A stretch of DNA of 64,000 nt from Macrostomum lignano (Eukaryota). The notes below the pieces were generated by a model. The model searched no databases and had not been told where the DNA came from. It saw nothing but the letters and a program-made list of their open reading frames with translations. Positions within the stretch are counted from its first letter, which is position 1, and the number at the start of each line of letters is the position of its first letter. Shown here one piece after another: positions 1 through 64,000 of the stretch. Both the position numbers and the translations under genes were made by a program. Location of the stretch: contig NIVC01000700.1 of assembly GCA_002269645.1 (NCBI GenBank), positions 62,001-126,000 on the forward strand. Direction: 5' to 3'.

Positions 1-2896
1 GGAGGGGAAGTGCGGAGGGGAAGTGCGGGAGGGGAAGTGCGGGAGGGGAAGTGCGGAGGGGAAGTGCGGAGGGGAAGTGCGGGAGGGAAAGTGCGGGAGG
101 AGAAGTGCGTGAGGGGAAGTGCGGGAGAAGTGCGGGAGCGGAAGTGCGGGAGAAGTGCGGAGGGGAAGTGCGGGAGGGAAGTGCGGAGGGGAAGTGCGGA
201 GGGGAAGTGCGGGAGAAAGTGCGGGAGGAGAAGTGCGGAGGGGAAGTGCGGGAGGGAAGTGCGGGAGGGAAGTGCGGAGAAGTGCGGGAGGGGAAGTGCG
301 GGAGGGGAAGTGCGGAGGGAAGTGCGGAGGGAAGTGCGGGAGGGAAGTGCGGGAGAAGTGCGGGAGGAGAAATGCGGGAGGGGAAGTGCGGGAGGAGAAA
401 TGCGGGAGGGGAAGTGCAGGAGAGAAAGTGCGGGAGGGGAAGTGCGGAGGGGAAGTGCGGAGGGGAAGTGCGGGAGAGGAAGTGCGGGAGAAGTGCGGGA
501 GGGGAAGTGCCGGAGGGGAAGTGCGGAGGGGAAGTGCGGGAGGAAGTGCGGGAGAGAAAGTGCGGGAGAGAAAGTGCGGGAGGGGAAGTGCCGGACGGGG
601 AAGTACGGGAGGGATGTGCTGAGGGGAAGTGCGGGAGGGGAAGTGCGGGAGGGGAAGTGCGGAGGGGAAGTGCGGAGGGGAAGTGCGGGAGGGAAAGTGC
701 GGGAGGAGAAGTGCGTGAGGGGAAGTGCGGGAGAAGTGCGGGAGCGGAAGTGCGGGAGAAGTGCGGGAGGGGAAGTGCGGGAGGAGAAGTGAGGGAGGGG
801 AAGTGCCGGAGGGGAAGTGCAGGAGAGAAAGTGCGGAAGGGGAAGTGCGGAGGGGAAGTGCGTGAGGGGAAGTGCCGGACGGGGAAGTACGGGAGAATTG
901 CCGGAGGTGAAGTGCGGAGGGGAAGTGCGGGAGAGGAAGTGCGGGAGGGAAAGTGCGGGAGGAGAAGTGCGTGAGGGGAAGTGCGGGAGAAGTGCGGGAG
1001 CGGAAGTGCGGGAGGGGAAGTGAGGGAGGGGAAGTGCCGGAGGGGAAGTGCAGGAGAGAAAGTGCGGGAGGGGAAGTGCGGAGGGGAAGTGCGGGAGGGG
1101 AAGTGCGGGAGAAGAAGTGCGGAGGGGAAGTGCGGGAGGGGAAGTGCGGGAGGGGAAGTGCGGAGGGGAAGTGCGGAGGGGAAGTGCGGGAGGGAAAGTG
1201 CGGGAGGAGAAGTGCGTGAGGGGAAGTGCGGGAGAAGTGCGGGAGCGGAAGTGCGGGAGAAGTGCGGGAGGGGAAGTGCGGGAGGAGAAGTGACGGAGGG
1301 GAAGTGCCGAAGGGGAAGTGCCGGAGGGGAAGTGCAGGAGAGAAAGTGCGGGAGGGGAAGTGCGGAGGGGAAGTGCGGGAGGGGAAGTGCGGGAGGGGAA
1401 GTGCGGAGGGGAAGTGCGGAGGGGAAGTGCGGGAGGGAAAGTGCGGGAGGAGAAGTGCGTGAGGGAAGTGCGGAGAAGTGCGGGAGCGGAAGTGCGGGAG
1501 AAGTGCGGGAGGGGAAGTGCGGGAGGAGAAGTGACGGAGGGGAAGTGCCGGAGGGGAAGTGCAGGAGAGAAATTGCGGGAGGGGAAGTGCCGGACGGGGA
1601 AGTGCGGAGGGGAAGTGCGGAGAGAAGTGCGGGAGGGGAAGTGCGGAGGGGAAATGCGGAGGAAGTGCGGGAGGAGAAATGCGGAGGGGAAGTGCGGGAG
1701 GAGAAATGCGGAGAGAAAGTGCGGGAGGGGAAGTGCTGGAGGGGAAGTGCGGAGGGGAAGTGCGGAGGGAAATGTGCGGGAGGGGAAGTGCGGAGGGGAA
1801 GTGCGGAGGGGAAGTGCAGGAGAGAAAGTGCGGAGGGGAAGTGCGGAGGGGAAGTGCGGGAGGGGAAGTGCCGGACGGGGAAGTACGGGAGAATTGCCGG
1901 AGGGGAAGTGCGGCTTGGAAGTGCGGGAGAGGAAGTGCGGGAGAAGTGCGGGAGGGGAAGTGCCGGAGGGGAAGTGCGGGAGTGGAAGTGCGGGAGGAGA
2001 AGTGCGGGAGAGAAAGTGCGGGAGGGGAAGTGCCGGACGGGGAAGTACGGGAGGGGAAGTGCGGGAGAAGTGCGGGAGCGGAAGTGCGGGAGGGGAAGTG
2101 CGGGAGGAGAAGTAGGGAAGGGAAGTGCCGGAGAAGTGCGGAGAGAAGTGCGGGAGGGGAAGTGCGGAGGAGAAGTGAGGGAAGGGAAGTGCCGGAGGGG
2201 AAGTGCAGGAGAGAAAGTGCGGGAGGGGAAGTGCGGAGGAGAAATGCGGGAAGGGAAGTGCGGGAGGAGAAATGCGGGAGGAGAAATGCGGGAGGGGAAG
2301 TGCGGGAGGAGAAATGCGGGAGGGGAAGTGCGGGAGAGAAAGTGCGGGAGGGGAAGTGCCGGACGGGGAAGTACGGGAGGGAAAGTGCGGGAGGAGAAAT
2401 GCGGGAGGAGAAGTGAGGGGGAGAAAGTGCGGGAGGGAAAGTGCTGGAGGGGAAGTGCGGGAGGAGAAATGCGGGAGGGGAAGTGCGGGAGGGGAAGTGC
2501 GGGAGGAGAAGTGCGTGAGGGGAAGTGCGGGAGAGAAAGTGCGGGAGGAGAAAGTGCGGGAGGAGAAATGCGGGAGGAGAAGTGAGGGGGAGAAAGTGCG
2601 GGAGAAGTGCGGAGGGGAAGTGCGGGAGGGGAAGTGCGGGAGGAGAAATGCGGGAGGGGAAGTGCAGGAGAGAAAGTGCGGGAGGGGAAGTGCGGGAGGA
2701 GAAGTGCGTGAGGGGAAGTGCGGGAGAAGTGCGGGAGGGGAAGTGCGGGAGGAGAAGTGCGTGAGGGGAAGTGCGGGAGAAGTGCGGAGGGGAAGTGCGG
2801 GAGGGGAAGTGCGGGAGGAGAAATGCGGGAGGGGAAGTGCGGGAGGGGAAGTGCGGGAGGGGAAGTGCGGGAGGGAAATTGCCGGACGGGGAAGTG
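1..2896. repeat. Degenerate G/A-rich minisatellite, core GAAGTGCGGGAGGG (about 13-16 bp variants)
   Basis: Continuous variant repeats from base 1. All ORFs here translate the repeat (GSAGGEVREGKC). Confidence 0.95.
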
Positions 2897-3343
2897 CAAG
2901 GACCACTGTATATAGCAGGATGTAAAACTCAAAGATCGTGTAAATTTATAGAGGTCGATTTCCTGGAAAAAAATACACTGCGGAGATAGGAGAAAACCAT
3001 TTTTTCATCACAAAATGATAATATGAAAAATAAATATTGACAATCTGATCTGTTAAAATTATAGAAACCTAGTAAAAATGGAATAGAATAGAATAAGAAT
3101 AAAAAATTAACATCGAATCCTAAGTTTCTTAACGAAAAGCTTTATAAATATCGATAGAGCAATAAAAAGGCACAAAATATGAAAAGATGAACACTGAATC
3201 TGCCTCCTATCAAACGCAATAACGATTTTTGTGCTGAAAAATGAAAACTTCCTATCTCCGTAGTGTATTTTTTCGGGAAAAAGTGGCCTTCAAAACTTTT
3301 CTAAGAAACGAGGTTTCCTGTCCTTCTACTTAAGTCGTCCTTG
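2897..3343. mobile_element. MITE-like element with long imperfect terminal inverted repeats
   Basis: Starts CAAGGAC and ends GTCCTTG. AAAAAATACACTGCGGAGATAGG (about 2968-2990) is inverted at 3251-3273 (CCTATCTCCGTAGTGTATTTTTT). AT-rich non-coding centre; no clear TSD. Confidence 0.6.
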
Positions 3344-3423
3344 GTGTCCCACTGGTACACATTTTTATGTATATGCAATGTGCGCATTCAGTGTTGATAG
3401 CTAGTGCACAGTCTTGTATGTTC

Positions 3424-3737
3424 AATAATAATATAATAATAATAATAATTGACTACACCTGAGCTAATGGGCAGATGTGCTACCGACAGCTCAGCCGCAG
3501 CTATTGCGCGGCGCATCTGAAGGCTGCGTACGGCTGTTCAGTCCAAGGACTGGTGGATCGCCACATATCCTCAATTACCCCAGCTAATGCTGGCACCCAT
3601 TTTACAGCTGGGTGAACCGAAGCAATGCAGAGTTAAGTGCCTTGCTCAAGGACACAAATTGTTCCGAGTGGGGCTGAGCATCGAACCCCCGACCTTTCAG
3701 TCGTGAGTCCGACGCTCTGACCACTAGGCTACAACCT
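3424..3737 (-). mobile_element. tRNA-derived SINE with conserved-core-like central domain and (ATT)n tail
   Basis: The minus strand reads A box TAGCCTAGTGG, B box GGTTCGATGC, then TGTGTCCTTGAGCAAGGCACTTAAC...CAGCTGTAAAATGGG (V/CORE-type core motifs). It ends in an ATT microsatellite at 3424-3449. Confidence 0.8.
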
Positions 3738-4761
3738 CTAAGTTTAAACTACGCTCGTAGGTTTACAAGGTTTAAACACTACGCCTAAGCACAGACTATT
3801 TGGTTTGATGTATTAAAAGCGTAGAGGACACTTGATGAAGGATAGGTGTATTATATGTGAGCAAGTTGGCTTGGTTTGGGTGTACAAAATAGCGGTTTGA
3901 AAGCGATTAAAACATCCAATGTTAGCCAATCGTTCAATGGGTGACACCAAAAAAGAATACAATTCTAGCATTGTCAGCCCAAGGCCGAAGTGTTGGCTAC
4001 GACTTTGCCAATAAAAAACTCAAAGAAACAGTTTGCTGCAGAAATCAAAGACAACAAATACGAGTCCTCCGTAATGGAGTAACACTTATTGCCATTATAA
4101 TTTATTAAAAGACTACGCTATAACACATGCCAAAAGCAACAACTAACACAATTAGATTTGTCATCAAGTTCCGGTCTAAAGCAATTGCATCGAACAAGGG
4201 AGTGAGTCGAATCAGTCAGCTGTTGTGTGCAGCGGAACTGAAGCTGATATAAATGATACGCACAATGAACTGGAGAGTTGTACATGTAGCGGTGCCTAAA
4301 AGATCAGGCGTGCATTCTTAGCGGCGGTCTGCATTGAAAAAAATTTATATGTTCACTGAAGCTACTAGTGAGTAGTTCATTACAGCTAGCTATCTATATA
4401 TACTGGCATATATTGGTTTGCCGACTTCGAAGTGTAGGCGGCTTGATTTAGCCTTGTAACTGGCAATTTTCCAATGATAGATCACGTAGAAAAACTATGT
4501 CATTAGTTCACTCTGAACTTTACTACATAATTGGTATTTTCGGATGAAAGCTTGAGCTTGCATTGCCTTCTGCAGGGAAAAATTCGTTACTGATGCTGCA
4601 ATGGAAATGTCTTGCTGCCGGAACAGGCTCAAGCCGAGCCTGAGACTTAGTAGTATAGCCATCGATTCGTACTTTGCCGTGAACTCGTGGCTTGAACGCC
4701 TGAACTCCAAGGTTACGAAACCCGGTTCCTAAGCAGTGAGGGGAATACACGGGTCAGTGCC

Positions 4762-4915
4762 TTACTGCCTGCTGCTACTAGTAGATGCAGATGAAGGCGT
4801 GCCATGACCCGGAAAAGGCAGCGGTCGCTTTACAGACGCTTTTTTGTGTTGTTGCTTCAGCTGTTGCTGCTGTGGTTGTTGTTGTTGTTGTTGCTGTTGT
4901 TGTTGCTGTTGTTGC

Positions 4916-4948
<33 letters not shown>

Positions 4949-7900
4949 TGCAGTAGTTCAACTCGCTTGAACTCCTTCAACAGGTCAATAGCCTCGCCGT
5001 CAACATTTCGGTCGTCCAGATTGTCAGCCGCGTCTGAGGTGCCAGCGGCCGCAGTGGCGTAATTAAATACTGGCTGAATGTGGAACTCGACGGGCTGGCT
5101 GGATGACGGGCCGGGAGTGCGGTAGGTGTACGACAGCGGCGCGCCGCCGCCAGCAGCACCGGAGTTGTGACTGCGCCGAGGCTCTGCAGCAGCCGTCGGT
5201 ACCGCCACGTTGGTTGGGCCATTGCTCAGGCTGGGTTCCCGAGGATTCTGGTACAGATAGAACTGGTTTTGAGGTTGCAGATGCGGCAGAGGCTGCTGAC
5301 TGTGGAGAGGCACAGGGGGCACTGGGTGCACGGGAAATTCCGTCATTGTGGACGCGTCAAAATGCGGCGCGGGTGACCGAATTGATGATGTCAGGCGACT
5401 TCCCAGCTCCTGAAGTTTTGATGGGCCAAAATTTGCAGGGCTGAACCGCTAAGTCGACAAGGACACCGGGTGGTAAGAGAATTAAACGCTACAAATCTAC
5501 GGGAGTCATTTGAAGGTGAAATTTTTATTTAATATGCTTCTTCAACGAGACTGGCGTTTTTAAGTTTTCAGCACCAACTTTCTGGAACTCCGAAGTCATC
5601 AGATTTTAACAACTGTCAATCTCTAGCGCTAAAAACTGAAACGTTCCTACGATATCCTGTGAAGCAAATTTTTGTTAAGCAAAATGAGGACTTTAAATAG
5701 GCACCTATTAACTTAAGTGTTGCGTTCTCTTACGACTAGGGAACCGGTGATCACTAGGGAACCGGTGATCACTAGGGAACCGGTGATCACTAGGGAACCG
5801 GTGATCACTAGGGAACCGGTGATCACTAGGGAACCGGTGATCACTAGGGAACCGGTGATCACTAGGGAACCGGTGATCACTAGGGAACCGGTGATCACTA
5901 GGGAACCGGTGATCACTAGGGAACCGGTGATCACTAGGGAACCGGTGATCACTAGGGAACCGGTGATCACTAGGGAACCGGTGATCACTAGGGAACCGGT
6001 GATCACTAGGGAACCGGTGATCACTATGGAACCGGTGATCACTAGGGAACCGGTGATCACTAGGGAACCGGTGATCACTAGGGAACCGGTGATCACTAGG
6101 GAACCGGTGATCACTAGGGAACCGGGGATCACTAGGGAACCGGTGATCACTAGGGAACCGGTGATCACTAGGGAACCGGGGATCACTAGGGAACCGGTGA
6201 TCACTAGGGAACCGGTGATCACTAGGGAACCGGTGATCACTGGACACTTGCTTTCACTCACCTCCTCATCAGAAGAGCGCTTTCCCGCAGGGACAGTCCA
6301 ATGCTTCCTATCCAGTCTTCGACGTCTGAAATGTTTTTTTCAAAAGAAACCTTAACAGTTAGAATGTTCAAAAGCTTTGTCTTTGCCTCAAACTACTTTA
6401 TAACAGAAGTTTAAACTGAAACAAACAGGTCATCACGACATCGATTCTCTGAGAAACAATGAGACAGGACAATACAGCTGTGTCGATTTATGACCTGACG
6501 AACCTAAAAGAGCGCGTTCTGATTTTGAAATGATTTGTTTAAATACTTAATAAACAGGACTCACATGTCCGCAACCATACAACAGATAGCCAGGAGCACA
6601 ACAAACAGGGCTATCAAGGCGAGACCGGCCACAAGGGTCGTGGCGGAGAGAGTCGTCTCGGACACGCCTGCCACTGCTAAATTTCGAATTAGGCCTGCAA
6701 TATTTTGATGAGGAAGAGAGTCTGATGCAGGAAGAAGAGGCAGCTAAAGACAGAGCAGGCGGCGACGGTGGTAAGAATAAAAATAAAGGCAAATGGAGTA
6801 CAACAATTGCAACCGGGCGCATGTCGGTTTGGTGGACAAGGTGACACAACATTATTGTAAAGCATCAAGCCATTGCAGCTCGGTAACAATGCAATATACT
6901 ACTGAAAGCGGCTTACAAGCTGAGCAAACAAAACCAATGCTAATGAACAACTATATTGGAATATTTACCACTGAACCGTAAACGGGTCTGAATGTACGCA
7001 ACATTCTACTTATTAGTAGTGCAATTCCGTTGATCCTACGGAAGGCTTTCTAAAGTAAATATGAAATTTATTCAGCACTTTTCTAACCTAGCCAAGTACC
7101 AGGAGAGCAGCAGGATGGAGCAGAGCACCGCTGCTACGATGGCTACAGCAACTGCGGTCAACATTCGATCGATTCGACGGTGCAAATGCTGCTCAATGTA
7201 GGCTGCAATGCGGTTGAGATTGAGCGATGGAGGCTGATTACAGGATATAGTGGACTTCCGGGATCTTCCTAGACCTGACCTTGCAAAAGCATTGGCAGCT
7301 CAGAGTTTACTCTCCTTAGTCTCTGAGCTGATCTGTCCAAGGGGTCCGGATGCCTTGGTAGCTGAGCTTCATCAGCCACACAGCTTCCAATATCCTACTG
7401 CCAGCCCTCCCTGTTGCCTGTCCGAATTCTGATCAAGTTAGATGAAGAGGAGAGTCTGCAATGCCTCTATTGCTTTACTCAAACCAAACACAATTTGCTC
7501 TGCAGGCTGGAGACTGGAGCTGGTGTTGATCACGCGAGCTATTCGCCGCAATTTTGGAATTCTCTTTTGAAGTGCGGAGCCACTTTGCTCTTGCTTTGAT
7601 GAGAATGCTTTGCTTAAGCTGTAAATTCAGTTTTATACGCACTTAACGACTGTATTGCTGTCTATCAATTTGTTTGCAAGTCTTAGCAACACAGGCATTG
7701 CTATAAACAGAATTCAAAGTTAAAAATTGGTTGCTAGCGTACTCTGCAAATCCACGCAGTCAGTGTCGTTGAGGTTTACAGCCGATATGCACCTGGTTAA
7801 AAAATGGGCAATCGGTTTCAAGCAAATGAATTAGTGCCACTCATCCACAATGGTTATAACGCGATATTGTTATTAATAGCTGAATAATCAAAGGCATTAG

Positions 7901-10900
7901 ACCACTCTCGGTTTTATAAGTGAGCTAAATCAAATGCAGCACTGGTTAATATTGAGATTGAATTGAAAATCAGATTGACATAAATATTATTAATTAATCT
8001 TAGAAAGCTGTGCAAGAAAAATTTACTCTGCCTGATCTGCTCCCGGTACATGTATTCAATGTTGATATTCTCGCAGAAGAACCCCATGTACTCTTCCGGA
8101 CATCTGGAATTTTTATTAGTAAATTAATTGTACAGTTTGTGCAGTAAAACTAATGGACATAGAATTCTATTCCCAGCTATTGCTATACCATATACAGTAA
8201 TCCGTGCATTGTGCATTCCTAAATAGTACATGAATCTACATCCCTTGTGCACAAGGATGCAGCTGATCGAAACGGGCATCAAGCTGTCATTACTCATCAG
8301 ATCAAAGTGAATAATTCCAATTGAGCTTGTTTGATTTGATCAGAAAGCAGGTTTGACTCACTGGCAGGATGGCTTATTGGTAATTCGACTGATGACGCAG
8401 GTGCCTCCGTTGAGACAATAGGTGACATTCTTGTAGTTGCACAGGTAGTTCTGCGGCTGGGGCGCTGGAATATTTTCATCGATTTGTCATTCATCTGTTT
8501 AGAGCTGCACTCGGCCTCCGCCCAGTAAGTTTCAGCAAGCCCAATTCTAATTAACAATTTATGCTGGACGTTCAAAGCGCATACCAAAGCAGTCTTGCCA
8601 ACTGTGTCAGCTGTCTGCGAATGCTTTGAGCCACTGTGCCGGCTCTCCCCACCCACCCTGTCTGCTCTGCGTAGGTCAGGGCTGACTTTCACAATGGCAT
8701 CTAAAAGAATACCGCCCCCAGATAGTTACTGGCCAACACTAACAGACAGACAGGTTGCAATAAAGACGCTTGCAGCTCCTAAAATAGAGCTCTGAACAGA
8801 ACAACACTTACCCACAGTGGTGGATGTTTGCTGACCCATCGAGCTGCTCAATTCTTCCGCTGTAACGTTGAAATGAGACAAACTGCACAGACAAGTTGAG
8901 TTATTGTTGGAATGACATACGTTTGTCTACGCTAGACTGTTGCATTGCCGATGCTCATTCCATATATGGGACTAAGGGTGTAACAAAAACAAGTCAATAC
9001 GATACTTGGTGTGCTACAAGATTCCTTAAATACTTTTGGCGCTTAGATTAGAAAATCAGCAACTTATGGCATTCCTCTGAAAGTCCCCCAGGTCGGTTCC
9101 ACGAGCGAACTGAAGGGCCAGGGTGTGAGCATGCCTGGATACGTATTTGCGTGCGTCTAAAATACTGGGCACTAAACGGGTTTATCTGCGATTTTGGAAC
9201 TACGGTCTACGTATCTTAAGTTTCAAGCAGTGGAGATGGGTTGTTTAAAGTTTAACTGGGCAAACAAAATCGCTTACCAGTGATAAAGTGATAGAATGAA
9301 AATTTTGAATTCGCGGTTTTCAGAGACTAACAATGGAGCTACGAGTTGGCCAGCGCCTCTAGTTGTTCGCTTTATATACAGTAGCAAAACTGCTCCGACG
9401 AAACTGCCCAGAGATTGGCTCAAGCGTTCGCAGGGTGAGAGCGGGGTAAGGGCTTTGAGCGGGGTAGATGCATTTACGATGCTTACTCACAAAAAAGTTT
9501 GTGGTACTCGATATACCCCGCATTCCTTTTCGTTCGAGATGCAACAAGACTTTATTAGCATGCTCGCCTCCCCCTCAATCAGCCTGACTACTGCAAGAAC
9601 AATAGAAGGCAAATAAGGTTAAGAAAATGATTGAGTTCAAATAGCAGTCAGCTCACCAGCCAGCACGATGCTGCTGCTGATGGAGCCCTGCAGGTTGCGG
9701 AACACGCAGGTGTAATTTCCAGCGTCATCTGGCGATGCCCTTCTTAGCACGAGACGAGACGTGACTATTCCTTTCCTGTTAATGTTGAAGAAAATACTTG
9801 AGGTGAATTCATGCGAGCTATCGAGGAGTTGGGCTAACGGCAGGACTTCAATCTTCTATCTCATATCCCCCCCAGGCACAGTGAAGTGTACATTCCTAAC
9901 GATAAATAAAGTTAGGGCCGCTGTACACCCCTGCGTGAGTGTGTGCCTGTGGGTATGACTGCGTAGGTATCTGCGCGCTTGTGTGCCTGCTCAGGGGAGT
10001 CGGCGGAATGGCCAGTAATGCCTCTCACCGGTTGTGCGACATGTCGCTTGCGCCAGGGTGTACACATCCCCCTGCCTCTAATAAAAAGCTCATTTGCCCT
10101 TGTCTCTGTTCAGGGGGGGTGCAGATGCGTCGTAAAAATAGGAGGGGTAGAGTGCGCGACTGAGGAAAGAGGTGAGACTGAAAAGCCAATCAGAAGGCCG
10201 CGCGAGGGAGAGAGATAAGAAAAACAAGACTGAACTATACGGTAGACCAGAGAGGGAGAGAGATAAGAAAAACAAGACTGAACTATACGGTAGACCAGAG
10301 AGGGAGAGAGACAGGAAAAACAAGACTGAACTATACGGTAGACCAGAGAGGGAGAGAGATAAGAAAAACAAGACTGAACTATACGGTAGACCAGAGAGGG
10401 AGAGAGACAGGAAAAACAAGACTGAACTATACGGTAGACCAGAGAGGGAGAGAGACAGGAAAAACAAGACTGAACTATACGGTAGACCAGAGAGGGAGAG
10501 AGACGCTCGTAACAAAGTAAACAGAGACAAGGGCAGATGAACTGGAGAAATGACCAAGTCATGCCCGATTTCGCTGGCCCTGAGCACGCACTTGATCACT
10601 GGGTGTACAGCAAGGGTCGTGAACAAAATCAAATGCAGCGACTGTAGAACGATAATCGGATGCATCATCAATGCCTCTCGCCGGTTGTATGACAATGTCG
10701 CCTAAAGTGCGCCAGGGTGCTCACAGCCCCTGCCTCTAAGAAACTCACCTGGTCTTGAACTGCGCCACCCTGCCCCGGCCCAGTTTAACTGGCTCGCCGT
10801 CGCGCAGCCACAGCGGCCTCGGTCGGGGCAGCCCGTTCGCTCGGCACACCAGCCGCAGTCGCAGCCGCATCCCACGCCTGCCACCGCCCCTACGGCTGAT

Positions 10901-13900
10901 CCTTCGGATTCGTTTGCGCATCTCCTTCACCAGTTGCGGGGGACGCGCTGGAAAAGGAAAATTGGCAATTTGCATTTTTTTAAAAACTTCCTTGTAACAA
11001 ACGTTTTGGTTAAGGAAAAGAGTACGATGTGCGAGTATTCTATAGATAAAGAGCTTCAAGTGCGACAATCAAAACTTAAACAATTAGTACCGTCGGAGCG
11101 TTCCTTGATTTTTGTGTCTTCATTCTTAACCTACACGCGTAATTTAGATCAGTTCGCTCGAAAATTGACGGCGGATGATCCCATTCATCGAGACCAATAT
11201 TCACATCACGTTGTTAAAAATTCACTATGATTAATAACTAAAACTTAGGATCGGAATACAGTGAGTCTAGAACCCTGAGGAGTTATTTGTCTAATAATAA
11301 GAAGGTGAATTCGTGTACTTAAATGCGCAGAAGAAGTGGCTTAAGCAATCATGGAATAAATGTTTGTATAAATATATAAATATAATTGTGTTACATTACG
11401 AGCGTAAATACGACCATCAGCGTCCATACAGCTGAGGTAAGATTTGGTTATGAAATTGGAAGATACAAAATGTGCTCAAAATTACGTCTCTATGGTTTCA
11501 CTGCACTCGACACTTTCAACTGTGCATTTCGTTGCCTGCAGGGATTGCAAATTGCAACTGATATTGCTAGTAGTAGGCCCGTTCGAGCATACACTGTACT
11601 CCTACACTGCCGCACAGCAAGGTGAGGGGGTGAGTGACACGCCGCCTCAATGCTTGCTAATTGTGTTAGGGCAGCCTTTCGAAGGCCTGTTAAGAAACTT
11701 CTCTTTAATTCTTTAACACAGGAACAGCCTGTTGGTAAAAGGGGACCGACTTGATCGAACGGCTTACCGCATATTGTAGTTTCAACACCTGCAGCGATTG
11801 ATAGTCGGCGAATAAGACTGGGGTTTAATTTGTTGGAACTGATAAATGACTGAAACAAAAATCTCTTTCGAATTGCACCAGCACTTTGCTTATCGGCAGA
11901 CAAAAAGCTATTTTGTTTGCCAGTAAGCATGCAGAAGCCTCTAAGGCATTCTCCGATAAAACAGTCGGTATCCACCCTTTAGAAAGTCTTATAAACCAAA
12001 CTAAAATACCTCAGCAGATCGCCTGATAACGCTTAGGAACCTAAGGGGTGCGCTTAAGGGATACTAAGAAATATTTATTCTGCCTAAAATTATTCTGCTC
12101 GGTAAAGTTTGTGTTATGGAAAGGGGAGCACATCGCGCTTTTTGAGTCCAGCTCCAAGGCATACCATTGTGACCCTGTTCTTTTCTGCTGTTGCTTGCTG
12201 ATCTCTGTTGTCTGAGTTCGCAACTGTCTGCACTATTGTTTTTTATTTTCGAATCCAAAGCGGCAAATTTTTGTTCATATCTGTTCGAACATCAGTATAC
12301 CTACGGGAGCTGAGTGGAGAAGTTATAGTGCAGCTTCAGGCCCGCGGAAAGCCTGGCTCTCGGGATAAACAACCGTACAGAATTTGGTGGGACATCCGGG
12401 CCTGCGCAGCTGTCAGTGAGCCGCCCAGCCGCCCGCTCCAAATCCTCGCGACGTAAATCTTCATTTGATTCCCTCTCGAGCGGATAAGTAAGGTCGAAAA
12501 TCTTCCACGGTTTCCTCATCTGGCTGTTTTCTGATTTTTTATCCCTCCCTTTCTTCTTACTATCATTCAATCCCCAAAGTCCTCTTCTTGAACTCAAAGC
12601 TTTTCCCATTGCCTGTGCTATTTTTCTTTAAAGCAAGTTTAATTGGAAACTCAACCGCAAAAGCTAATTTGTTTGCCCTCCCCCCCCCCCCCCCCGAGAG
12701 AATCTCGGGTTTCTTCGAGAAGCCAGTCCAGGCTTTCTGAGTCCACTTTCGACCATCTTTCGTTTCTTTTCATTGCTTCAGTGTTTAGTCCCACTTTTCG
12801 AGCTCTACTAAGCCTGTGCCGAAGTGTCAGTACCACTGGGTTGAAAGCTAGCTGGTAATCTTGCAATAATCTGTGTCAGAACAGACATCCTTTAATGGAT
12901 TGAAAAAATTCGTCGCAAAAAAGTGTTGATAAGCTTGAAGACAAATTTCTGACAAGTTGAGCATCTTAGCTCTCAACACTTTCTGACGTAATTCAAAGGA
13001 ACCAGTCTTGCATTCTTTGAGGAAATTTGAAGGAATTAAAAGCAAAAGTTTCGTGAAAAATTGACAGCTCAGTAAGATTTGCATATTGCGAGCTTGCAGC
13101 CATCAGTTTCAATATGAGTAGCGTGGCGTCTACAGTCTTCACAGTCATTTTCTAAGAACTCATTCTTCAGCTTTATGACTCTTTTGAAGCCCCGGGTGAA
13201 TCGTCGGTTTGTACAGTCAGCTGCCCAGATGATGATTTCCTGTAGCCTTGGCAAGTAATTAGGAGAACAAATCCAGTACAATGCAATTTCCCTGAAAAGA
13301 ATCCTTATCTCTACGTCTTTTAAGATGAACTACTTCGGACAGGAAAAGACAGCCTTGCCAGGTAGGTGAATAGATAATTACATTATAATAACCCCATCTT
13401 GCAGAAAATGATGATTGCATGCCTGCATGCTTTTGGCCGTGGGAGACCGGAGTAAGCTAGGGAAGAAATATAGAAGCAAAGTAGCGGGAAAAGAAAGAAG
13501 TTACTTGTTGTTGCCAAAAATATTGGCAGAAATATCGTGAAACTATAAAGAGTTGCCGAGCTAACACAGAGAGCCAATCTTGATTGCTTCCAAAGCTGAA
13601 GACGAAATCCCAAGTAAGAGCAAGACAAGATACCAGTGAAATCAGCCTTATCTAATTTCTTAATTCAAACTTGATTCATACGACATCAGTTTTTCACAAT
13701 AATTTTCGTCGAAATGCAATCAGAGACAATCAAGTAAGCTAAATTTCCACTGAGATTTGCACCATTTACATACATACACATGGAAAATGTCCGAATAACT
13801 CGAATAACCAAATATTCTGATTAAAGAAAAGAATGAAAGTTCAACTTATAAATTGTAGTGCCGTAAGCACTCCGCTTTCTGATGTACACCGGCAGGGCAT

Positions 13901-14579
13901 AGCAAAAGCAGTGCACAGAGCTGGTAGCTCTTTGTCACATTTTAGCCACCCCGCCTCCTCAATTCTGATTGGCTAGAGGGCCAGCAAAATCTATGGTTAA
14001 AAACTCACGGCAGGCCCGCATCTCGTTGCACTGCACCCGGTTGAACTTTTTCTTCAGCTTCTTCTTGAAGCGCGCAGGCAGGAAGGCCAGGCGGAAGAAG
14101 CCGGGGTCTCGCGTGGCCGTCAGGAAGAACACGTAGCCAGCTGGGCGCCGGCGCAGGTCGCACGGCATGCAGGTCTGCCGCTGCCTGGCTCGCTGCTGGC
14201 GCACCTGGGTCCGGTTGAATGTGCCGACCGTGATGCGCCGGCCCTCCAGGTTCTGCCGCCACGGCTTCAGCTGCGACCCGACCGTCATGGAGATGTTGTA
14301 AGCGCCGTTTTCAATCGGCGTTGACTCGTCGCTTGCCCGCCAGGTGGCGCGCAGGACCAGGTCGGACTGCAGCCACTTGGACTGAGCGTCGTGGAACTCG
14401 TGGCCGCACTCACTTGATGGCAGCTGCTTGGCGGGCAGCCTTCTCCAGCGCTGCTTGTGTCGCTGTCGAGCTCTCTGGCCCAGCGAGGCGTTGGGCAGCA
14501 GCAGGAGCAGCAGCAGGAGCAGCAAGGGCATGGCCTGGAGCAGCGGACTCCTGTGCTGCATGGGAGCAGCTGGCGGCAT
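4762..14579 (-). CDS. Neuregulin/vein-like EGFR ligand: signal peptide, N-terminal domain, Ig domain, EGF domain, TM, polyQ cytoplasmic tail (about 660 aa)
   Basis: Exons 14579-14009, 10947-10749, 9775-9657, 8859-8812, 8464-8362, 8103-8027, 7202-7088, 6325-6262, 5448-4762; all GT-AG and phase-compatible (1983 nt). Ig motifs LVCRANGLPRP.PLWLRDG and DAGNYTC. EGF domain CNYKNVTYCLNGGTCVISRITNKPSCQCPEEYMGFFCE, with an intron between Cys4 and Cys5 as in ErbB ligands. Confidence 0.88.
5736..6241. repeat. 18-bp tandem repeat (CTAGGGAACCGGTGATCA), about 28 copies, intronic
   Basis: Near-perfect array in the last intron of the neuregulin-like gene. Confidence 0.97.
6565..6694 (-). CDS. Alternative transmembrane exon B of the neuregulin-like gene
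   Basis: TTGCAG acceptor and GTGAG donor; phase 1 to 2 like exon 7202-7088. Encodes LIRNLAVAGVSETTLSATTLVAGLALIALFVVLLAICCMVAD, followed by RRRLDRK from the next exon. Confidence 0.65.
7743..7792 (-). CDS. Candidate alternative EGF C-loop exon of the neuregulin-like gene
   Basis: TTTTTTAACCAG acceptor and GTACG donor; phase 2 to 1 like exon 8103-8027. Encodes (Q)CISAVNLNDTDCVDLQ, supplying Cys5 and Cys6. Confidence 0.5.
9867..10088 (+). mobile_element. 5'-truncated copy of the SINE at 30695-31060
   Basis: Colinear similarity to 30841-31050 (CAGTGAAGTGTACAT...GTTAGGGCCGCTGTACAC...GGGGAGTCGGCGGAATG...CCTGCCTCTA) with an A-rich end. Confidence 0.85.
10205..10505. repeat. 48-bp tandem repeat, about 6 copies, intronic
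   Basis: Unit GAGGGAGAGAGATAAGAAAAACAAGACTGAACTATACGGTAGACCAGA. Confidence 0.95.
10670..10743 (+). mobile_element. Retroposon 3' tail shared with the SINE family
   Basis: AATGCCTCTCGCCGGTTGT...ATGTCGCCTAAAGTGCGCCAGGGTG...CCCCTGCCTCTAAGAAA matches only the last about 70 nt of the SINE. Confidence 0.7.
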
Positions 14580-15753
14580 TCGCTGTCTGATTCAGCCCAG
14601 CATGGTTTCGTCCGTTCCAGCCGCCTAATTTGAATTTCAGTTTGCTTTTGGCGCGCTAAAATTTCTGGTGCCCGTTGCACAGGGGTTTAGGAAGAAGCAG
14701 ACAGATTTAGTAGAGAGAAGCAGAGGCCAGATAAGCTCTCGTGCAGTCTTGTTCCAGTCTGCCTATCAGTCCTCTTTATCTTCTCCAGCGAGCTGGAATT
14801 GAGAGAGCAAGAAATAAAAGCAGAAGATCGACAGTAAAAACGAGATTGCGATGAGAAATTTGCCGGCACCTGCTTTTTCTTCTGGAAGTAGAGAGCTCGC
14901 AAACTACGCAGAGCGCGCGTGTCCTGAGCTGTGTGCTCCACTCGCTCGCGGCCAACCCCCAGCCCTGGGTCTCTCTCCTCCGCTCAGGCGAGTCTGTCGC
15001 TGCCCAATGGCGACGGACAAAGCGCAGCGTTTTGGGGCCCAGCGCGCTGCCCCCCAGTCCTCCTGTCTTATTTAGAAAACTCTTGTGAGCCTGATGAGGC
15101 GGGGGCCTTGCCAGTTGAGGTGTCTTCTGCCCCAGTACTCTCCCAGCTCTTTCTCTCTCTTGTCTCTTGCGTTCGTATAGGGCGAATTAGTGAATTCCAG
15201 GTTGAGTCGTCGGGACCACCCAAGCAAACAGGGCGTTCTGGGGTTGGCAACTCCCCCGCACTGAGTGAGTTCGCCCCACCTCTGATATATGACAGATGTG
15301 TGCAGACACCTGAGCAGCAGCTTCTGCTGTCTGGCTGTCCAGCCTCTTCTCCCCAGGTTTTTTAAATAGATTATTTATATTATGAGGTGCTTGTACCGGT
15401 AAAATGAGCTGCCTAATTTCATCGGATTTTCAATGATTGCAGTTTGAAAATCACAGTTTATCTACCCGCTTGAGCAGGAGAAGACGCCAACGATAGAGCA
15501 GATTGGAGCAGCCACAAAACTGGCAGCGCAAATGCCGCTTTGGATTGCCGGGCTGGCTGGGTGGGTGGGGAACACGCGATTGTCTCACGGACTGGCGCGC
15601 TGCTGCACTTGAGGAATGCCTGCCGAGACAGGTTGTAAAACTCGTGCGCAACTAGCAATGCCTAATATAGACTGAGAAAGTAATGCTGATGAAGCAGGGA
15701 TACTGGTTGAGAGTTTGAGCACTTGTGACAGACAGACAAACACTAAAACGGAA

Positions 15754-16107
<354 letters not shown>

Positions 16108-16679
16108 CCAAAATCCAGCAATGGAATGGCGGTGGGTGTTGCAGCCCAGTTAAAAAGCGCAGTCAGTAAACTGTGAGATTGCGAGTGCACAGTTCAAGCA
16201 GATCAAAACCAGACTAGGCGGACAGCTCATGTGCGCATGCATTCGAAATCCAATTTTGGACATGCTTCGCTGTCTCTGAGCAGGCGGGGGGAGGCGGTAT
16301 AGGTGACTAGGGCCGGTTGCCAGAGGAATTAAGTGCTCAAGCTGCTATTTGGCTGCCGGGCCGCCCACTCACAACCCGGCAAGGCGCAGGGGGCGTGCAT
16401 TGAGACACTTCTCAGGCATTGGCACTGCTCACTAGCCATCCACATTGCGCCGTTGGCCCGGCAAGTGCCGACCACCTGCGGAGGTGGACCTAAGCCTGAA
16501 AAAAAAGAAATTGATGTCGCTGTCTGGGGCGCATTTTAATCTTAAAATTATCGACTGTGGTCTTGAACAACTACATTTAGCAAAACATACAAGACAAAAC
16601 TAACATTTAGATCGTATATGCAAGGTTAATAAACTGCAATAACATAATCTGCAGAAAAATGCTGATCTGGGTGAGAGAG

Positions 16680-16925
16680 GCAGGATACGGGAGGGCGAGA
16701 CAGAGAGTGAGATATAGGGGAAGAGAGACAGAGCGAGAGATAGGGAGAGACAGAGAGGGTGAGACAGGGAGAGACAGGGAGAGACAGAGAGACAGGGAGA
16801 GACAGAGAGACAGGGAGAGACAGAGAGAGACAGAGAGACAGGGAGAGACAGAGAGACAGGGAGAGACAGGGAGAGACAGGGAGAGACAGGGAGAGACAGG
16901 GAGAGACAGGGAGATACAGGAGACA
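16680..16925. repeat. GAGACAGG/GAGACAGA low-complexity tandem repeat
   Basis: Direct reading. Confidence 0.9.
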
Positions 16926-18963
16926 AGGCAGCATTATTTTGTGCCCTATTTTCCTATTCTAAGAAAACATGAGGCCATGCTTGAACGCAGCGTGCTCTCA
17001 GATGTTGCTGCTGTTGCTCCATGATTATCTCCGTTGAAAAGTGCTTGGTGATAAGTACTATCAGGAGCTGTGTGCCTTGCTGGTCCGGTGATTTATGGTC
17101 GTTTAAATTATTTCGAGTGTTTAATAAGCCGGTAAATATCCTCAAAGGGACTGAGATTTTGGGCTGCAGGGTCGAATTGACTTCGATTTTTTATTTTCCA
17201 CATAAGATATGGTGGCGACTCTGCGCTGCGCGGGAATCGCATCAGCGATAATTCGCGACCTCCCCCGGCTGACTGACCGACCTGGTTATGCACTGGGCCC
17301 CGCTGGGCAATCGAGCTGGATGCACTTGCAATTTTTCATCCGGGGCAGCTTACCCGCGGAAAAATTAGGGCTCACTCATCAATGCCAAAGTTCGTCCGAG
17401 CGCGTCTACCCAGCGATTCCAAGAAACTGTAAAATCTAGCATTGTATTGCAGCGAGTTCAAATATATTCTGGCTCTTTCAGCCCAGATCATTTTTCATCC
17501 TATATGATTTCACTCCAGGCTCGACTGAACTTTGCGAATGATAGATACGAGTTAAAAGGCCAATCGGAAAGTAAAAGGGGTAAAAGTTATGCAGATTCAA
17601 TCTAGAGCGTTGTCTGCATGGCTACCAACTCGAGGGGGAAGCAGCTCGGACATAAGCTCGGAAGCATAAGCACTGTGTGGCATAAATAGTCTGTCAAAAA
17701 CATTACGAAAAAATCGGGGTAGTGAATGAATCTCAAAAACTCTCTGTTAAACACCATTGTAGTGTAATACAACAATTCATTTGAATTCTGATTTCAGTGC
17801 ATATATTTGTCGATTAGTTAATTAACTGCATACAAAATATTTCATTTAGCATAAGAAGCTTTAAAACTAAATTCAAATTCTATTTCATTGGATAAGCTGG
17901 TTCGACGTATTTTAATTTATGCTCATCTGCTTAAATTCATTATAGGTCTCTACGATACTAAAATAGTAATACAAGCGTATGTTTGTTAATGTAAGCATAA
18001 AATTTAAAACTAAAACTTTCAAAGAATTTCCCAAGAAAGACTAGGCTGTCTATCTAGACTTGGCCTACCTGTACTATTCTATAATTTGCTAGATCACTGG
18101 AAACCATTTTTTGAAGCTCCGAAAACTAGAATTATTATGCATTTTTTATAGAATTTGAGTTGTAGCACATGTATATGTATAAATGTATGACCGTCGCACC
18201 CCTTTGTTGTTTTTGTTTCGAACTTGTCTCTTATCAAGCCTCAATCAAGATATTAAAAATATAATATTTCACTAATGTAGCTGATTCTTAGTTTGCCACC
18301 CAGTCATCGACCAAATTACTCACTTTTAATCATACAAGCTATACAGCTTGGCTAGAATTAGTTTTTTATTTATGAGCAATGGTGTGGCTTACAAAATAAT
18401 TTGACTATATAGATTAGATAATACCAGTATGTTCAAAAAAATGTTTCATATTATTGCATCTCATTAGACACAAGAACGAGTTCGTTTGACTATACTTTTT
18501 CATTAAGCAAAAATGCTGACACAAAAATGTTCACAAATTTATATAAGCAAGTCTAAGCTACTTTGATACAGTATTGATCAGTTATTATATCAATTATATT
18601 CAAGCGAACTCTGTGTTTTTTACCAAAAATTCTGTTTAATGAATGAATAATTACCAACTAATTTCCGATTGTTCATGTCAGTCCCATATAAGTTTTGCAT
18701 AGTAAATAATCAATAGAAAATTTCTATAAGAAACAAATATTTATTGAAGCCATAGCTAACAATATATATGATTTATTATTAAGTAATGATGTTGATGTAC
18801 ATAGTTCTGAATAAATTTAGAATTACGACAAATTGCATATAAATTTATTGATTATTGTCAAGAAAAATGTTTTTAAGGATATTTATCTCTTCATCTCTTA
18901 ACTTTGTTTATGACAATCAGATTTACATAATAAAAAGACCTATTATTTTTATTAATTTTTAAA

Positions 18964-20162
18964 ATGATGAAAGGCTCCAACGACAGAAAAAACATTTATT
19001 TATATGTGCCAAACCTAATAGGTAAGTGAAAAATCCTTTTCAAACCTGCAATTGTAGTAGCATTGTTTTATTTTTGTTTGAAAGTTCATGTTTGATTCCA
19101 GGTGTAGTTTGAATTACTTCCATATAATTGGATTCTGTAAGAGTTAAAGAGGGGCATAAATTGATTTGTAATTATATGATATGGGGAATGCTAAAAGAAT
19201 TTTCTAGGATGATTTTTAGAATCGTTTTTAACCTAAAGAACCTTCTGGAGAAAGCCATTTTCCTCTAGATATCAGGAAGCCTCATAGAAAGTAATGAAGA
19301 AAGCTATCTCACGTAGGAAATGCTCGGCGAGAAAAATTCCTGCTGGGAAATCTTTGCTCGAAATCTGTCTTAATGGGAAATCTCCAAATAAAAAATATCG
19401 TACAGGGAAATCTGACACTGGAAAATCTCGGGTAAATCTTCCACAGGAAAATCTCCCAAAAGCTACCGCTCCCACTCCAGCTGTATTTGCGGTAAAGCAA
19501 TTTGCTTGCAGAGCCCCCAACCGCCTGGAGCCGGCCCTTCCCGCAGATTATGCTCGCCTGCTCTTCCTGCTCGCCGGCCTGCTCCTCCTGCCGCTCAGCG
19601 AGGCCGCCTTCCCTCTGTGCTACGTCGCCTCCTCCCTGCTTGACCTGGTGGACGGCTGGGCCGCTCGCCGCCTGAAGCAAACCTCCAGCCTCGGCGCCTG
19701 GCTGGACGTCATCTGCGACAACCTCGGCCGCGCTTGCCTCTGGCACCTCAGCGGCAGCCGGCTCGGCCCGCTGTTTGTCAGCGTCGAGTGGCTCGCCTTT
19801 GCCGCCAATCAGCGCCGCTCCGTCGCCACTGCGTCGGCCGCCGCCGCCTGGAAGTCGAACGTGCAACGCCAAATGCCCGGCTGGCTCAGCCGGCTATTCG
19901 ACAACGGATTCTACAATCCGATGGGTGCGCTGGCGATGGCCGGCCTGTTCGGCCTGCCCATGGCGCACTTCCTGCTGGCCAGGGCGATGCTGCCCGGCTT
20001 CATCCTGGGCTGCCCGGCGCTGCAGTGGGCGGCGCTGACGGCGCTCTACACTGGACGGCTCTTGGCTCTGGCTGCCGAGGTGCGAATCTATATACAAATT
20101 TTGCGTTGTTTGTCTGTCTGTCTCTTTCTTAGTGTCTGCCTGCCTGTCTATCTGTCTGTCTA

Positions 20163-20213
<51 letters not shown>

Positions 20214-21107
20214 GTCTGTCTATCTGCCTGTCTATCTGTCTGTCTATCTGTCTGTCTATCTACCTGTCTGTCTGTCTGTCTGCCTGCCTGTCTGTCTGTC
20301 TGTCTGTCTGTCTGTCTGCCTGCCTGTCTGCCTGTCTGTCTGTCTGTCTGTCTGTCTGCCTGCCTGTCTATCTGTCTGTCTGTCTGTGTAATTGATCTTT
20401 TAGAGAACAATCTGGCCGTGAAATAAAGCCGATATGTATTGAAAAATTTAAAGCTGGAGAAATAAAGCCGATATGTATCGAAAAATATGAAACTGCCAAA
20501 TGCGATATGTATAGAAAGAATACAGAAAACCCTCCGAGGAAAAATCGATTTGGAAGTGCTGGGTCAAATATTATGAATTTGAATGCCTCCATAAGGGACT
20601 TGGTGCGCTAGCGCTAACTAATTAGAGGTTAATCAGTAGGGAACGGGGCAGAGCAGCTCAGCTCAGGAGTCAGCAGAATGGGCAGAATTGCCCCAGCCTG
20701 CTGGTTGTGAGACGATGTCACCGAATGCGTTTCGGCGCCTTTCATCACTAGAATTTAGTCCTTGAGTTCTACTGTTCAAGCTAATTGATTTTATCTACAC
20801 TAAGTCGATTATGCTATATGATCGGGTCAGCTCAGTCTGCGCAGACCGTAAACTACTCAGTTTAGTAGCTTAATTAATACGCATATTTCAGAAAAAACCT
20901 AAGCATTTTTTAAATTTCTCTCATTTTCCAATGCACTCGAAAACGTGTAAGTAGTATGATGCACTACCAGTAGTAACCGTATATAGTTTTTGATATAAAA
21001 ACTCTATAGTGTTTGATCAACAGACACTATTAAATTACCCCCTTCAGCTCCACTGCATCTGGTTTGTCATTGACGATCTGGTGACAGAGGATCAGCAGTC
21101 TCCATAA
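18964..21107 (+). CDS. CDP-alcohol phosphatidyltransferase family protein (PIS-like N-terminus, about 216 aa)
   Basis: Exons 18964-19021 (MMKGSNDRKNIYLYVPNLI), 19547-20079 and 21048-21107 (LHCIWFVIDDLVTEDQQSP*); 651 nt in frame. Signature DxxDGxxAR-x8-GxxxDxxxD seen as DLVDGWAARRLKQTSSLGAWLDVICD. Confidence 0.88.
20110..20389. repeat. (TCTG/TCTA)n microsatellite, intronic
   Basis: Direct reading. Confidence 0.95.
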
Positions 21108-22260
21108 TTTCTAAGACTGTCGTGGATGCTCCCAATGGATTCAATGTGGACAATTTATATGTTGAATTTTTTATTTTTAGCTATCATGCGCGTCTGATAC
21201 TACTGTACAAAATACAGCACATGTTTAGAATTTAGATTTACAGTTTTTTACACGTGCACGTAATTCCCGAGCTTCAAAGTCATAGCAATTGATTTTGTTG
21301 ATTTTATCCAAGACAATTTCGTAGAGATATTATTGTACGAGTATATAAAGTAAACTTGAGTGCCTCCTCGATTCTTTAATTCGACTGGTCACAACTGAAA
21401 CGTCTATAATAGACAATCAGAACGCCGCATGTCGGACGCTATATAGACTCAAATTTTGTGGATTTCACTAAGTTCTTTTGTTCGAGATTGATTCAAATTA
21501 ACTTATTAGAAGATCGGATTATTAAATTGGTTTATACCAAGGTACTCAGTCCGGAAACTTCTGAGACACCCCTATTTTTTGAGCTAATTGAAATCATGCT
21601 TAAACCAAGGGCGTCTTAATCACACCTTAAGACCTTAAGAAGTCCTTGGCTTAAACATGGACCCATGCAATAGATCAGATCTACCGTAGATTAACTGCAG
21701 ATCTAGATTTGTATGATCAGAAATTTCAACTTGGTACACTGCTGCCAAATGGCAATTGTCATTACTAGAATATTAACTTGGCTGACAAAAGTAAAATGCG
21801 ATTTGCAGAGGTCAACTGGGCCTGTGAACTGACTCTAACCAGTTTTTCAAAGTTTTTATAACGTCATTCGATCGATCTGCGATAAAAAGTTATTAACGAA
21901 AAGATCATTAAAGTTTGTATTTTACGAACAATCAGTCTAGTGAGATGATTTACAAAAACTTTCTGTGTACACAGTGACTAACAAGTATATTTCAAGTCTA
22001 GTAGGAATGCTGCGTGAACAAAGATTTCAAGGAACCAGATACAAAGCATAAAGTGAAAACAAGGGGATTTTTAAAACAGGCAAAAGTACTCTGGATTAAG
22101 AAAGATGTTAAAAACTGTAGAAAACGGCGAAATCATTTTAGCTACAGTGTGGATGACCCGATGAGCTGCTGAGCCTCGGTGCGAAATGCCGGCCAGGAAT
22201 ATCGATCGATGATGAGTCATTTGGCAGACAATCCATAAACATATTTATTCCAAGTCTTTT

Positions 22261-22523
22261 CTATCTGATTGATGCCGGACTTTGATTAGAAATATTGGGA
22301 AAGGCAGCACCGCCCTTAGAGGCAGCGGCTGCTGCTGCTCTTGTCGATTGCCTTTCTTCAGTTGTACGGTCGTCATGGTTACGGTGGAGCGCTACTGATT
22401 GATTGATGGGAACTCCCTCTGAAAGGACGGCATATGGGGATATGAAGCTACAGTGTAAAATACTACTACTACTTCTATTACTTCTACTACCACTACTACT
22501 ACTACTACTACTGCTACTACTAT

Positions 22524-22558
<35 letters not shown>

Positions 22559-25199
22559 ATACTACTCACCTGTGTTTACCGCACGCTTCCAGTTGTGCTT
22601 AGCAAGAGGCGGCATTTCTGAAATCAGTTGCGTTGCAATATATACTTGTATTTGTAATATTTTCTGAGCCCGATGATGACAATAAATTAGACAAAGTAGT
22701 TTGTCTCAAATCCCCTCATCCTCAGACAGAATCTCCGTCATCACCAGACACAGAATCTCCGTCATCATCAGACACAGAATCTCCGTCATCATCAGACCCA
22801 ATCTCCACCATCAGACACAGAATCTCCGTCATCATTAGACACATAATCTCCGTCATCATCAGACACAGAATCTCCTTCATCATCGGACACAATCTCCGTC
22901 ATCATCAGACACAGAATCTCCGTCATCATCAGACACAATCTCCACCATCAGACACAGAATCTCCGTCATCATCAGACCCAATCTCCACCATCAGACACAT
23001 AATCTCCGTCATCATCAGGCACAGAATCTCCGTCATCATCAGACACAGAATCTCCGTCATCATCAGACCCAATCTCCACCATCAGACACATAATCTCCGT
23101 CATCATCAGGCACAGAATCTCCGTCATCATCAGACACAGAATCTCCGTCATCATCAGACACAGAATCTCCGTCATCATCAGACACAATCTCCGTCATCAT
23201 CAGACACAATCTCCACCATCAGACACACAATCTCCGTCACCATCAGACACAATCTCCGTCATCATCAGACACAATCTCCACCATCAGACACACAATCTCC
23301 GTCACCATCAGACACAATCTCCGTCATCATCAGACACAATCTCCACCATCAGACACACAATCTCCGTCACCATCAGACACAATCTCCGTCATCATCAGGC
23401 ACAGAATCTCCGTCATCATCAGACACATAATCTCCGTCATCATCAGACACAGAATCTCCGTCATCATCAGACACACAATCTCCGTCACCATCAGACACAT
23501 AATCTCCGTCATCATCAGACACAGAATCTCCGTCATCATCAGACACAATCTCCACCATCAGACACAGAATCTCCGTCATCATCAGACACAATCTCCGTCA
23601 CCATCAGACACAATCTCCGTCATCATCAGGCACTGAATCTCTGTCATCATTAGACACAGCATCTCCGTCATCATCAGACACAATCTCCGTCATCATCAGA
23701 CACAGAATCTCCTTCATAATCGGACACAATCTCCGTCATCATCAGACACAATCTCCGTCATCATCAGGCACTGAATCTCTGTCATCATTAGACACAGCAT
23801 CTCCGTCATCATCAGACACAATCTCCGTCATCATCAGACACAGAATCTCCTTCATAATCGGACACAATCTCCGTCATCATCAGACACAATCTCCGTCATC
23901 ATCAGACACAGAATCTCCTTCATCATCGGACACAATCTCCGTCATCATCAGACAGAATCTCCATCATCAGACACAGAATCTCCGTCATCATCGGACACAA
24001 TCTTCGTCATCATCAGACAGAATCTCCGTTATCATCAGACACAGAATCTCCTTCATCATCGGACACAATCTCCGTCATCATCAGACACAGAATCACCTTC
24101 ATCATCGGACACAGAATCTCCTTCATCATCGGACACACAATCTCCGTCATCATCAGACATAGAATCTCCTTCATCATCGGACACAATCTCCGTCATCATC
24201 AGACAGAATCTCCGTCATCATCAGACACAGAATCACCTTCATCATCGGACACAATCTCCGTCATCATCAGACACAGAATCTCCGTCATCATCAGACACAG
24301 AATCACCTTCATCATCGGACACAATCTCCGTCATCATCAGACACAATCTCCACAGTATCCCCTTCACGAGCAAAGCGACTCCCACCTGCTTTAACCTGTC
24401 GTTCCGGCATGTCCATAGGAGGAGGCTGCAGCCGGGGGTGGCCGTGCCCAGCACCGCCTACCGCTGGAACATTGGCCGCAAAGTTTTCGCTCTGCTTAGT
24501 CAGCACGGCCAAGGTGCTGACGCTGAGAGCCAGCAGGCCAACCGCCAGGATGGCAGCAGCGGCAGTCCGACCAGAGGACTTGAATACGGTCAGAGAGAAG
24601 CTGGCGGGCAGGATGTAGCAAATCACCGAACCAGTCAGGGCTCCCGTGATGCCCAGCACAAATTCAACTGCGGGAACGGCGAGGCCGAGGGCGACGCGCG
24701 TTAAGGACTGGAATCAACTGAGACAGAAATCATTTTAGTTCTGCTACCCCTGGCCGCTTCAGTAATATTATAGACTCGCTAAAGATACTCCTGTCCGCTT
24801 CAGTTTCGCTGCAGGTAACACAGGTAAAATAGGAAAGAAGCGACTCTAAAACGACCAGATGTCGCGTTACAAGTCGTCAAAGAGTCGCTCAAGAGTTTCT
24901 GCGACTCTGGGGCGCTTCTATAATGACTATGGGACTGTAAATGCTAGTCCGACAGAGGGAGATCAGGGTGGACGACAGGTCACGGAGCAGATGATCAACC
25001 GTTATCTGTCGGACTTCTGACCTGACACTACTTGCATATCAATAGTGATACCGTAAGTCACGCAGCTTTGCGCTCTCTAAAGTACATTTTCGGCCCGTCG
25101 ACACTGCCTGTCTTAACCAATGGCATATAAATTGATCTATCTATCATCATCTATCTACCACCAATCTACCATCAATCTACCTATGTATCTATGTATCTA

Positions 25200-25248
<49 letters not shown>

Positions 25249-25319
25249 CATCTATCTATCTATCTATCTATGTATCTATCTATCTATCTATCCATCTATC
25301 ATCTATCTAACTATCTATC

Positions 25320-25412
<93 letters not shown>

Positions 25413-28400
25413 ACGCACCGTTAGGCAGCAGCAGTCCGCCAGCAAGGGTGCCAACAACAATCGCCACGGTGATGCCGCGGAACTGCGTCTCCGGTATGAC
25501 GCCACCAACGCTGACCTGGCCGCCGATGATGTCACCGAGGCCGCCGCTGGGCGTGTCAGACAAGCCGGTTTGCTGCAGTGCCAAAAAGTTTTGCTTGAAA
25601 GTTTTTTCTTAAAGAATACAAAAATTGCATCGTGTGGCAAATTTTATATGAAAGTGCTTGGACAGACAACACAGCTGCTAGTTGACAGGGGTTAACAACA
25701 AAATCATTACACACAAATTTAATTGCTGTTAAGCATTTACAAGAAAGCAGAGAATAATACGCCAAGACTAAATCTGAGTATTATATAGAGCAATAGTGAA
25801 GCAGGCCAGCTTTGACCAGCCAGATCTGACTGCACTTTGAGAATCTACTGAAAATAAGTAAAGATTAGAAATCAGCACTGCTCGATACCTGCGAAGATTC
25901 CGGTGAACCGACTGCGCCAGCCTTGAATTGTGCCAGATATGGGTGAGTAAATCAACTGATGCAGCTGAGATGGTTCTGCAATAGGGACTCTACACCTGGG
26001 AGGCTGGCCCAGAAACTGAGGATCTGGGAGGCTGGCCCAGAAACTGAAGATCTGGGAGGTTGGCCTAGTAACTGAAGATCTGGGAGGCTGGTAGTGGCCC
26101 AGCAACTGAGGATCTGGGAGGCTGATAGTGGCCCAGCAACTGAGGATCTGGAAGGCTGGTAGTGGCCCAGCAACTGAGGATCTGGGAGGCTGATAGTGGC
26201 CCAGCAACTGAGGATCTGGGAGGCTGGTAGTGGCCCAGCAACTGAGGATCTGGGAGGCTGTAGTGGCCCAGCAACTGAGGATCTGGGAGGCTGGTAGTGG
26301 CCCAGCAACTGAGGATCTGGGAGGCTGGTAGTGGCCCAGCAACTGAGGATCTGGGAGGCTGGTAGTGGCCCAGCAACTGAGGATCTGGGAGGCTGGTAGT
26401 GGCCCAGCAACTGAGGATCTGGGAGGCTGGTAGTGGCCCAGCAACTGAGGATCTGGGAGGCTGATAGTGGCCCAGCAACTGAGGATCTGGGAGGCTGATA
26501 GTGGCCCAGCAACTGAGGATCTGGGAGGCTGATAGTGGCCCAGCAACTGAGGATCTGGGAGGCTGGTAGTGGCCCAGCAACTGAGGATCTGGGAGGCTGG
26601 TAGTGGCCCAGCAACTGAGTATCTGGGAGGCTGATAGTGGCCCAGCAACTGAGGATCTGGGAGGCTGGTAGTGGCCCAGCAACTGAGGATCTGGGAGGCT
26701 GTAGTGGCCCAGCAACTGAGGATCTGGGAGGCTGTAGTGGCCCAGCAACTGAGGATCTGGGAGGCTGGTAGTGGCCCAGCAACTGAGGATCTGGGAGGCT
26801 GGTAGTGGCCCAGCAACTGAGTATCTGGGAGGCTGGTAGTGGCCCAGCAACTGAGGATCTGGGAGGCTGATAGTGGCCCAGCAACTGAGGATCTGGGAGG
26901 CTGATAGTGGCCCAGCAACTGAGGATCTGGGAGGCTGATAGTGGCCCAGCAACTGAGGATCTGGGAGGCTGGTAGTGGCCCAGCAACTGAGGATCTGGGA
27001 GGCTGGTAGTGGCCCAGCAACTGAGTATCTGGGAGGCTGATAGTGGCCCAGCAACTGAGGATCTGGGAGGCTGGTAGTGGCCCAGCAACTGAGGATCTGG
27101 GAGGCTGTAGTGGCCCAGCAACTGAGGATCTGGGAGGCTGTAGTGGCCCAGCAACTGAGGATCTGGGAGGCTGGTAGTGGCCCAGCAACTGAGGATCTGG
27201 GAGGCTGGTAGTGGCCCAGCAACTGAGTATCTGGGAGGCTGATAGTGGCCCAGCAACTGAGGATCTGGGAGGCTGGTAGTGGCCCAGCAACTGAGGATCT
27301 GGGAGGCTGTAGTGGCCCAGCAACTGAGGATCTGGGAGGCTGTAGTGGCCCAGCAACTGAGGATCTGGGAGGCTGTAGTGGCCCAGCAACTGAGAATCTG
27401 GCAGGGTGACACAATGGCTCAGCAACTGAATGTTGTTCTCTCAACCACGCAATGTACAACTTTAATCTCCCAAACAAAGGTTTGTCGAAAATCCTGGCAA
27501 AGGTTAACTGGATCAAGTGGTGATACACAGAGCTAATGAGTTTGAATTATTTTGTAACAACCTCCACCTTAGCAAGGGATAAAAGCATTAGAGACAAAAA
27601 AGCAACTGAAAGTGCCCAAGCTCACCCGCAGATAGAACAGGCTGAACACGCTGACCCGACAGGGATAAATTATCACTGGGAAGCTGACAGCGATAGACAT
27701 AACTAGGAAGAGCCTGACCAGGTTGCACAGCGGGGTGCTCGGGTACATGGCAGTCAGGTCGCCGTGGATCACCGGGTGGGAGGCGTTGCAGGCCACGTAA
27801 CCGATGGCCCCCACCTGCAGGGGAGATGTAGGTCTAGGATGAAAGGGTCTACGAGTAGATTTAGGGTTGGAATGTAGGGGAAAATAATATGAATGATTCA
27901 TATCCGTAGGAGCAGAAATACTTAAATATAAAACAAGGAAAATAACTGCAGAATGAACTTGCTTACAAAAATATAAAAAACGCAGGATGAAGTGACCGAC
28001 AAAGTGAGAATCTTCTGCACAGTCTTGATGCTTGGCTGGGAAAGCGAGTCGTACAAGAGGAATAGTTGTCTGAAATGCGTTCGAATAATATTTTGCCAGT
28101 TGTGCCTACTTTGAGTAGAAATGCAGGGAATTTGCCTGTGCGAACTGTCTCTGAAAGATCTAAAGCGAGATGAGTTGCATGAGATCAAGGAAGCTGCATT
28201 GAGTTGAAGGGAGTTTCGACAAGATGAAAGTAGTAGCATCGATATGAAGGGGGTTGCATAGAGATGAAGGGAGGTGCATCGAGATGAAGGGATTTGCATT
28301 GAGATGAAGGGAGTTGATCGAATTGAGATGAAGGGAGTTGAATTGAGATGAAAGGAGTTGAATTGAGATGAAGGGAGTTGAATTGAGATGAAGGGAGTTG

Positions 28401-31400
28401 AATTGAGATGAAGGGAGTTGGATTGAGATGAAAGGAGTTGAATTGAGATGAAGGGAGTTGAATTGAGATGAAGGGAGTTGAATTGAGATGAAGGGAGTTG
28501 GATTGAGATGAAAGGAGTTGAATTGAGATGAAAGGAGTTGAATTGAGATGAAAGGAGTTGAATTGAGATGAAAGGAGTTGAATTGAGATGAAAGGAGTTG
28601 AATTGAGATGAAAGGAGTTGAATTGAGATGAAGGAGGTTGTATCGAGATGAAGGGATTTGTATAAAAGATGAAGGGAGTTGCACTGAGATGAAGGGAATT
28701 TACCAATACGAGCTAGTAAAAATACCCAGCCATTTTTCCGCTCGGAACAATGCAACACAGGCACACAAAATTAAAAAACAGGGGCTAACTTTGAACGTTA
28801 AACTGTGATACAGACACATACAAGCAGCATTCCCTCTTGGCTGTTTGCGCAGACACGCGTATAAGATTTGTTTATACGAACTTGTGTCTGAAATCTGGAA
28901 CTAGTGCTATTGAAGATATAGGAATGTTACATAGTCATTTCAACGGACGAGGGGGGCACTAAAGACCATTTTTTCAAATGATTTTCTCACACTTACGTCT
29001 GACAAGAGAAGGCCAGGCACATTATTGGCAATGCATAGAATAGTCCGCTGGGCCTGAACCAGTTGTAAGGCGCTTCGTATGGGTTCTTGAGTGCCGGATT
29101 CAGCAGCTCAGAGATCTTCTGCTGCAGAGTCAGTCCGATCAGCTGTTGTAACGGAAGTGTTGCGTAGAATTAATAATTATCGTTTAGGACAGCAGGCCAA
29201 TCAGAACCTTTTGGGAGGGAGGGGCAGCAGGCCAATCAGAACCTTTTGGGAGGGAGGGGCAGCAGGCCAATCAGAGCCTTAGGGAAGAGGGAGGGACAGC
29301 AGGCCAATCAGAGCCTTAGGGAAGAGGGAGGGACAGCAGGCCAATCAGAGCCTTAGAGAAGAGGGAGGGACAGCAGGCCAATCAGAGCCTTAGAGAAAAG
29401 GGAGGGGCAGCAGGCCAATCAGAGCCTTAGAGAAGAGGGAGGGGCAGCAGGCCAATCAGAGCCTTAGGGGAGGGAGGCGCAGCAGGCCAATCAGAGCCCT
29501 GGAGGAGAGGGGAGGGGCAGCAGACCAATCAGAGCCATAGGGGAGGGAAGCGCAGCAGACCAACCAGAGCCTTAGGGGAGGGAGGGGCAGCAGACCAACC
29601 AGAGCCTTAGGGGAGGGAGGGGCAGCAGACCAACCAGAGCCTTGTGGAGGTTGGGGCACAGTTCAATTAGAGCCTGGAGCTGGAGAGTTAATCAAGTGTA
29701 TTTCAGTTACAGGCTCTCACATGCAGCAGGAAGCCAGCATAGCAGGAGAGAGACACGAAGCTGATCCGGGCCAGCGAGGCGGGATCTCGCATCAGCGAGA
29801 GCGGCAGGATGACGCCGGCGGCAAAAGCTGTCATGACGACGCCGCGAAGGTTGGGCAGGCTGGCGGGATCCGAGCCCAACAGGGCGGCGACCACCTGGAG
29901 ACGAATTTTTCGATGTCTTTTTTAAAGATGCGGGATAAATGTTGCCTGGCTAAATTAGCACTTGCGACCCCAGCTTACTTAGCAATCTACCATAGATGCC
30001 AACTTAGTGCAACAGAGGAAAGTAGTACAAAGTGCTAATTGGTACACAAGCACTCTTGAATTCAGTCCAGAGCCCTAACTTAGATAGTCTAGCTCTATGA
30101 CTCAATGCGCAGTTGGATGGTTGATCCTAATCCATTTGGTCTCCCTAACCAGTTACTAAAATGAATAAATTGCACCTACCTGCGGACAGAGATCGCCAAC
30201 AATAATTTGAAAAGCAACCAGAGTGCCAAGCGACAGGCCGATCATACTGAACTCTACTATCAGCTTGCCCATGGGTCCGTACAGGTAATGGGCGAGGAAT
30301 TCAAAGCTGTTTTGTTTAGTTGCCAGGGCGCAGGTGAGCAGCATGCGGCTGGACTTCAGTGTGGCCAAGCTGACCAGAATTAACAGCAGGCCGGCCAGTA
30401 GGAAGCCGCACTGGATAAGGAGGGGGTTGATTCGGCTAATTAAAAAATTAGAAAACTAATTATAACCAGCTGAGTATTGCTGAACAAAGCTAAGCCACTC
30501 GTACTATCCAGACCGGCTTCGCAAGTGTGTGCTTGCGGTTTCCTATATACTGCTCTCGTCATGCTTAGACTTTAATTTTCAAAATTCAAAACCAATCGAC
30601 TTTTTCTTAAGCCGTGTATGCCGCCGGTATCAGTTTGTCCACATACACAACACAGCGCATGCTGAAGACTTTGCGACTTAACCACCTCTGCCTAAGGGGG
30701 GCCGTAGCCCAGCGGTAGCGCAGCTGCTCTGGTGTGCCAGCGACCCAGGCTCGATTCCAAGTGCAGTCACATTAATTTGGGGCTGAATTGAAATCTCGGC
30801 TTGGCTCTGCTCGTGCAATTAACGGCCTTGAGAGCCAACCCCCCAAGGTGCAGTGAAGTGTACATGCCTAACGATAATATAAAGTTAGGGCCGCTGTACA
30901 CTCCTGTGTGAGTGTGTGCCTGCGTACGTATCCGCGCGCTTGTATGCCTGCTCAGGGGAGTCGGCGGAATGGGCAGTAATGCCTCTCACCGGTTGTGTGC
31001 CTATGTCGCTTAAAGTGCGCCAGGGTGCACACAACCCCCCTGCCTCTAAAAAAATAAATAAACTACCTCTGCCTATTAGCAACATATCCTGCTCAAGGCG
31101 ACATTCCAAAATGAGATGCGTGGCGTTGATTCGGTTTTGCTGAAAGTCTTTAAGTCACAATTAAACTGCATGAGCCTTGACCTTGGAAACTGCAGTTGTA
31201 CATCCTAGTGTTGTACATTACTTGCAGCGTATATAATAAGAAATATTGCGACTGCTTTGGTGATGAGTTCCCATCCGAAGCTACCGAACTTCGACGACGG
31301 CTATCTGGCGACTAGCGGAATTCAGGGCACAAAAACCGGTGCAGTCCGTCCCCCGCCGTTGTTCGCAGGATGTTAAATCGGTTCCTTGTAATCAGCCCAA

Positions 31401-31979
31401 CGTGCTTTCAATGCCGAGAGATTATAAACGACATGTGCTAATATACTCTGGAGCGTGAAATACCTACGCGACGATGGTCTGCAAGAATATTTAGCGAATA
31501 CACACTGTGGATCTGTGTTGTAATCATGAACTTTTTCATCCTCTGCGGCATCATGGATTACAAGGAGTACTCGGACAACGTAAGGAGCAGCAATTATTAC
31601 AATAGAAGACTTAAACATAGTACATGCACATACATGTACAGTATACCGTCTTGTACAGTAACTGATCCAACATTTACATTAATGCATATAGGCCAAAGAA
31701 TCAATCTATTGGTCGAAATGAAATGGCCAAATTAGCACAGTTGAGACGAAGATTACGAGTATTTATGAGCCACTTGTTTCTGGCTGGTGTACATTATTAT
31801 CTGAAAAAGAGGCTCCAACCAATTATAACAACTATAGGGATTATTATGCTCAATCGAATAATGTCGGTGATCGAATAGTTAGTCTGTCGCACCTGAGCAA
31901 AGCAGAAAGGCATGGCCAGAACAGTGACGCCCACAATACTGTTGGTGAGAGTGGCGGCAGCCTGGAAGAACTCGCCCAT
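22261..31979 (-). CDS. SLC38A10: SLC38A10-like amino acid transporter (about 523 aa)
   Basis: Exons 31979-31893, 30410-30180, 29894-29721, 29142-28997, 28069-27967, 27814-27626, 25572-25419, 24667-24386, 22617-22570, 22418-22261; 1572 nt in frame. Motifs [56 protein letters not shown] and [10 protein letters not shown] match SLC38A10 as recalled. The last two exons are less certain. Confidence 0.88.
22462..22564. repeat. (CTA)n microsatellite, intronic
   Basis: Direct reading. Confidence 0.95.
22720..24352. repeat. Variant 22-24-bp minisatellite (ATCTCCGTCATCATCAGACACAGA), intronic
   Basis: Fills most of SLC38A10 intron 8. Confidence 0.95.
25135..25411. repeat. (TCTA)n microsatellite, intronic
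   Basis: Direct reading. Confidence 0.95.
26000..27400. repeat. 33/34-bp minisatellite (GAGGATCTGGGAGGCTGGTAGTGGCCCAGCAACT), about 40 copies, intronic
   Basis: Near-perfect array in SLC38A10 intron 6. Confidence 0.97.
28180..28700. repeat. 20-bp minisatellite (GAATTGAGATGAAGGGAGTT), intronic
   Basis: Array in SLC38A10 intron 4 with degenerate edges. Confidence 0.92.
29190..29645. repeat. About 37-bp minisatellite containing GGCCAATCAG, intronic
   Basis: About 13 units in SLC38A10 intron 3. Confidence 0.92.
30695..31060 (+). mobile_element. Full-length tRNA-derived SINE with A-rich tail and about 15-bp TSD
   Basis: A box TAGCCCAGCGG (30705-30715), B box GGCTCGATTCC and tail AAAAAAATAAATA. 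Flanked by AACCACCTCTGCCTA (30680-30694) and AACTACCTCTGCCTA (31061-31075). Confidence 0.88.
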
Positions 31980-32129
31980 CTGGCCGTCAACAGTTCACTG
32001 GCCTAACTAGAACTGTCAATCTGGTTGAGAGGCGCCTCTGGCTGGTGAATTTGGCTGAAAAAAGTTTTTGTCCAGGATTTTTTAGTCCTTATTTGCATTA
32101 GAGCGACCCAGAGAGCAGGACCGTAAGAG

Positions 32130-32420
32130 TGGACCCAAGAGTGACCGTCAGAGCGGACCCTAGAGTGACCGTGAGAGCGGACCCTAGAGTGACCGTGAGA
32201 GCGGACCCTAGAGTGACCGTGAGAGCGGACCCTAGAGTGACCGTGAGAGCGGACCCTAGAGTGACCGTGAGAGCGGACCCTAGAGTGAACGTGAGAGCGG
32301 ACCCTAGAGTGACCGTGAGAGCGGACCCTAGAGTGACCGTGAGAGCAGACCCTAGAGTGACCGTGAGAGCGGACCCTAGAGTGATCGTGAGAGCGGACCC
32401 TAGAGTGACTGTGAGAGTGG
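32130..32420. repeat. 24-bp tandem repeat (GTGACCGTGAGAGCGGACCCTAGA), about 12 copies
   Basis: Lies just upstream of the SLC38A10 start exon. Confidence 0.95.
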
Positions 32421-33720
32421 ACCCTATAGAGGGAGGGGGCGAGCATAAAGGGAAAGGGCTAACTGCAGAGGAGTGGGTGGCAGAAGGAGAAATGGGCCAT
32501 GCAACTAGAACTGATAGATAAAAACTTTAATTCACGAATGAAAAAGACTGTTCCGCTAGAAAGAGAACTGCAAAAAATGAATGCAGGCAAAAATGATGAC
32601 AGGCTTCAATGCGCAACGGATTATAATATATCCATAGCTTTGTAATTAGTAATCAACAGAAACAAAATTGGAAATTCGATCCGATCATAAAAGTGTTACT
32701 TATAATAATAATTATTATCAATTAGTTGCACTCAGCCCCGAGCGAAGGGTTATATTGATAAAAGTTGTGAAATTAAGTATACAGATCTCTTTGCACGGGT
32801 GTACGCTATTAATTATACAAACAATAATTTCTGTACAATATAACGCGATATGCACATACTCCCTATAGTTTTATAGCTATAATCGCGTTGAGACAGGGAG
32901 AAGGAGGAAAAAACACACAATGTTGCTTTTGAGTCACTTTCAGCTAGACCGGCGATCGGCATTTGTTAGTGCGCGGCAGTCTAGCAGTGCTTTTAGGAGC
33001 AACAGACACAGACAGAGCGCAAATTTAGCAGAGACAGATAGAGGGGAGAAAGAGAAATTAGGGGCCACAGAAGAAGTTTAGCTGGATGCGGGAAACACAG
33101 TGTTAGCGCATCATTGTGCAGCTGGCTCCGAGATGACAGAATATCAATGGAATCAGCAGCAGAAGGCAAAGTAAGCAAAGCAAATGGCATGGCAACTAAT
33201 AATTTTATTTTTGGAACAAAGAAGAAAACATGACATATTCGCAGACGACAAACAGATTTACTGGCCTGTCGGGGGTCTTTGTGCATTTAAGTGACAGTGA
33301 AACAAATCGGCATATTATTTAATAAAGCAAGGCAGGCAGACACAAATCGATAAGCGGGCAGGCTGTGGTGCTGTGCTGCACACACAGGGAGACTGAATAT
33401 TTACTGCCTGTTAAAAAAGAAACGATTAAGAATTGCATTGTGCAGCACTTCCGCTTGGCGACAAGCGCGCAGAAAAAAAACATTAAAACGACAAAGCAGG
33501 TAGAAAAACACAAAGAAACCTGTCCACTATCAGATACAGGGGACACACAATTGATCGAGTTAAAAAAATTCTTTAGCAGAAAGAAGAAAAACAAAAAGAA
33601 ACAAATTAATCAGACAAACTGGTGCAGGTAAATACGATGAGAAATTGAATAGGGGCTGCGGAGCGCAGGATAAATAACAGTAACTAAAAACATAATACTT
33701 GAATAAACTGGATTGGAGAA

Positions 33721-36700
33721 TCAGGACTTCGCCTCGGCCGCTGCCGCCTCTTCCAGGTCGATCTGCAGGTCGCCCGGGCTCGACGCTTCAGAGCCGCCGC
33801 CGCTGTTTTTCGCCGACGGCGCGGTCTCCCCCGTGCTGTTGGGCTTCGGCGGCGCTGACGACGCCGCGGAGGCAGCACCAGCCGAGATGCCGTTCGAGCC
33901 GTCGACCGCGGCCGCAGCGGCTGAGTTCGAATTCGCCGACGCATTGGACTGGCCGCTAGCGGGCGAATCGGAGGCGGCGGCCGCTGCAGCGGCCAAATGC
34001 CGCTTTTTCAATGGGACAGCGGCGCCCGAAGCCGGCTGCGACGACTCCGAGCAAGACGGCGTCGATTGCTGCTGCTGCTGCTGCTGCTTTAGTGGCGGCG
34101 TTTCTTCAGCGCGGCTAGCCACCTGCTGCTGCTGTTGGTGCCGCTGCTGCTGCTGCTGCTTCTGTAACTGAAAATCGTCGCTGATAATTTTGTCGATGTG
34201 ATCGCCGAATGTTAGAACTGAAGCACCTGCAATTGAAGCAGCCGTTGCGGCTGCGACAGTTGCTGGCGAGGACACAGATGGCGCCGAGGAGGAAGTGACA
34301 GCGGCTGACGGAGCGGAAGCGGCCGTCGGGAGCTGGGAACTGGCGGACAAGTGATGCACCGCCTGCTGCTGGTGAGGATTATGATGATGGTGGTGGTGGT
34401 GGTGATGATGATGCGGATGCTGCGGCTGCTTCTGCTGCTGCGGATGAGGATTCTGGTGCTGTGATTGAGAATGGTGCTGTTGATGATGCTGATACTTGGC
34501 CTGCTTTGCCTGATGCTGCTGCTGCTGCTGTTGTTGAGGATGCGGCCGCTTAGCAGCCTGCTGAGACTCTTTGTGCGGATTCAAATTGGTGCTGATCTGA
34601 TTCTGAATAATCACGTCAATCAGAGTGGCTGCTGTCATCATATTCTCCGAGCTAGAGCTGGTCACCAGGCCGATTGACGATTCACTGGCTGCGGTGGTAG
34701 CGTTGGCCCCATGATGAAAACGCCTGGGCTGAGGCTGAGGCTGGTGCTGCTGGCGCTGTTGTTGTTGTTGCTGCTGCTGCTGCTGCATCTGCTGTTGCAG
34801 AAGCATTGTCTGCTGCTGCGGAAACGGATGCGGGTGAAGATGCTGAGAGTGCGGCGGAACCTGCGGAGGTGGAGGAGGCGGCGGCGGAAGCAGCTGTTGC
34901 GGCGGCTCCTTAGCGGCAGGCGGAGCCATAGGCGGCGGCATGCGCTGCTCATTGGCCATACGCTGCCTTCTGTTAGCCAGTACGTGATAGAGCTGGCTGG
35001 CTTCGGAGCTGGTCCTGGTGCGCTCGGCGTCGCTCATAGCCCGACCTCGGAAGGTGAACGGCTCGACCTCTTCGCGATATTTCTGCTCAGCCTGAGCTGC
35101 GAAATAATCAGACTGAGACATTAGCTGCGGTGGCGGCGGCGGGGGCGGGGGCGGCGGCAGCGACTGTGGCACCATCTCGTACATCATTGACTGGTGCTGG
35201 GAGGAAGAAGGGTGCATCGGATGCTGCTGCCTCTGCTGCTGCTGATGATGATGATGCTGGGATGGTGACACAGGCATCCCACCGTGTGGCGGCGCACCGG
35301 GACCACCAAGTCTCTGAGCGGCGAGAAAGTTTTCCTGGATAATTGCGCGTGTGTTGGCAGCTTGATCGCTGCCGCCGCCGCCCCCGCTGGCTGGTGAGAA
35401 CGGAGGGGGCGGAGGCGGGTGCGGAGGAGGCGCCGTCTTAACCAGCGGCGGGGGTGGCTGCTGCTGCTGCTTTTGTCGGTGCCGCATCATGTCTGCGGCT
35501 GCGGCGGCTTGTTGTTGCGCTGCCGAGGCTGAGTAATCGAATCGATTCATTGGCATTTTTGGAGAAGATGACGAGTTTCGTACAACGGAGGCTGGCTGCG
35601 ACGGTTGCTGTACTGGATAAGGCCTGGACACAATCAGGCTGGCTGGCAGCTGCTGCGAGGCTGGAGGCGGCGGTCCCGAAACTGTTGTGAGATTCTTCTC
35701 TATTGTTATATTAATCAAATCTTTGATTGACTTCTGCGGCGACTCCTCGGCGACTGACGCGCCCATTGACGCGGCCGGCATCGGGGACAACGCCGTCAAC
35801 CGGCCGCCGAGACTGCTGTTGCCACCAGGCGAGGAGGAAGCGGCGGCTGCGGCGGCAGCGGATGGCGGATTGAGAGTCGCTGTTGGAGCCAGCGGACTGG
35901 AGGACTGGCGGCTGGCGCTGGGCGGCCGCAGCGGCGACCGATGCGGCGGGGTCGAATGCGGCGTCTGTTTTGCTTGCTGCTGAGGCTGCTGCTGCTGCTG
36001 CTGCTGCTGCTGTGGCGGCGGCGGCGGCAGGGGAGGCGTAGACGAAGGTGGCGACTCCTGCTGGCTGGACTGCGGTGGGACTGACGGCTCCGAATTGGTC
36101 CCGTCGGCATTCGAAACGGCGACAGTGGGATTTGCCGCGGAGGCGGGAGCAGCAGCCGCGGGGGCGGCCGAGGATGCACCGCCTCCAGTTCGGTTGGCTT
36201 CGATGACTTTCCGCCGGCGAATATTGTGCTTCTTATACAGCTGCTTGTAGGCTTCCTTCTTCTTGGTCAGATAGTAGAACTGCACGCAATCCGGCACGGA
36301 TTTGTTCTCCAGAAAGGCGGCAATCGCTCCGAAATTTTTTCCATACAACAGGAACTTTTCCTTGAACGTGGCCCTCTCGTGCGGCAGCCATCTGAATGAC
36401 AGGTCCTGATCGGCGTTCCACAGTTGCACGGGATCGCCTCGAACTAGTCCGTTGCTATTAGCAACCAAGCGACGCCGTTCCCATGGCGGCAACAGCATAG
36501 GCGGCAGCACGGCTAAACTCTTCATCCGCTCTTCCTCTTCACGGGCATTCTTAATCGTGTCAACCATCTCGTTGACTTCGGCCTCGCTTCGGGCGGCCGG
36601 CTGGGCGTAGAAGCGTTCCATTCGCTCCTTCTCTTCGCGACTTTTGCGCACCTCGGGAAGTATTTCTCAAAATAGTCGCGCGATTTAGCGTCGCGCTGTT

Positions 36701-39264
36701 TGCGCTTAGCGCTATTGCCTAGCCGCTCTAGCCGGCGGGTCCACTGCCGCTGCAGCTGGTCGTAGTTCTCCCGCAGGTGCCGCTCCCTGTGCGCGTTGGC
36801 CAGCACCAGCCGGCGAATGTGGTGAATTAGTCGGGGCTTGAACTCCTGGTGGCGCAGCTCCTGATCGCGAATCGCCGGCACGTCGGACGGTTGATTGTAG
36901 AGCGGCAGCACTCGGAAGAAACTGTCCGGGCCGCCACGGTCTGGCCGATCTAGCAGGCCGCGGCCGGCAGTCTCGGCAATCTGACGATGACTGTCGCGAG
37001 CTTTGCGACGATTGTCGGCCAGCACGGCGGCGAAGGGGTTCACCAGGCGCTGGGCCAGCTCTTCCTCTTCGCGACGGCGGCCTTCCTCGGTTTCGCCTTG
37101 GCGCGCCTTTAACTGCAGCTTCTCCAGCTCGGAAGTCTTGGCTGCCAGCTGATCAACTGTGCTTTTTATCTCCGATTCGATGTTGATCAGCTTCTGTCCG
37201 ACATCGTTCTTTTCTTTTTGCAGCTTTTGCTCGTTGCGGGCGTCCTCGGGAGCGGGGCTGATTGCCTCCACCTGCGATAGTGCGATTGTGGGTAGTGCAA
37301 TTGAAAATTATTCTCTGAACTCATCACTAGCGTCCGCTGGAAACCATAGCGAAGACGCTTGGCTTGCTTCTAAATATTTGAGTTCATTTTGAAAATTTTT
37401 TAGAACCATCTTTAGAATTCCTCAGCAACAACCATTTTCGTTTTCTTTTAAAAGCGTTTTGAAAATTCCGTTTTTAAACACCTTGAAGAAACCAGCTCAA
37501 TGATTCCACAGAAACCATCTCAATGATTCCACAGAAACCATCTCAATGATTCCACAGAAACCATCTCAATGATTCCACAGAAACCATCTCAATGATTCCA
37601 CAGAAACCATCTCAATGATTCCACAGAAACCATCTCAATGATCCCACAGAAACCATCTCAATGATTCCACAGAAACCATCTCAATGATTCCACAGAAACC
37701 ATCTCAATGATTCCACAGAAACCATCTCAATGATTCCACAGAAACCATCTCAATGATCCCACAGAAACCATCTCAATGATTCCACAGAAACCATCTCAAT
37801 GATTCCACAGAAACCATCTCAATGATTCCACAGAAACCATCTCAATAATTCTGCAGAAACCATCTCAATGATTCCACAGAAACCATCTCAATGATTCCAC
37901 AGAAACCATCTCAATGATTCCACAGAAACCATCTCAATGATCCCACAGAAACCATCTCAATGATCCCACAGAAACCATCTCAATGATTCCACAGAAACCA
38001 TCTCAATGATTCCACAGAAACCATCTCAATGATTCCACAGAAACCATCTCAATAATTCTGCAGAAACGATCTCAATGATCCCACAGAAACCATCTCAATG
38101 ATCCCACAGAAACCATCTCAATGATTCCACAGAAACCATCTCAATGATTCCACAGAAACCATCTCAATGATTCCACAGAAACCATCTCAATGATTCCACA
38201 GAAACCATCTCAATGATTCCACAGAAACCATCTCAATGATTCCACAGAAACCATCTCAATGATTCCACAGAAACCATCTCAATGATTCCACAGAAACCAT
38301 CTCAATGATTCCACAGAAACCATCTCAATGATTCCACAGAAACCATCTCAATGATTCCACAGAAACCATCTCAATGATTCCACAGAAACCATCTCAATGA
38401 TTCCACAGAAACCATCTCAATGATTCCACAGAAACCATCTCAATGATTCCACAGAAACCATCTCAATGATTCCACAGAAACCATCTCAATGATTCCACAG
38501 AAACCATCTCAATGATTCCACAGAAACCATCTCAATGATTCCACAGAAACCATCCCAATGATCCCACAGAAACCATCTCAATGATTCCACAGAAACCATC
38601 TCAATGATTCCACAGAAACCATTTCAATGATTCCACAGAAACCATCTCAATGATTCCACAGAAACCATTTCAATGATTCTGCAGAAACCAAATCTTAGAT
38701 TTAGCAGACACTTCTAATATTTTTATTGATATAGGCTGAGGATATACGCACCTGAGGATGATACAGCTCGCCCTTCTGCCTGCCCGCCCCAGGCGGATCG
38801 TGTCGCTGTTGAATGAGCTGAATACGCGGCTTGTCAGACTGCCGCCTGTCCATGGCGTACCGATAGGGGTCGGGGACCCGGTCCTTCTTGGGCGTGTCGG
38901 GCGTTATCATAGTGGTGGCGTAGCCGGGCACAGTTCCGCTTGTTGATGAAGCGGCAGCCGCGCCCATCGCAGCCGGATGATGGTGGTGATGATGCTGCTG
39001 CTGAGCAGGCGGACCTTTCACATGCAGTGTTGAAGGTCTAGCTCCAGATGGTAGTGGCTGCGACGGAGGCGGCGGCGGAGGATGATGCTGCTGTTGAGGC
39101 GGCGGCGGCGGATGATGATGATGCGCTGCAGATGCGGACACCCCGTGTAAAGCGGCGACAGCGCCCGCAGTGGTGACAACGGGTGGAGCGGCACCGCCGG
39201 CAGCGCCAGCCGCTTCTGGATGATGCTGCGAATGGTGCATCACCTTGCTGTTCTCAGTGCCCAT
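33721..39264 (-). CDS. NCOR: Nuclear receptor co-repressor NCoR/SMRT homolog (about 1354 aa after correcting a 1-nt frameshift at about 36655)
   Basis: Exons 39264-38752 and 37271-33721. Motifs YHPQ|VEAISP, LPLYNQPSD, the SANT/DAD region WLPHERATFKEKFLLYGKNFGAIAAFLENKSVPDCVQFYYLTKK, and CoRNR-like TAATLIDVIIQNQI and FGDHIDKIISDDF. The exon sum (4064 nt) is one base short of in-frame. Confidence 0.88.
37492..38690. repeat. 23-bp minisatellite (CCATCTCAATGATTCCACAGAAA), about 50 copies, intronic
   Basis: Fills the NCoR intron. Confidence 0.97.
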
Positions 39265-40101
39265 GGCTATAAATATGCTGCGCTATTGCTGCTTGCTGCC
39301 GCTGCTTGATTGGCCAATGGGTCTGGCGGGAAAAGCGACAAGCTGAAATTGGTGAATAGAAATTCAACAATAATATTTACAAACAGTTCTTGCCAACCAG
39401 CTATCATTATAAAGTTGTATATCGTTATTTCATTATAAATAATATATTTAGAGCATGAAAATACAACATTTAGTATAGCACATATAATAGGTAAAGCAAT
39501 ACAATATATAAATACATTGTAGGACTACTATGTATGCATAGTGTACTTTGCACTTTGGGACAAAATCTTAATATCCCTATTGTACAACTATACAGTTTCT
39601 ACAAATATTTGGCTATGTCCGATAGGCCCAGACCTTTTAGCTAGCTAAAAGTCTACCCTATTTATTTATATTGTTATTTATGCCTTCATATATGAGCTAT
39701 AAGCCCATAATCCATAACGCTCTTGACTTTTCAAACTCTAACTTTTTAGTCTTTTATTCCTTCTAAGCCTTTTCTCAAATTGTAACATATTTTGCCCAAG
39801 TGTTACATCTCTAATACCTATAGATAGGATGATTCCTATGAAGAAGATAGAATTAAATAAGTAATAATTTTTTGTTCGACTATATAATTAAAAGTTTAAA
39901 AATGAATTTTAACAACTATATTAATATTGTTGAATAAAAACATACCTACAGTCAATAAATACCAAATATACAATTAGTTTGCATATTCATATAATAAATA
40001 TATAATAGATGGTCATATAAATTAGATTTTTTAACGAAATGGTTAAAATTAAGTGATTACTTACTATTTATTCAAGGCTTATATGATTTCTATAAAGTAA
40101 G

Positions 40102-40385
40102 CATACATGCGCAACCTCCAAAATTCGGTCGGCCATGCGACTTAGTTTTAACAAAAATGCGACGTAGTTTTTGGCCAAAAATGTGACTTACATGTAATAA
40201 AAACTGTAAAGCAAAATTAACGCAACTTTGGGTAAACGGCAGGAGTAACTATGACTGTCTTATTAGGGCAAAATGCCTCGTAAGACTACTTAGGTTTTTT
40301 GGGTGGGCATTTTTGCGACTTCCTTGATTGGCTGCCAAATCGGTCGGCCGGATCGGCCGACTCGGCCGACTGTTGCGCATGTATG
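40102..40385. mobile_element. 284-bp non-autonomous DNA transposon (14-bp TIR, 8-bp TSD) carrying a 28S rDNA-like segment
   Basis: TIR CATACATGCGCAAC / GTTGCGCATGTATG. TSD AAAGTAAG at 40094-40101 and 40386-40393. The 28S-like tract is at 40230-40281. Confidence 0.93.
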
Positions 40386-43300
40386 AAAGTAAGTAAAGAG
40401 AATTTAGGGAGGGAAATTAAAGATAAGACAACAAGTGGAATATCTTGAGGAAAGAAAGGGGTGCTTGAGCAGTTTCAAGCACTTTGTGCTCAGATTTGAG
40501 GCTTTAGGAAAGTGGAACATCAACAACTAAGTGGCATTTGGTCTAGGTCTATTTGATTAAACAAGAAAGAAAGATTTGCAAGCCTATTAATTCAGGGCTG
40601 CTAAAACAAATATAGCTGATATTAAATACAATATGCTCACAACAAGGAATATAGCAAGATATTTTTAAAAGTTTAAACGTTACAGTTAATGGCTCCACTA
40701 AAGAACTCACATATATGGCAATTAGTCTATATTTATAATTGCTTTGATAACAATTTATTTTGAATAAATTTATTTAACTATTAATTAGCACTACTGCCAA
40801 ATGACTGATAAGTAGTGAAATAAGAATATTACTGACTGAGGATTCAAGTCATTAGGCAAGATTAGGATTAGGAATAGTTCCTTTTTGGATTTAGGATTGG
40901 GATTAGAATTTGGGAATTGGGATCAAGTCTTTTATTTTTTCGTATACTTAGTTTATAGGTTGATATAGATAGTTTATAGGCTATTATTATAGGTAGTTTA
41001 TAGATAGTTTATAGAGTTGAACAAAGTTGAACAAACTTTATCAAGATCAATAGGTAAAATATAACAGAATAGATACAAAGTTTTGTAACTGATGAAGTAA
41101 CAATATAACAAGTATATGTTAAAACAAAATATAGTTAAATAATTATTAATTCTATATTTTGAATTAAAAACATATTTCTAATTTTGATTTTTAGAATGAG
41201 CTGCACCTAAAACTTGCTGTGTAATTTGCATTTTGTTCTATGTAGCCTATAAGAGTTTACATTCCCATGCGCATGTTCTTTAATGTTTCAAATAAAAAGG
41301 AGAGACAGTGGAGGCACTTGCTTTACTTTTCTCTCGCCTGCATCTGCAGGCCCAAAGGCATGGCCATTGCCTTGGCTGGGCTGTAGACCATAGCAGCCTG
41401 GGCCTAGAAAAACCATGCTTTGAGTTCAATTCTTTGTTATCCAATGTTGAGCAGAAGGTGCAGTCAGGATACAAAATCCTACCTGTTACATTTAGAGATA
41501 AGATCCTAATCCCATAGGAATGCAATTTTCTTTGGGATCCTAAGACTAGTATTTGGATCAAGATCCCATTTTGACCTCTACTTATTATTATACTTGTCAA
41601 ACTATAGCTAAGGTTAATGTTTTTGCTTTTAATACTAAAAAAGTCTAAAAAAGTCTGGTTTTAAAGATTCAAGCAAAAAAGCAATATATACACTGTGGCA
41701 AAATATAGTTAGACATTAGGAGATAGCAAGTCAATTTGCCAAAAGTTGATTTGCTAAAAGCAAGTTCTTTTACCAAAAAATATCTATCTTGCAATGATTT
41801 ATACTATATATATACATTTGCATATTTCATTGAAATTATCTTTTAATATAGTTTTGTCTATCTGTAGTCACAAATGGCCATTGTTACATATTAAAATTAT
41901 TTTTCCTTATATGCAAAAAAGCAACATTAACAAAAAGAAGTGATCTGAAATTGATAATGCAATTTAAAGAGTTTTTGAAAAGCAAAGCAATTAATTGAAT
42001 TGAAAAGAATTGCATAAATTAGGATTTTAATATACTGCTTAATACTCTATACAAGGGCCATCCCAAAATTTTAAGCAATTATGTTCTGTAGTTTGGACTA
42101 ATATCACAATAAGATGATTTTTTACAGGGATTTATAATATGATGCAATGCATATAATGGTTTGTTCCTAGCACTTTGGCAACTTCTGAATGCTGTTTGTA
42201 GTACCCAAATCACCCCAGTGTTTTAGAAGTTGGCCAACCTTATTAAAGAGCTTATTTAGGCATTGATACTGGCAACCTCAAGTCCTTTATAAAAAAAATT
42301 GTTAGATGATAGATAAAGGAATTTCACTAAGTTTTGCCACTCTTAAACCAATTTTATTGCTTGCATATAGCATGTTGACATAGTGCATCCTTTTCATATA
42401 CACTATAAGTTGCTAATGGACTTGTATAGGGCCTAGCTAATATTCCTTGCAGCCATTCAGTTTTGATATAACATTGCTACTTGTTCTATGGGTCATATTT
42501 CCCCTTGCAATATTGGCCATGGCCAAGGAGGGAAAACAATAGTGACAAGAATTGCAATAGGCCCCTAGTAACAATATAAGAAAAATGCAAATATTTCAAA
42601 TATATAGGAAATTTTATAGGTATAGATTATTGCTAGCCACAGCCCACGGGGCCACTGTGATAATAATTGTAGCTAGGCCTATTAAAGTGATTGTGATTTC
42701 TATGGTAGAAATCAATCAATTGCAAAAACTTTTGAAATACCCTTTGTTCCATTGATACTAAATATTATTATTTGAATTGACTTTAAGATTTAGCTAAAAA
42801 AGGTTTTTAGCTAATTGAGTTTTAAAATTTAGTAAATCATAAATTGAATAAATCAACTTTTGCCAAAATGGTTTTGACACATACATGCGCAACTTCTGAA
42901 ATTACGCTGGCCGTGCGACTTAGTTTTCGATAAAAAATGCGACTTACCTATGAAAGAGCCAAGCAAAAACTTTAGGTAAACGGCAGGAGTAACTATGACC
43001 ATATTTTTAAAGCTAAATGCCTCGCCAGCTAATTAGTGCTGCGTGCAGATTTCGCGTTTTTATAACAGCTAATCAGTATGTCATCTAGTGGCGGCATGAA
43101 GCAATTAGTAAATTGTCAGTACAGTGTAGTGAGCATACTACAAAAGTCATGATTCATGAATGTCCAGAAGTAAGTGAAGTGAATACAGTGTGACCTATAG
43201 CTCAAGAACGATTTGCTAGACGATTTGGCATGGAAGATGAGAGCCCTGATTCAGATGGCTCATCAGATGCAGAATACGAATCCAGTAGAGATACAAGCTG

Positions 43301-43903
43301 TGAAAACCCACAGATTTTTAAACCACTGAATTCTAATTCCCGGAACTATTTTTGCATAGATTCTAAATTTGAAGTCATGCTCAAACAAAAACTTGTTAAC
43401 AGTTAGGAAAAAGGCAAAGATGGGAGTAATGCATGTTAAACTAAGATTTGAGGCCTTTGCAAATTCTCTCCATTCCTCAATCTTCTCATCCTCTTTTTCT
43501 TTTCTCTCTCATCCCTTATCCCTTCTCTCTTTCCTCTCCTCTCTCCTCTCTTTCCTCTCCTCTCCTATCTCTTCTGTCTCCTCTCTACATTCTTATCTCT
43601 CCTCTCGTCTCTCTCCATTCCACTCTACTCTCTCATCTTATCTTCCCTCTCGTCTCTCTCCACTCTACTCTCTCATCTTATCTCTCCTCTCTTCTCTACT
43701 CTCTCATCTCTCCTCTCTTCACTCTCCTCTCATCTCCTCTTTATCCTCTCTTCTCTCATCTACTCTCTCCTCTTTCCTCTTTTCTCTCTTCTGATCTCAT
43801 CCATCATCTTTTCTTTCCTCTTTCCTCTAATCTCCTCTTCTCTCTCATCTCTTTTTCCTCCCTCAGCTTTCCTCTCCTCTTCTATCTTTTCTCCCATCGC
43901 AAC

Positions 43904-44972
43904 CCCGTTGGAAAAGTTATGCACCTGCAGAGGCACAAAAGGTGAGCGAGGTGCACAAAAGAGGCACTTTGGTGGCCTATTTCGTGTGTGTTTTGGAAAT
44001 GCACCTGAGTGCACCTTTTATGCCTAAATGTCACCAATATTTTTGAAAAGAGGCATGAAAGGTGTAAAATCGGTGAAGTGGTCAGGCAGTAGGTGAATTC
44101 TCAATTTTGATTGGCTGCGGCGGTAGGGGCAGTAAAGGTGCTGAAGGGGCGCAGAAAGTGCACAAAAGGTGAATTAGAGGTGCATAAGGTGTACATGTTG
44201 CAGCGTAAATATGTATACAGGTGCATTTCCAAAACACGCTCGAAATAGACCCCAAAGTGCCTCTTCTGTGCACCTCGCTCACCTTTCATGCCTATGCACG
44301 AATTAACGCATTAATAATCAGTAACAAAAAATTAACTGAGAGTTACATACTCGTACATTGCACGCACAGATCGAACATAGAAAAGCTTTATTTACACCTA
44401 TACTAATTGCTGCTATCCCCTTCCTGATCCTGACTAACCACAAAAGTAAGCATTTCCTGTACTGATAAGTTTTAATAACTTTCAAATACTCAGGAAAAGT
44501 TCCGAAAAGTGATGAAAAGCTTTGAATCTGTTTAAAGAATAATAAGAAAAAGTAGCAAAGAACTTTCGCAAGTTGGAACGCCCCTTGCATTGCCTCTACA
44601 CCTAAAGTGCCCACTGTGCACCGTTTGTTCACCTTTTGTGCCTCCAATGCACACTGTACACTTTTTATGCACCTCCACCACAGCGCACCTTTTTCACCTT
44701 TCACTCCACCAATGCCCCCAATTCCTACTTTGTTCACCTTTTGTGCCTCCAATGCACACTGTGCACCTTTAATACACCAAACTCCCCTATGACACCTGTG
44801 CCCCTACCACCTATTTCGTGCCTTATATTCACCTTCTGACCCTGCAGAGGCACTCAAGTGAACACGCGGTGCACAAGTGGCACAAAATAGGCATAAAAGA
44901 GGCGAAAGTGAGGCAGACGGTGTAAAACTCTTCACCTTTCATGCCTACTTTAAAAACTCAAAATTCAACGGG
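43904..44972. mobile_element. Nested non-autonomous element, CACTA/CMC-like (CCCGTTG termini, 3-bp TSD AAC)
   Basis: CCCGTTG...CAACGGG flanked by AAC on both sides, interrupting a CT-rich tract. Contains many short GCACC/AAAGGTG/GAGGCA repeats and a roughly 70-bp internal inverted repeat (43937-44007 vs 44219-44287). Confidence 0.6.
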
Positions 44973-45239
44973 AACGCTCGCCTCTCCTCTGTTTGCTTAT
45001 CTCTAATCTTCTATTCCCTCTACTTTGAAGTAAGAAAATATGCACATATTTTTGCTGAAGATAAGAGGAGAGAAGAGGGCATTGAGGAGAAAGGGTAGAG
45101 AAAGGGGGAGAAGAGAGGAGAGTAAAAATGAGAGGAGAGAGAAGAGGGAAAAGGGGGGAGAGAGAGAAGAGGGGAGGCAAGGTAGAGAAGAAGAGAGAGA
45201 TGAGAGTTAAAGAGACACCAACCTTGCTAGTTAGGAAGT

Positions 45240-45305
45240 TTCAAAGAACCCGAGGGGCGAGGGCCAGATAGAGGGGCTTCGCGAGCCGGAGTTTGCCGAC
45301 CCCTG
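45240..45305. mobile_element. Orphan hAT (Charlie-like) terminus
   Basis: GGGCCAGATAGAGGGGCTTCGCGAGCCGGAGTTTGCCGACCCCTG followed by the 8-mer CTCCAGAG. No matching left end found. Confidence 0.45.
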
Positions 45306-45483
45306 CTCCAGAGTTTAAGAAATCAATGGGAAACTGTTGACGCGGGCTTCTGATTTCAAAGATCTTGTCTGTGGTTGAAGGCTTCTATTCTGTTTTTGCT
45401 CTCCTGCCACACTTGCACCTACTACCCCCTGATTGCCTCTGATTGTGACTTACTTCCCTCTTATTGCGACTTAGTTGCTTCTT

Positions 45484-46040
45484 TTTGCGACTTACCTAAT
45501 CCTTTTTGCGACTTACCTAATCCTTTTGCGACTTACCTAATCCTTTTTGCAACTTACCTAATCCTTTTGCGACTTACCTAATCCTTTTTGCGACTTACCT
45601 AATCCTTTTTGCGACTTACCTAATCCTTTTTGCGACTTACCTAATCCTTTTTGCAACTTACCTAATCCTTTTGCGACTTACCTAATCCTTTTTGCGACTT
45701 ACCTAATCCTTTTTGCGACTTACCTAATCCTTTTGCGACTTACCTAATCCTTTTTGCGACTTACCTAATCCTTTTTGCAACTTACTTAATCCTTTTTGCA
45801 ACTTACCTAACCCTTTTGCGACTTACCTAATCCTTTTTGCGACTTACCTAACCCTTTTGCGACTTACCTGATCCTTTTTGCGACTTACCTAATCCTTTTT
45901 GCGACTTACCTGATCCTTTTTGCGACTTACCTGATCCTTTTTTCGACTTACCTGATCCTTTTTGCGACTTACCTGATCCTTTTTGCGACTTAGTTTGCTT
46001 CTTTTGCGACTTACCTAATCCTTTTTGCGACTTACCTGAT
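45484..46040. repeat. 20/21-bp minisatellite (GCGACTTACCTAATCCTTTTT) inside the transposon
   Basis: About 26 units. The core GCGACTTA also occurs singly in the element's subterminal regions. Confidence 0.95.
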
Positions 46041-48289
46041 TATTTTTACAACTTAGCTTGCTTCTTTTGCGAATTGTTTTTCTTTTGCTTCACCATTTTC
46101 CCTGAACTGCTCTTTCTTTCGCTTTCCTCTTGCCTTTCTTGGTTCTTGTGTTTTTCTGTTTTTGGTTGACTCAATTTTGCGACTTACCCCTGGTCAGCCA
46201 CGATTTACGGTGGCCGGATCGGCCAGGTCGGCCAGCAGTTGCGCATGTATGTTTTGACAAATCATCTAATATTCAAGTTAGGGGCCTAAGGCAATAAAGG
46301 CTAGGCTATAATTAAAATGAATGTTATTCAATAACATTAGGGCCTATTCAATGCAAGGAAAACTCTTAAAGTCCCTAGGTAAGGTTAATGACTCAAACAA
46401 TAGATTTCTATGCAATATGGCATATTCATATCATTATATAGTTAAAATAGCAAGTCTAGAGACTATAGTCAAAGTAAGTAGTAATCCTTTCCTAGTAACT
46501 TTTTATATAATTAAAATTAATTGGGCCTAAAATAACTTAATAAGTCATAAATGATAAGTTAGGCCCTAAACTATTGTTTTTTAACTTTTATTTAATGAAC
46601 TACTGGCCATAAGTATAGGATAGGCGGCATAGGCCTAGGCCTATTAATACTAATAATATAGTTGTTAGGCCTAAAAAGTAGGCTTAGGCCCATTGAAAGT
46701 TATGGGAAATATATAGACCAGCATTGCAAATGTCTAAAGCTTAGGCCTAATACTAAGCCTAACCCTAAGCCTATTAGGCCTAAGGTCTAAGGAGAGGATA
46801 AGGTATTTTGTTTTGACGAACCAGCTTCTTATTTATATACATAGAATACAGGCATATAAGCCTAGCATAGCATAGGACTATAAACTTGTAGTTGTAGGAC
46901 CTATATTATTAGTAGGCCCCCTATTAGACTCTTAGAGGGCCTAGAGTAGACTAGAGCCTATCTAAAATCATAAAATTAAGTGGTAAGCTTAAAAAGCGAG
47001 GCAGTACCTCAGAGCATCCAAATGCTTTGGCTCAGAACCTCAGGTGACGCTAATGCATAGAAAATAAAAGAAATAGGCCATACGCCCATAGTACCTAAAT
47101 GTATTAATATTATTATGAGTAGGGCCTAGCCTAACGTCATAAATTCTACAAAGCGTTAATCATGTCTACACATTTTTGTGCAGGCTTTAGAGGCACTAAA
47201 GGCGATTCCATTTCAAACAAATATTTTGTGAATGATTTTTTATTTTAACGATAAAATAAAGCTTACAACAAAATATAACTTTTTATAGTTTTTATTTTGC
47301 AGAGACTTTGAAGGCTTTATTTTTGTGCAACAAAATCTACGTGATAAAAATTCAATTTTTTTGCACTACTAGCAAGTTTATACTAGTAACATGGAAGAAT
47401 AGAGTGATTTTAAACTAGGAATATGGCTTCCATTTTCTATGCGGGAGTCTAGTTAAATTCGGAGTGACCTGCAGCCCTCACAAAGTCGTTTCTGACCCTT
47501 TTTTGGCCTTTTTAAAACATTTTATGTGGTTTTAGCTGACTCCCTAACCTGAATATTTAGGCATTGGTAGGCTAAGATAAAAACTGCTAAATCCTAGAAA
47601 TTAGCAGCTAGTCTAGCTAAGCAACTCAAACAATAGCAAATTTGTATGAGAATGAGGCTATGATAAGCTCCCTAGGTCTCCATGAAGCTTTTATTGGCTA
47701 ATTCCCCATGTTAAAATATTTTTCTTATTTATTTCCCCTTGGTTTTCTGACCTTATGCTTGTGAATCAAGCTTTAAAACTTACTGATATTAAGAGAAGTG
47801 AATATAATGCATGAACTGATTTTCAAAACAAAACAGTTTTATACTAGAATTTTTTGTAATATTTTAACATCTTAAAGTAGTATTAAAGTTTTTAATCATG
47901 GATTATTAAATTATTGTTTGCAAATGTTTTTTTATAATAAGCAATTATTGTAATATACTCCAAGAAATTTGAAAAGAAACTTTTGTTTAAAACTTTTTTG
48001 CTACAAATAGCTATTGCTATCAATATATATTTCTTTTAAATAATATATTTAGGTAGGCCTATAGATTGTATTTAATCAATCTAAGAACTCCTAGATTAGA
48101 TTGAGATTATTTCTTCTGAGAATCCATTCAATATAAACTCTATCCCATGGTTCAAATTAGTTTATGATCATATTAATTTTGGTCTTATAGCCAACAATTA
48201 CTTTTACCCAACCTAATTGAAGTGTTATTGTGCAATTCATACCCATGAAAGCAAACCCCAAAAATTTAATCAAGATCTTCAGATTGGAC

Positions 48290-49535
48290 CTCTAGCATTC
48301 AATCTAAGATCCTTAGACTAGACCTTCACCATTCAATCTAAGATCCTCAGACTGGACCTCCATTCTATCCAAGATCCTCAGACTAGATTTCTACCATTAA
48401 ATCCAAGATCCTTAGACTGGACCTTCATCATTCAATCCAAGATCCTTAGACTGGACCTTTACCATTCAATCTAAGATCCTCAGACTGGACCTCTATTCTA
48501 TCCAAGATCCTCAGACTAGGCCTCTACCATTCAATCCAAGATCCTTAGACTGGACCTTCACCATTCAATCCAAGATCCTCAGACTAGACCTCCATTCTAT
48601 CCAAAATCCTCAGACTGGACCTTCACCATTCAATTCAAGATCCTCAGACTGGACCTTCACCATTCAATCCAAGATCCTTAGACTGGACCTTCACCATTCA
48701 ATCCAAGATCCTCAGACTAGACCTCCATTCTATCCAAGATCCTCAGACTGGACCTTCACCATTCAATCCAAGATCCTTAGACTGGACCTTCACTATTCAA
48801 TCCAAAATCCTCAGACTAGACCTCCATTCTATCCAAGATCCTCAGACTGGACCTTCACCATTCAATCCAAGATCCTCAGACTAGACCTCCATTCTATCCA
48901 AGATCCTCAGACTGGACCTTCACCATTCAATCCAAGATCCTCAGACTGGACCTTCACCATTCAATCCAAGGTCCTCAGACTAGACCCCCATTCTATCCAA
49001 GATCCTCAGACTGGACCTTCACCATTCAATCCAAAATCCTTAGACTGGACCTTCACTATTCAATCCAAGATCCTCAGACTAGACCTCCATTCTATCCAAG
49101 ATCCTCAGACTGGACCTTCACTATTCAATCCAAGATCCTTAGACTGGACCTTCACTATTCAATCCAAAATCCTCAGACTAGACCTCCATTCTATCCAAGA
49201 TCCTCAGACTGGACCTTCACCATTCAATCCAAGATCCTCAGACTAGACCTCCATTCTATCCAAGATCCTCAGACTGGACCTTCACCATTCAATCCAAGAT
49301 CTTCAGGCTAGACCTCCATTCTATCCAAGATCCTCAGACTGGGCCTTCACCATTCAATCCAAGATCCTTAGACTGGACCTTCACTATTCAATCCAAGATC
49401 CTCAGACTGGGCCTTCACCATTCAATCCAAGATCCTTAGACTGGACCTTCACTATTCAATCCAAGATCCTCAGACTGGAACTTTACCATTCAATCCAAAA
49501 TCCTCAGACTAGACCTGCCTTCTATCCAAGATCCT
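48290..49535. repeat. Minisatellite of alternating 34-bp and 31-bp units (TCCAAGATCCTCAGACT core)
   Basis: Units ending GGACCTTCAC-CATTCAAT (34 bp) and AGACCTC-CATTCTAT (31 bp) mostly alternate. Confidence 0.93.
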
Positions 49536-51164
49536 CAATTCAAGAAAATTTTCAGGTTCTAGTCTGAGTTGAAGGTCTGATGCAAAATTGCTGAATTAGC
49601 TAATCAGTGACGGAGGTTTGATGCTCTCGCCACAAATAAGTGGAATTGTTGTCTGTACTTTGCACTCTGTAGTGCTTCTTCTGCCTTACCTTCTTGCTTA
49701 CCTTCTGCCTGTGTTTAATTCATAGGCTGTTTGCAAATAATCTTACAGAGTGCGTTAGAATTCCGCGTGTTGTCTCTGCGGCACTGGGGATGCAACACTA
49801 CCTCATTAATTAATGAGTGCCAATGCGGAAACAGCATCGCAAAGCTCAAGTTTGTAGCTTGGCTCAGCACTATTTTATGCATTCGAGCCGCAGGGTGAAA
49901 CTGTCTCGTAAATTACCATTAAGGCCGGATCTATGCTAGGAAAATCAATAGATGGAAAGAGGCTGAGGGAAATGATGATGAGTGCCTGGCAAAGTCGAGC
50001 TTAATTATATGCAGGTGAGCGGCGAATAGGGCTAATGGGCTGTCTCGATTTCAACTGAGTTTGTGGTGTCTAATTAAATGTAACGCGAGAGCCTCCACGA
50101 AAAGCGGGGTTGGCTAGCGTTTATTTGACGCTTTGTTTACAGGTTTTCGCCCCACCACTCTCTCTCTCTGTCTGTGCTGGTGCTGGAGTCAAATTCTTGC
50201 CGGATGCGTATAGCTGAGAAATCGCGTTCTCGCCTATATAAAGCTTGGTTGGCTCGACAATTTCTAAGCAAGCCACAGCCTCCACTCTTCATCGTGTAGC
50301 GAGCTCTACAACTACTTGGACCATCGCGTCTACATTTGTTTTTTCGGCGAGTATTGCTTGGTCATCTTAGACTTTGTTTTATTCCTTTTTAGTCACTGTC
50401 CATTGCCTTCTGATTGTCCGTAGCAGCTCTCCCAGATTGCTCAAATGTGCTTGGAGAGTCTGTTGCTGGCATCCGATTGCTGGACTTTGCTCAACGAGGA
50501 CTGAAAATTCCCTGGAAGCTTTAAGTATCAGATTAAACATGCCTTTTGAGGGAGTTTTTTGTATAAATCACGAGGGCCTGAGGCCCGAGGGATTTATGAA
50601 AATAACTCCCGAAAAAGGCATGTGTAATCTCGTATAAACCATAGACATAAAGACTTTACGGGATATTATTGGATATTACCAAATAAAATCCCGGAGAACG
50701 CAAATATTGTCACGGAAAGTCTTTATTTCTATGGATTATCACTTAATATTTTATTTTAGTCGCTTGTTCTATAGCGAATTTTTTGTCTATGGTGTTTTTT
50801 ATTCAGATCATTCAGACTATCAGGTAAATCATCTTGAAGTGGAATATGAGCACAGATTCTGTGAGTATGAGGGATTCTAAGGTTGTTTGGGGCGATACTT
50901 TAAGATGTGACGACTAGCAAACTTTTAGCGAAACGACTAGCAATCTAGTGCCCCCTTCGGGGCACGCAATAAGCAAGGAGCAAACATTATTAATGAAAAA
51001 CAATTAAAAAAGCACATTTTCTTAAGAACCTTGAGTTGAGTACAATTGTCACGGACAAAGATGTTTACTATGAATATCTTTCCTTTTTTCTAAACTTAAC
51101 AGAAAGACAATAAAAAAAAGTTTTCACAAAGATAACAGACATTCCCCCTAAATAGAAAACATCT

Positions 51165-52900
51165 CCCTGATAGCAAGCATCCTCCCAGATAGCAAGCATC
51201 CACCCTGATAGCAAGCATCCACCCAGATAGCAAGCATCCACCCAGATAGCAAGCATCCTCCCAGATAGCAAGCATCCTCCCAGATAGCAAGCATCCATCC
51301 AGATAACAAGCATCCCCTAATACTCGTAGCAAGCATCCTCCCAGATAGCAAGCATCCATCCAGATAAGCATCCATCCAGATAACAAGCATCCCCCAGATA
51401 GCAAGCATCCTCCCAGATAGCAAGCATCCATCCAGATAAGCATCCATCCAGATAACAAGCATCCCCCAGATAGCAAGCATCCTCCCAGATAGCAAGCATC
51501 CTCCCAGATAGCAAGCATCCATCCAGATAACAAGCATCCCCTAATACTCGTAGCAAGCATCCACCCAGATAAGCATCCATCCAGATAACAAGCATCCCCC
51601 AGATAGCAAGCATCCTCCCAGATAGCAAGCATCCTCCCAGATAGCAAGCATCCATCCAGATAACAAGCATCCCCTAATACTCGTAGCAAGCATCCACCCA
51701 GATAGCAAGCATCCACCCAGATAGCAAGCATCCACCCAGATAGCAAGCATTCATTCAGATAGCAATCATCCTCCCAGATAGCAAGCATCCTCCCAGATAG
51801 CAAGCATCCATCCAGATAACAAGCATCCCCTAATACTCGTAGCAAGCATCCACCCAGATAGCAAGCATCCACCCAGATAGCAAGCATTCATTCAGATAGC
51901 AAGCATCCTCCCAGATAGCAAGCATCCACCCAGATAGCAAGTATTCATTCAGATAGCAAGCATCCTCCCAGATAGCAAGCATCCACCCAGATAGCAAGCA
52001 TTTATTCAGATAGCAAGCATCCTCCCAGATAGCAAGCATCCACCCAGATAGCAAGCATTCATTCAGATAGCAAGCATCCCCCAGATAGCAAGCATTCATT
52101 CAGATAGCAAGCATCCATCCAGATAGCAAGCATTCATTCAGATAGCAAGCATCCTCCCAGATAGCAAGCATCCACCCAGATAGCAAGCATTTATTCAGAT
52201 AGCAAGCATCCTCCCAGATAGCAAGCATCCACCCAGATAGCAAGCATTCATTCAGATAGCAAGCATCCCCCAGATAGCAAGCATTCATTCAGATAGCAAG
52301 CATCCATCCAGATAGCAAGCATTCATTCAGATAGCAAGCATCCTCCCAGATAGCAAGCATCCACCCAGATAGCAAGCATTCATTCAGATAGCAAGCATCC
52401 TCCCAGATAGCAAGCATCCACCCAGATAGCAAGCATTCATTCAGATAGCAAGCATCCCCCAGATAGCAAGCATTCATTCAGATAGCAAGCATTCATTCAG
52501 ATAGCAAGCATTCATTCAGATAGCAAGCATCCTCCCAGATAGCAAGCATCCACCCAGATAGCAAGCATTCATTCAGATAGCAAGCATCCTCCCAGATAGC
52601 AAGCATCCACCCAGATAGCAAGCATTCATTCAGATAGCAAGCATCCCCCAGATAGCAAGCATTCATTCAGATAGCAAGCATTCATTCAGATAGCAAGCAT
52701 CCTCCCAGATAGCAAGCATCCACCCAGATAGCAAGCATTCATTCAGATAGCAAGCATCCCCCAGATAGCAAGCATTCATTCAGATAGAAGCATCCACCCA
52801 GATAGAAGCGTCCACCCAGATAGAAGCATCCACCCAGATAGCAAGCATCTATCCAGATAGAAAGCATCCCTCCAGATAGCAAGCATGCCCCCAGATAGAA
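51165..52900. repeat. 19-bp variant minisatellite (CAGATAGCAAGCATCCTCC)
   Basis: Direct reading; variant-block structure. Confidence 0.95.
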
Positions 52901-52954
52901 AGCATCTATCAATCAAACTTGCAAGCATAGCAAGTTCTCTAACAGAGAGGTCGT

Positions 52955-53190
52955 GTGTGGGCGATTCTTTAAGATGGTGGGTGTATGGGCGATTCTGTTA
53001 GATGGTGGGTTTAGGGGCTATTCTGTTAGATGGTGGGTGTATGGGCTATTCTGTTAGGTGGTGGGTGTAGGGGCTATTCTGTTAAATGGTGGGTGTATGG
53101 GCTATTCTGTTAGGTGGTGGGTGTAGGGGCTATTCTGTTAAATGGTGGGTGTAGGGGCTATTCTGTTAGATGGTGGGTGTATGGGCGATT
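52955..53190. repeat. About 25-27-bp tandem repeat (GGGCTATTCTGTTAGATGGTGGGTGTA)
   Basis: Direct reading. Confidence 0.88.
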
Positions 53191-56039
53191 TCATGTTGGG
53201 GTTTGTGGAATGTCATTCTATTTGATGACGTTCCTTGCATAGTATTTTACAATCAGGAGATTTTCTTATTTGAGAAAGAATGCTTTAGTACGCTCGTAAC
53301 ATCAAGTACTCAAGGTCTCTTGAGGCTGCTCCGATCGTCTGGGATTTCAGCTCGAATTTTTGGCTTGTGTAACCCCTGGCTTGTGCTATCCTGTACCCCT
53401 CAGGCCGGGTCTACTTATACACAATTTTGAGCCGACCTTGGTCTCAACCGGTTTTTTTATGAGGTTACGAAAGGAATTTTATCATTTGACTGGTGAAGTT
53501 TTTTGAATAGAAGAGGTGATACTTGGGTGGTTTCTAAAAAGTTATGTTGACAACCGGACGTGGTTTTCTCACTCACTGTTTTCGTGATCTTACTAGAAAT
53601 TGATTATGAAGGCGTGGTATTTAAAATTTGTGTTTACCTATTCTTATCTTCCTTACTGCTTCTAGTCGCCTGCTTATACCATATTTTGGAGATCTCTACA
53701 CTACATTAAGAGATTTTATATGAATTATTTCAAAGTGGACAGATCATGTTGTCTTGTGAGAACCAAATTAAGACTATAATTACTATTTAAATTTTTATTG
53801 CACTACTTGAACAGGTAGCATCATGAAGTTATCATCAACTATAGTGAAACGTTAAAAAATTGGCGTAACGCAGCTGTCAGTAATGCGTCATATGTCTAAT
53901 TCTATTAGTATATTTGCAAGAAACAGCCTATATAATTATAAATCTAGACTTTAGGTTCATACGTGCTTCAAAAGAAGAAGCAGAAGCTTCCATTTAAGAG
54001 GGCAGCTCTATGCTTATTGCTTTGTGTCCATGGAGGCCGAAAGGAGCCGTTTGTTCTTGCCACATACTATTGTATAATAATTCGATGGGGCCACTCAGCA
54101 AATTTGCGTGTAAGCTACTGTCAGGTCAGTAGTAAGTTAAATACATCTAGAAGCATTTTAATGTATTTGTTACCCCTCAGACCGGGTCTGTCCACGTCCG
54201 CCACCCAATTTTTTTGCCTTTCTAACCTGGTGTTCCAGCCTAAAGCTGCCTGCCTGCCATGTACATTTCAGTGGTGCTGGGCTAATGTACATTACGGTTA
54301 CACCTATAGAAAAGTGGCTGTTTACGTCTGCAAGTAACTCCGACTGTCTTCCTTTTTACTCGCATAAAATAGCATACACATGATTTATTACTACTGAACT
54401 GGAAGTAGAGAAACGGTTTTACTAAGCAAACATCAATGTAGAATTTTTGTGCAAACAATAGTGAGTCGAAATATTGTATTGCAAGAGACTCAAGCTGACT
54501 AATTTCGTCAGCTAGTGAGCCTTAGACTGCCAAAGAGAATGACGAGGCGGCAAGGTCATTGCGTGTCAAGGCGCACTGCATGACTACGGCAGACCGTAGA
54601 CGCAACAACAACCAGATTAGTGGTTGAAAAATCACAGATGCACAGAAAAATATCATGGGTGCTTTTTAAGACGTGGAGTGGGTGCATGGCGCTCTTTTAG
54701 AAAGCTGTTCGTTTCTTTCATCTCCGCCTCTATCCAGTATTTGCCGTCCTGCGGTAGTCACGCGGCATGACCAACGTGGGAAATGAGCATTATCTCCGAT
54801 CTGATTCCTAGGGTTCGCAAGGATCGCTCGCTGATAGTCGTGCATAAGCTGCATAGGATAAACACAAGCTGGCTACGATTCCCTGGGCATGCCTGGGATT
54901 GCAGTTTTCAATTCAGAACTTTCTCTCCTCCCCTCATATCTTTTGGAGAAACATTTTCGAAATGGATGTAGATTAAGACTTAGTCTGCACGTGTTGTACC
55001 GAAAGCCTGAATTTTACTAGCATTGTTCAAGGACCACTAGAAATAACGTTATAGATTACTTCAATACTACGTGGAAATAATATACAAGTACCATTCTCTT
55101 TTTGGATGGATAGATTTTTTCATAATACATTGGATAGATGCGCATGCCGTAACCTTCTTACAAGTGGACCTTCTGCATCGGTTTTTATTCCATGCCTATA
55201 CTACTAAGTTTGGAATTGCAAAATCGACGCATAACAGCTGTTGTCACAGTGGTTGGTATTGTGGAACTTTTTAACAAAGGCGGGGATTTGGAAGTTTAAT
55301 GTATACATGTCTTGTCTCTGTTGCTTGCGATGACATTTTGGCAAAGACCTCGCCGCTAGCCGCCTCGACATTCTCTCCAAGTTTCTGGCCTGCTGCACAC
55401 TGGCCTGCCTATAGCCGCCCTTCTCGCGAACTCCCCCCCCAGCGTGATGCTGTACCTTGATGTCTTCAGCTGTGGCCTGTGTATTTGGCTATAGTGTACA
55501 CCGCGTCATTCACTTCGCCTAGAGTGGATTTGCGCCTAGACACGCAATTCGGCTGCGACTATCTGCAAGTCTCTCCGTGCGTCTCTCAGTCAGTCTGTGT
55601 GTATTTGTGTTCCTGTCCCGCTTTCCAAATCCTGAATCTTCTCTTTCTCCGCTGGCATATAAATTCGGCAGCCAGCATCCAGCCGTTGCCCCCCGGCGCC
55701 TCTCCTGCAGTCTCTCCTTCTCCACCTGGCTTCTCTGAATCACACAGACTTCCATATATTTCTAAACTATCAGCAGCTTTGGCTTTGTCCAACAATTTTG
55801 TCTTTTACTAGCGAACTGCTCGAATTTTTCTGACTTTTTTCTATCTAGCATTTCAAGTTCACCAGTTTGCCTGTGGCTTCTGGATTTCAAAATTTCTTTC
55901 GCGCCTGTCAGAAGCTGCAATCAAACACTCTAAGCCAAATTTATTGAGATTTTCTACTCGGAGGTGATTTCTGCTTTCTGCTGACATCCCTTCTCCATAG
56001 ATTTCTTAGCCCTTTACTTTCGCAAATAGATAAGGAAAA

Positions 56040-59000
56040 ATGAGTCGATCTACCGTGGAAAGGTGAGTGCAGCTGAGAAAGCTTTTCTATACTTTCTGCT
56101 CTGTTTTCTTGCTAAGTTTTACGTGTAAGAACCACTAATTTTAAAAGACAGGTATTATTCAGGTATTAGAGCTAAGTACGCGTAACATCCAAAGCGGATA
56201 TATAGCCAAATATAGAAGCACAAAATCATGTAGAAATAGGTTCGCGGTTAGATAGTATGCAGTTCACCATCCCAGCTTAAATACCTGGTCGCACAGAGAA
56301 TACGCTACGGTGACTTAGTCATTCGCCCGAAAATGCATCCGATCTGTCCAAGCAAAACCGATCGAAGTCCCGTGAGGGATAGGGATGAAGGTACCAACTG
56401 AGAGAATCAAGCAGGTGCGCTGTTGCCTGGCTGCGACGATTGGCCGCTGGACAGCCTTAGCTAGCGTCCTCGGTCGGGTTAAAAGTGTCGCTATCGCTCG
56501 ATTCTTTCGTCGATTTGTGCATTCATCCCCGCTATTCCTTCCTGAACTCGTGCCCATTGCCAGGACCACCACCGAGGTAACTATGAGTTCGGGCGGTGTC
56601 ATGTCGAGGAGTTCACGCACCGAGGCCTCCGGGTCGTCGTCGTTCGCTGGTCGCAGTGTCTACCGCGGCCTGTCGCCTGCCAGTCAGACTCGGTTGGAGG
56701 TGAGTAACAACTAGCTTCCGGCTTAATATTTATCAACGACTTAAGTTCAAACGACTCATAAGTAGTTATTCGCTTTTTTATTTTAGTCTCGCATTAAGGA
56801 ACTAGAAGATCTTCTGGAAATTGAGCGCGATGGACGAGTCCGGGTAAATAAAAGACTATAGGCATTAATAAAAGCGTATTGAGCGACTCAAAATAACTTT
56901 TCTTATACTCTTAACCCTTTCCTCATAATTGAATATTGTGAATCTAGTGAATGTACCTTCGATTCTTGTCATCTCAAATTCATGTTAAATTGTCACCAAT
57001 TTATGCATCTCAATTTGAATTCTCATTTGTACGGACCACATAGTACAAGGAAGGATTGTCTACAGGCTTTATATCCACCAAGATCATGTACACACAAGGA
57101 ATGCAGCGCCTATGTGTATCCTTTTTAAAAAGGGACATTTTCCCATTAATCACACTAACCAGGCGGAGCGCAACATGCACGACTACGCCTACCAGCTTGA
57201 GGCGGCGAACGAGCGCCTTGAGGAGGCCGGCGGCGTCAGCTCGCAAGCCCAGGAATTGATGCGCCGACGGGATCAGGAAACGATGAAGCTAAAGAAGGAG
57301 CTGGAGGCGGCCAACAGCCAGCTGGAAAGCGTGGAACAGACGGTGAAGAAGAAGTACACTTTGATGATCACGGAGCTCACTAGTGAGCTGGAGAATGCCA
57401 ACAAGCAGAGGGCTCGAGCGGAGAAGGACAAGACTTCTATGCTGGTGGAAATTGACGACATGGCTAGCCAGCTGGATATGGCTATTAAGGCTAAGGTAGC
57501 ATACTTTGTACAAGGTGTTTTCATTTCTGGCGCAAGATTATTACTTTCTCTGCTCTTCATAATTATTGCAGAACTCTTTCGAAACGAAATACGAGGCCCT
57601 GGAGGCTCAGCTAATGCGACTGCGATCCCAGAACGACGAGCTCACGTCGCAGTTGCGCACCCTACAGGAGTCTCACAGCCGACTGCAGACTGAAAATGTC
57701 GAGCTGCAGAGGGCGGCGCACGACTACGAATCGCAGGCGGCCACGCTGAGCAAGGCGCGCTCGTCGCTACAGAACCAGCTGGAGGACATGAAGAAGACAC
57801 TTGATGAGGAAACTAGAGTAAGCGTCTTTTGAGTTTTTTACTTGACGCTACCTGAAAATTCCCTGGAAATGAGAAACAGTAACTGTTTAACCCTTTACTC
57901 GCTCTTCAGTCTCGCACCAACATCCAGAGCCAGTTGATTTCGCTGCAGCAGGACTATTTTAACCTGCAGTCCAAGTATGAGGAGGAGAGCGAGGCTACAG
58001 GCAACCTGCGCACCCAGCTGTCCAAGCTTAATGCCGACTTGGCCGCCTCAAAGACCAAGTACGAGCGCGACATTGTGGTCAAGATCGAGGAGTATGAAGA
58101 GATCCGCAAGAAGTTGACCATCCGCATCACAGAACTTGAGGACATATCGGAGCGCGAGCGAAGCCGCGCCAGCAATTTGGAGAAGACCAAGCAGAAGCTG
58201 ACGCTTGAGCTGAGGGACATTCAGAGCGACCTGGACGCTCTGCAGGCAGCCAATCAGGAGCTTGCGTCTCGCGCTAGACAAGCGGAGTCTTCGGTTAACC
58301 AGCTAACCATTCGGGTGGAAGAGCTGACCTCGGAGAACAGCAGTCTATCTTCCGCTAACCACGAGCTGCAATCGGAGCTCGCTCGGATGCGCAAAGATTT
58401 GCAAACCTCGGAGGATCGTCGCAACCAGCTGGAGCGGGAGAACGCCCAGCTGACTTCGCAGCTAAAGGACGCCAACAGTAGCAACCGCGACCTTAGCCGG
58501 CGCCTCACTGAGTCGGAGGCTACGCGTAACCAGTTGCAGGCTGAGCGAGATTCGCTGTCTTCCTCGCTGCAGGATGCCGAGGAGGCTCTGCGCGAGCTTG
58601 AGCTCAAATACCAGCAGACGACTCAAGCTCTGGCATCCCTGAAGTCCGAGCTGGAGGCCCGTCTGCGCGACCGCGAAGCAGAGCTCGAGAACGTCCGCAA
58701 GACCAGCCAGAGGACCATTGAAGAGTTGCACGTGACCATCACGGAAATCGAGACCAAGTACAAGAGCGAGATCAGCAGGGCGCGCAAGAAGTACGAATCG
58801 CTGGCTGCCGATCTGGAAGCCCAGGTGGACAACCTGAACCGGGCTAATGCTAATCTGGCCAAGGAGGTCAAGTCGCTGCAGTCGCGAACACACGAGCTGG
58901 AGATACTCTTGGAGGAAGAGCGTCGGGCGCACGAGGCGGCACAGACTGCTGTCAGCGCCGCCGAGAAGCGACGCGCCGCTGCCCAGAGCGAGCTGGAGCA

Positions 59001-61094
59001 AGTGCGCACGACGCTGGAGGCCATGGAGCGCAAGGCCAAGTCGGCTGAGGCTGAGCTGCGCGAGACCAGCAGCCGGCTGGACCACCTGACTGCGCAGCTG
59101 CAAAGCCTGGCCGGGCACAAGCGCCGCCTGGAGGCGGAACTCTCTGGCGCTCAGTCGGAGGCGGAGGAGGCGCAGTCGGCTCGTCTGGCCGAGTCCGACC
59201 GGGCCAACCGGCTGGCCGGAGAGGCTCAGCGGCTGGCTGATGAGCTGCGGATGGAGCAGGAGAACTACAAAAATGCCGAGTCGCTTCGCAAACAGCTTGA
59301 GGTAGGTGGTATTTATGATCCCTATGGCCAGCTGAAAGGCACAATATGAGTTAATTACTCTTCCAAACTCAGGTTGAGATCCGCGAGATCACCGTGAAGC
59401 TGGAGGAGGCTGAAGCCTTTGCCACCAGAGAGGGCCGCCGGATGGTTCAGAAGCTGCAGGGCCGGGTGCGCGATCTCGAGGCCGAGCTGGACCAGGAGCA
59501 GCGCCGCTCCAAGGACAGCGTGGCTGCCGCTCGTAAATTCGAGCGCCAAGCGAAGGAAGCCGTCACCCAGGCTGAAGAGGAGCGCCGAATGAATATGGAG
59601 CTGCAGGACCTGCTGGACAAGACGCAGCTCAAGCTCAAGGCATATAAACGCCAGATTGAGGAGTCGGTAAGTTGAATCTAAGTTTCACGGATTTTGCATT
59701 CTCGATTCCACAGTTGAGTCAATGATTTACTGTGAAATATCTTTGTTGCACTGGATGCCGTAAGGTTTAGTATCTTTGTCACAAGGACAGCATAGTCCCT
59801 ATTAAGTCTACTTCAGAAGTCCTTGTTCTGTAATCGGTTACTCTAAAATGTCTTTGTGACACTGGATATCACGTTAGTATAGAAAATTAAGTTCCCAAAA
59901 CTTTCATTTTCTTGCAAATAAAGCTCCGCGTGAGAGTACCTGGTAAGTCCTCTTAAAAAATGAAAAGGTAAATAAGAACGATTTGCTTGTTGTCAATTGA
60001 AGTTTCGGCAATGGCAATTCCGCTTTCAACCTTCCTTAAACTCTACCTTCCCGATCCCCATACATCAGTCCCAGCCCCAACAGCAAACTGTAGAAATGTC
60101 AGAACTCGATAGGGACCTCCTGCCCGCAAGCCAGTTGCCAGCTGGCATTCGCGAACCGCCCGGCCCAGAATCCCCATCTAAACGTCCCCAGCGGGGGGGG
60201 CACGCAGGCAGGCAGGCGGTGGGAATTCTATCGATCGGCCTACGCAGCTCAGACAATTACGCGACAGGGAAGAGGATTTGGGTTGATGGGAGAGAGAAAA
60301 ACGACAGAGCCTGCATGGGGCCAGAAAGTCAGTCACCGCCACGCGACCAGGATTTTACAAGGTTAGGAAATATTGCGCGCGCAGTGCGTTTAACTTTAAA
60401 ACTACCTGCCCACTCCCCCCTCCCCATCTGATAGGCATCTACAGCCACCCCATCCGTCAGCCTCCACTCTTTGCCTTTGAAATCTTCCTGGCCGTGGGAT
60501 TCGACCTCTCTATCTATCTAATGGCAGCACGCTCGTATAAGCTGTAGAATAGAACCGAGTTTCCATCCACGATCCACGAGTTCGAGAGATGGCGCGTTCA
60601 GCACACTATCATCGTGTTTTATAGCTTTGATGCATAGCTTATCAAGGCGTACGGGCGCGCTAGTAAATGGATAATACTAGTAGCCTGAATAAATCACTGT
60701 TCAAAATTCAGACTCTCACGAATTCAACTCTTCAGCTGGACAAACTTGTGACCAATATCGGACAAAACTAGAATCAAATCGATAATTTGAGAAAATCCAC
60801 AAATGAAAGATAGTAACAATTATATCATCAGCAGACTTAGGGGGCTTACTACCGATCCGTCACATCTCCCTCGATATCCCTCTCCCCATTGCGCAGGAGG
60901 AGGTGTCCGCTATCTGCATGAGCAAGTACCGCAAGGCCCAGCAGCAGATTGAGGAGGCCGAGCACCGGGCCGACATCGCCGAGCGTACCATGTCTGTCCG
61001 TCGCGGCAGCACCGTGATCCGGTCCGTCAGCGTCTCCCGCGAGGTCAGCAGCAGCAGCCGCAGGGGCGGACGAGCTGTGAGCATCAGCAACTGA
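56040..61094 (+). CDS. Prm: Paramyosin (about 892 aa)
   Basis: Exons 56040-56062, 56564-56699, 56787-56843, 57163-57495, 57572-57817, 57910-59301, 59373-59666, 60897-61094; 2679 nt in frame. Motifs VYRGLSP...[40 protein letters not shown] and [17 protein letters not shown] match flatworm paramyosin as recalled. The 23-nt first exon is the least certain. Confidence 0.93.
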
Positions 61095-62809
61095 TTGTTG
61101 GTGCGAGGCTGGGCAGCGGACTGACTGACTGACATGTGGGTTGGTTGCTGGACAAGAATCCTTGCTTTTGTTACAACGCGTATTAACAGAAATTTATAAC
61201 AAAAATTTAGCAACAAAATTGTATCAGAATTTTTTGCACTACAAAATCGATCGACGTTAAATCCTATACATTACAGCACGCTGTTTAAGATTATTACAGA
61301 CATAAGATTGATACTTAAGAAAACAAAAATATCGAAGGATGCTACACTGAAAGCCCGTTTTTAGCTGTAGAGAATGGATTAGTAAGTTTTGGGCTTATTA
61401 AAACGAATATATACTTTCGAATAGCAAATTTAGGTGAAATTGCTCTTGAGTTTATGCTAAGTAAATGGATTATGTCTATGGTTAACCTCCATTTTGCGCT
61501 ATGCAAAAAGGCTGAAAAGTTGCTGAGAGTAGCTTCCTTCCCACTGTAGTCGTCCTGTGATGCCCTTTATTATTCCTGTTTCGGGGGAACAATATACATA
61601 GATTAGTATGGTATTCTCTTTTCAAGTTGATAGGAAATTCACGCTTGTCCAGGACTTTTGTACCAGGTAACGAGTGGTCACAAATTGTTTAATGAAGAGG
61701 CATCTGAGCTCCTATCAGAGGTTATCCATCACATGCATTAATTTAAAAGCTCCTAGCCCTAGGATTAAGTTGAGTGGATAATACTATAGCGAATTTGCAT
61801 TCAATTTCTACAAGATCGCACCAACTTCCCCTGAATTTACTATATAAGCTGATTTTTCCTATCAGAAACTCATTTTTCACTGTTACTCAAGTCTAGCTCT
61901 TATTTAACTTGTGCGACAGAGAACTTGTGTGAGCAAGTGTCGTTAGCAACTCTTAACCTATGCTTGGATGCGGATGTGGAAGTCCGCATTTCATTAATTG
62001 ATTTTCCTAACTCTAACCAGTACTCAGCAGTACTGCTACTGACTATTATCTTTCCCTTTGAGCAAATCCAGTTACATACTCAATCAGCAATGCTTCTATG
62101 CTATTCTAGTTTTTTATTTGTACTTAGCTCTTTAACTCACATTTTCATTAAGTTTTTTTTTTGATGGTTTCACGCGAATTCGTTTTACTTGACTAGTCTT
62201 GCAGCCTTAGACAAGCTTTTATTATTATCTATGCATGATTCAACTACTCAATTAGTAGTGCAATTAGTGCTTAGCTTTTTCGCGCAGCGCTTCTTCCAGT
62301 CTACGGTATTCGGAAAAGCTAAAAAATGACTCTATTTATTGCTGCATAGGAGGAATTACCAAAGCCAATTAGCTGTCCAGAAAATTATATGGTATCAAGT
62401 TAACTGGAGACTATTTAAAGCGACTCCGATCAAACTTGGCAATTGAGTCGAAATTTTCTGCTGTTGTAGTTCTGTATTTAAATCTCTTCAAAATGTTCAA
62501 GAACGACTACTTCGAGTAGAGAGTGCGACGTTTTACTAACAGATTGCAGGAGACAACGAGGCAGCATGTTCATCAAGTAAAACCGATTTAAGCGACTATT
62601 AACGCTACTTATAAGACAGTTAGAAGTGAACTTGTGTTTTCACATGCAGGACAGCCACACTCTAGGTTACGCAATATACTAGCGGGCACGCAATATCGCA
62701 CAATATGTGACTGGATGCTGGTGCAGACTGTTAAAAATTGACACTACGCTCGTACAAGTGCCAAAAAACTCGTCAGACTTCACTTTGCACTCAGATATTG
62801 AGACATAAA

Positions 62810-63313
62810 CCCCCACTGAGACACCAACCCCTACTGAATCTCCAACCCTCACTGAAACACCAACCCAATGAAACACCAACCCCTACTGAATCACCAACCC
62901 CCACTGAAACACCAACCCAATGAAACACCAACCCCTACTGAATCACCAACCCCCACTGAAACACCAACCCAATGAAACACCAACCCCTACTGAATCACCA
63001 ACCCCCACTGAAACACCAACCCAATGAAACACCAACCCCTACTGAATCACCAACCCCCACTGAAACACCAACCCAATGAAACACCAACCCCTACTGAATC
63101 ACCAACCCCCACTGAAACACAAACCCCTACTGAAACACCAACCTCTACTGAAACACCAAACCCTACTGAAACACCAACCCCCACTGAGACACCAACCCCA
63201 CTGAGACACCAACCCCCACTGAAACACCAACCCCCACTGAGACACCAACCCCTACTGAAACACCAACCCCTACTGAAACACCAACCCCTACTGAAACACC
63301 AACCCCTACTGAG
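62810..63313. repeat. 18-bp / 52-bp higher-order tandem repeat (CTACTGAAACACCAACCC)
   Basis: Direct reading. Lies just downstream of the DEG/ENaC stop codon. Confidence 0.9.
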
Positions 63314-63381
63314 ACAGCAGCAAGACTTATTTCGAAAGAGCCCACAGTGGCTGATCTGGCTAACTGGCCCTCAGTACACTC

Positions 63382-64000
63382 TCAGACAGCCACAGCCGAT
63401 GTCGGCTCTCGACCTTCATCGGCCGCAGCCGAATCCTGGCCGTTCCGTCGCTTGCATTTCTTTGTGGCGCAGAGCAGGCGGCCCTCCAGCAGCATGTAGA
63501 ACAGGTCGAGCAATTCGCACAAGGTGAGCAGGCTGCAGCCGATGTAGAGGCCCAACAGGCCGCCCGTGTCAGCAAGAAAAGCAGTCCAAGAGTACGAGGC
63601 CGACAGCACAACTAGAGGTGACCGGGCGGAGGAGCCCCAGACGCTCACCCGCAGATGTGACTCGGCCACGTAGGAGCGAAACAAACTCTCCAGGTGAGCC
63701 GAGTGACCGCCCGGTTGCAGCAGCTGGCGGGCCATCCGAGTGAGCCGCCATCGGGCTGGCGCCTCCGCCTCCGAGACTGCCTGATGCTCCTTGGCGAAGT
63801 AACCAATTGTGGAGCTGCCAACGCCAGGCCAGCGGCCGAACGAGAACACGGCCCGGTAGGAACGGGAATGGCAGGGGATTCGTTTGGAGCAGCTGGCGCT
63901 GGCCTGCTTATCAATCTGGGTGGTCTCCTCCAGACTGGCCGAGCGAAGTCTGGTCAGCACCGCGCTGGACGCCTCGGACAGGTTGAGGCACCTCGGCCAG
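63382..64000 (-). CDS. DEG/ENaC (ASIC/degenerin) family channel, C-terminal part (partial, runs off the window)
   Basis: The frame is open to the window edge. It shows PCHSRSY...SFGRWP, then YSWTAFLADTGGLLGLYIGCSLLTLCELLD, matching the pre-TM2/TM2 signature (DxGG.LGLF.GxS). Confidence 0.85.
   Translation of the reverse strand, partial: WPRCLNLSEASSAVLTRLRSASLEETTQIDKQASASCSKRIPCHSRSYRAVFSFGRWPGVGSSTIGYFAKEHQAVSEAEAPARWRLTRMARQLLQPGGHSAHLESLFRSYVAESHLRVSVWGSSARSPLVVLSASYSWTAFLADTGGLLGLYIGCSLLTLCELLDLFYMLLEGRLLCATKKCKRRNGQDSAAADEGREPTSAVAV

Follow-up and report, generated by a model that had tools for sequence, protein, structure and literature searches.

A DNA transposon family of Macrostomum lignano with a 28S-derived tract and a decayed R2 target site near its left end

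Why would a short DNA transposon that lies outside the rDNA carry, close to one of its ends, a stretch of the 28S rRNA gene? The question arises from a preliminary description of the 64 kb of DNA analysed here (hereafter the window), in which a 284-bp element was said to contain the part of 28S that is targeted by R2 retrotransposons and by the homing endonuclease I-PpoI. We find the same tract in a second, much larger element nearby. Our best overall explanation, to which we give a probability of roughly 55%, is that a fragment of 28S was captured by a transposon family, that it has been disarmed as a target, and that two blocks of it may have been kept as a two-part binding element.

28S sequence within two transposon copies

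The 52 nucleotides quoted in the preliminary description are exactly those at positions 40230-40281, and 44 of them are identical, in an ungapped alignment, to the 28S sequence given there for comparison. That sequence proved correct, as it equals both the consensus of the Rfam model LSU_rRNA_eukarya and the 84-bp duplex published as the R2 target (bioRxiv 10.1101/2024.11.11.623112). When seven true 28S-bearing contigs were compared with the whole 64-kb window by BLASTN, significant alignments were obtained only at 40214/40230-40281 and at 42975-43038 (E 1e-9 to 2e-13), that is, in the tract of the 284-bp element (copy A; E down to 1e-12) and in that of the larger one (copy B; E 2e-13). The next-best match, 20 nt long and exact, lies at 48096-48115 (E 5e-4) and came from contig L036 alone.

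In a targeted Rfam search, positions 40205-40294 of copy A were aligned with LSU_rRNA_eukarya model positions 2211-2311 (24.7 bits, E 1.4e-4) and the tract of copy B with model positions 2233-2313 (26.9 bits, E 3.4e-5), both scores being lower than the gathering score of this model (50). LSU was reported for neither tract by the whole-window Rfam search at gathering scores or by a search of 901 nt at E<=10. The tracts are short, decayed pieces and not rRNA genes. Collinearity with 28S is confined to ~70-100 nt in both copies, too little for an rRNA gene or pseudogene, and neither the whole-window Rfam search nor BLASTN with the 28S contigs found rDNA within the window.

The surrounding structure is that of a class II element, as had been proposed for copy A (40102-40385), which is inserted outside rDNA with a perfect 14-bp terminal inverted repeat (TIR) and a perfect 8-bp target-site duplication (TSD): it starts with CATACATGCGCAAC, ends with the exact reverse complement GTTGCGCATGTATG and has AAAGTAAG on either side. 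Copy B, 3372 bp long (42880-46251), lies 2.5 kb away in the same orientation, with TIRs identical to those of copy A and its own perfect 8-bp TSD, TTTTGACA. A search for the TIR that tolerated up to two mismatches found four sites in the window (0.37 expected), all of them ends of copies A and B. The elements have a G+C content of 43-45%, compared to 27-31% in the DNA around them, and their flanks are AT-rich and non-rDNA. With two copies, identical TIRs, a fixed TSD length and different flanks, these are class II elements, and copies A and B are members of diverged subfamilies of one family. Since TIRs and TSDs are perfect, both insertions are probably young, so that the differences between the copies would mostly reflect divergence of their source elements, in which sequence unneeded for movement drifts.

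This setting bears on one alternative, namely that the tract resembles 28S by chance, or that it is a stray piece of an rDNA pseudogene outside any mobile element. Such a reading could appeal to the Rfam scores below the gathering score and to the empty result of the whole-window search. It is refuted by the Rfam matches of the targeted search, by BLASTN, whose E-values down to 2e-13 are the sole strong matches in the window, and by the structure of the elements, in which the tract occupies an equivalent place in two insertions whose flanks and TSDs differ and whose TIRs are identical and perfect; we consider its probability negligible. Capture of the tract from a 28S rRNA gene is, by contrast, nearly certain in our judgement.

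Copies A and B further share subterminal motifs (Table 1). The 9-mer TGCGACTTA occurs 28 times in the window in exact form (0.37 expected), and 27 of these 28 occurrences are inside the two elements; with up to one mismatch, the elements hold 36 of the 40 matches in the window. All 36 are on the plus strand, so the motif has an equal orientation at both ends. The left and right ends hold three motifs and one in copy A, and two and one in copy B, which has in addition an array (Tandem Repeats Finder: 90% matches, score 931) whose 21-bp unit contains the motif and thus multiplies it. These subterminal motifs are putative transposase-binding sites, a role that we consider likely from the analogy to other TIR elements. 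A stray TGCGACTTA at 30672, which adjoins a tRNA-like stretch, was set aside as a chance match. The interior of copy B consists of CT-rich and GA-rich inverted low-complexity arms, with a hairpin unit at 43926-44298. In copy A the 28S similarity ends at 40281, where sequence like the right arm of copy B begins, which suggests that copy A arose from a B-like element by internal deletion.

Table 1. Coordinates of the features of copies A and B in the window. Positions in 28S are relative to the R2 nick.
Feature	Position	Strand	Remarks
Left TSD AAAGTAAG, copy A	40094..40101	.	same 8-mer at 40386-40393
Left TIR CATACATGCGCAAC, copy A	40102..40115	+	perfect reverse complement of 40372-40385
Three left subterminal motifs, copy A	40136..40190	+	TGCGACTTA at 40136, TGCGACGTA at 40158, TGTGACTTA at 40182 (motif scan)
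28S-derived tract, copy A	40214..40281	+	core 40230-40281; weaker similarity from 40214
Conserved 25-mer GGTAAACGGCAGGAGTAACTATGAC, copy A	40231..40255	+	28S -35..-11; contains R2 RUM (-34..-22)
Decayed centre TGTCTTATTAGGGCA, copy A	40256..40270	+	28S -10..+5; R2 RASIN and I-PpoI site
Conserved 10-mer AAATGCCTCG, copy A	40271..40280	+	28S +6..+15
Right subterminal motif TGCGACTTC, copy A	40314..40322	+	motif scan
Right TIR GTTGCGCATGTATG, copy A	40372..40385	-	TIR search
Right TSD AAAGTAAG, copy A	40386..40393	.	same 8-mer as left
Left TSD TTTTGACA, copy B	42872..42879	.	same 8-mer at 46252-46259
Left TIR CATACATGCGCAAC, copy B	42880..42893	+	TIR search
Two left subterminal TGCGACTTA motifs, copy B	42914..42946	+	at 42914 and 42938
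28S-derived tract, copy B	42975..43043	+	25-mer 42975-42999, centre 43000-43014, 10-mer 43015-43024, extension 43025-43043
Interior of copy B	43044..45459	+	without recognisable coding capacity
Tandem array, copy B	45460..46055	+	28.7 copies of 21-bp unit CTTTTTGCGACTTACCTAATC
Right subterminal TGCGACTTA motif, copy B	46178..46186	+	motif scan
Right TIR GTTGCGCATGTATG, copy B	46238..46251	-	TIR search
Right TSD TTTTGACA, copy B	46252..46259	.	same 8-mer as left

Two blocks around a decayed cut site

Numbering tract positions from the R2 nick, which falls between TTAAGG and TAGC, we compared both copies with 28S and with each other. Over the 25 nt at -35..-11, each copy agrees with 28S at 24/25 positions and the copies agree with each other at 25/25; over the 10 nt at +6..+15, all three comparisons give 10/10. 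The 15 nt between these blocks (-10..+5) have kept their length in both copies, and there copy A matches 28S at 8/15 positions, copy B at 6/15, and the copies match each other at 8/15. In copy B, the 19-nt extension behind the 10-mer (through CTAATTAGTG) matches 28S +16..+34 at 15/19.

As a yardstick for these values we used the arms of the elements, which are 86% identical between copies A and B (159/185 aligned columns) in an alignment that has many gaps. Relative to the arms, the identity of the two blocks is high (35/35; P ~0.005; Fisher 0.018) and that of the centre is low (8/15; Fisher 0.004), statistics that are post hoc and modest with two copies compared. With the same qualification, all seven A/B differences among the 50 nt fall inside one 15-nt window (permutation, P ~0.001), and 10 of the 11 sites changed from 28S are inside the centre window (P 2.5e-5). 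Copies A and B have four derived states in common, at -25 (G-25 to A), -3, -2 and -1.

According to our preferred explanation, the 25-mer and the 10-mer, spaced exactly 15 bp apart, would be kept because, as predicted, they act together in the left end as a binding site of two parts for a protein, with a 15-bp spacer that is free to vary. The protein bound there would be the transposase of the family, or else a host or R2-type DNA-binding protein. For functional constraint on the two blocks we see the odds as about even. The preliminary description had suggested that the cis-required left end includes the tract, and a two-part binding site, for which there are two copies to go on, agrees with that idea. 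What speaks for it is suggestive, namely the block identity and the clustering of the differences in the centre, both from two copies; the survival of the tract in copy A says little by itself, and a neutral passenger within the ~180 bp of left end that copy A keeps would likewise survive. The tract is, as had been proposed, a feature of the family: both copies in the window, which belong to diverged subfamilies, carry it at the left end and oriented alike. It is present at one end only of each element.

That the tract is such a neutral passenger, 28S filler from one gap repair without a role, is the main rival explanation and, in our view, the less likely of the two. The pattern of blocks and centre would then come from a small sample, from uneven mutation or from a source 28S that was damaged before capture. 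Non-autonomous DNA transposons commonly capture host fragments, and a 2024 review of rDNA and transposable elements (TEs) offers the speculation that most rDNA-derived TE modules bring no benefit. It also suits a passenger that three of the centre changes predate the split between copies A and B, that only two copies are compared, and that the tract is situated within the 100-200 bp that deletion derivatives usually retain. A passenger would explain less readily why the changes that followed the split, four specific to copy A and six to copy B, all fell in the 15 nt of the centre and none in the 35 flanking nt (P 0.001), why the blocks are more conserved than arms bearing putative transposase-binding motifs (P 0.005-0.02), and why the centre is without indels although the arms are full of them. 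AT-biased decay could add to the centre changes, but the GC-richer blocks should be affected at least equally. A role at the RNA level was rejected: neither copy conserves the 3' strand of the helix 69 stem, and matches to other Rfam families are absent. As the helix 69 hairpin is not maintained, an RNA-structure role is unlikely.

If a protein were to bind the blocks, the R2 protein would be one candidate. For silkworm R2 (R2Bm), an upstream anchor, the RUM (-34..-22; consensus A(-31)WWWGCNNNA(-22), with G-27 essential), and a cleavage motif, the RASIN (T(-6)TNANNT(+1), which is sensitive at -3 and no longer cleaved once T+1 is changed to A), have been described; the distance between the two is critical, and +6..+15 is dispensable for first-strand cleavage (PMC10499050). 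In R2 proteins of the A clade, the upstream stretch that the zinc-finger and Myb domains cover is an extended one (bioRxiv 10.1101/2024.11.11.623112). Both copies read AACGGCAGGA at -31..-22, which fits the RUM consensus of R2Bm, and we therefore consider the RUM intact in copies A and B, its sole difference from 28S being at an N position. The distance from the RUM to the cut site is native. The RASIN reads TTATTAG in copy A and TTTTTAA in copy B, so that by the R2Bm consensus -3 and +1 are wrong in both, and of the 15-bp I-PpoI site CTCTCTTAAGGTAGC copy A retains 9/15 positions and copy B 7/15. Measured against the published motif requirements, both copies have lost the cut site, and the fragment is thus no longer a substrate for rDNA-specific endonucleases; that the tract is dead as an R2 or I-PpoI target we regard as highly probable. 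The original assignment to the R2/I-PpoI target region consequently holds insofar as the tract is 28S-derived and covers that stretch, and fails insofar as, with a broken RASIN and a degraded I-PpoI site, it offers no usable target.

The combination of an intact anchor and a lost cut site leads to a more specific alternative, in which what preserves the blocks is binding by an R2-type protein (the zinc-finger/Myb N-terminus of R2 itself, or a transposase or host protein of that specificity), the cut site having been lost or selected away, as R2 would nick or invade any copy whose site still worked. Several observations fit: the 25-mer holds the complete R2Bm RUM, differs from 28S on an N position, keeps the essential G-27 and stands at the native distance from the former cut site; the RASIN is altered in both copies at -3 and +1, its two most sensitive positions, and at +1 the copies do not share the same base; and the zinc-finger and Myb domains in A-clade R2 proteins span an extended upstream stretch. 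We nevertheless think this reading unlikely, given that the motif map comes from silkworm R2 and not from a flatworm, that the conserved block reaches well past the RUM (-21..-11), that the +6..+15 block is dispensable for first-strand cleavage by R2Bm, that a benefit to the transposon is not evident, and that n=2. It is likewise rather unlikely, in our estimate, that the family keeps, under selection, a disarmed R2 landing pad, with the anchor and the downstream block at native spacing and the cleavage motif inactivated, that recruits an rDNA-specific DNA-binding protein (the N-terminal zinc-finger/Myb part of R2, or a transposase with a shared or borrowed specificity of this kind) without being cut. 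If true, such a landing pad would be a direct molecular link from a class II element to R2 and the rDNA, for example by acting as a decoy, by tethering the element to the nucleolus or through a DNA-binding module common to both.

Origin of the tract and comparison with known mobile elements

Returning to the capture itself, the shared position and orientation of the tract, together with the shared G-25 to A and the three shared centre changes, point to one capture before the subfamilies split, and a single origin of the tract in copies A and B appears quite probable. In the proposed course of events, ~70-100 bp of 28S (LSU model ~2211-2313) would have entered the left subterminal region once, before that split, as an excision gap was repaired, probably through template switching or filler synthesis. 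We infer this route from the clear 28S homology and the internal position of the tract. Pickup during gap repair is the usual way in which non-autonomous DNA transposons acquire host DNA.

A different history would make the tract a relic of life in the rDNA, the family having once resided in or beside this part of 28S and having taken the fragment by using a TIR-like 28S sequence as an alternative end. Four true rDNA contigs (2.8-10.6 kb) were scanned for the right TIR, and in three of them GACGCGCATGAATG (11/14) is the top-scoring site, which at +29..+42 directly adjoins the captured stretch in the same orientation; the fourth, L034, scores 10/14 there, tied with others. Pokey shows that a DNA transposon can inhabit this 28S site and carry rDNA-derived repeats. 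However, the pseudo-TIR position is decayed in copy B (~7/14); the tract, in sense orientation, begins ~100-130 bp from the left end and is separated from the TIR by family motifs; and the common core amounts to GCGCATG, a post hoc observation with a rough chance estimate of 0.01-0.02. Because the geometry does not suit a simple cryptic-end capture and the core is so short, we leave the pseudo-TIR as an unexplained oddity and regard this history as very unlikely.

The preliminary description knew of no family with such a layout. The table of rDNA-derived TE sequences in the 2024 review contains no DNA transposon with this 28S region, its entries being Pokey/mPok (intergenic-spacer repeats), 5S-promoter SINEs, the TRIMs Cassandra and Ajax, and SINE28. 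Keyword searches returned no described element of this layout, and neither the TIR nor the 25-mer with the A variant matched the literature text searched, a body of text that most subscription-journal papers and Repbase lie outside. The layout is new relative to the review table, and capture of host or rDNA sequence by mobile elements is already known.

The closest comparison is Pokey/mPok of Daphnia (piggyBac superfamily), a DNA transposon with MITE derivatives tied to the same part of 28S. Pokey, too, has internal rDNA-derived sequence, located upstream of its transposase. It inserts into 28S at TTAA with TTAA duplications, and its rDNA part consists of intergenic-spacer repeats instead of 28S coding sequence, whereas copies A and B duplicate 8 bp, are situated outside rDNA and contain the 28S site region as such, its cut site decayed. 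Pack-type elements (Pack-MULE, Pack-CACTA and hAT captures) are similar in being non-autonomous TIR elements with a host gene fragment between their ends, acquired by the mechanism that we propose for the tract. Their captures are usually protein-coding exons that differ per copy and are not block-conserved, in contrast to the single rRNA fragment in a subterminal position that is common to diverged subfamilies here. A conserved rRNA-gene module in non-autonomous mobile elements is also known from the Cassandra and Ajax TRIMs, from 5S-derived SINEs and from SINE28, the last of which carries 28S sequence; SINE28, however, is a human SINE and not a DNA transposon, all of these are retroelements, and the 5S module is a Pol III promoter. 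We know of no promoter role for the 28S stretch found in copies A and B.

Two further systems share components with this family. The R2 target in 28S is homologous to the tract, which keeps the RUM and the native distance from RUM to cut site but differs from that target in its RASIN, broken at -3 and +1, and in its location outside rDNA and inside a DNA transposon. KolobokP is another DNA transposon lineage that has borrowed a component of rDNA group I introns and homing, an I-PpoI-like His-Me nuclease. It is a conceptual neighbour only. It took the nuclease gene and not the target, its terminal direct repeats are long, and the seven other animal phyla known to have it do not include the flatworms; copies A and B are without a nuclease gene.

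Within this landscape, the elements described here would be the first reported DNA transposon family carrying the 28S stretch used by R2, by I-PpoI-type introns and by Pokey. They raise the question of whether an rDNA-recognition module has gained a second life as a transposon cis element or is cargo. What is kept (the R2 anchor, the downstream block and the spacing) and what is lost (the cut site) make this a concrete, testable hypothesis in a tractable model flatworm. If the tract is only cargo, it would be a small addition to the catalogue of host-sequence captures, and a caution that 28S-like matches outside rDNA can be transposon-borne.

Coding capacity, superfamily and further loci

We found no open frame of transposase size in copy B, where the longest ORF (165 aa) is in low-complexity sequence. 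Ten stop-free pieces of copy B gave no credible Pfam match; the two faint matches, both in one piece, had E-values of 0.5-0.9 and were far below the cut-offs. A 2345-residue six-frame query, in which the element ends, the array and the copy B interior were concatenated and the 28S tract was masked, had no homologue at E<=10 in a collection of 5.8 billion proteins. The only ORF-like piece, at 43194-43403, was considered as a transposase remnant; its one match among 1.84 billion representative proteins, a bacterial acidic-repeat surface protein, was dismissed as a composition artefact. As copy B has no transposase-size ORF, Pfam domain or homologue and copy A measures only 284 bp, both copies are non-autonomous.

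In the hAT superfamily, 8-bp TSDs are combined with short TIRs (~10-25 bp) that start with the consensus (C/T)A(A/G)NG, and elements of the P superfamily have 7-8-bp TSDs and TIRs beginning with CA(T). The family shares the 8-bp TSD and short TIRs of hAT, but its TIRs, which start with CATAC, do not follow the hAT consensus; for P, both the 8-bp TSD and the CAT start agree, which is a weak and not a diagnostic indication. The combination is compatible with hAT or P, two of the three superfamilies suggested in the preliminary description (Zisupton being the third), and the copies hold no transposase by which they could be classed, be it one with a BED finger, an RNase H-like DDE core and an hATC dimerisation domain, as in hAT, or one with a THAP domain, as in P.

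Outside the window, a pattern composed of the TIR, 21 nt and GCGACTTAG had no match in metagenome or viral contigs. The 25-mer, which was absent from viral contigs, was found at 42 metagenome and 2 'genome' loci, and 43 of these 44 loci are true rDNA by their flanks, with the same G-to-A variant; in copies A and B, G-25 to A may be no more than the state of the host 28S. Several of the rDNA loci bearing the 25-mer are interrupted at or near the R2 or intron site. The family TIR is absent from all 44 loci, and locus L031, a 28S-like scrap in other sequence, was rejected as a family member.

As for the rest of the window, no transposase-like ORF was found between 46.3 and 57 kb, and look-ups of the ORFs at 33721-36651 and 38701-39264 gave no protein record. 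An exon of phosphatidylinositol synthase (PIS) lies in the window and is 99% identical to a protein of M. lignano. Window positions 8964-31107 agree at 100% with contig NIVC01000700.1 of the assembly GCA_002269645.1 of that species (locus L046), and the homeologous contig NIVC01000511.1, compared up to the equivalent of window position 31.6 kb, is ~97% identical to the window.

The variant 28S stretch inside and outside rDNA

The 25-mer shared by the transposon copies A and B differs from 28S only by A for G at position -25 (numbered from the R2 nick). Where true 28S genes in metagenome loci carry A at this position, its pairing partner in helix 69 is mostly changed as well, reading TCTTTTAAGG for TCTCTTAAGG, so that in most such genes the two changes form a compensatory pair. 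The transposon copies carry A at -25 without the compensating helix 69 change.

The same G-to-A variant is found in the metagenome 28S genes L001, L003, L005/L038, L011, L013, L016, L025 and L026/L041, all of which pass into unrelated sequence at the R2 / I-PpoI site or a few bases off; in L026/L041 a short stretch, TGACTCTCTTA, is duplicated where the two sequences meet. These interrupted genes probably carry eukaryotic R2-type insertions or group I introns. Outside rDNA, the reverse strand of the metagenome contig Ga0173479_10047994 (L031) contains, at about 160-115, a stretch of ~47 nt that resembles 28S and reads GGGTAAACGGCAGGAG...CCAAAT. GGCCGG-rich sequence flanks this stretch on one side and a (GACC)n repeat on the other; another 28S-like start, a partial one, follows ~100 nt further along. 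This contig is a further instance of the 28S stretch outside rDNA and has no relation to the M. lignano transposon family.

A TIR-like site in 28S

When four contigs with real 28S genes were scanned for the right TIR of the family, the best match in three of them (L043, L008 and L022) was GACGCGCATGAATG (11/14 positions). The site occupies 28S +29..+42, 63 nt 3' of the start of the 25-mer, and directly adjoins, in the same orientation, the 28S stretch borne by the elements. Its equivalent in copy B (window 43038-43051) is decayed. The TIR-like site may be due to chance, or may be a clue to the route by which the fragment was acquired.

Interior of copy B and surrounding features

The segment bounded by inverted low-complexity arms within copy B is probably at least one nested insertion, which probably accounts for a large share of the extra length of this copy.

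Features of the window and of copy B
Feature	Window position	Details
Minisatellite array	1-2925	66% G+C, GC skew +0.74
Minisatellite arrays	5700-6350; 10100-10600; 15600-16200	
Minisatellite arrays	22600-24350; 25900-27500; 27900-28800; 29200-29700	
Minisatellite arrays	32000-32500; 51100-52100; 63000-63500	
tRNA-like stretch	30700-30770	GCCGTAGCCCAGCGGTAGCGCAG ... GGCTCGATTCC
Long poly-Q/H-rich ORFs with SANT domain	33721-39264	minus strand
Segment inside copy B	43465-45210	inverted CT-rich and GA-rich low-complexity arms at its borders
Hairpin-like unit in copy B	43926-44298	arms 47-50 nt, 80-91% complementary
Direct 50-nt repeats in copy B	44624/44729	within the 43465-45210 segment
Paramyosin-like gene	57.1-59.3 kb	best matches in Schistosoma, 54% identity

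The SANT-domain ORFs resemble exons from a co-repressor gene of the NCoR type, the end of which lies ~840 bp from copy A. Neither ARAGORN nor Rfam gave a call for the tRNA-like stretch, which may form the head of a SINE derived from a tRNA. Minisatellite arrays crowd the window, and their length is the main difference between it and the homeologous M. lignano contig NIVC01000511.1 (L045).
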